From: a virus
Lineage: Duplodnaviria > Caudoviricetes
Length of the DNA stretch: 37,403 bases
Virus record (IMG/VR): IMGVR_UViG_3300025137_000108
Coordinates: 1-37,403 of that record
Strand: one strand, 5' to 3'
Shown here: piece after piece, positions 1 to 37,403 of the stretch
How the letters are laid out: every line of letters begins with the position of its first letter
Numbering within the stretch: position 1 is the stretch's first letter
Position numbers and translations under genes: made by a program
Notes under the pieces: generated by a model
What the model saw: the letters and a program-made list of their open reading frames with translations, nothing else
The model's database searches: none
Told to the model about the DNA's origin: nothing

Positions 1-5
1 GAAGA

Positions 6-302
6 ATGAATGAACATACATGGGAAAAACTAGACGCTGATATGCGAAGCGAAATGTCTGAGCAATACATACAAGAAAGATGCCCGCATGAAGATACATT
101 TGTAGATAGTATAACGGTAAAAGTATATTCAAAACCTGTTGGTGATTTACAAGATTGGAGAACATTCTTAGCCACAAACGGCACAGAATTATTTTCTTTG
201 TATGCCGAAGTAGTATGCGAAAGGTGTGGTGCAAGCCAACAACATTCGATAGACATGGACGATGTGCTTAGTCATACTGATGGTTTGGGGTGGGAAGAAT
301 GA
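6..302 (+). CDS. Small acidic Zn-ribbon protein (CxH...CxxC)
   Basis: 98-aa ORF with CPH and CERCG motifs; stop overlaps the next ATG (ATGA). Confidence 0.7.
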   Translation: MNEHTWEKLDADMRSEMSEQYIQERCPHEDTFVDSITVKVYSKPVGDLQDWRTFLATNGTELFSLYAEVVCERCGASQQHSIDMDDVLSHTDGLGWEE

Positions 303-1198
303 TAACACATACTTTTAAGTTAAAAGAATTAACGGTGTGGTATTCTTCGCCCGTAAGGAGAAACGATGGGGGTAAAACCGTTATACAACAATGTGATGTA
401 GTATTGCAGAATAAGAGTAATGATTTCCGTATTATTAGGAGAGAAGTATTGAAGCAATTATTAGACTATTGTTATGAATCATGCCGCCAAGAACCTTTGA
501 GTAAATCCGAGTTTAATTTTATGTATAGAAATTGTATAGAACACAGACCATCTAGTTTTTCGCTAAAAGAAATAATACATGATGCTATTTATGATGCCGA
601 TGATGTAGAAATTACATTCATCTGTGCCGACGGCCGTGATGAAGATACTGATGAGGAAAGCGTATTAGAGATACCGAAAAAGAAACCACTACAATTGGAT
701 GATATGTTTTTCACTACTTGTCGTGATACTTTATCTAGTGTGGTGTGGGCGAAAAGTCAAGATATACCAAAATTGTCAATGAACACTAAAGCCACTAAAG
801 AAATGAGAAATCTTAAGAGGGGTAAAGTCCTTTGTAGTATTTTTACGTCAAATATAATATTAGACACACTCAATGATGACGGTTCAGGACTAGCCTATTC
901 AGTCTCACTAGAGATAACACAATTACCAAGACACTATACCGTAGCGGTGAGAATTAAGTGCGGTAGTGGGTATGTACAGCCTGTACCTGCACACACCAAT
1001 GACGGGCTTGTATGTATGGAAAACAACGATGTTTTACATGGGGTCTTGAAACAGACTTTAGAGAACCTAGATAATGAAATAAGATTGGGTAATTTATCGA
1101 AAACAAAAGGTAAAAAGGCGTGGAATAAATACAACCCTAACCTTTGGTTTTCCGATAAAAATAAGTTAGAACGTGAAAATTATTTATTCTTTTTATGA
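299..1198 (+). CDS. Hypothetical protein (~299 aa)
   Basis: Long ORF; ATG at 299 coupled to upstream TGA; no motif recognised. Confidence 0.75.
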   Translation: MITHTFKLKELTVWYSSPVRRNDGGKTVIQQCDVVLQNKSNDFRIIRREVLKQLLDYCYESCRQEPLSKSEFNFMYRNCIEHRPSSFSLKEIIHDAIYDADDVEITFICADGRDEDTDEESVLEIPKKKPLQLDDMFFTTCRDTLSSVVWAKSQDIPKLSMNTKATKEMRNLKRGKVLCSIFTSNIILDTLNDDGSGLAYSVSLEITQLPRHYTVAVRIKCGSGYVQPVPAHTNDGLVCMENNDVLHGVLKQTLENLDNEIRLGNLSKTKGKKAWNKYNPNLWFSDKNKLERENYLFFL

Positions 1199-1398
1199 TT
1201 CTAAATTACGCAAAAAGAATAACAGGCTTGCAGTACTGCGGTTTTGTTAATTCTTTAATTAATTCAATAGTATGTTTGGTAAGCCCACTACTATTATTCT
1301 CATCTATATTATAGAAGAAATAAAATTAATTAGAAAATGGAGAGCAGTACAGCGTTTTATTCTTTTTACGAAAAGCAGAAATAAAAAAAAGAATTAAA
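1183..1398. repeat. Long imperfect inverted repeat flanking an AT-rich spacer (candidate replication origin)
   Basis: CGCAAAAAGAATAA (1209-1222) vs TTATTCTTTTTACG (1357-1370), 13/14 reverse-complement match. Palindrome GCAGTACTGC (1230-1239) mirrored by GCAGTACAGC (1344-1353). TAATTAATT/AATTAATTA and ATTCTTTTT/AAAAAGAAT are also mirrored. Confidence 0.75.
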
Positions 1399-1400
1399 AG

Positions 1401-1418
1401 TTTATAATCGAAAGAAAA
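1401..1418 (+). promoter_or_regulatory. Conserved viral promoter copy 1 (TTTATAATCGAAAGAAAA)
   Basis: A-rich BRE-like stretch + TATA + conserved tail; TATA starts 31 nt before ATG 1432. Confidence 0.75.
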
Positions 1419-1431
1419 GGAGAGAAGAAAT

Positions 1432-1827
1432 ATGGCAAGAAATACGAGAAGAAATTATGTGGTGCATGAAGAAGTGTATCATATACTAAAAGAGAAGCCG
1501 GATGGTATGACAGCACAAGAAATAAATGATGTTCTTAACGAAAGGCCAAAGAACCAAGATGAACCATCTACTTATAGGAGATACAGGGGTCTAGCAAAGG
1601 GTAACTCGACTATACAGTTATCATCAATTTTGAGAGGTGGAATCTTGTTTGATTCTTATGATTCAGAAATGAAAAGAGATTCTCTAGGTAGACTAACACC
1701 AATGAAGGTGTATGTAACAAGGACATTAGAAGAAGCATACCAAAAAATGCTAGAGACAAATAAACCTATCAGTAAGTTTCCTAAAGTATTACAGAATTAC
1801 GCTAAAAGTAAGGAGATGACACAATGA
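1432..1827 (+). CDS. Winged-helix DNA-binding protein
   Basis: VHEEVYHILKEKPDGMTAQEINDVLNE ... STIQLSSIL pattern typical of wHTH. Confidence 0.6.
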   Translation: MARNTRRNYVVHEEVYHILKEKPDGMTAQEINDVLNERPKNQDEPSTYRRYRGLAKGNSTIQLSSILRGGILFDSYDSEMKRDSLGRLTPMKVYVTRTLEEAYQKMLETNKPISKFPKVLQNYAKSKEMTQ

Positions 1828-2699
1828 AGGCCAACATAATAGAAACTTATGGAGATACAGATATTGTATGGAATAAGATTTATGGTGAACATACATCGAA
1901 AACACCTACGACTCTTATAGTCTTTAATCAAAATGAGAAGGGATATGCTAGTTTTATTACAGGCATGGGTTTGATAGGTGATGAGAAACCTGTCGCTAGA
2001 ATCTTTAGTAGATTGCATCAAGTAGAGCCTTTCAATAATTACCCCGAACCTGTATTTCCTGAATGGAGATTGTTTGAAAAGAAAAATATGGACGGTGATA
2101 GATTCTTTATTCTTAGAATTACACATACATTCCCTGTGCATAGTGATGATGAATCTTCTATATCGTGGTTATACACATATCCAATTATTAGAGATATAGT
2201 TTTAGCACTAAATAATAAGGGTGTTCATTCTCTATGTTATCTTACGGTAAATCTAATGCAAGAGTTTTCTACTACTACTCACGGCATGATACATGAGAAT
2301 CAAATAGGAATCTTTGACTACATGAACCACGAAGAAGATATTCAGTTAATTCAGCGTAGGCATGAAGATTCAATTAGGTTACAACATCTTAAACCACTAA
2401 AAGAAGATATAGTAATGCCGTTGCCTGTTTGGACTTTTGGTTCGGTGTTCAAAAACTTCTGCACTAATACTATTAAGGAAAATATAACTGTAATAGGTGG
2501 TAGGGATAGAAACACGTTTGTGAATACTGAAACACAAGAAACACTATCATGGTTTGTTCAAGATAAATATAAATTGACCGTAGACCATGAGAAGGAAAAG
2601 TATTTAACCGTTCTATTGTCTGACTTAGAACACCTTACCAAGCCGCTAAGTATTGATAGGGCTATGGTAGAGTTTGGGGGAAATGAGTATGGAGAGTAA
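1824..2699 (+). CDS. PAC2-family (proteasome assembly chaperone, PbaA/PbaB-like) fold protein
   Basis: By-eye match to the PAC2 pattern: PTTLIVF..GYASFI..LI..PVARIFS; WRLFE..DGDRFFIL..FP; YPIIRDIV....KGVHSLCYL; C-terminal FVN.ET.ETL...YKLTVD helix; ends ..EYGE. Confidence 0.55.
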   Translation: MKANIIETYGDTDIVWNKIYGEHTSKTPTTLIVFNQNEKGYASFITGMGLIGDEKPVARIFSRLHQVEPFNNYPEPVFPEWRLFEKKNMDGDRFFILRITHTFPVHSDDESSISWLYTYPIIRDIVLALNNKGVHSLCYLTVNLMQEFSTTTHGMIHENQIGIFDYMNHEEDIQLIQRRHEDSIRLQHLKPLKEDIVMPLPVWTFGSVFKNFCTNTIKENITVIGGRDRNTFVNTETQETLSWFVQDKYKLTVDHEKEKYLTVLLSDLEHLTKPLSIDRAMVEFGGNEYGE

Positions 2700-4023
2700 T
2701 TTTAACGTATTTGAAAAGACGCAAGAGTTTGCTACAAGAAACTTCTTCATAGATGTAGAAGATAAGATACCTATATTTCTATGTAGTATTGGTGGGCATT
2801 TATTTAACACATTGAATAAATGTAGCCGATGCGACTTCGACCCTGATAGCCCATTATATGCTACCGGAGATTTCGTTATAGAGCATTGTCCTTTACGGCA
2901 TAACAATATCCCTTTCTATACACCCATGTCGCAATTACCCGATACAAGGATTCACCTAATGCTTAGAGGTGCTAAAGGTTCGGGTAAAAGTATTATGATT
3001 CTTATGTTCTTAGCAGAAGGCACAGGACTTATCCATAGCAACAATGCAGATATGGGTCAAGGATATAATACGATGATGGGTGCGAACTCGGTTACAGAAG
3101 CAGGTATGTTTGGTTCGGTAGACGAGGACGGCAACATAGCAGGACGACCAATCGCTAGAGAGTTATGTGGTGGATTCTTAGGCTTTGAAGAGTTTAGTAG
3201 TATGTCCGATGCGTCTAAAAAAGACCACAGCCTAGATATGAAAAATCAATTACTTACATCCCTAGATAATGGTAGAGTGAATAAGGCCATGAGAAACGGA
3301 TGGGTTAATTATACTACAAGATATACAGTTTGGGCGGGAACACAACCGGCAAGATTTGAGTTAGAATCAGGTCTTGATAGAAGATTCTTTATCATTGATA
3401 TTGAAATGTCTCCTGAAAAGGAACAGGCTTACAAGAGAGCCCAACACGCACAGGCAAATATGCAAGTTCCCGAAAGAGTAGAATTGGCTAATCTCAATAT
3501 TGAGATTAAGGATTGGATTAGGGCTAGACAACAATACGCTACACGTAATCCACCGACAGGTGTTTTGTTTGATGATGAAGTAGCAGAATGGATTAACAGA
3601 CCGGATGTCCGTTCTTTTGAGGCAGATTTATTCCGTAGATTATGTATAGGTTATCATATGATGCAACCTAATTATGTTGGTGGGCAAGCACTAATTATTA
3701 CCCTTGATGATACTCTTAGGGGAATACTAAATCAATCACTAGAGATGAGAAGAAGAGTGATGGATGCAGACCTTGAGTTAATCAAGACTACGTTTTGGAT
3801 GAAGGATATATCGAAATCTGTATTGCTGAAAGAAGTCTCCAAGATGGTTACGTCGGGTGATTATCAATCAGCAAAGAGATGGGTTACTGAAAACTTAGAA
3901 GGTCAATCATGGTATGGAGAATACGCACCAAACGTCAAGAGGCGTGGTAGGAAAGGTGTTACTTGTCGTATCGGCACACAACGTCTTGAGACTGATGAAG
4001 AAGAACAAAAGTGGGGTATATAG
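2689..4023 (+). CDS. mcm: MCM-like AAA+ ATPase/helicase lacking the MCM N-terminal domain
   Basis: Walker A GAKGSGKS; MCM-like SVTEAGMFGSV; Walker B GGFLGFEEF; Arg-finger LDRRF; lid helices and probable C-terminal WH. CSRC..C..H insert before Walker A. Start 2683 or 2689. Confidence 0.7.
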   Translation: MESNFNVFEKTQEFATRNFFIDVEDKIPIFLCSIGGHLFNTLNKCSRCDFDPDSPLYATGDFVIEHCPLRHNNIPFYTPMSQLPDTRIHLMLRGAKGSGKSIMILMFLAEGTGLIHSNNADMGQGYNTMMGANSVTEAGMFGSVDEDGNIAGRPIARELCGGFLGFEEFSSMSDASKKDHSLDMKNQLLTSLDNGRVNKAMRNGWVNYTTRYTVWAGTQPARFELESGLDRRFFIIDIEMSPEKEQAYKRAQHAQANMQVPERVELANLNIEIKDWIRARQQYATRNPPTGVLFDDEVAEWINRPDVRSFEADLFRRLCIGYHMMQPNYVGGQALIITLDDTLRGILNQSLEMRRRVMDADLELIKTTFWMKDISKSVLLKEVSKMVTSGDYQSAKRWVTENLEGQSWYGEYAPNVKRRGRKGVTCRIGTQRLETDEEEQKWGI

Positions 4024-4632
4024 ATGAGGACAGCAAGAGAAATACAACAAAGACTGCAAGGAGAAAATGATGCTTTTGCCATCGAGGTTCTTAGGTGGGT
4101 TTTAGATGGTGGCTGTCCTATGTGCGACCATAAATCCAAGAAGGATTATGAATTAGGTATAATGAATGAAGAGTTTAGTGCTACGTTCTTAGAAGTAAGA
4201 CACAATTGGAATGAAGGTGTAGTTATGAATCACATAGATAACCATATAGAGTTTGATGCTTTAGAAGCAAGAAACATGGAAAATGATAGACAACAAACTA
4301 TCTCTACTTTAGATGCGGCAGAAGATATTGTTATTAGGATTCAGAATTACCTAAACGAATTAGAAGTGCAGAAAGAAGCGGCAGGTGGAATATCTTCTGA
4401 GTTTGTTACAGATGCGGCAAAACTAATTGGACAGGCTAACTCTTCTTTGAAATTGGTAGGCCAATTGAAAAAGGAAATAGGTGTAGATTCGCAATTAATG
4501 TTGGCTCAAGCACAGGTCAATGATATGTCAAGAATACTAATAGATGTATTAGGTTCTCACCCACAGTTACTAGACCAAGTAGAATTGAAAATGGCTCTAC
4601 TAAAAGAACCTTCGGTGATTATTAATGACTAA
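4024..4632 (+). CDS. Zn-finger/HTH + coiled-coil protein (terminase small subunit-like)
   Basis: CPMCDH...NHIDNH metal-binding HTH pattern followed by long amphipathic helices (LKLVGQLKKEIG). Confidence 0.4.
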   Translation: MRTAREIQQRLQGENDAFAIEVLRWVLDGGCPMCDHKSKKDYELGIMNEEFSATFLEVRHNWNEGVVMNHIDNHIEFDALEARNMENDRQQTISTLDAAEDIVIRIQNYLNELEVQKEAAGGISSEFVTDAAKLIGQANSSLKLVGQLKKEIGVDSQLMLAQAQVNDMSRILIDVLGSHPQLLDQVELKMALLKEPSVIIND

Positions 4633-4873
4633 GAAATGGCGGTCTGATTCTATCAAGACTCTTATAAATAGAGCAATCTATGAAAAGGATTTACCTAATT
4701 TGGTTGAAGCCATGAAAGAAGATAATCTTACGGCAAATATAACTCACAACGGAATAGAATGGTATCACGCAGATTATAGAGTAACTAAGACTTCTATAAT
4801 GGATGTTTGGGGTCTAACCGCAGGGCAAATGGAACGTGTTCAGACTTACGTCTATGGGCATGACCCATTCTAA
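4625..4873 (+). CDS. Hypothetical protein (82 aa)
   Basis: GGTGA SD at ~4614, overlaps upstream stop. Confidence 0.7.
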   Translation: MTKKWRSDSIKTLINRAIYEKDLPNLVEAMKEDNLTANITHNGIEWYHADYRVTKTSIMDVWGLTAGQMERVQTYVYGHDPF

Positions 4874-4926
4874 CTTTATATAGTTCAGTTTCAAAAAAAT
4901 ATGTGGAAAAAAATTGTGGTGGGCGT

Positions 4927-5592
4927 ATGGGTATAGTGATATTTACAGATGACGATAGTAAGTTTATGGAATCTAAATACATTATGATGATAGGAGAAAT
5001 TGATACACCACCTACTGATAAAGACACTACTTACATTCTCCGTAGTAATAAGTTTAAGGAAAAGGATGTATTGGAATGGTTGCCTATGATAGCAAACCGA
5101 CTTGTGGTTTGTTGTGATAAGCCACCAAAAATTACTACTAAGAGTGAGGATTATGTAATCATATCTGACTCTCTTAAGATTAAGGGTAAAACTAACCACT
5201 ACTCACCTATCAATGCTTTATTGTCATGGAAAGATAGAAGAAGAGTCAATGCAGTATTTAGTAAAACACCTTTACCTTTGGCTAAAGCATTCTTGAAAGA
5301 AAATGACGTAGACATAACAATATGGCGTAAATTAGCCAAAACTGCTATGTTTTTACCGGAAAAGTATGTTAGAGCCATAATGGTTTATGGTATAGAACCT
5401 GCTCATAAGAAAACTAAGTTCCCTAAAAAAAAGAAGCAAGAATATACACATGAACATTGTCGTTCAAGTGATAAGCATATAGAGGTCATAGTAAAAAACT
5501 CTATAACCGTAAGTAATCGTATTAAGGAACAAGGCGGAAGCGTACCTAAAGGTATGAAGAAGTCTAAGGGTTTGGTTAGTGAGTGGTTATGA
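4927..5592 (+). CDS. Degenerate clamp-loader large subunit (RFC-L-like, no Walker A)
   Basis: Collar-like SPINALL...TPLPLAKAFLKEN resembles archaeal RFC-L P..L..WI.EN; basic tail; C-terminal PIP-like GLVSEWL. ATG 4927 follows GTGGTGGG. Confidence 0.5.
   Translation: MGIVIFTDDDSKFMESKYIMMIGEIDTPPTDKDTTYILRSNKFKEKDVLEWLPMIANRLVVCCDKPPKITTKSEDYVIISDSLKIKGKTNHYSPINALLSWKDRRRVNAVFSKTPLPLAKAFLKENDVDITIWRKLAKTAMFLPEKYVRAIMVYGIEPAHKKTKFPKKKKQEYTHEHCRSSDKHIEVIVKNSITVSNRIKEQGGSVPKGMKKSKGLVSEWL
5500..5517 (+). promoter_or_regulatory. Possible intragenic copy of the viral promoter motif (TCTATAACCGTAAGTAAT)
   Basis: Matches AAAC-TATA-ACCGTAAG consensus; inside a CDS, ~90 nt before ATG 5589. Confidence 0.45.
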
Positions 5593-5792
5593 GTTTAATT
5601 TTATTGGGAATGATGGCAGAAGTGATAGGTAAAGCATTAACAGAACCTTACGTTAAACTTAGTATAGAGACTAGGTTAAGTGGAATAAAAGAAAAAGAAG
5701 TAGATTTAGTGGCTAATGATTGTGAGGGAATATCACACGGAGATTCATACATGATGGCCGCTATGTTTCAAAGCATGGGGAATGATTTATAA
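5589..5792 (+). CDS. Small hypothetical protein with hydrophobic N-terminus
   Basis: ATGA overlap with upstream stop; 67 aa. Confidence 0.6.
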   Translation: MSLILLGMMAEVIGKALTEPYVKLSIETRLSGIKEKEVDLVANDCEGISHGDSYMMAAMFQSMGNDL

Positions 5793-5816
5793 GCACTATG
5801 AGGCTTACATTTATAC

Positions 5817-6218
5817 ATGAGTGCTAATAACAAAAGAGTTAGGCGTATTATCGTGGACATTTTGTGGGAATATGGCTCTATGACTAAAGAGGGGATGGCC
5901 GCTATGTTAAGTAAAACGAAAAACATTAGGACAGTACCTTCTCCACACAGTCTTTCGGCTTTATTGAGTAAGAATCCACAGATTGTACAGGTAGGTTCTA
6001 CTAAAGTAGAAAATGCAATAGGTACATCAGCAAATCATTTAGTATATGACATTAATAGAAAGGTCATTAAATCAAAGGAAGATATTATGCTTACTAGAAG
6101 TCCGACTGTTATGACACCGGCTCAAATGCAAGAGGCACAACAATGTTCTTGTGGGAAGATAAGAATATTTCCGGTAAATGAAACTAGATGTCTACACTGT
6201 ATAAGAAAAGAACAATAA
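5817..6218 (+). CDS. Winged-helix + C-terminal Zn-ribbon protein, putative transcription regulator
   Basis: RRIIVDILWEYGSMTKEGM...SPHSLSALLSKN wHTH; CSC...CLHC; TTTATA 31 nt upstream. Confidence 0.6.
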   Translation: MSANNKRVRRIIVDILWEYGSMTKEGMAAMLSKTKNIRTVPSPHSLSALLSKNPQIVQVGSTKVENAIGTSANHLVYDINRKVIKSKEDIMLTRSPTVMTPAQMQEAQQCSCGKIRIFPVNETRCLHCIRKEQ

Positions 6219-6237
6219 AGCACTAAGGGGTAGGATT

Positions 6238-6606
6238 ATGCAGGGAATAGAAATGGATGACTTATCCACTATAATAGCAAGTGTATTTAATGCAGAAAAA
6301 CCAATAGATTTGGGACAAATATTAACTGCACAGAATATGTCCGAGGCCCAATACATGAGATTTGTACTTTGTCTCGCTACTGATGTAGATTACGAATTAG
6401 GGGATGACGAAGTAATAGATGATATGATTACTACTCTTCCCGAAAAAGTAAGTACAGAATATCTAAAGGGTATAATGGTAGGATTACTTTTATCCCTAGA
6501 AGCAGAAGCGAGAACAGGCGGCCAATTAGGTTTCAGACCTGCACACGCAGAAATTATGAGTTTATTCCAATCAGCAGAAGCATTGATTTACGAGAGACAG
6601 GTGTAA
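6238..6606 (+). CDS. Hypothetical acidic helical protein
   Basis: 122-aa ORF with GGGGTAGG SD. Confidence 0.75.
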   Translation: MQGIEMDDLSTIIASVFNAEKPIDLGQILTAQNMSEAQYMRFVLCLATDVDYELGDDEVIDDMITTLPEKVSTEYLKGIMVGLLLSLEAEARTGGQLGFRPAHAEIMSLFQSAEALIYERQV

Positions 6607-6635
6607 ATATGACGCTTAAGACACAGAACATAAAG

Positions 6636-6653
6636 TATATAACCGTAGAAAAA
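6636..6653 (+). promoter_or_regulatory. Conserved viral promoter copy (TATATAACCGTAGAAAAA)
   Basis: TATA starts 30 nt before ATG 6666. Confidence 0.75.
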
Positions 6654-6665
6654 TAAGGTATTAAT

Positions 6666-6815
6666 ATGGGAGAAACAGACTGCGACCCTAACCACCATGA
6701 GTTTGACTTTGTTAGACTTAAAGGTAGTATGAGGGGAGAAAGAATGTTAGTATATTGTACTTGTAGAATATGTGGAATGCAAACAGCATTAAACGGAACT
6801 ATGGGTCTTTATTAA
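6666..6815 (+). CDS. Small Zn-binding protein (49 aa; not in ORF track)
   Basis: Hand translation MGETDCDPNHHEFDFVRLKGSMRGERMLVYCTCRICGMQTALNGTMGLY*; follows the promoter motif at the conserved spacing. Confidence 0.7.
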   Translation: MGETDCDPNHHEFDFVRLKGSMRGERMLVYCTCRICGMQTALNGTMGLY

Positions 6816-6945
6816 ATCTCAAGTTGGCGAGGCTACCTAAACAGGTGGTAGCCCAAAACCGTAACCGATATGCACAGATAGAGTGAGGCTCACTTAAGTG
6901 AGATTTCTGATAATAAATAGAGCATTAACAAGTCGGATAAGCCAA
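6814..6945 (+). ncRNA. Candidate structured RNA / cis-regulatory leader upstream of rfcS
   Basis: Nested complementary segments TTGGC/GCCAA, GGCTACC/GGTAGCC, CCGAT/GTCGG, ATGC/GCAT, CAGA/TCTG, plus 14-bp palindrome CTCACTTAAGTGAG, in a ~150-nt gap. Confidence 0.35.
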
Positions 6946-6968
6946 TAAAAAATTAAGGAGAAAGTAAT

Positions 6969-7859
6969 ATGACAATATGGGCTACTAAATATAGACCTGC
7001 TCTCGGTGAGATAGTCGGTCAGAATGAAGTTATTAATGAGGTAACTTCTTTACAGCACTTTATCTTTTACAGTCCTCAAGCGGGAACGGGTAAAACAAGT
7101 CTTGCTTTGGCTATGGCTAAAGAATTAGAGTGGCCTATCCATGTGTTCAATGCTAGTAGCAAAAAGACTAGGGGTATTGACTTCGTAGAAGAAGAGTTAC
7201 TACCTATGTCTAGGACAGGCAACCCAAATCAATTCTTTTTACTCGATGAGGCAGACCAATTAACACCTGCCGCACAATCAGCATTAAAAGGTGTTATAGA
7301 AAACTCACAAGGTTACTTTATCCTTACTTGTAATGATTTAAGTAAAGTTAGTAAGTGGTTACAATCTAGGTGTAGGGTTTTGAAGTTTAATCCTATCTCT
7401 AAGGATGATATAGTAAAGAGACTATCTATGATAGCAGGTAAAACAGGGACTATTGTTACAGAAGGGCAATTAAATCTGATTGCTGATGCACACGAAGGAG
7501 ACTTAAGGAATAGTATCAATGCTTTACAGGCATTTTCTGTTCACCCCGAACCGGAAGGGTTCATCAACGGCCTTGTTTCACAGGGTCTTGACGCTAAACA
7601 CTTTCTCACGTTATGTTTCCGTGAGAATGATTATAATTTAGCCTTAAAAGAAACATACGGAATACCACCTAGAGAAGTGGTAAAAACAGTATTCGACTAT
7701 GCTATTACATCTACCGCAAAAGTAGATAGTATAATGCGTATCGTAGATGCCGCATCAATAACCGAAAGGGATTTGATACACGGTGTCGAGGAAAATATAG
7801 CCATAGCAAACTTTGTCCGTTTGTGTATGGAAGGATATACAAAAACTTTATATCCGTAA
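6969..7859 (+). CDS. rfcS: Replication factor C small subunit (clamp loader)
   Basis: WATKYRP, IVGQ, Walker A AGTGKTS, FNAS...RGID, LLDEAD, AQSALK, LQSRC, GDLRNSINALQ. Confidence 0.95.
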   Translation: MTIWATKYRPALGEIVGQNEVINEVTSLQHFIFYSPQAGTGKTSLALAMAKELEWPIHVFNASSKKTRGIDFVEEELLPMSRTGNPNQFFLLDEADQLTPAAQSALKGVIENSQGYFILTCNDLSKVSKWLQSRCRVLKFNPISKDDIVKRLSMIAGKTGTIVTEGQLNLIADAHEGDLRNSINALQAFSVHPEPEGFINGLVSQGLDAKHFLTLCFRENDYNLALKETYGIPPREVVKTVFDYAITSTAKVDSIMRIVDAASITERDLIHGVEENIAIANFVRLCMEGYTKTLYP

Positions 7860-7864
7860 GAAAA
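7847..7864 (+). promoter_or_regulatory. Conserved viral promoter copy (TTTATATCCGTAAGAAAA)
   Basis: Overlaps rfcS 3' end; 50 nt before ATG 7897, which has its own GAGG SD. Confidence 0.7.
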
Positions 7865-7896
7865 CCGGACTAGAATTACAACAAGAGGAAGCCAAT

Positions 7897-9081
7897 ATGG
7901 ATGAAACGATGATAAATAATGTAGCAAAAACAGTGAATGTGGCCGCAGATACCCTGCGTAGTAAGGCTCAATCAGTCTTACTAGAACAGGGTGCGGCTTG
8001 GAAAAACGCAGGTAAGTCTGACGACGACTGCGGTATTCTTGCGTTAAGAGTAGCGGCAAGAATGATTAGCACAGATAATGCGAGACTATCTCGTTCCGGT
8101 GCAACAAAGTATGAAGGTATGTTTATTGCCGTTCCACGTCCTAAAGAATGGGGTAAAATACTATACAATAAAATGTCCGGCCAATTAAAAACTGCGACAG
8201 AAGATGTGCGAAACGTATTGGTTGAATCCGGTGCGGTTGTTCTCTTTGAAAATAACCACGATGGGACTTATACAAGACACGCTAGAGAAGATTTCTACGG
8301 TGTAGAATCTGCTGATGTTACAGAATTACCTAAGCATACTCAGAAGTTAGATGAGAATACACACTTCTTCGTAGTATGGGATAAGAATAACAAGACTTTC
8401 CCATCCGGTGATGCTAACTTTAAGTATGGCCGACCTAGACCTCAAGATGAGAGGGAAAGAACATCTATGTTCTTAGGCCGTGTTCATGGAAGTAATGATG
8501 AGGTAAAAGTAATCAACATCAAAGCAACACAAAAGGGTGCAGATGTTCAGTACCCTACCTTTACAACAGGGACTATTGCGGCTAGACCTGCGGCTAACGG
8601 GACTACAGCATACGCTAAAGATGGTGTATCAATCTTTGAAGCAGACCCTTCATTAGCAAGTATATTTTCAGCAGACCCATTGACACTTGTCCCACAGATT
8701 ATCGGACAAGAGAATATGATTTCGGGCTTAGATAAACTAGGTCAATACTATGACACCCATAACGGAAATGCAGGTTGGTGGGATAGAACCCTCGCTACTG
8801 TAGCAGAAGTTATACACATAGACCCTAGAGATAATGGCGGATATGTTTTAGTATGTGCTGATTTAGACATTTCTTCTACGGCCGCAACCGTAGATGTTTA
8901 TATTCCAAGTGAACAAGATTCACTTGTGGACTTCGCAGTCGGTACTAAAGTGCTACTTCACGGACAGGCATGGCGAACAAAAGAAGGAGAGGACAGAATG
9001 TCTATCTCCGGTTGGTATGCCTTTGACAGAATAGCAGTCATGGATGAAGTAGTTTCTACCGACGACGGGTGGGATGAGTGA
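7897..9081 (+). CDS. OB-fold single-stranded DNA-binding protein (RPA/SSB-like)
   Basis: C-terminal OB-like strands (FAVGTKVLLHGQAW...RMSISGWY), acidic tail DDGWDE, replication-module context; start reassigned to MDETMINN. Confidence 0.55.
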   Translation: MDETMINNVAKTVNVAADTLRSKAQSVLLEQGAAWKNAGKSDDDCGILALRVAARMISTDNARLSRSGATKYEGMFIAVPRPKEWGKILYNKMSGQLKTATEDVRNVLVESGAVVLFENNHDGTYTRHAREDFYGVESADVTELPKHTQKLDENTHFFVVWDKNNKTFPSGDANFKYGRPRPQDERERTSMFLGRVHGSNDEVKVINIKATQKGADVQYPTFTTGTIAARPAANGTTAYAKDGVSIFEADPSLASIFSADPLTLVPQIIGQENMISGLDKLGQYYDTHNGNAGWWDRTLATVAEVIHIDPRDNGGYVLVCADLDISSTAATVDVYIPSEQDSLVDFAVGTKVLLHGQAWRTKEGEDRMSISGWYAFDRIAVMDEVVSTDDGWDE

Positions 9082-9296
9082 AGGCTTTAGGTCATTACGT
9101 CTTTCTCCATAACACCATACAGGAAACTGTCGGTGGACTCATTCTTGAAGGCCATCTACAAGTCCTATCCGTAGGCGGTTTAGTCCCTCTTGAAATAGAA
9201 GAGGGCTATTCCGTCTTGGTGGATGAAGCAAAGATTATTCCCTTCGATAACGAAGTTAGTGCTATACATTGGGAACATATACTAGGATATTATTGA
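9078..9296 (+). CDS. groES: Co-chaperonin GroES-like, shortened
   Basis: MKALGHYVFL, mobile loop ETVGGLIL, VLSVG, EEGYSVL, EHILG; directly upstream of groEL. Confidence 0.8.
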   Translation: MKALGHYVFLHNTIQETVGGLILEGHLQVLSVGGLVPLEIEEGYSVLVDEAKIIPFDNEVSAIHWEHILGYY

Positions 9297-9305
9297 GGTA
9301 TAAAT

Positions 9306-10820
9306 ATGGAAAATATATTACATGGAGAAGAAGCAAGAGACAAATTACTCTTAGGGGTAAACAAAGTCGCTGATGCAATCAAAGGCACACTAGGTGCGAA
9401 TGCGGGAACTGTAATAATACAGAACCCTGCGGGACTACCTTTAATTCTTAATGATGGTGTATCTATTACTAAGTCTATTACCGACCCCGACCCTTACGTG
9501 CAAATGGGAATCAATCTAATGCAAGAGGTGGCTCACGAAGCACAAAGTAAATCGGGCGACGGCACTACTACTGCTACTATCTTAGCACAGGCATTATGTA
9601 ATACAATGGCTGATGATGATACAGATAATATTAAGATAAAAGAAAGTCTTAGTAATATGTGTAAGTTTATAGTAGATAAATTAAAAGACATGGCTACTGA
9701 TGTTAATGACGATGACTTACTAGATGTATGTATTGTAGCGGCTAATAATGATTTAGAGTTAGGTAGTTTGATACACGAAGCACTTTTGGCTGTAGGCCAA
9801 GAGGGTAATGTGATAATAGAAAGCAATTCCGATAACACTACTACATGGTCTTTGACCGAAGGACTTGTTATGGATAGTGGGTATGTAAACAAACTAATGG
9901 CTAATGCAGATAGAGAAAAGTGTATTTACGATAATGCCTCTATACTTTTAACGCAAGAGAAAATAGATACCTTTAACCATATAGTCCCTGCACTAGAATT
10001 ATCTATGAAAGCAGGTAAGCCTTTAGTGATAGTTTGTCATGATTACAACCCAAGCATACTACCTAACTTACTCGTTAATATTATGCAAGGTAAATTAAAT
10101 GTCTGTATAATTAAGACGGCAGGTTTTGGTGATACTCAAGACCATTGGCTTCAAGATATAGAAGCAAAATGTGGTGGTAAAGTATTCAATTCATTTGACA
10201 GTATTATTACCGTAAAAGAACATGAGTTAGGTATGTGTGATAAAGTAGAGATAACTTCTACTGCATCTACATTCATTAAGGATGGGGTAGACGAGGATTA
10301 CATAGGTAATCTTACCTCAATACTAACTCAAGTAGAAACAGATTTTGAGCGAGAGATAGTAGAGAATAGGATTGCTAGACTTACTTCGGGTATCGCATCT
10401 ATTAAGGTAGGTGGAATTACTGATATAGAACAAAGGGAACGTAGAGAACGTGTAGACGATGCTGTCAATGCCGCTACTCTTGCTAGAAAGCAAGGGATAG
10501 TAAGTGGTGGTGGTGTAGCACTTAAGGATATTTGGTGGAAACATCAGACTGTTGATGAGTTAGATGGCGTAAAGTATTTTGATGCAATCCTAGCACCTAT
10601 CAAACAGATTTTATCTAATAGTGGTAAGCCTACTTCAAATCTTGCTTACGCTCAATCAAAAGATGTAGGTTGGAACGCAGTTTCAAGAAAATATGAAAAC
10701 TTAAGATTCAATGGTATTATTGACCCTGTTGGTGTAACTATTAACGCTGTCGAATCCGCTTTCTCTATCGCTATACTACTACTTACTACTGATTGTGCTA
10801 TAATAGCACCACAAGAGTAA
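9306..10820 (+). CDS. groEL: Group I chaperonin GroEL
   Basis: NDGVSI, SGDGTTTATILAQ, AGFGD, RIARLTSGIASIKVGG, RVDDAVNA, GIVSGGG, GIIDP; no GGM tail. Confidence 0.95.
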   Translation: MENILHGEEARDKLLLGVNKVADAIKGTLGANAGTVIIQNPAGLPLILNDGVSITKSITDPDPYVQMGINLMQEVAHEAQSKSGDGTTTATILAQALCNTMADDDTDNIKIKESLSNMCKFIVDKLKDMATDVNDDDLLDVCIVAANNDLELGSLIHEALLAVGQEGNVIIESNSDNTTTWSLTEGLVMDSGYVNKLMANADREKCIYDNASILLTQEKIDTFNHIVPALELSMKAGKPLVIVCHDYNPSILPNLLVNIMQGKLNVCIIKTAGFGDTQDHWLQDIEAKCGGKVFNSFDSIITVKEHELGMCDKVEITSTASTFIKDGVDEDYIGNLTSILTQVETDFEREIVENRIARLTSGIASIKVGGITDIEQRERRERVDDAVNAATLARKQGIVSGGGVALKDIWWKHQTVDELDGVKYFDAILAPIKQILSNSGKPTSNLAYAQSKDVGWNAVSRKYENLRFNGIIDPVGVTINAVESAFSIAILLLTTDCAIIAPQE

Positions 10821-10822
10821 AC

Positions 10823-10840
10823 TATATAACCGTAAGAAAA
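10823..10840 (+). promoter_or_regulatory. Conserved viral promoter copy (TATATAACCGTAAGAAAA)
   Basis: TATA starts 30 nt before ATG 10853. Confidence 0.8.
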
Positions 10841-10852
10841 TGAGGTATTAAT

Positions 10853-11797
10853 ATGACATGGGGAACACAAGCACCACAAACGACTAAGACGACAGAAGCA
10901 CCACAAGGCGTGGTGTATAACGAGGAATACTACCGTAATATGTTTAAGAACAACAAATCACAATCTGTTGATTTGCGTATGGGATTGGTAGGTTGGGAAA
11001 ACACCGCTAAGACAGGACTAGCATTATCTATGATGGATGCAGAAATTAAAGCAGGTAAAAAGGTAGCAGTATTTGATGTAGATAATTCAGCAAAGTCTAC
11101 CGTAGATTATATCTATCCCGATGCAGAAAACATTATGGTAATACCACTACACGATGAAACAGATGACTCTATCTTTGACGCAGAAAACAATGTAGATTAC
11201 AAAGCATTAGTAGATAAGACTAATTGGTTTGTCAATATTCTAGCAGAAGAGGTAGCGACTAACCCCGATGATTGGGCGGGCGTAATATTTGATGGTGGTT
11301 CTACATTCCTTAAATGGTGTGAACACGCTATGAGGGCATCACTACTAAGTCGTGGTATCATTGAAACAGAAGATGGTACTTTTAACCAAAAAGAATGGAG
11401 AGAGCGTAACCGCATGAATAGAAATGTTCTGACTAGGATTCACGCTTTGCCTGTACCCAAAGTATTCTTTACCTTCCACCTAAAGCCTGTACAGCAGTAT
11501 ATGGATGACGGCACAGGTAAGAAAGTATTAATGACAGTCGGTGATAGACCCGATTGGGACAAAGGCACTATGCGTAAGTTCTCACAACAAATATTCCTAA
11601 ATAGATACATGAAGAAAGCAGATATTGCCGCAGGTGTCAAAGGTGATAAGAAACTTGCCGATGGTGAGTGGGCTATTCGTGGGACTGTTGAGGAAATGAA
11701 AGGTAAACACATGGAATATGTAGGGACAACCCATACTATTCTATCAATAAAAGACGGTAAGGTAGAATGGACAGGACTACCTTTCGTAAATGAGTGA
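10853..11797 (+). CDS. RecA-fold ATPase, Sak4/AAA_24-like (putative recombination/annealing protein)
   Basis: Variant Walker A GWENTAKT, VFDVD, Walker B VIFDGGS, FFTFH. Confidence 0.65.
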   Translation: MTWGTQAPQTTKTTEAPQGVVYNEEYYRNMFKNNKSQSVDLRMGLVGWENTAKTGLALSMMDAEIKAGKKVAVFDVDNSAKSTVDYIYPDAENIMVIPLHDETDDSIFDAENNVDYKALVDKTNWFVNILAEEVATNPDDWAGVIFDGGSTFLKWCEHAMRASLLSRGIIETEDGTFNQKEWRERNRMNRNVLTRIHALPVPKVFFTFHLKPVQQYMDDGTGKKVLMTVGDRPDWDKGTMRKFSQQIFLNRYMKKADIAAGVKGDKKLADGEWAIRGTVEEMKGKHMEYVGTTHTILSIKDGKVEWTGLPFVNE

Positions 11798-11806
11798 GGC
11801 ACTAAT

Positions 11807-12634
11807 ATGCAGTCTGTAGTAGACACACAATCATTGATATGGTTGCTAAAATGCACACAACGTAGACAAACTATTTCCGGTAAAAGTATTCCGCAGGTTT
11901 CGGCCTGTATGTTGAATGCTGTTGGTGGTAGAATGTCTACTTGTTCACTCACTAAGGATGGTGTATCTTCTGTAGGTATCTTTTCGATACCCTCTACAGG
12001 AGAAACTAAAATACCTGTTAGCGACATAGAGACTATGTTGGGAATACTAAAGTATCATGGAAATGCTTTGACCTTAACTTATGGTAATGATAAGTTAAAA
12101 CTAAAGTCTAAGTACAAGCAAACAACGCTTACTGCTTCTGAGAACGCTTTGGCATTCCCACATAGCCCTACCACATTAAATGAGTGGTCTAACACATCAA
12201 TAACATTTGCCGCAAAACTAAATGTTGGTAATGAAATAGGATATACTATGAATGATGGTACTATCTTACAACCTGCTTGTTCTTGGGAATCAGTAGATGC
12301 AGTACGCTTGTTTGAAGCAGTTAGATGTGATGAAATGAACGGACAAAAATTAAACATATTCACTTTTAAGGGAGATGAAAACGGACTTAGTGTAGTCGTT
12401 GGTAAGGAACTAAAAGGTAGAACAGAATATGAGTTAGATAGGAGAAGTACCCAATGGCCTTTCATGGCTACCTATCAAGGTGGATTCAATAATCTATTTG
12501 CTAACATTAACGGTAAAATAAACTTATACTTTTTTGATTTCACACAATGGAAAGCAGGTGTTAAATTACTTATAACTTTAGGTGATGGCGACTTTGTTTT
12601 CCAATCAGCACTACTAGGAGATGAATATATATGA
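11807..12634 (+). CDS. Divergent DNA sliding clamp (PCNA-like)
   Basis: 275 aa, two-domain beta/alpha periodicity, position between clamp loader and PolB; low sequence similarity by eye. Confidence 0.55.
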   Translation: MQSVVDTQSLIWLLKCTQRRQTISGKSIPQVSACMLNAVGGRMSTCSLTKDGVSSVGIFSIPSTGETKIPVSDIETMLGILKYHGNALTLTYGNDKLKLKSKYKQTTLTASENALAFPHSPTTLNEWSNTSITFAAKLNVGNEIGYTMNDGTILQPACSWESVDAVRLFEAVRCDEMNGQKLNIFTFKGDENGLSVVVGKELKGRTEYELDRRSTQWPFMATYQGGFNNLFANINGKINLYFFDFTQWKAGVKLLITLGDGDFVFQSALLGDEYI

Positions 12635-12975
12635 TAATTAACAGTGAAGTAAAAGCAACGCCAACAGATATGAATGTAGATAACCCTACTTTCTATACAA
12701 TAAAGGATTTTGTAGTACCTACCCCTATGGGTGGTGGATTAGCAACCTTTACATTTACGGGAATACATGGTGAAAACTTTGTAGCATCTATAAAAGTAAG
12801 ACAGGAATTAGACCCACTTTATAGAGATGAAATATGGTTGAACAAACAATACGTGGAGATGGAAAGAAGTATGGCAGACATAGCAGACCAATTCGGTCTT
12901 ACACCTGCCGCTATTAATCAATGGCTAAATAAACACGATATACCTACTAGAAGTAGGGGTAGAAACCATGAGTGA
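12631..12975 (+). CDS. HTH protein
   Basis: YRDEIWLNKQYVEMERSMADIADQFGLTPAAINQWLNKHDIPTR is an archaeal-virus-type HTH. Confidence 0.75.
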   Translation: MIINSEVKATPTDMNVDNPTFYTIKDFVVPTPMGGGLATFTFTGIHGENFVASIKVRQELDPLYRDEIWLNKQYVEMERSMADIADQFGLTPAAINQWLNKHDIPTRSRGRNHE

Positions 12976-13150
12976 TTGCGAACATTGTGGTAAGCCTTTA
13001 GTGGCTATTGGTACTTCCCGTAAAAACGGTAAGGCTACACACAATGATTGGGGTACACGTAGACTGCACAAGAAATGTTGGATGGAATTAAAAGATTATA
13101 ACCGTAAGATTAGGTGGAATAGTTATGATAGTAGAGCAAGGCAAAGGTAG
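12968..13150 (+). CDS. Small Zn-finger protein (CxxC...HxxC)
   Basis: CEHCGK...HKKCW. Confidence 0.7.
   Translation: MSDCEHCGKPLVAIGTSRKNGKATHNDWGTRRLHKKCWMELKDYNRKIRWNSYDSRARQR
13095..13112 (+). promoter_or_regulatory. Conserved viral promoter copy (ATTATAACCGTAAGATTA)
   Basis: Embedded in the upstream CDS; starts 30 nt before polB ATG 13125. Confidence 0.7.
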
Positions 13151-15365
13151 AGAAGTCTTAGTAAGGTATCGAGATGACAAAGGAAATAGAAAAACCGAGT
13201 CTATCAAAGGCCACTACCCGTATTGTTTTATTGAGACTGATAATGCCCCTTATGTAGAAGATTGCATAAGAAAAGAAGATGGCTATACAGGTCTTTATGG
13301 GGAACATTTAACTAAGATTGTTGTTTCGCATAGTTCAGAATTAAGAAACCTATCTTATTACGGGACAACATGGGAAGCAAATGTACCTTATGTCAATCGT
13401 GTACTTATAGATAGGCTAAAGGAAAGTGATACTAAACCGTTTGATAATTACAAGCATCGAACATGGTATTTAGATTGTGAATGGTCGCCCGCAACAAGCC
13501 AAATGAGAGTGATAGTAGTCTATGATAATTTTACCGAAAATGAATACGTTTGGTTTGTATGCCCTTCTATTAAAGAAGAAGGTTTGGCTGATGGCGAGCC
13601 TAAGAGGTATGACACATACGGTGATTACGAGTACCCAACACCTGCTCTCGGATTTGCTACTGAAAGGGATATGCTTATTCATTTCTTACGGCACATGAAG
13701 AAACAAGACCCCGATATTATCACAGGGTGGTACGTGGTAGGTGCAGACGTAAAAACTATAGTAGAAAGATGTAGGGCGTGTGGTCTTAACCCTGCTACAT
13801 TATCACCTATGCGTAGAATTAGGTATAAGTTTGGTGATTGGGAACAACCTATCGTCGGTAGAAACTGTATTGATTTAATGATAGCATTCTCTAAAATATG
13901 GGAATTGAAAAACGGTAAATTACCATCTTACAAGTTAGACGATGTTGCTAAAGAGGTTTTAGGGGAAAAGAAAGTAGAGTTACCCGATGGACACGATACT
14001 TATTATTCCGACCTTCCTTTGTATGTGCATTATTGTAGACAAGACGTAAGATTATTACCTAGACTTGACTCAAAAGTAAATGCTTTGGATTACTATACTG
14101 CTTTACAGCACGTTGTTCAATGTGATTTACGCTCTACACCATTTATTACTAAGATGTTTACAAGTCTAGCATTGAAGGATGAAAAGTTTGATAGAAGAAT
14201 ACCTACACAACCACAGTTTCCTCACACATCTTATGAGGGGGCTAACGTATTAGAACCCGAAACAGGTGTCTATGAAAACGTAGGTATCTTAGATATAAAG
14301 GCTATGTATCACAGCAACGTACACAAATACGGTATATCTTGGGACACAATAGATTCAGAAGGAGAAGATTGTGGTAACGGTAGTAAGTTTAACGTAAAAG
14401 AAAAAGGCTTACTTTGTAGATTAATGGATGATATGACATATCTCCGTAACGAAAACAAACTTAAAATGATGATGAGTGATACAGTAGAACAAAAGAACAA
14501 GTGGGATATTATGCAGTTTGCTTGTAAGTCATTAGTAGCATCTATGTATGGTGTAGCAGGTGATTCTAAATATGGTTTTTATCATCCCGAAGTAGCGTCT
14601 GCTATCACATACACATCAAGAAAAACACTTGAGGAATTAATGTATCACGCCGAAGATGCGGGGTTCAAAGTTTACTATGGACATACAGATTCTATATTCT
14701 GTAATATAGATAACCCCGAAGATGGACTAAAAGCACTAAACTTAATCAATGAAGAAATGTCTCCAATAGAAACCGAGTTTGAGAAGTGGTGTCCTAGTAT
14801 GTTGATTATGGCTAAGAATAGATATGCCGGAAAAGTAACTTGGACTGACGGCTCTTACCATGAACCTAAAACTTATGTTAAGGGTATAGAATTAAAGCAA
14901 TCAAGAATGCCTAGTGTAATGAAGTTATGTATGAATACAGTTATTGACGGCATACTAGACGGCACAGACCAAAAAGAAATAACCCAAAGTATATCTTCAC
15001 TTGTTGATGATGTAGTTAAGGGTAAAGTAAACCCTTCTGATTTGTGTATGAAGGGTAAATTAGAAAGAAACCTTAGTGATTATAAGGTATTGTCCGGCTC
15101 ATCAGCAGGTGCGGCTTGGGCTAATGAGTTTCTAGGTAAAGGATATAGAAAAGGCTCATTCTTTAAAGTTACCATAAATGAAAATGGTAAATACATAGCA
15201 TTCGATGACCCGTCTGATATAGACGGTGTTACAAAAATAGGTAATAAGATTCTTGCACAAAGATTCATCTTAAATAAAATAGAGCCTTATTACAATTTAG
15301 CCCAATGGGATATTCAACCTATACAGAACTCTTTACAGGGTATGAGTGGGATGAAATGGTTGTAG
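13125..15365 (+). CDS. polB: Family B DNA polymerase with 3'-5' exonuclease
   Basis: Exo motifs YLDCEW, IITGWY..GAD, YKLDDVA, YCRQD; polymerase motifs DIKAMYHS, KSLVASMYG, YGHTDS, KNRYAG, VKGIE. Confidence 0.95.
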   Translation: MIVEQGKGREVLVRYRDDKGNRKTESIKGHYPYCFIETDNAPYVEDCIRKEDGYTGLYGEHLTKIVVSHSSELRNLSYYGTTWEANVPYVNRVLIDRLKESDTKPFDNYKHRTWYLDCEWSPATSQMRVIVVYDNFTENEYVWFVCPSIKEEGLADGEPKRYDTYGDYEYPTPALGFATERDMLIHFLRHMKKQDPDIITGWYVVGADVKTIVERCRACGLNPATLSPMRRIRYKFGDWEQPIVGRNCIDLMIAFSKIWELKNGKLPSYKLDDVAKEVLGEKKVELPDGHDTYYSDLPLYVHYCRQDVRLLPRLDSKVNALDYYTALQHVVQCDLRSTPFITKMFTSLALKDEKFDRRIPTQPQFPHTSYEGANVLEPETGVYENVGILDIKAMYHSNVHKYGISWDTIDSEGEDCGNGSKFNVKEKGLLCRLMDDMTYLRNENKLKMMMSDTVEQKNKWDIMQFACKSLVASMYGVAGDSKYGFYHPEVASAITYTSRKTLEELMYHAEDAGFKVYYGHTDSIFCNIDNPEDGLKALNLINEEMSPIETEFEKWCPSMLIMAKNRYAGKVTWTDGSYHEPKTYVKGIELKQSRMPSVMKLCMNTVIDGILDGTDQKEITQSISSLVDDVVKGKVNPSDLCMKGKLERNLSDYKVLSGSSAGAAWANEFLGKGYRKGSFFKVTINENGKYIAFDDPSDIDGVTKIGNKILAQRFILNKIEPYYNLAQWDIQPIQNSLQGMSGMKWL

Positions 15366-15370
15366 ATAAC

Positions 15371-15388
15371 TATATAACCGAAAGAAAA
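15371..15388 (+). promoter_or_regulatory. Conserved viral promoter copy (TATATAACCGAAAGAAAA)
   Basis: TATA starts 30 nt before ATG 15401. Confidence 0.8.
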
Positions 15389-15400
15389 GGAGAGAATAAT

Positions 15401-15709
15401 ATGTCTAACGCAAGCGATATAAGAGAGTTACAAGATAAGCAAGAACACCTAACAAAAGGTGTGGTAAATGCCTTTGAACAGGTGAGTTTTGATTATGCAA
15501 AACTACAAACGATGTTCTTTGCACTACTACAAGACTTAGGTAAAACAGATACTTTGTCTTGTTCGGAATGTGATGAAGAAGTTATGAGGCCATTATTGTC
15601 TCAATTACCTGTAGAAAAAACCTGCCCTATGTGCGGTGGTGATTTAGTTATTGATGTTTCACAAACTACTGTTGATGATTGGGATAATGGAACAACAGAA
15701 GAAGAGTGA
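15401..15709 (+). CDS. Coiled-coil + Zn-ribbon protein with PIP-like tail (102 aa)
   Basis: CSEC...CPMC; QTTVDDW; start reassigned from promoter spacing and GGAG. Confidence 0.7.
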   Translation: MSNASDIRELQDKQEHLTKGVVNAFEQVSFDYAKLQTMFFALLQDLGKTDTLSCSECDEEVMRPLLSQLPVEKTCPMCGGDLVIDVSQTTVDDWDNGTTEEE

Positions 15710-15713
15710 TTAT

Positions 15714-16580
15714 ATGAAGGCTACACAAGAGCAAATTAGTAATTCGTCTTACCGACCTACGGAAAAAAGGTGGTTGAGGATAAGTAAGTCATCTTATATG
15801 ACATACAATATGTGTCCTAGACAATTTTATTGGCGATATATAGCAGATATACCTAGCCCGCCACCTAGTGAGGCCGCCATTCGTGGTGGTAAGATACACA
15901 AAGTGATGGAGATAGGTCTACTAGAAGGCTCGGATAAAATAATGAGTGCCGCCATAGAAGAAGGTGTGGCTGATGACGTAGGGGTAGATAGCCTCAATAT
16001 GTTATTACATCAGATAGCACATGACATGGGCGGCTTTGAGATAGTAGAAGCAGAAGTTAAGCATCAAGTAGCAGAAGAATACAACGGCTACAATATTATT
16101 TGGGTTGGTATGATTGACGGTGTTATTAGACATCCCGATGGTGGTTTAATTCTGATGGAATTGAAAACAGGTAAAATGAATATGGGTAAACTAGGTAGGA
16201 CTAGGAAGGAATTAGTCTACTACTCTAGGCTTTTAAATAAACTAGGGTATGATGAACCTATAACACACTTTATGTATATCTCCCCCGACTACGAGATACC
16301 CGAAGATGGTAACGATAAGTTATTACTAGAAGGTAACAAGAGAGGTAAAAGTTTATGGTTGGGTGCTGAACGTGGTATTGCTATTCTTGAGAAGATAAAC
16401 AAGCGAAGTATAAATGCTTTCTCGGAATCATTAAGTAGCACTATCGAGTCGCTAGTAATCCAACAGTACCCTATGAATTGGAACGACTATTTTTGCCCTT
16501 TATGGTGTGAGTTTAATATGAATTGTGAGTCCGAGATGACAGGGTTTGTTGATAATGGATTAGGTGAATGGAATGAATAG
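15714..16580 (+). CDS. Cas4-like PD-(D/E)XK exonuclease with Fe-S cysteines
   Basis: SKSS...CPRQFYW, GGKIH, GMIDGV, ELKTG, C-terminal CPLWCEFNMNC. Confidence 0.85.
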   Translation: MKATQEQISNSSYRPTEKRWLRISKSSYMTYNMCPRQFYWRYIADIPSPPPSEAAIRGGKIHKVMEIGLLEGSDKIMSAAIEEGVADDVGVDSLNMLLHQIAHDMGGFEIVEAEVKHQVAEEYNGYNIIWVGMIDGVIRHPDGGLILMELKTGKMNMGKLGRTRKELVYYSRLLNKLGYDEPITHFMYISPDYEIPEDGNDKLLLEGNKRGKSLWLGAERGIAILEKINKRSINAFSESLSSTIESLVIQQYPMNWNDYFCPLWCEFNMNCESEMTGFVDNGLGEWNE

Positions 16581-16725
16581 AATTAATGTATGTGCGTCTT
16601 GTGGTAGTGATACTTGGGTAGACTCAGATTTGATGTGGAGAGTAACAGGTGAAGAAGGGGCAGACCCCGAAGAAATTACCGTAATTACTTGTAAATGTGG
16701 TAATAAACAAAAGAAAGAAGAGTGA
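16573..16725 (+). CDS. Small Zn-ribbon protein (50 aa; not in ORF track)
   Basis: Hand translation MNRINVCASCGSDTWVDSDLMWRVTGEEGADPEEITVITCKCGNKQKKEE*; AGGTGA SD. Confidence 0.7.
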   Translation: MNRINVCASCGSDTWVDSDLMWRVTGEEGADPEEITVITCKCGNKQKKEE

Positions 16726-16729
16726 TTTT

Positions 16730-17743
16730 ATGCTTAGTTTTCCTAGAGAGATTGGCTTACGGCGTAAGATTTGTAAATCTCAAGAGGAATATGATAATTA
16801 CGTTAAAAGTATTAATGGTAAATCCTCTTGCTATACCTCTTTGTATAGTTTTCAGCAGATGCACCCTAATATGTCTTGGAAGGTAGATTCTGAGACAGTT
16901 ATTATGGATAGAGCATGGTGGGATTTTGATATTGTAGAGGGTGGGACTCTCGATGATGTAAAAAGAGATGTAGCGGTTTTACTAAATAGACTTAAGGGAG
17001 ATGTAAGGTTAGTCTTTACGGGTAGAGGATTTCATATCCATCAGATGTTCGATAAGGATGTTATAGGTACAACCATAGCCAAGCACGTTGATAGATACGA
17101 GAGAGAGGTGGCTAAGGGGCTAAAAACACTAGATGGTGTTGGTCATCCCCTTAAACTTACACGCATACCTGATACATATAACACTACTAGAAAGAAGTGG
17201 GCTGTTAATGTAGACTTAGATGCTTTCAAAGCAGACCCTTTGGGATATAAGATACCGGAAAGGCCTAGCCCTTCATTAAAAATTAATGACCCATTTAAGG
17301 GAAAAGAAAATCAATCAAACTTTAGTATCATAAAATGGATTGCTAATAATCCTTTACAAGTAGAATACTTACCTGTTACGGGTAGTTTTGACGGAACAAT
17401 AACTTCTGCTAGTCAGATACCTATTCCACCGTGTATAGATAATGCTATGAGGCATGAGAATCCTAGACATGAAGTTAGAATAGCATTGGCTCAACATCTG
17501 TATGAGAATCTTAGGTGGTTTGCACCCCCTTCTACATTAACGGTAAAACAAAAGAATGATATTACCGAAGAAATTATAGATTTTATATCTACATTAGGGT
17601 GGAGAGACTTTAACGAATACACAAGTAGAAAGCACGTTAGAAGTCTACTTAACTACGAGAGAACACCCTCATGTTCGTGGCTACAGACAAGAGGATTATG
17701 TGAAGCATCTTGTTGGCGGGATGACGGTACAAGGAGAAAATAG
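16730..17743 (+). CDS. priS: Archaeo-eukaryotic primase, PriS catalytic domain fused to PriL-like Fe-S domain
   Basis: WWDFD, FTGRGFHIH, LTRIP; C-terminal PPCI...HEVR...PSCSWLQTRGLCEASC. Confidence 0.85.
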   Translation: MLSFPREIGLRRKICKSQEEYDNYVKSINGKSSCYTSLYSFQQMHPNMSWKVDSETVIMDRAWWDFDIVEGGTLDDVKRDVAVLLNRLKGDVRLVFTGRGFHIHQMFDKDVIGTTIAKHVDRYEREVAKGLKTLDGVGHPLKLTRIPDTYNTTRKKWAVNVDLDAFKADPLGYKIPERPSPSLKINDPFKGKENQSNFSIIKWIANNPLQVEYLPVTGSFDGTITSASQIPIPPCIDNAMRHENPRHEVRIALAQHLYENLRWFAPPSTLTVKQKNDITEEIIDFISTLGWRDFNEYTSRKHVRSLLNYERTPSCSWLQTRGLCEASCWRDDGTRRK

Positions 17744-17744
17744 T

Positions 17745-17891
17745 ATGATGCGAACACCTAAACATTCAAGAGTATTTTTTGAAATGATAAATGAAGAATG
17801 CGGTTTCTGTAAAAGTAGATTGGGTTTCCTTTACCCTAAAAATATGCCACCTGTATGTATGAATTGTAGTATGGAAAAACAATCCTCTTAA
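17745..17891 (+). CDS. Small Zn-ribbon protein (48 aa)
   Basis: CGFC...CMNC; AGGAG SD before ATG 17745. Confidence 0.6.
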   Translation: MMRTPKHSRVFFEMINEECGFCKSRLGFLYPKNMPPVCMNCSMEKQSS

Positions 17892-17916
17892 ATAGAGTAA
17901 TAATACTGTAACAAAT

Positions 17917-18621
17917 GTGCTTCTGATAGACGATAGAGAAAACCCCAAAGTAGTTAATAAATTGTTAATGAGATTGGGTGAAGAAAATGCCCAAGTTTTA
18001 AGGATGACTTCTTCTGATTATAGAATAGGTTCTTGGGGAATTGAGGCAAAAGAAATAAATGATTTATACAGAAGTATTCTAGGTCTAGGGAGAAATGGTA
18101 GAACAATAGTACATCAGTTAAGAGAATTACAAGAAGATTTTGATAACCCTATGTTAGTAGTTTATGGAACTAAACTAAAGCCATACATTCATGGTGGTAG
18201 ACCGTCAGCAAAACAGATAGCAATAGAAATGTCTAGGATGAAAAAAGTAAATCAGCAATTTAAAATGACATTTTATCAAAGATTTCCTAAAATTAAATAC
18301 ATGGAATTGACTACTATGGATGATTTTGTAGAATGGTTGGTCATAAACCACACACAAACACAAGTAAAAGAGGCTACCGGACTTAATGTTATGGAAAAAC
18401 AAACTAAAAGCGCAGTAGAAATGAGCAATTTAGACCCTAGAGTCGCTGTTTTATGTTCCCTTAAAGGTATTTCAGTACAAAATGCAGAAGATTTACTAAA
18501 AGAGTTTGGTAGTTTACCTAAATTACTTATGAATAAAAACACCCAAAAATCTTTGATGGATGTTAAAGGTATAAGTAGATACAAAGCACAAAATATACTA
18601 AGTCTTAGAGATAATTACTGA
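17917..18621 (+). CDS. ERCC4/XPF-family structure-specific nuclease with HhH tail
   Basis: IDDRE, SDY, IEAKEINDL, C-terminal LKGIS...VKGIS HhH pair; GTG start 30 nt after CTTAAATA. Confidence 0.85.
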   Translation: MLLIDDRENPKVVNKLLMRLGEENAQVLRMTSSDYRIGSWGIEAKEINDLYRSILGLGRNGRTIVHQLRELQEDFDNPMLVVYGTKLKPYIHGGRPSAKQIAIEMSRMKKVNQQFKMTFYQRFPKIKYMELTTMDDFVEWLVINHTQTQVKEATGLNVMEKQTKSAVEMSNLDPRVAVLCSLKGISVQNAEDLLKEFGSLPKLLMNKNTQKSLMDVKGISRYKAQNILSLRDNY

Positions 18622-21600
18622 ATCTCAAACTTATTAGATGTACCACTAACAGGTGCAGATGCTCTATTTAGTTTTACCTTAATACTTTTTAGTAAAACAC
18701 TATTTCTATCTGAATTATCATCACCTGTTGCCGCTTTTCTAGTAAGTTTAACGGTTATTTTATTACCTGCTTTTACACCATCTAAAGCATTAAGTGGTAT
18801 TAACTCTACTATTTTTTCTTTTGAGTTAGTTTGTACACGAATAGTATTAGATATTGTCTCTCCTGTTTCTTCAATAATTGCGGTTGTATAAAGAATAGCA
18901 GTTTTAGTCGTAGATGCACCTATACCATGACTTAGTTTTGCCGTAATTAAAATATTATTATTTACTACATCATCGGGAATTATAAACTCGGTCTGCAAAG
19001 TAGATTCAAAAGTAGTAGTAGTAGGACTTTCATTTAATAAATCTACCCTACCTTTACCTGCTAGTATATATCCATCAGATGTTACAGATGCGTTACCGCT
19101 TGCAGTTTGTATATCTACATCCATACCTTCTATTCCCTTAAACAACGTAGGTACTTTAGGTGGTTTCTGTTGGCCTAAGATACTAAACTTAGAATTATGA
19201 CTTAGATTATCATTCATCAAAGACATCCTACCGTTTAATTTACCGTAAGCACCTTTACTAAGTTTTCCTATCCCTACCGCCCCTGTTGAAGTAGTAATCG
19301 TATCTCCTTTTGAGTCGTCTGATTGTGTAAAACCATTCGCTGATGTACTTTGTCCATCCGTCTGTACTTGTTCGCTAGAAGTACTACCTTGGGGTATTCT
19401 ATTTGTCTTAAAAACAGTAATAGGTTCAGTATCTTTTCCTGTTATACTACTACTAACTTGTCTTGTCTTTCCTTGATTTGGGAATAAGAATCCTAAAATA
19501 CCACCACTAGATAAAGACTCATCTCTTTCTAATTCAAGTTGTATATCTTCTTTAGAACCCGATACTACATTCCAATTGATACTTTTTATAGTTAATGTTT
19601 CTGCGGTAGATAAACCTATACCTGCATCTGTAAAACTTAAATATGTAGCAGGGATATAGGATAAATCATTAGTAATATGTATTCTAGGTGCGTACCATTC
19701 ATTTCTAGCAGTAGTAAACCCACCATACATTTCTGAATATTTTCTGCCACCTAGAGGGAAAATACTGTTTGTATTTCCTGTTTTCATAAAGCCCGTACTT
19801 ATACCTTCTACTGCATTTGCATTTTTAAGTACTACTAATTGTCCTGCTGTTGCCCCACTACCAACTTCGGTAGGGTTTCCACACCTATGACGTAGCAAAG
19901 CACGACAATATTCTGCGTTAAAACTAACTACTATTTTTGCATTTGTTACTGCGCCATAAGTACTAGGTATATCTATTTCATAAAAACCACTATGTTTTAC
20001 ATTTTTAAATGTGGTGGATTTTAAAGTAGGGGTTCTATTTACGCCATCAAAACTATAATCACAAAGATGTATTCTAAACTCGCAATCGTCTATTGTTGAA
20101 GATACAGATGTGTCAGTTAATGCTACAAATACTCTTAATGACTCTCCGCTAGTGTTACTTGCTTTTGGGGTAAAATTAGGTACATGAACTATCTGCATAG
20201 CATAACTTATAGACCTAGAACCATACCAATAATAATTATCAGCCCAAGCCACGTCATCAGCAGTATGTGTAAAGGCTGATTTACCGTATCGGTGGTACAA
20301 ATCAGTAGAAGTTTTCATATTCCCATCTAACCCGTTAGTCATACCTGAAAAGGGTACGCCACCTGTACCTAAAATAGTCCAAGAATTACCTTTATTTATA
20401 TTTCCGGTGTTATAATCATTTCCTTGTAAGGCTAGTTGCGGGTCGGCTATATAACCGTATCTACCGCTTTCTATCATCTTATTATTATGGTTATTTTCTA
20501 AAATAGGTTTTACCGTAACTGATAACCTAGAGTTTTTAACTTGATTATATTTTTGTTTTGCTACTTGTCGTGCTTCTAAACTACTAATTATTTTTGGGTA
20601 TTCTAATACTGTCCATCTAGTAGTATCTGTTAAAGATGTGTTGGGGTAATCTACAAAAGAATATCCTTTGTTATAATACACTCTAACATTTGTTATTTGA
20701 CCTGCTACATCAGTACTTAAATCAGATATAGTTACGTTTTCTCTTGTTAAAATTAAACCGCTATTATACTTAGGTCTATATTCAAATCTATTGTCTCTAC
20801 CTATCAAGTAAGAGAAGGTTGTTTTAAGCCCGTTTTCTACGCCGAAGCCACTCTTACCCCTTGCATCCTCTACCGTGCTTAGAATCGTCTTAGTACGGCT
20901 ATCTACGATACTTCCGTAGCCATCATTACTAGAGATACTATTATAGGTAGTCATAAGAGATGTGATAGGCACATTATTTATATCAAACATAGTACCCAAT
21001 CTTGTTTTAGGTGTCCACGATTTCATAATTGCCGCATTCCACAACAACCTAAACTTATCGCTGTCGTAAAAACTACCACTATTTTTACTTTGTACATCTC
21101 CTTCAACGTGCATTAATAACCTAAGCATAAATTGACTGCTTACTGTGTTGTGTACAACAACCAAATCAGCCTGTGGGTTATCCCCTGCTATTCTTTGGCT
21201 GACATTTACACCTATACCTTCCATATTACCTTTTAGTAGTGGTGTGTATAAAGCCCATATTTCATTTTCTACGCCTGTTGAAGAAGTTTCTATTGAAGAA
21301 GTAATATGGTCGGCAGTTGTTAAAAACGCATTAGCCAATTGTACAGGCAAAGTATAATCATCAGTATCGCTTTGAGTAGCAGACCATGTACCGGAAACTA
21401 CTATTTGAGTTTCACTTAAAACTGCTAATACATTATGCCTAGTTTCTTTTGTCGTATTTTTAATAACCATACCAATTTTAACACCTTTTGTTTGAAAGGT
21501 TTCTCCTATTTTTGTTATTACTGTGTTAGTAGGATTTGTGGTAGTAATGTTTTGCGTTCTATTGTAAGATGTTATTGTTATACCTGTACCTACTACTGCT

Positions 21601-24600
21601 GTATCTAATTTATATTTCCAAGCAAAATAATATTCTACTGTATCATCACTATCGGCAATATCTACTACTATAAGACCTGCGCCTGTATAATTAAAATTAG
21701 CCGTAGATTCAACAGGTATTCCTCTATCCCCCATTATCAAACCTTCGTCTGCTGTTGTCAAATCCGATATTAACCTTTGGTTATTAGGATGTGGAGAAAT
21801 AGGTGCGGCTGTATTTTTATATGAAGATATTGCTTCCGCATAATAATTATCTATTAGTGCAGGGAATCCCTCAACCGTTGCTACATAATCCCCTAAATCA
21901 GTATTTTTTCCTGTTACTTGGTCTGATGCACCTTTGTTTGCTAGGGTGTTTAGATTGAAAAACCTAGCCGAATCTATAACTATAAATGCACCCGCTTTAT
22001 TTTCCCAATCTTGATAAATACTTAAATCTGTTTCCGAGGCTTCTGCCGGTGCAACCATTACATTACCTACTACTGCATTAGTATTTGTACCTGCGGTAAC
22101 ACCTTTTAAGACAATAGCACTTGTACCAGTAATAGATGCTATTTCATAAGTACCATCATAGTGTAGGCTATTATATACAGTAGCATAAGAACCTACTGTA
22201 TAATTTGTAGTTGTTGGCCCAAAAGTTAGAGTGATAGGGTTGTTAGAAGCAGTAGCAACCACACTTAATTCAAAAGTAGTAGAGTTATTTATACTAGATA
22301 CTGTCGCACCACTAGGAATACCTGTACCGGAAACAGACATACCTACAACAATAGAAGCGGTACTACCCATCGTAATAGTAGCATCTCCATTAGTAGTATT
22401 ACAAGTATTATTTACTAAACCACTAATTAATAATTGGTTAGAGGCGTATGTAATATTTACCGGATTGCCTAAAGAATAATCGGGTGTCTTAGAAAACGCC
22501 GCACCGCTAACAGGTTCGGTTGTAGCATCTACATTCCATATATCTATATCTTCCCCTATTTTTAAGTTAGCAAACTTATCTATATTTCCATCTGTATCTG
22601 TTTGGTCTACATAATAGAGAGAGACTTCATAATTATCTGTTGTTGGGTACTGCAAACCAAAATCTTTTTTTCTTGTAGAGCCGTCTGCATCTGCTCTACC
22701 GTTATTTCTCATATCAGACCAAAGAAGCCAAAGATGTTTATAATCATTAGAAACATTTAAAATTGATACTTTGCCAGTAGAAGTATAATAAGTTTTTGTA
22801 ATATATTTACATCCTATAAGATAATATTTATTACCACTACTAATAAGACCTGTGTACACAAATATAGTAGTATTATCAATACTACTTAATTGTGCTACAC
22901 CACTTTTATGATTAGTAGTTAAATTATTATATAGGGCCTGTGGTATTTCTACTTTATTGTCTCCGGCATTTACTTTTGTGGAAATACTATCTCTAAACAA
23001 AGCAGTACGGTTTATTTTACCAAAGTGATATTGAAACCAAAGACTCTTAGGTAAATCTCGCATCCATCTAGCGTGTATTGGTTTGGTTTTTACTTTATCA
23101 AAATTACCTGCTGTGCTTGCTATAGTACATGAATCTAGGGAAATACTTTTTCTATCATTAGTATCTCTTAATCCATCTTTATCGGTATAAGCCTTACCTG
23201 ATGCTACAAACTCAATACCGTTGTAATCTGTTGATGTAGTAACAACCCACAAAAAAGGATTAATTATTGAGCCTGTATCATAGTAATTCATAATTTTTTT
23301 AACGCCTGTTACTGTGTGTTTACCATCATAACTAGCATTAGAAGAAAGTCCTATTGTAACATCACTTACACAAAACTCATCGTTTATAAGCAAAACAGGG
23401 TCAGCATCAAAGAAAAATGTAACATATTCTGATGTAGCCTCGTCTGAACTAGAATTGGGTAATGCGTTATATCCATTTTCAGCCCTACGCCATGATATAT
23501 AATGACTATAAAAAGCACTTGTGCCGGGTTGTACTATTCTAAGTATAATAGAAGATGCGTTTGTTTCCCCTAGATATTTACCTGCATATACTATTTTAGC
23601 AGTAGGTGTAACATAAGGTACATCACTTGCACTAAAAGTAGCAGAAAGACTTGTTACAGAATCTACGGTATAAGACCCATTAGTAGCCGCATTATTAGAG
23701 CCCCTAATAACAGCAGTAGAACCTTGAGTAACACCATGACCTACTAATAAGTTTATAACTGTTTTACCGTTAGTATCTTGACTGAATCCTTGAGAAAATA
23801 AACCTTCGTATTGTGCTTCTAAATCGTTAGGGCCGAAAACTGTATCTTCGTTATTGTACATTTGTATAGGATGGCCCGAACCTAATTGTGTTCTTTGGTT
23901 GTTTACTTCTAAATAAGAATCATCTACATCAAACCCGACTTTATTACTAAGTGTTTTTAAGGGTAAAGTACCTAGATTCATAATTTGTTTATATCCTTGT
24001 GCATCATATAACCAATAATGAGGTGTTTCTGTATTATTACTAAGGCTTTTTTGCCCTACTTCCCATAGTGGTATTTGTCTATCTAATAAATTAAGATTAT
24101 CATTAGCATTTAATGTTATTGTTCTACCATCATCGTTTCTTTGTTTTATAGACATTTTATCTATTATACCTCTCCATACCGGCCTATCTATTCTTGGTGT
24201 TTGACTAGCAAAAACTAACAAAGACCAATCAACGGGGGTATCACCACTAAATATATTTTTTAGGTTATGTAAATAATCTTGAGAACGCATACCAACATTG
24301 AGATTTGCTGTACCGCCCGATTCTTTTTGGGGGTCATCAGCAATAACAATTTTACAATTAGATACACCGTTTACCGGCATAGAAATATTCATATTTTGTA
24401 TAGGTGCATCATAACTTTTGTAGTTTTTAGCGTCTGTTAAATATCTAACAAGACCCACTCTATCAATCATTAATGTAGTAGTAGTTCCCAACCATGCGGC
24501 TGTTGGGGATGCCTCAATTTCATAACCGTACAAATCTCCCGCATTAGGGCTACCATACATATTTTGGTTAGAAGCAATTATTGTTCCGTTAATATAAACA

Positions 24601-25730
24601 TCAAAAGTACCTGCACCACTATTACCACTATAGTTTAAGACAAAATCTACATCTAACCACATATCATCATTAAATATATTAGATTCTGTAGTGCTTTCAT
24701 ATTGTAGACCTAGTAAATCGTAACTTAAAGAAGAGGCTGACAAATCAATAACATAACTAATTGCGGGCGTACCTGAAAATCCCAAAGATGTAGTTATACC
24801 TTTTTGTGAAGCAGGATAACCTATTTTAAATGTCAAATTAGTAGGTATTTTTCCATTTTCAACAGAACCCGTTCCGCCGGTTGAACCGTTAAATGCCCTT
24901 ACTGCTACTCTTGCGGTAAAAATATCACCATCTAATAGGCTGTTTAAAGGACCATCATAAACTAATTGTGGTTTTCCAATACTATCATTGTATCTATTTC
25001 TCCAAGTTTGTACACACAAAAAAGGCTGTCCCGATGGAGATGAAACAGGCGCAAACAAATTAACAGGGGTTGTGCTTGTAGCATTAAAAGCCAATGTTTC
25101 TCCCATCCAAACACCCGCTAAATGCGCTCTTTGTATAAAATCCCCAACAGCACCTATTTTTCCCGCAATTTTACTAACATAATTAGTATCATGAGGGCCA
25201 CTTCCATTGTAATATGATTTCATACTGCTTCTACCAAAAGTAGCATCGTTATCTCCCGTAGGAATTAAATACCTACCTTCCGTATCGTTGCCGTTTGTAA
25301 TTAATAACCAATCACTAGCGTTACTACCTTCTAATTCTACATTATTAAAAGCATATCTATTAGAAATATGCCCATCGGGATATTGTAGTTGCGCCCTACC
25401 TTCCCATTTTTCTGCATTTTGTCTTATGCTGTCGTAAGATAACCATTCAAACGCACCTTTATTTTTAAGATACTGATTAGTACTATCTACATTATCAACG
25501 TGTGTAGAGCCTATTAAGTTTCTATCAGCAATACTAAATCTATATCTTTGATTTAGAGTAGCCTCTCCATTCATAGGATTTCCAAAATGTGTAAGTGTGC
25601 TTGCGTAAACACCTGTAGAATATGTATTAGTAGGTGTATTAAAATCATCTGAGATAGCCCTAGCACCCATAAAGTCATCATAATATCCGGCAAGCCAAAT
25701 ACTATACATACTCGTAACGTGTCTTACCAT
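18615..25730 (-). CDS. Giant tail tip/hub (Tal-like) protein with multiple inserted beta domains
   Basis: 2371 aa, directly after the tape measure gene; hub-like PVWRGIIDKM...TITLNAND and QITNVRVYY...EARQVAK; Ser/Thr/Gly/Asn-rich; AGGTGA SD. Confidence 0.75.
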   Translation of the reverse strand: MVRHVTSMYSIWLAGYYDDFMGARAISDDFNTPTNTYSTGVYASTLTHFGNPMNGEATLNQRYRFSIADRNLIGSTHVDNVDSTNQYLKNKGAFEWLSYDSIRQNAEKWEGRAQLQYPDGHISNRYAFNNVELEGSNASDWLLITNGNDTEGRYLIPTGDNDATFGRSSMKSYYNGSGPHDTNYVSKIAGKIGAVGDFIQRAHLAGVWMGETLAFNATSTTPVNLFAPVSSPSGQPFLCVQTWRNRYNDSIGKPQLVYDGPLNSLLDGDIFTARVAVRAFNGSTGGTGSVENGKIPTNLTFKIGYPASQKGITTSLGFSGTPAISYVIDLSASSLSYDLLGLQYESTTESNIFNDDMWLDVDFVLNYSGNSGAGTFDVYINGTIIASNQNMYGSPNAGDLYGYEIEASPTAAWLGTTTTLMIDRVGLVRYLTDAKNYKSYDAPIQNMNISMPVNGVSNCKIVIADDPQKESGGTANLNVGMRSQDYLHNLKNIFSGDTPVDWSLLVFASQTPRIDRPVWRGIIDKMSIKQRNDDGRTITLNANDNLNLLDRQIPLWEVGQKSLSNNTETPHYWLYDAQGYKQIMNLGTLPLKTLSNKVGFDVDDSYLEVNNQRTQLGSGHPIQMYNNEDTVFGPNDLEAQYEGLFSQGFSQDTNGKTVINLLVGHGVTQGSTAVIRGSNNAATNGSYTVDSVTSLSATFSASDVPYVTPTAKIVYAGKYLGETNASSIILRIVQPGTSAFYSHYISWRRAENGYNALPNSSSDEATSEYVTFFFDADPVLLINDEFCVSDVTIGLSSNASYDGKHTVTGVKKIMNYYDTGSIINPFLWVVTTSTDYNGIEFVASGKAYTDKDGLRDTNDRKSISLDSCTIASTAGNFDKVKTKPIHARWMRDLPKSLWFQYHFGKINRTALFRDSISTKVNAGDNKVEIPQALYNNLTTNHKSGVAQLSSIDNTTIFVYTGLISSGNKYYLIGCKYITKTYYTSTGKVSILNVSNDYKHLWLLWSDMRNNGRADADGSTRKKDFGLQYPTTDNYEVSLYYVDQTDTDGNIDKFANLKIGEDIDIWNVDATTEPVSGAAFSKTPDYSLGNPVNITYASNQLLISGLVNNTCNTTNGDATITMGSTASIVVGMSVSGTGIPSGATVSSINNSTTFELSVVATASNNPITLTFGPTTTNYTVGSYATVYNSLHYDGTYEIASITGTSAIVLKGVTAGTNTNAVVGNVMVAPAEASETDLSIYQDWENKAGAFIVIDSARFFNLNTLANKGASDQVTGKNTDLGDYVATVEGFPALIDNYYAEAISSYKNTAAPISPHPNNQRLISDLTTADEGLIMGDRGIPVESTANFNYTGAGLIVVDIADSDDTVEYYFAWKYKLDTAVVGTGITITSYNRTQNITTTNPTNTVITKIGETFQTKGVKIGMVIKNTTKETRHNVLAVLSETQIVVSGTWSATQSDTDDYTLPVQLANAFLTTADHITSSIETSSTGVENEIWALYTPLLKGNMEGIGVNVSQRIAGDNPQADLVVVHNTVSSQFMLRLLMHVEGDVQSKNSGSFYDSDKFRLLWNAAIMKSWTPKTRLGTMFDINNVPITSLMTTYNSISSNDGYGSIVDSRTKTILSTVEDARGKSGFGVENGLKTTFSYLIGRDNRFEYRPKYNSGLILTRENVTISDLSTDVAGQITNVRVYYNKGYSFVDYPNTSLTDTTRWTVLEYPKIISSLEARQVAKQKYNQVKNSRLSVTVKPILENNHNNKMIESGRYGYIADPQLALQGNDYNTGNINKGNSWTILGTGGVPFSGMTNGLDGNMKTSTDLYHRYGKSAFTHTADDVAWADNYYWYGSRSISYAMQIVHVPNFTPKASNTSGESLRVFVALTDTSVSSTIDDCEFRIHLCDYSFDGVNRTPTLKSTTFKNVKHSGFYEIDIPSTYGAVTNAKIVVSFNAEYCRALLRHRCGNPTEVGSGATAGQLVVLKNANAVEGISTGFMKTGNTNSIFPLGGRKYSEMYGGFTTARNEWYAPRIHITNDLSYIPATYLSFTDAGIGLSTAETLTIKSINWNVVSGSKEDIQLELERDESLSSGGILGFLFPNQGKTRQVSSSITGKDTEPITVFKTNRIPQGSTSSEQVQTDGQSTSANGFTQSDDSKGDTITTSTGAVGIGKLSKGAYGKLNGRMSLMNDNLSHNSKFSILGQQKPPKVPTLFKGIEGMDVDIQTASGNASVTSDGYILAGKGRVDLLNESPTTTTFESTLQTEFIIPDDVVNNNILITAKLSHGIGASTTKTAILYTTAIIEETGETISNTIRVQTNSKEKIVELIPLNALDGVKAGNKITVKLTRKAATGDDNSDRNSVLLKSIKVKLNRASAPVSGTSNKFEIQ

Positions 25731-25738
25731 TAAATCAC

Positions 25739-28700
25739 CTATGCGTTACTAAGATTCATGCCTCTTAAACCTGCGCCTCTCTCTATCTCATCTAATATTT
25801 GATTTGCCGCTTGTGTAGTAGTCATACCGTTAAACGTATTACTCATAATTACTTCTGTGGTAGTTATAAGAGTTTCTACCCCCTGTTGTACTACTTGTTT
25901 AACTAGATTACCTGTTAGTTTGTCAGAAGAAAATCCATAGAATAATTCTTCTCTTGTATTGTTAAAGTTTTGTAGAGCCTCGTCTGCTTCGGTGTACCCA
26001 TCTACCATAGCACCTAACATATTCATTTCTGCTGATGTTAAAGCATCTGCGCCCATTTGTAGACTTTCTAATAAATCAAGAACCCCTTGTCTTGTGGTAA
26101 TATTAGCCTCATCAATCATTTTTGCTAATTCGGGATATTTTTCTGCAAAGGATTCAAAGTCTTTTGAATAATTTTCCATAGCGTTATTAGAATTAGAAAA
26201 AGTAGAATCTCCTATTGTAATATCTTCTGATAAACTAGGCATATTTCTTTCCCACCATGACAACCCATCTTTATATTCTTCTATTGCATTTTTTGTAAGT
26301 GCCGTACTTATATCAGGTAAGTTATTTTCATCATACATTCTTGCTGTCAAAATATCTATTAGCATTTGTTCTTTAGACATTACCTTATCTATTTGTGCTA
26401 TTCTTTCATCTGCGGCGGCAGAATCTTGATTTACTAATGTCTTTCTTTCTGCCGCAAGGTCAGCAAGAGAAGAAGTTAATCCTTTTACCGTTAAAGTTTC
26501 ATCTTTAAGGGCTTCTACTAAATCTTCTGTTGATGCTTTATATATATTTAAATCTGAACTTTGAGATGCAAAGTCCGGTATAGAAGTGTCCCAAACACCT
26601 AACGTCTCTAATACTTTTACCAAAGCAAGACCGGCTACTATTAAAAGAGCGTAAGGCGCAAAGGCTACTACCGCCGCTTTACCCGCCGCTAATATACCAC
26701 CTGCGGCAAAAATGGCCGCACCACCTACTGCGGTAAATGTTGCCGCCTTTATTGTATTGACAGTCGCTACTATACCACTAATACTTATATTTTTAATCAT
26801 GGCTATTCTTTCAGCCATAAATGCTTTTATTTTAATATAGGTTGCTGTTATTAATGCACTTGTAGTAGCAATAATACCTGCTTCTAGTATTATTTTTACC
26901 TTTTTTACCGCATTATTTTTCATTTCGGTAATTGTTTCTATGTTTCTAGCCCCTATAAGACCTTGTATAAGACCTATTTGTTTATAAATAATTACTGATT
27001 CTTGATACCTTGAAAGAGTAACTTTGTTAGTTGCTATTACATTTACTTCTTTTGCCTTTGCTAAACCAAAAAGCGATAATGTTTCTTGCATATTAAGCAT
27101 AATACTTTTACCACTCTCAACAGCATTTAGTTGCATTTGTCTAAACATAGTAACCATACCTGCTATGTTTAACAACATACCAACCCTCATACTTGTTTGA
27201 CCTTTACCAAACATCATCATGGCTGAACCTGCCATCATAAAGTTAGTAGAAAGTTTTTGCATAAGAGAGGCTTCTATGGCTACAGCCTTAATTTTTTCAG
27301 TTCTTAATTCTTGGTCTTTTTGCATAGTTATTGTTTGAGACATACCTATTTTATTCAAAGAGTTATTCATTTTTTCAGCAGTTTGTTCTTGTTCTATACC
27401 TAACGCATTTGTCGCTCTTTTTGTCTCTCTTAAAGTACTGTTTAGTTGGTCTAATTCTGTTTCGTACCCATTAATAATAGGCGTAGTTGTTATTATATGA
27501 TTAGTTAGGTTTTCTTCTGCTTGTTTTGCTTGCTCTAAAGATTCATCAAACTCTTTTACCGCTATTACGGCATTCTTGTATTTATTACTATTTTTATGGG
27601 CTTCTAGGCCGTCTGTAGGCCTTGTACCTAAAAGAGAATGACGAAGTTTTTCAGCCTGTGCGGTTTTTCTTAACTGTTGTTCTTCTCTTCGTAGAGTCTG
27701 TATTTGTAAGTTTGTATTTTCTATATCTCTTTTAGTTACTGTAGCACTTAAGTTTTGGCCTAATATTTTACCTTTTAATTGTTTATTAGTATTATGGAAA
27801 GATGATTGTAATAATAATTCTGCATCTATTTGGGCTTTAGTTAATTCTACCCCATGTTTTGCCGCAAGAGTATTAAACTCTAATCTTTTACTATGTTCTG
27901 TAATTAATGAGTTTAATTGAAACATCAAACTTGTATGACTTTGTAGTACTTGGTTTTTATTACCGTAAGCATTTTGATTAACAATTTCTTCTTGGTTTAA
28001 TGCTCTCATTATTGTTTGTTGGGTTTGGAACGCTACATTTAATGATTGCATATTTACCATTAGATTTACCATAGGTCCTATTAAATCTTTCATTTCAGAA
28101 CCAAAGGCAAACATTTGTCCTATACCTTTACCAAGAATACCATCACTACCTACTATTATGGCTAATTCTTTATTAAAATCAGCGTGTCTATTAGTGGCTT
28201 GTGTTAAAGCGGGCATAAGTCCATACCCGATAGCACCTGTGTAATTTTTAAGTCTTGCTTCCGCTTCCTGTAATTGGAATAAATCTGTATCTCTTCTTCT
28301 TTGTATTTCTTCTAAAGCAGGGGATAATCTCATAAGAGCCTCAAACTCTAACTCTAAAACCCTATTATAGTTTTCGCTTAACTTTAAAAATCTAGTATAA
28401 TGTCTATTACCTGCTACTTGTTGAGCCAATCTTGTTCTTTCAGCAGAAGTTAAATCGGGATATATTTTGTTTAGGTCTTTCATTATATCTGAAAAATCTC
28501 TTAAGTTTCCTTCTGCATCTTTTGTAGCAATACCTAAATTATGGAATGCGTCTGCCGCCCCGTTTGTATTAGCACCTAACCTAGCATATATCATACGCAA
28601 GGCTCTACCACCCTTACCTTGTTCTTCACCGGCCTCAATAAGAACGGCTGACATAGCCGCCATACTAGCAATACTTTGTCCCGTTAAGTGTGCCTGTGAA

Positions 28701-29329
28701 GCGAATTGATTCATAACATAGGTAATCTGTTCCATAGTAGCGGCAGACCTGTTTTCTACTGTGTTAAGTTGGTCGAGAACTTTTATAGAGTTAGCCCTAA
28801 TTTGATTTTGTCTTTCTTGTTCAGAAGCGTTTTCTGCTATACCCTTTGTCATAAAATGAGTTTGTTGTTGTAAGTTAATCATACGTTGCATAGCACCTTC
28901 GGTACTCATACCACTTATTAGACCAAACTGCATACCTAATTCAGTACCTACGCCCATTGTACCCGGACCCATAACACCGCTTAATTGTGCCATTCTAGCA
29001 GATGCTTCAAAGGCTTCGTCAGCCGCAAATCCAAAACTCAAACCTAATTCTGTAACTTCTTGTTGTACTGCTGAGAAATCGTGTGCGGCTGTCAAAAACT
29101 TCTCTAACTCTATTCTTCCTTCTTCTATTTCTCTTGCTACGGGTATTACCGATTCCATAAACGCCCCAAATTGGTCGCCTATGGCTATACCTGCATCTTG
29201 AATACCTGTTACGGCATCAAGCATAATTGCTTGAAACATTACGCTTGCCGCTTTAGCGTCTTTTAGTAGTCTGTTTGCTTGGAATGTACCCATAATGTCG
29301 AATACAATTCGGGATGCACCCTGCGTCAT
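25739..29329 (-). CDS. Tail tape measure protein
   Basis: 1196 aa helical; TMP core (AGEEQGKGGRALRMIYARL...LGIATKDAEGNLRDFSDIMKDL); hydrophobic Ala/Ile-rich segments; follows the chaperone genes. Confidence 0.92.
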   Translation of the reverse strand: MTQGASRIVFDIMGTFQANRLLKDAKAASVMFQAIMLDAVTGIQDAGIAIGDQFGAFMESVIPVAREIEEGRIELEKFLTAAHDFSAVQQEVTELGLSFGFAADEAFEASARMAQLSGVMGPGTMGVGTELGMQFGLISGMSTEGAMQRMINLQQQTHFMTKGIAENASEQERQNQIRANSIKVLDQLNTVENRSAATMEQITYVMNQFASQAHLTGQSIASMAAMSAVLIEAGEEQGKGGRALRMIYARLGANTNGAADAFHNLGIATKDAEGNLRDFSDIMKDLNKIYPDLTSAERTRLAQQVAGNRHYTRFLKLSENYNRVLELEFEALMRLSPALEEIQRRRDTDLFQLQEAEARLKNYTGAIGYGLMPALTQATNRHADFNKELAIIVGSDGILGKGIGQMFAFGSEMKDLIGPMVNLMVNMQSLNVAFQTQQTIMRALNQEEIVNQNAYGNKNQVLQSHTSLMFQLNSLITEHSKRLEFNTLAAKHGVELTKAQIDAELLLQSSFHNTNKQLKGKILGQNLSATVTKRDIENTNLQIQTLRREEQQLRKTAQAEKLRHSLLGTRPTDGLEAHKNSNKYKNAVIAVKEFDESLEQAKQAEENLTNHIITTTPIINGYETELDQLNSTLRETKRATNALGIEQEQTAEKMNNSLNKIGMSQTITMQKDQELRTEKIKAVAIEASLMQKLSTNFMMAGSAMMMFGKGQTSMRVGMLLNIAGMVTMFRQMQLNAVESGKSIMLNMQETLSLFGLAKAKEVNVIATNKVTLSRYQESVIIYKQIGLIQGLIGARNIETITEMKNNAVKKVKIILEAGIIATTSALITATYIKIKAFMAERIAMIKNISISGIVATVNTIKAATFTAVGGAAIFAAGGILAAGKAAVVAFAPYALLIVAGLALVKVLETLGVWDTSIPDFASQSSDLNIYKASTEDLVEALKDETLTVKGLTSSLADLAAERKTLVNQDSAAADERIAQIDKVMSKEQMLIDILTARMYDENNLPDISTALTKNAIEEYKDGLSWWERNMPSLSEDITIGDSTFSNSNNAMENYSKDFESFAEKYPELAKMIDEANITTRQGVLDLLESLQMGADALTSAEMNMLGAMVDGYTEADEALQNFNNTREELFYGFSSDKLTGNLVKQVVQQGVETLITTTEVIMSNTFNGMTTTQAANQILDEIERGAGLRGMNLSNA

Positions 29330-29362
29330 TTTACCACCTCACGCCTATATTCTTTTTTTCAT

Positions 29363-29677
29363 TCATTGTTGAACACTATCTCCACTATCGCCCTTTATAT
29401 GGACCCCGCTATCTCTAAGTGCTTTAAGAACACCCCCACCGTCTGATAAGTGTTTTCTTTGTTCTCTTCTTTGGTCCCTTCTTGCTACTGCACCTTTAGC
29501 ATCTGTCTTTGCATCTTGCGTGGCTTCTTTAATTTTATCGTTTATATCCATAGCAACTAATATATCTAATTGCATTTTATATGCACCGCCTTCGCAGTCA
29601 TATTTATCAAATAGGTCCGAGGGTAAAACCCCCTTGAAGGCCATACATAGAGAGGGGGCTACTCTAATAAAGTCTAT
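29363..29677 (-). CDS. Tail assembly chaperone frameshift extension (gpT-like part of a G-T fusion)
   Basis: -1 frame open from the slippery site (IDFIRVAPSLCMAFKGV...) to the stop at 29363. Confidence 0.8.
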   Translation of the reverse strand: MDFIRVAPSLCMAFKGVLPSDLFDKYDCEGGAYKMQLDILVAMDINDKIKEATQDAKTDAKGAVARRDQRREQRKHLSDGGGVLKALRDSGVHIKGDSGDSVQQ

Positions 29678-29683
29678 AAAGGG
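29627..29683 (-). promoter_or_regulatory. Programmed -1 frameshift signal: slippery heptamer C CCT TTA + candidate pseudoknot
   Basis: GTC CCT TTA TAG; after a 10-nt spacer, stem TAGAG/CTCTA whose loop AGCCCCCT pairs with downstream AGGGGGTT. Confidence 0.8.
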
Positions 29684-30015
29684 ACTGCGCCTTCTTCTAT
29701 ATCGCCTCTAACGAATAGTAAAATATCCTGTAATTCTTCAAAGGTAAGAGTATCTATATCAAAACCTTCTGTTAATATACACTTAGGAATCCATTCTTCT
29801 ATTTGTGATTGCATTCCGCCGCCCATTTCTTCTATTTTATTAGCAAACTCTTCATTTTGTTGTGTAGTCCACTCACTAGGCTCTCCTGCATGACTCATGT
29901 CTCTAAAGGCTCTAGCCTGTATATTAGTTATTTTGAGTTTCGCCATACCCGACGCTTGTTTAACCCAAATCTTACTTCCATCATTTAATTCTATTTCTTT
30001 TTTTAGTACCGGCAT
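29674..30015 (-). CDS. Tail assembly chaperone (gpG-like)
   Basis: 113 aa from ATG 30015 (GAGTGA SD); between tail tube and tape measure; ends in the slippery site. Confidence 0.8.
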   Translation of the reverse strand: MPVLKKEIELNDGSKIWVKQASGMAKLKITNIQARAFRDMSHAGEPSEWTTQQNEEFANKIEEMGGGMQSQIEEWIPKCILTEGFDIDTLTFEELQDILLFVRGDIEEGAVPL

Positions 30016-30133
30016 ATTTATCACTCTTTTTATTTTGTTTAGGTGGTTCCGCCTCGCTTATTAAACGAACTGTTCCATCCTCTTTAATTTCCCAAACACC
30101 TAAAGTGTTTATGAAGGTATTCCTATTATTCAT
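29981..30133 (-). CDS. Small basic protein (50 aa; not in ORF track)
   Basis: Hand translation MNNRNTFINTLGVWEIKEDGTVRLISEAEPPKQNKKSDKYAGTKKRNRIK*; ATGA-coupled to the upstream ORF. Confidence 0.5.
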   Translation of the reverse strand: MNNRNTFINTLGVWEIKEDGTVRLISEAEPPKQNKKSDKYAGTKKRNRIK

Positions 30134-30372
30134 TCTTCTTCATCTACTTTTGGCGTAAAAGAACGAGGCAACGCTTTCATTACTTTATCCCAACCTAAAT
30201 CTATTGCTTGTTCTCTTGTAGGTGTTTCTATTATTCTATATCTTAGTAAACCGAAAGCATAACCTTCTTTTCTTCTTGATTCTTCGCACCACCACCAAAT
30301 ATGTTCAGCAGGGTGTTGCCCTAATGCGGCGGCTAAAACATTTATATCCTTACTTGCTACTAATATTCTCAT
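30130..30372 (-). CDS. Hypothetical protein (80 aa)
   Basis: GAGGTG SD; in the tail operon. Confidence 0.7.
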   Translation of the reverse strand: MRILVASKDINVLAAALGQHPAEHIWWWCEESRRKEGYAFGLLRYRIIETPTREQAIDLGWDKVMKALPRSFTPKVDEEE

Positions 30373-30381
30373 TTTAGCACC

Positions 30382-30516
30382 TCATTGTTTTTTAGATTTT
30401 TTAGTAGCCTTCTTTTTTGGTGCTACTTTCTTTGGTTTGATAAGTTTTTCAACCAATCTACCATCTTTTATTTCTTTAGACCAAATGTTTCCTTCTTTAT
30501 CTTCGTATGTTTCCAT
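30382..30516 (-). CDS. Small Lys-rich protein (44 aa; not in ORF track)
   Basis: Hand translation METYEDKEGNIWSKEIKDGRLVEKLIKPKKVAPKKKATKKSKKQ*; strong GAGGTGA SD. Confidence 0.7.
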   Translation of the reverse strand: METYEDKEGNIWSKEIKDGRLVEKLIKPKKVAPKKKATKKSKKQ

Positions 30517-30526
30517 ATTATTCACC

Positions 30527-31750
30527 TCAGTAACCTATTTGCGGGTATGAAGAGTTAGACAAAGCAGTACCTTGATAACTTATCTCTATTGATTTACCCG
30601 ATACAGGGTTTACTAATGCGGTAAATCCTACTGTCATTGTGTTTGTATCTCTTCCACTAACACCTGCACCTGTTGGTGCGTCAAATCTTAGGTGGAATAA
30701 CTCAATAACCATTTTGTTGGTTGCCGCACCTTCTTCTAAAAACTCTAGTTTCATAACAGAAGTGTCATCGTATGCTTGTGCCGCCGTGCTGTATTCTAGC
30801 CCACCTTCTTGGATTAATGTAGCCCATGTAGGTGCATTTGTTGTAGTTGTATAAACTACTTCGTTAAAATCAATACTACCTGTAATTTCCATTAATTGAG
30901 AAGCAGGTGCAGTACTGTATGTAGAAGAACCTAATCCGTATGCGTTGTCGGTATCTCTATTCATAGAAATATCTAATGATATTCCTTTAATTGTTGCTGT
31001 TGCACTACCATATGAACCATCAGCGTCAGAATTAAAGTAAACATTACCGTTAGCAAAGTGTAAAGCATTTAAAGCCTCACCGGAAAAACTAGGTGTATCT
31101 AATGCCGCTATTGCACTTTCAGCCCTACCTACGAAATCAGCACTTACCATAACGTATTCTCCTACGTTAGCAGTTAGGCTAAAACTATCAACCATCATAC
31201 CTGTAAAGGTGTGTTCTTTTGATTCTCTACCTACTCTTACGGTAAAAGAAGGATAACCAATTTTGTACCATTTTGCGGCAGTAAAAGCCTCGGCACTAGA
31301 AATTGCTGTTATACATCTGTAAACATCTCCTTGATATGTACAGTAAGAATCCGCATTAATAGTATCGGGACCAACCCCACTGTCGGGATAGTTAATAACA
31401 TTAAAAGTACTAGCATTAGTTCTCGCACTAAGAGCGTAAGATGCAGGTTTCATAGTATGTAATTGTGCAGAACCCACTAATGTTCTTTTATCATCGGGTA
31501 AAACACCATGTAAGACGTGTCCTAAGAAATCGTCTATTTGTGCCGCCATATTTATCGTTCCATCTGAATATTCTGTTCCTGTTTGCATTTTTGATGAGAT
31601 TTGTCTACTTATGTCGCTTCTTGAAAGCATATCGAAAGACATAGCAAATGATTCATCATCTACTTCTCCGAATATTTCTGCTGTTGCGCCTGTTCCGTAG
31701 CCGGTTTCTCTATCTAATGAAACATATCTATTATTAAACTCGCTTGTCAT
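30527..31750 (-). CDS. Major tail tube protein with inserted CBM-like domain
   Basis: ETGYG N-terminus; PSFTVRVG...FTGMMVDSFSLTANVGEYVMVSADFVG; EITGSIDF; position upstream of chaperone and TMP. Confidence 0.85.
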   Translation of the reverse strand: MTSEFNNRYVSLDRETGYGTGATAEIFGEVDDESFAMSFDMLSRSDISRQISSKMQTGTEYSDGTINMAAQIDDFLGHVLHGVLPDDKRTLVGSAQLHTMKPASYALSARTNASTFNVINYPDSGVGPDTINADSYCTYQGDVYRCITAISSAEAFTAAKWYKIGYPSFTVRVGRESKEHTFTGMMVDSFSLTANVGEYVMVSADFVGRAESAIAALDTPSFSGEALNALHFANGNVYFNSDADGSYGSATATIKGISLDISMNRDTDNAYGLGSSTYSTAPASQLMEITGSIDFNEVVYTTTTNAPTWATLIQEGGLEYSTAAQAYDDTSVMKLEFLEEGAATNKMVIELFHLRFDAPTGAGVSGRDTNTMTVGFTALVNPVSGKSIEISYQGTALSNSSYPQIGY

Positions 31751-31799
31751 ACTATTACCTCTAGTTAGTACTTACCACCTTGAGAGTCTCTTATCAATA

Positions 31800-32864
31800 T
31801 TATCTATGTCTCATATCTATTCTACGCATATATGTAAGAGTTAATTGGTGTACGCACACGGTTTCGTCATCATCCATTTTAGTATCTAATAAAGCACTAT
31901 AACTTGTAATACTATCTGTAGTAGCCAATACACCTGTTTTTGTGTATAGTTCGTCAAATACCTCACCTAAAATATTCATACCTGTTCTGTATGAGTTTTC
32001 ATAGTTAGTACCTGTTACGACAACATATATTTCTACATCATAATTTTGTGTTATTTTACTACCACCTAAAGAATCAAAAGTAGGAGAGCCTACGTTAGTT
32101 AATAAAATATGGATATTAGGACTTGATAATCTATTTGTCATATCGGAAGATAAATCATAACCGTATATAATACTACTGTTTGGTACTTGGGTTTTTAAAT
32201 ATAATCTTTTAGAGTCTTTTAGTGCTTCTACTATACCTAATCCCATCCTTGATAAAGTATCTTGTGCAAAATCTGAAACCATAAGTTGTTCGGGGTTAAA
32301 AGAACCAAACTTAGAGTAATATACACTAGACCATTTTATAGAACCATTAGTATTACCCCATTGTATGAGTTTAGAAGAACCTGTTGCACCTGTAACAGTA
32401 TAAAAAGCGGTTTCTGCACTATCATTTTGTATAATTTCGTGTGTGTATAATTTTGCTACACCCGTAGAATCTAAAGTTAATCTTAAAACTAATGGTACAG
32501 GGTTTTGTTCCGCTAAAAGTAAATCTAAATCATTTATAGTTGTTGTTGTAGTACCTACTAATTTAAGTGATGTGGCATTACCTGTTCCTTTTACCTCTAC
32601 TTTATGCGTACCATTATCTAATTTTATAAGTACTTCGTTATTATTAGGTGCTGTATTATAAGACAAACAAACAACAAATGTATATGCTGTATTAGTAGTA
32701 GGTGTTATTGTATATGTTCCGTTTGTTATAACCCAATTACCACCGGATGCAGAACCACCACCGGATGCGGCAGTCCAAGCATCTTGAAAATTACCTGTTA
32801 AACCAATAGGGTCTGTACCATTCATTCTACTATTCCAGTATTGTGTAGTTGTTGCTATTGTCAT
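31800..32864 (-). CDS. Tail terminator-like protein with N-terminal lectin/LamG-like beta-sandwich
   Basis: C-terminal SPNIHILL...YDVEIYVVV...ILGEVFDEL terminator-like pattern; Thr/Gly-rich beta N-terminal half; upstream of the tube gene. Confidence 0.55.
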   Translation of the reverse strand: MTIATTTQYWNSRMNGTDPIGLTGNFQDAWTAASGGGSASGGNWVITNGTYTITPTTNTAYTFVVCLSYNTAPNNNEVLIKLDNGTHKVEVKGTGNATSLKLVGTTTTTINDLDLLLAEQNPVPLVLRLTLDSTGVAKLYTHEIIQNDSAETAFYTVTGATGSSKLIQWGNTNGSIKWSSVYYSKFGSFNPEQLMVSDFAQDTLSRMGLGIVEALKDSKRLYLKTQVPNSSIIYGYDLSSDMTNRLSSPNIHILLTNVGSPTFDSLGGSKITQNYDVEIYVVVTGTNYENSYRTGMNILGEVFDELYTKTGVLATTDSITSYSALLDTKMDDDETVCVHQLTLTYMRRIDMRHR

Positions 32865-32866
32865 AA

Positions 32867-33796
32867 TTAAGCCACCTTTCCTTTTAATTTTTCATATCCG
32901 CCTCTTGGACTAGATTTTGCTTTGTATTTTCCTACTTTTTGTGAATACAATTGAGTTAGGCTTTTATTACTTACACCACCAAACTTTCCGCCATCCATTC
33001 TACTACCAAAAATACCTGTAGGTTTATCATTGTTAGTAACTTTAATTATTTTACTTGTATAATTAAAAGACCCAATACCATAAGAAGTTATAGGGTTTAT
33101 AGGTTTACCATATTGTAAAGCCCCTTTTTTCTTTTGATAATAAAATAAAGATTCAGCCAAAGTATCGTATATTCTTGCTTCGCCCCTAAAAGGATTTTTT
33201 CTTATTTTTTCTACTGTTGTACCTGCAAAACTTTGTTTATTTTTAATTTTACTTCTTGTTGTTGTTACAGTTTTTATAGCCAATTCTTTTATTAATTCTT
33301 CTGCTTTTAAATAAACTAACGCACTTATTTCTTTACTTATAATATCAAAAGCCTTTTTATCAAAAAATACACTAAATCCTAATGTATCTTTTTTAGATTG
33401 TTTTCTTGTTATTTGTTCAAAACCATATCTACCCGTTCTATTATCTGTTGAAATAGTAGAGCCTGTTTGATATTTACTTCTTTTAAAAGGGCTTGATGAT
33501 TTATGTACTTGCGAACCGCCTCTTTTTAAATCTGCTCTATTTTTAGTAGAATAACTACCTAGACTTCTTATATATTTTTTAAGTTCTTCTTCTGTTTTAT
33601 TTGCTTCTCTTGCGGCTACTCTAGCGGCCATATCCATTAAAGGTATAGCCGGATAACCCGGATAATAAAGATTTTCTATATCAACAAAAATGCCTTTATT
33701 GTCTTTTTTATTTCCTCTTTTTTTAAGTTGCGAAAACCCACTTTTTTTAGAAGCACTTTTGGTTGTCATACCATAATCAGTTAATTTATTAGCCAT
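32867..33796 (-). CDS. Very basic protein at the neck/tail-completion position
   Basis: Lys-rich, ~309 aa from ATG 33796 (GAGGTG SD); between adaptor and terminator. Confidence 0.5.
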   Translation of the reverse strand: MANKLTDYGMTTKSASKKSGFSQLKKRGNKKDNKGIFVDIENLYYPGYPAIPLMDMAARVAAREANKTEEELKKYIRSLGSYSTKNRADLKRGGSQVHKSSSPFKRSKYQTGSTISTDNRTGRYGFEQITRKQSKKDTLGFSVFFDKKAFDIISKEISALVYLKAEELIKELAIKTVTTTRSKIKNKQSFAGTTVEKIRKNPFRGEARIYDTLAESLFYYQKKKGALQYGKPINPITSYGIGSFNYTSKIIKVTNNDKPTGIFGSRMDGGKFGGVSNKSLTQLYSQKVGKYKAKSSPRGGYEKLKGKVA

Positions 33797-33804
33797 AATA
33801 CACC

Positions 33805-34329
33805 TCAACTAAAAGAGCCAAGATGTGCTAACCTAACTAAATTATTAGTACCTCTCTCTCTTAATACATTACCCCTTAATGTATCTCCGCCTGTATGAAA
33901 TGTGGATTCATCTTCCATATAATATGCCGCCGCTATATCTCCACATATTTCTCTAAGAACGTGAGCAAACTCACCTTGTTGAACCGTAACACCACTTGCG
34001 TGTGCAATAGAAATACCTGTAACGCCTGTTAAATCATTATTAGATTTTGCTGTCCAAGATATTGTATCTCCGTCAATATTACCGCTACCCGCACTAGCGA
34101 AAGCACTTGCGCTAGTTAGTGTTATAGTGGTATCTCCTACCGATACAGCCCCATTAGTGGTAGTTTCTAATACAACAGGATTAGACCTACCATAGTCATT
34201 AAAAACTTGCTCTATTTCAATAGAGGCTCTACGAATTGCTATTTGTAAAGTGTTACCTGCTTGCACCCTTTGTGCGCTATTTAAACCTAGTCTTTGGCCC
34301 ACATCACTTGTAGAACAATAAAATACCAT
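33805..34329 (-). CDS. Head-tail adaptor (Mu gp36/SPP1 gp15-like) with inserted beta domain
   Basis: YCSTSDV..RL...IRRASIEIE...LREICGDIAAAYY. Confidence 0.7.
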   Translation of the reverse strand: MVFYCSTSDVGQRLGLNSAQRVQAGNTLQIAIRRASIEIEQVFNDYGRSNPVVLETTTNGAVSVGDTTITLTSASAFASAGSGNIDGDTISWTAKSNNDLTGVTGISIAHASGVTVQQGEFAHVLREICGDIAAAYYMEDESTFHTGGDTLRGNVLRERGTNNLVRLAHLGSFS

Positions 34330-34501
34330 TTAAACCAATAACCCCTAATAATAATAACGTGTTAAACCAAAGCATACGCTTGTTTGTAGTTTGGTATTCT
34401 TTAAGTGTCTTTTCAATATTACTAACTGTAACAGATGTATTAGCAGTAGTAGAACCTAAATGTTTTACCCAAGTATTCCATTTTTCTATATCGCTAGTCA
34501 T
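34304..34501 (-). CDS. Small coiled-coil protein with C-terminal transmembrane segment
   Basis: MLWFNTLLLLGVIGLNGILLFY hydrophobic tail. Confidence 0.7.
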   Translation of the reverse strand: MTSDIEKWNTWVKHLGSTTANTSVTVSNIEKTLKEYQTTNKRMLWFNTLLLLGVIGLNGILLFYK

Positions 34502-34505
34502 ATTA

Positions 34506-34751
34506 TCACATTTGTGTGGATATACCCATAGCCCCTGCTACTATTGCTATTAAGGTAAAAATAATTTTTTGCATATTACCCATGTATGTCCCTATTAAGC
34601 CGTTAGTTATTTCTAACTCGGTAGCCACTTTAGCAAGACCTGTTTGCATACTAACTTGAGATTGAACCAATTGTTCAATTAGTCTTTCATGTCTTTCGAC
34701 AGTATTCTCTATGTTATCTAATCTTATTGAAATAACATCTGATGCGGCCAC
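34506..34751 (-). CDS. Small coiled-coil protein with C-terminal transmembrane segment
   Basis: RLDNIE..VERHERLIEQL heptads; IIFTLIAIVAGAMGI; GTG start with GGTGAGG SD. Confidence 0.75.
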   Translation of the reverse strand: MAASDVISIRLDNIENTVERHERLIEQLVQSQVSMQTGLAKVATELEITNGLIGTYMGNMQKIIFTLIAIVAGAMGISTQM

Positions 34752-35137
34752 TAAGCCTCACCCATGTGTGCTTCCAATCGAGCCACAAGGTCTGCTTTTT
34801 TGCCTTTTACTGAAAGTCCTGCTTCTTTTAGCATTTCTTTTAATTCAGAAACATTATGAGAATCAAGAGTTTTCTCTATTTTTTCTACTTCTTCTTTTGC
34901 TTCTGCGGCTTTCTCCTTAACCTCGCCTATTGAATCTATAAGTTCATCTAAAGTAATTTTACCATCTGCATTTAGAGTTTTATATTTTTTAATACCCCAA
35001 GCGGCAATACCTAATAATGCGGCTACGGCCAAAAGCACTATTTCTATATCATCAAATAAAGAAGATGATTCTATTGGTATGCAATCTATTGTTTCGTTAA
35101 GTGCGTTTAAGCACATTTCTGTTGTTGTATTATTCAT
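34751..35137 (-). CDS. Membrane-anchored SAP-domain protein with EF-hand-like loop
   Basis: TM IVLLAVAALLGIAAWGI; NADGKITLDE; coiled coil; SAP LDSHNVSELKEMLKEAGLSVKGKKADLVARL. Confidence 0.8.
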   Translation of the reverse strand: MNNTTTEMCLNALNETIDCIPIESSSLFDDIEIVLLAVAALLGIAAWGIKKYKTLNADGKITLDELIDSIGEVKEKAAEAKEEVEKIEKTLDSHNVSELKEMLKEAGLSVKGKKADLVARLEAHMGEA

Positions 35138-35139
35138 AT

Positions 35140-35316
35140 TTATTCCTCTCTATCGTATATTACTTGTTTGACTGCTGAATGCGGTATAACTGTAAATGCC
35201 CTTTCGCTACCTCTTCGGTAAATCTTGAACCCATGAGGTGTCTCTTCAATGTTTACATTGGTATATGACTTTTCAGGTGCAATATATACTATTTTACCTG
35301 CTCTTACTTCTCCCAA
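35140..35316 (-). CDS. Small beta-barrel, possibly Sm/LSm-like protein (58 aa; not in ORF track)
   Basis: TTG start after GGAAGTGA; MGEVRAGKIVYIAPEKSYTNVNIEETPHGFKIYRRGSERAFTVIPHSAVKQVIYDREE*; fills the gap exactly. Confidence 0.6.
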   Translation of the reverse strand: MGEVRAGKIVYIAPEKSYTNVNIEETPHGFKIYRRGSERAFTVIPHSAVKQVIYDREE

Positions 35317-35320
35317 AAAA

Positions 35321-35890
35321 TCACTTCCAACGAGGACCTTCGGCCCAACCGACTAAACTTGTTCTGTTACCTTTAGTAATTGGTGATACACCATGTTCAT
35401 AATAAGAACAAAAGCATATAACTGTACCTTTCTTAGCAAGGGCTACAGGGTCGGGGTTTTGCGTATGACTAAATGTTAATTGCCCACCTTCATAATCTTC
35501 GGGGTCTGATAATTGCACTACAATACTTACCTTTCGGTGCATACCATCTTGTCTATTCCAATCAATGTCATGGTGCATACCATAATGATAACCAACATCT
35601 TTGTATTCTGTAAACTGTAAAGGCGGTAAATAACTAACATCTATATTAAAATGTTCGTTTGCTTTTTCTATATACCACATCATTTGTTCTGTAAGAGGTT
35701 TATATTTTTCATCGGATAGCCACCTAATTTGTGTTTTTCTGTGTCCATCTTCTTCGCCCTCACCACTTCTAAATGTAGATGCGGCTTGAGGTTCGGCTTC
35801 TCTTGCCGCCTCAATTATTTCATTCACTATTTCTTCACTCAATGCTTCTTCCCACATTATCCATGCAGGGTGCGTCATCATTTCTGACAT
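35321..35890 (-). CDS. 2OG-Fe(II) oxygenase (PKHD/prolyl-hydroxylase-like)
   Basis: HYGMHHD (HxD), RKVSIVVQLS, YEGGQL, EHGVSPI, RTSLVGW; own TATA ~30 nt upstream. Confidence 0.9.
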   Translation of the reverse strand: MSEMMTHPAWIMWEEALSEEIVNEIIEAAREAEPQAASTFRSGEGEEDGHRKTQIRWLSDEKYKPLTEQMMWYIEKANEHFNIDVSYLPPLQFTEYKDVGYHYGMHHDIDWNRQDGMHRKVSIVVQLSDPEDYEGGQLTFSHTQNPDPVALAKKGTVICFCSYYEHGVSPITKGNRTSLVGWAEGPRWK

Positions 35891-35930
35891 ATAGTCTCAT
35901 TACCTAGTAGGGTATATAAGATGTATTATA

Positions 35931-36248
35931 CTAACAATCAACACCATCAGTAAATCCGGTCATAGTTTTTAGATTTAGATAACATTGTTTAATTATATTG
36001 TATTGAGTTTTTCCTGCACTAGCATTTAAATCAAACACATTACCAAAACCACCAATAGGAATCGCATTTGCTTCGTAAGCGGCCTGTGAAGCATATATTT
36101 TACCGTTATAATTTACTTTAAAAGTTTTACTAAAACTACCATCAACATTTACTATCGTTTCTTTTGAAGTCATACTATTTGACATAACACAAATTGCGTC
36201 ATTACAAGTTATACCATAATCAGTTACATAGTCTATTTTTAAACCCAT
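35931..36248 (-). CDS. Hypothetical protein, possibly tail-fibre associated (105 aa)
   Basis: Start reassigned to MGLKIDYVTDYGI; downstream of fibre genes. Confidence 0.6.
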   Translation of the reverse strand: MGLKIDYVTDYGITCNDAICVMSNSMTSKETIVNVDGSFSKTFKVNYNGKIYASQAAYEANAIPIGGFGNVFDLNASAGKTQYNIIKQCYLNLKTMTGFTDGVDC

Positions 36249-36285
36249 ATCCTTACCACACATCATTTGTTTTATAAAACATTCT

Positions 36286-36846
36286 CTATACAAAGTTTAG
36301 TGTTATCTCCACCTTTGCGGTATGAACTACACCGCTAAGAGTAACAGCACTTCTTACTGCAAACAATACTGAATCACCACTAGCAGGAGAGGTAATGCTT
36401 TTTCCCGCTACTTGAAAAGAAATACGAAGAACCTGTCCTATACCACTTGTAGCGTCTTGAGATGTAGAGGCTGTGCCTACAAGACTTGCAGTATTACTAT
36501 TACTCAAACTTGTAGTTCCAATTAGCATAGACCACGCAAACGTAGGAGAGCCACCACCTAGCCATCTTAGATACCCTGCGGGTAAAATATCTATCCTGTC
36601 AATTCCATAATTACTAGCCACTTGTTGAAGTGCATACGCATCTATGCCCAAGGTGGCTACAAAAGTCCCTTGTGCATTAACAGAAAACTCAGCACCACTA
36701 AGTTCGCCCGCTATACCAAAGGGTGAACCTATTAAGGAATTAGTTGCTATACAGGCATTATCATAATTACCACTAGAAGATGTTGCCATACTTAAAAGAG
36801 AGGCACTTCCTATTTGAGAACAAATACCTATTATTGTTGGATAAAT
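36286..36846 (-). CDS. Putative virion/tail-fibre-associated beta-rich protein, probable ATT start
   Basis: Frame open 19 codons upstream of ATG 36789 to an ATT 4 nt after GGGTGA; Ser/Gly/Thr-rich. Confidence 0.55.
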   Translation of the reverse strand: MYPTIIGICSQIGSASLLSMATSSSGNYDNACIATNSLIGSPFGIAGELSGAEFSVNAQGTFVATLGIDAYALQQVASNYGIDRIDILPAGYLRWLGGGSPTFAWSMLIGTTSLSNSNTASLVGTASTSQDATSGIGQVLRISFQVAGKSITSPASGDSVLFAVRSAVTLSGVVHTAKVEITLNFV

Positions 36847-36850
36847 AATA

Positions 36851-37402
36851 TCACCCTACCACTATCCATGCTGACGCAGATGTAGCAATAAATGTTTTTG
36901 CTTCATACCTTGTTGTAATTGTTTGGTTAGTAGTAGAACCGTTCATCGTATCACTACCATTAGCACTTATTGTAGTAGTCCCTGCGTGGTCGCTAATAAC
37001 AATATATTGTTCCCCCACAGCCGGACTAGCAGGTAATGTTAATGTTACGGTATTATTAACTATAATATATTTACCTGCATAAGTATCTGATAGTGTAATA
37101 CTACTTCCTAATGTAGAAATCTTACCTCTTTTAGCCTGAAACTCTTGTTCTACTGTTAGACCACCGCTAGGTATAGTTACATCTCCGCCATTGTCTGCTG
37201 TAATCCATGTTAGTAATCCCGAACCATCTGATATAGTTAATGATTGACCAACTGTTGCACTACTAACATCTGCGTTTCCAATAAGAACATTGTAACTTCC
37301 TGTCGTCAAACTACTTGCACCATTGTAGGAAGAAAGGATAATATTTTTCTGACCCGATGTGATGTTTTGACCTGCATATCTTCCGACCCCAAGATTGTAA
37401 CT
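36851..37402 (-). CDS. Tail fibre/adhesin, C-terminal part (5' end outside the window)
   Basis: Frame open to the window edge: SYNLGVGRYAGQNITSGQKNIIL...TTGSYNVLIG beta-roll-like repeats; C-terminal TLTLPASPAVGEQY...W module common in fibres. Confidence 0.75.
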   Translation of the reverse strand, partial: SYNLGVGRYAGQNITSGQKNIILSSYNGASSLTTGSYNVLIGNADVSSATVGQSLTISDGSGLLTWITADNGGDVTIPSGGLTVEQEFQAKRGKISTLGSSITLSDTYAGKYIIVNNTVTLTLPASPAVGEQYIVISDHAGTTTISANGSDTMNGSTTNQTITTRYEAKTFIATSASAWIVVG

Positions 37403-37403
37403 T

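Follow-up and report, generated by a model that had tools for sequence, protein, structure and literature searches.

PAC1 and PAC2 are assembly chaperones of a ring. In archaea, PbaB activates the 20S proteasome via its HbYX motif and acts as a holdase via C-terminal segments, and its C-delta-8 form shows weakened chaperone activity (PMC3605417). PbaA of Pyrococcus furiosus also carries an HbYX, yet it does not bind mature 20S; the two proteins form no hetero-oligomers with each other, and they assemble as a tetramer (PbaB) and a pentamer (PbaA), not as hexamers (PMC3605417). In M. mazei PAN-A, changing Phe to Tyr gives a stronger activator, Phe being the weaker gate opener (PMC3493965). An "MCM helicase" is listed for magroviruses (PMC5434244, PMC10768690), which may not be the same gene as the truncated MCM described below. 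In the literature searched, neither an archaeal virus protein acting on the host proteasome nor a viral PAC-MCM pair was found.

Such a pair is present in the window (the whole stretch of DNA analyzed, 37,403 nucleotides, from a marine tailed virus), where a gene for a PAC2-fold protein, here PAC, overlaps the start of one for an MCM-type motor, here MCM (Table 1). It sits in a magrovirus-like replication module, and gene content makes Poseidoniales archaea the likely host. The putative winged-helix gene that overlaps the PAC start is the first gene after an AT-rich gap.

Table 1. Features of the PAC-MCM locus and neighboring genes in the window
Feature	Position	Strand	Description	Basis
Putative winged-helix gene	1432..1827	+		Weak WH_Rok match (E 0.02) and context
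PAC2/PbaB-fold gene (PAC)	1824..2699	+	291 aa; three-layer alpha/beta/alpha core, long C-terminal helix (residues 255-272), flexible acidic tail ending NEYGE	AF2 model, Foldseek, VIA, hhalign, dN/dS
Overlap junction	2676..2699	+	SD-like run and probable MCM start within last PAC codons	Sequence, junction table
MCM-type AAA+ motor (MCM)	2689..4023	+	No N-terminal domain; C-terminal winged helix	VIA, Foldseek
Putative zinc site	2821..2901	+	C-x2-C...C-x3-H, inserted before Walker A	Invariant residues; metal binding presumed from them
Walker A	2965..2991	+	RGAKGSGKS	Invariant in 87 rows
Downstream module	4024..9081	+	Genes at 4024, 4625, 4903, 5817, 6238, then RFC, SSB-like	
RFC	6969-7859	+		
SSB-like	7813-9081	+		Position and gene list of Philosof 2017
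GroES-like	9078-9296	+		Indirect likeness to GroES
GroEL	9306-10820	+		

Fold, homology and selection of the PAC protein

The PAC protein is matched by no family in Pfam, PHROGs or NCBIfam and falls below the curated cut-offs of PF09754 and TIGR00161/00162. PDB sequence searches returned nothing significant for PAC or MCM, and neither was matched by tblastn in the INPHARED phage set. The preliminary description had read a PAC2 residue pattern along the whole ORF and proposed a structure search for the fold; both the predicted structure and profile homology agree with it. The AF2 model (pLDDT 80, pTM 0.82) is predicted to adopt the three-layer PAC2 fold across the whole chain. Foldseek gives Rv2714 (E 5e-7) and PbaB 3vr0 (E 7e-6) as best rows, and in VIA, PbaB is the best match (Z 16.9, rmsd 4.6, 227 aligned), with nine PAC2-family rows at Z 12.1-16.9, far above the best other fold, MTAN (Z 9.1). 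The long C-terminal helix of the monomer model is the predicted counterpart of the projecting alpha-6 of PbaB. By hhalign, the viral PAC family is related to the Poseidoniales PAC2 paralogues (P 89%, E 2e-6, 213 columns), and a second comparison, with cellular PAC2, gives P 83% and E 9e-6. The nearest host paralogue is TIGR00162-like (P 61% vs 2% and 1%, from shallow alignments), and the top match of an 87-row PAC profile among PDB sequences is a PbaB chain, at a sub-threshold E of 0.054. The first two matches in BFVD are to proteins without a name (E 2e-15 and 4e-11), and a nucleoside phosphorylase comes next (E 1.5e-3). ESM Atlas feature matches to DUF7831 and Macro were rejected, all being under 0.9. 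The viral gene was likely captured from an archaeal host; searched against 151 Poseidoniales genomes, its profile gave three chance-level matches in unrelated ORFs and no true member.

PAC is under purifying selection (dN/dS 0.07-0.23 against four close relatives). Conservation over the family is low (mean column identity 24%), with D13, E38, S62, N71, W115, Y119, R123 and D124 invariant. Its conserved polar residues are absent from host PAC2 and, together with the location in a replication module and a fold near MTAN/PNP (Z 8-9), would suit an enzyme aiding replication, either nucleosidase/phosphorylase-like or of new activity. We rate this lowest of the readings considered here: PAC2 rows reach Z 12-17 against 9 or less for enzymes, and low conservation and docking-type tails in the family also speak against it.

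The MCM-type motor and the conserved gene pair

The preliminary description took the ATPase for a truncated MCM, and VIA supports this with a match to PfMCM-AAA over model residues 1-361 (Z 14.2, rmsd 3.7, 252 aligned). Residue 1 of the model aligns with PfMCM residue 267, leaving no N-terminal domain with its helical, Zn and OB subdomains, and residues 360-432 give winged-helix-type matches (Z 5-6). Foldseek MCM rows are weak (best E 3e-3). The fold search places MCM in its top rows, then RavA, BchI and ComM, with no PAN/Cdc48 row listed, an absence that excludes nothing. Across 87 MCM rows, Walker A, FEEF, Lys200, DRRF and R309 are invariant, the last four of which we take to be Walker B, the PS1 hairpin, the Arg finger and sensor-2, respectively; C46, C49, C68 and H72 (numbering from 2686) are equally invariant. 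Pfam, PHROGs and NCBIfam hold no family for this protein, which PF00493 does not detect. An MCM scan of GTDB genome contigs found none, the viral MCM profile has no match in 151 Poseidoniales genomes, and four complete related genomes contain no other Pfam-detectable MCM. The truncated MCM is probably the replicative helicase motor of these viruses. It ends in KWGI, with no HbYX, and its ends vary among relatives. A role for the ATPase as a proteasome regulator of the PAN, Cdc48 or AMA type is improbable and was rejected; the protein has no N-domain.

The longest MCM frame opens at TTG 2674, with ATGs at 2683 and 2689. The last is the probable start, because a G-rich SD-like run (2676-2681) lies 7 nt upstream of it; depending on the start, PAC and MCM therefore overlap by 11-26 nt. 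The pair, whose conservation the preliminary description proposed to check, is conserved among relatives. In loci selected by PAC, the two genes stand side by side in 52/52 and 40/40 cases; in loci selected by MCM, both occur in 72/76 and 74/79. The four sets overlap. Module 4024..9081 is conserved and travels with the pair. A scan with the A8 subclade gave no viral locus. Nine metatranscriptome runs had small word shares, and contigs of relatives spanned both genes in one of the four runs examined, although contigs cannot show transcription and were given no weight.

The joint proteostasis system with GroEL/ES suggested in the preliminary description fared poorly. GroEL, whose identity is confirmed, lies 5 kb away and is missing from that place in 9/52 related loci, in which an SSB-like gene is directly followed by a RadA-like gene. 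An obligate PAC-GroEL/ES system was rejected; the GroES-like and GroEL genes stand outside the conserved pair.

A physical partnership of PAC and MCM is also consistent with the gene overlap and with an adjacency that hardly varies. The PAC fold could have been repurposed for an MCM that lacks its N-terminal domain, as a ring replacing the N-terminal tier or as a chaperone or loader for hexamer assembly, its tail being vestigial or shaped by the overlap. PAC lies directly upstream and translationally coupled in all of the above sets, at the stated frequencies; the four complete related genomes yielded no other Pfam-detectable MCM, the PAC gene persists after tail loss, and PAC1/PAC2 offer a precedent as ring assembly chaperones. 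This reading is possible though rather unlikely. Six records, only 39-72% complete, carry a closely similar MCM (~60-63% identical) without PAC. Four of the six have an unrelated gene in the PAC slot, and the slot-filling genes are not recognized by the PAC profile (P 0.2%). In locus L138 a methylase-like gene splits the pair, known PAC oligomers are not hexamers, and adjacency is expected anyway where the entire replication module is syntenic. PAC also diverges far faster than MCM (median identity 28% vs 70%, 2880 pairs), which together with the six PAC-less records favors independence of the two. A complex prediction of MCM (1-432) with PAC, using an 87-row alignment for each, scored 0.00 and counts neither way. 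The PAC protein of this virus is probably not part of the motor.

C-terminal tails and the host proteasome

The PAC protein ends in ...FGGNEYGE, with Tyr at -3 and no HbYX, in line with the preliminary description. The codon of this Tyr (2688-2690) shares bases with the probable MCM start, ATG 2689, and close relatives have Phe instead, so its reading as a selected HbYX remnant was rejected. Across the family, 32/92 coupled PAC genes end in hydrophobic-F/Y/W-X, against 6/494 among coupled genes of other kinds; for [ML][FYW]G ends the figures are 23/92 and 0/494. With clusters at 70% identity, 46/100 PAC clusters have hydrophobic-[FYW]-X ends, compared with 2.9% of 696 other ORFs. Tails of the form [LVIMGAPFYW][FY]x are found in 35/118 clusters and 22 more have Trp, part of this signal being SD-coded; strict HbYX with Tyr is rare (6/118), Phe predominating. 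These counts are not independent, since relatives share ancestry. The codons of W-G-stop and G-V-M tails read as Shine-Dalgarno sequences, and EWV, DYI and EYGE ends overlap the MCM start; such DNA-level constraints account for part of the tail signal. The M-F-G/Q tail, for its part, is maintained where its codons differ synonymously and where the SD layout varies. In a quick unrooted tree (midpoint for drawing), Hb-aromatic-X ends occupy 39/41 rows of the half distant from the window, a pattern that is no proof of the ancestral state. The tail is lost in 16/87 representatives in which PAC still stands beside MCM; docking is therefore not what keeps PAC in every lineage.

On the host side, 20S alpha and beta genes are present in 5/5 Poseidoniales genomes, and PAC2 genes in 61/61, with three copies in 58. 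Host paralogue tails, taken from fetched ORFs, are [ML][YF]G in 13/13 and FY[VA] in 8/8, and viral tails mirror these host Pba tails (MYG/MFG/LYG and FYA/FYV). The proteasome link of the preliminary description thus has support at the family level, from HbYX-/Pba-like tails and a host 20S, and does not carry over to this copy, whose eroded tail overlaps the MCM start; for such a claim, the copy is among the weaker members of its family.

In a more elaborate scheme, which is unlikely, a captured PbaB with copies of the host Pba tails would dock through Phe/Trp-HbYX to block or redirect 20S while its core bound the MCM without N-terminal domain, linking replisome and proteasome as the first virus-encoded archaeal proteasome regulator; this lineage would have dropped the tail and kept the MCM-side role. 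Alternatively, PAC could be an adaptor, whose core binds MCM or other proteins of the replisome or the host while the tail docks 20S, so that replication is tied to targeted degradation. This would join the tight coupling with the HbYX-like tails, and the family-specific invariant residues (D13...D124) could make a new binding face, but with the tail missing or eroded in this lineage and an MCM lacking HbYX (KWGI) on the DNA-translocase side of AAA+, it is quite improbable. We consider it very improbable that viral PAC joins the host Pba paralogues in mixed assemblies, where it would be dominant-negative or redirect them: hosts have three PAC2 paralogues, and forms without a tail would naturally poison an activator that works as an oligomer, but identity to the host paralogues is ~11-13%, which makes shared interfaces unlikely, and even PbaA and PbaB did not mix.

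Preferred reading and comparison with known systems

The reading that we prefer, at roughly even confidence, is that of a captured PbaB-type, ATP-independent chaperone or 20S cap expressed with the replisome, its docking likely weakened in this copy. By analogy, PAC would form oligomers like those of PbaB (tetramer) or PbaA (pentamer), from which the C-terminal helices project. Relatives that end in M-F/W/Y-G/Q or F-Y-A/V would insert their tails into host alpha-ring pockets. Because Phe predominates and opens the PAN-A gate less, competition with the activators of the host, and protection of new viral replication proteins, would be likelier effects of such a cap than faster degradation. The tail of this virus appears eroded to NEYGE, so 20S docking has probably become weak or disappeared; the C-terminal helix would keep its holdase role, although tail loss may blunt it too, since the C-delta-8 form of PbaB is a weaker chaperone. 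The truncated MCM would likely be a separate tool from the same operon. This copy of PAC likely serves as a chaperone or caps the proteasome weakly, and in doing so would protect viral proteins.

Encoded in the core replication operon of marine viruses that are widespread, the PAC family is a concrete candidate for a viral protein acting on the proteasome, and its natural tail variants (MYQ/FYA, MFG, MWG, eroded, deleted) form a series for asking whether docking activates or blocks 20S. The locus also flags a compact MCM without N-terminal tier that standard profiles miss. This motor shares Walker A/B, PS1 hairpin, Arg finger, sensor 2 and winged helix with archaeal and eukaryotic MCM (4R7Z, MCM2-7), but differs in the missing N-terminal domain, the inserted C3H putative Zn site and its escape from PF00493. 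For PAC, the Poseidoniales PAC2 paralogues (TIGR00161-/TIGR00162-like) are homologous at the profile level and their tails recur in the viruses, whereas the host genomes hold no true member of the viral family. PbaA (3WZ2), Ta1441 (3GAA), the actinobacterial Rv2714, Rv2125 and SCO1997, and the eukaryotic PAC1/PAC2 and Pba1/Pba2 have the same fold (Z 12-15) and rank below PbaB; PbaA illustrates that a PAC2 fold plus HbYX tail is no guarantee of mature 20S binding. Compared with PbaB of Pyrococcus furiosus (3VR0; PMC3605417), viral PAC, known from sequence and model, is only 10-12% identical, below all library thresholds. It is encoded by a virus in a replication operon, lacks HbYX in this copy, and has Phe or Trp rather than Tyr in the tails of most relatives. 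PbaB is nonetheless its best structural match, sharing the long C-terminal helix and flexible tail and, in many viral relatives, an HbYX-like end.

Fold and homology of the viral PAC2-like protein

Residue pattern had led the preliminary description to call the ORF upstream of the AAA+ ATPase gene PAC2-like, and both predicted structure and profile homology uphold this reading. Library searches (Pfam, PHROGs, NCBIfam) gave no family for its product (hereafter PAC; Table), nor for sets of 21 and 64 homologues. An AF2 model built from a 21-row alignment (pLDDT 80, pTM 0.82) retrieved Rv2714, PbaB, SCO1997 and related chains as Foldseek rows 1-9 (E 5e-7 to 5e-5). In a VIA comparison over 48,161 chains, PbaB ranked first (Z 16.9, rmsd 4.6, 227 aligned) and nine PAC2-family rows lay at Z 12.1-16.9, followed by a gap down to MTAN (9.1); that PAC might act as an enzyme is considered most improbable. 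Independently of the fold match, a 66-row viral profile matched an 18-row alignment of PAC2 proteins from Poseidoniales, the presumed archaeal hosts (P 89%, E 2e-6, 213 columns), and an 87-row profile also matched Poseidoniales PAC2 proteins (P 83%). Using shallow alignments, the nearest of three host paralogues was TIGR00162-like (P 61% vs 2% and 1%), which we take to be the PbaB side of the family. Among 1.84 billion proteins, clustering at 50% identity gives 83 representatives of the viral family. Against four close relatives, dN/dS was 0.07-0.23 for PAC, which is therefore under purifying selection, and 0.06-0.08 for the ATPase. Altogether, the viral PAC2/PbaB-fold proteins form a genuine, diverged family whose genes are coupled to that of an MCM-type motor without an N-terminal domain.

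Synonymous divergence between the window and viral loci L011, L013, L014 and L016 was 0.21-0.45 for PAC, about half that of MCM in the same genome pairs (0.65-0.73), a hint of recombination between both genes.

Literature searches combining magroviruses or archaeal viruses with proteasome or proteasome assembly chaperone, and PAC2 with Rv2125 and proteasome, returned no paper, and PAC2 family with virus returned unrelated papers only; Zhou et al. 2023 and subscription literature may hold an annotation. PAC2 and proteasome are not mentioned in the accessible portions of PMC11706807, PMC5434244, PMC8651126 and bioRxiv 2025.05.14.653371, or in the accessible supplements of PMC11706807 (8,917 characters, probably without Table S13), PMC10160649 and PMC5434244.

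Features of the window and of related viral records that lack PAC
Record	Position	Strand	Feature
window	1199-1431		AT-rich gap ahead of operon; direct repeat, imperfect (1230-1244 / 1344-1358), plus inverted arms
window	1824-2699	+	PAC, 291 aa, C-terminal end NEYGE
window	2689-4023	+	MCM-type ATPase; probable start ATG 2689, further ATG at 2683; alignment numbering counts from 2686
window	4024-4632		202-aa gene, highly conserved, CPMC motif, after MCM in nearly all loci
window	4903-5592		conserved gene; EW[LIV]/KWF ends in 46/48 clusters of its apparent family
window	9078-9296		diverged GroES-like
window	18615-25730	-	2371-aa ORF beside tape-measure gene; no Pfam or PHROG match
L128	3850-4578		unrelated family in PAC slot
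L131	3949-4653		unrelated family in PAC slot
L132	1879-2664		unrelated family in PAC slot
L139	3382-4269		unrelated family in PAC slot

The truncated MCM motor and its gene neighbourhood

The ATPase had been described as a truncated MCM-like ring protein, and so it appears from its model, which is weaker than that of PAC (pLDDT 70; core 131-211 under 50). Foldseek retrieved weak MCM rows alone (best E 3e-3), and VIA placed eleven MCM chains on top (PfMCM-AAA Z 14.2, rmsd 3.7, 252 aligned), with RavA (10.7) and BchI (10.3) next. The N-terminal domain is missing, because model residue 1 aligns with PfMCM 267; residues 360-432 match winged helices. Walker A, Walker B, hairpin lysine, arginine finger, sensor 2 and a C3H cluster are invariant across 87 rows. 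Four complete related genomes yielded no Pfam MCM, and one of them, for which 67 ORFs were screened (largest and smallest excluded), showed no other helicase family either; this protein is therefore probably the replicative motor of the virus.

The suspected pairing of both genes proved to be conserved. MCM directly follows PAC in 52/52 PAC-selected loci and in 40/40 from distant clades (one truncated locus of 41 set aside). PAC lies upstream in 72 of 76 MCM-selected loci in one scan (80 of 174 matches used, four truncated) and in 74 of 79 in another (80 of 90 used, one truncated), the PAC- and MCM-selected sets overlapping and containing near-duplicates. In viral locus L138, a methylase-like gene separates the two. 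PAC is absent from six distinct records, 39-72% complete (L128, L131, L132, L139, L470, L506), in which whole-record searches for it were empty, a positive control accompanying one of two such searches; in the first four, an unrelated, unannotated protein family, a candidate replacement, occupies its slot. PAC is far more diverged than MCM (median identity 28% vs 70% over 2880 pairs). Such constant adjacency might suggest that PAC is a partner or loader of MCM, but it is by itself no proof of binding because the downstream module is equally syntenic, the 202-aa CPMC gene being as good a candidate; we regard a partner role as rather unlikely. The ends of the 4903-5592 product are presumably PIP-box-like, its candidate identities being a remnant of the RFC large subunit or a different clamp-binding protein.

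The window carries an archaeal-type replication block on its + strand (RFC, PolB, PD-(D/E)XK and ERCC4 nucleases, GroEL); tail genes lie on its - strand, and complete related records are 69-72 kb. GroEL is absent from its place in 9/52 PAC-selected loci. The family profile of the GroES-like gene matches an ORF of genome G002 (E 3e-13), itself sub-threshold for Cpn10. The AT-rich gap is possibly an origin or early promoter, and AT-rich repeats may be chance. Gene content agrees with that of magroviruses of Poseidoniales, as far as the accessible text describes them (Philosof 2017, PMC5434244), and with the Aoguangviridae profile (PMC10768690); from it we infer a Poseidoniales host. No tRNA gene was detected, and no spacer or tRNA link to a host was found.

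C-terminal tails and the host proteasome

The tail of the window copy had been described as lacking a canonical HbYX motif (hydrophobic-Tyr-X), and its NEYGE end agrees; the ATPase, ending in KWGI, is also without HbYX. Across 100 PAC clusters at 70% identity, ends were Hb-[FW]-X in 42 (Hb, hydrophobic), HbYX in 4, Hb-H-X in 8, another penultimate aromatic in 20, an aromatic at -3 in 10 (the class of the window copy) and none of these in 16, against a background of 2.9% Hb-[FWY]-X ends in 696 other ORFs; these tail counts, like those below, overstate independence because kin share tails. In a larger locus set, 35/118 clusters fit [LVIMGAPFYW][FY]x, the HbYX pattern in the accessible text of PMC3493965, 6 of them with Tyr, and another 22 have Trp. 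In a quick unrooted tree, the motif occurs in 39/41 rows of the half far from the window and in 4 of the window's 41-row group, and 16/87 representatives end directly after the last helix. HbYX ends exist in viral proteomes generally, according to the accessible part of the ProEnd paper (PMC11475706).

These statistics are confounded because PAC tail codons overlap the ribosome-binding site or start of MCM: W-G-stop and G-V-M codons read as Shine-Dalgarno (SD) sequences, and the EWV and DYI ends and the EYGE end of the window copy are co-encoded with the MCM N-terminus. When coupling is controlled for, Hb-[FYW]-X ends 32/92 coupled PAC genes vs 6/494 other coupled genes, and [ML][FYW]G 23/92 vs 0/494. 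M-F-G/Q residues are held despite synonymous codons and differing SD layouts, and MYQ is also found. Host paralogues end in the same words ([ML][YF]G in 13/13, FY[VA] in 8/8), the remaining 27 being mostly without a motif. Poseidoniales genomes L359-L408 keep three PAC2 paralogues, one mostly without HbYX (DPSFG/DPSVG/DPMIG).

PAC2 genes occur in 61/61 Poseidoniales genomes, with three copies in 58; PAC could in principle poison these host proteins, a role that seems very unlikely. 20S alpha and beta were found in 5/5 genomes, and SIEKM in the alpha chains presumably contains the pocket lysine. This residue is K66 in the accessible text of PMC10349882. A proteasome link, proposed earlier for the window protein, is thus plausible at the family level, from HbYX-like tails and host 20S, and weak for the window copy with its NEYGE end.

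A possible captured PbaB-type chaperone

There is about an even chance that the family is a captured PbaB-type chaperone or cap, which would be produced together with the replisome and would compete with host degradation more likely than boost it, docking having probably weakened in the window lineage; at every binding step we infer the contact. Coupling to MCM, together with HbYX-like tails, could also fit an adaptor between replisome and 20S, although this is judged improbable. The competitor reading of the captured chaperone draws on the behaviour of its archaeal counterparts and on weaker activation by Phe tails. According to the accessible text of PMC3605417, tetrameric PbaB uses HbYX and needs no ATP to activate 20S, about 3-fold, and relies on its C-terminal segments to suppress aggregation; PbaA does not bind mature 20S despite its HbYX. 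Phe in place of Tyr, as far as PMC3493965 is accessible, still counts as HbYX and gives weaker activation.
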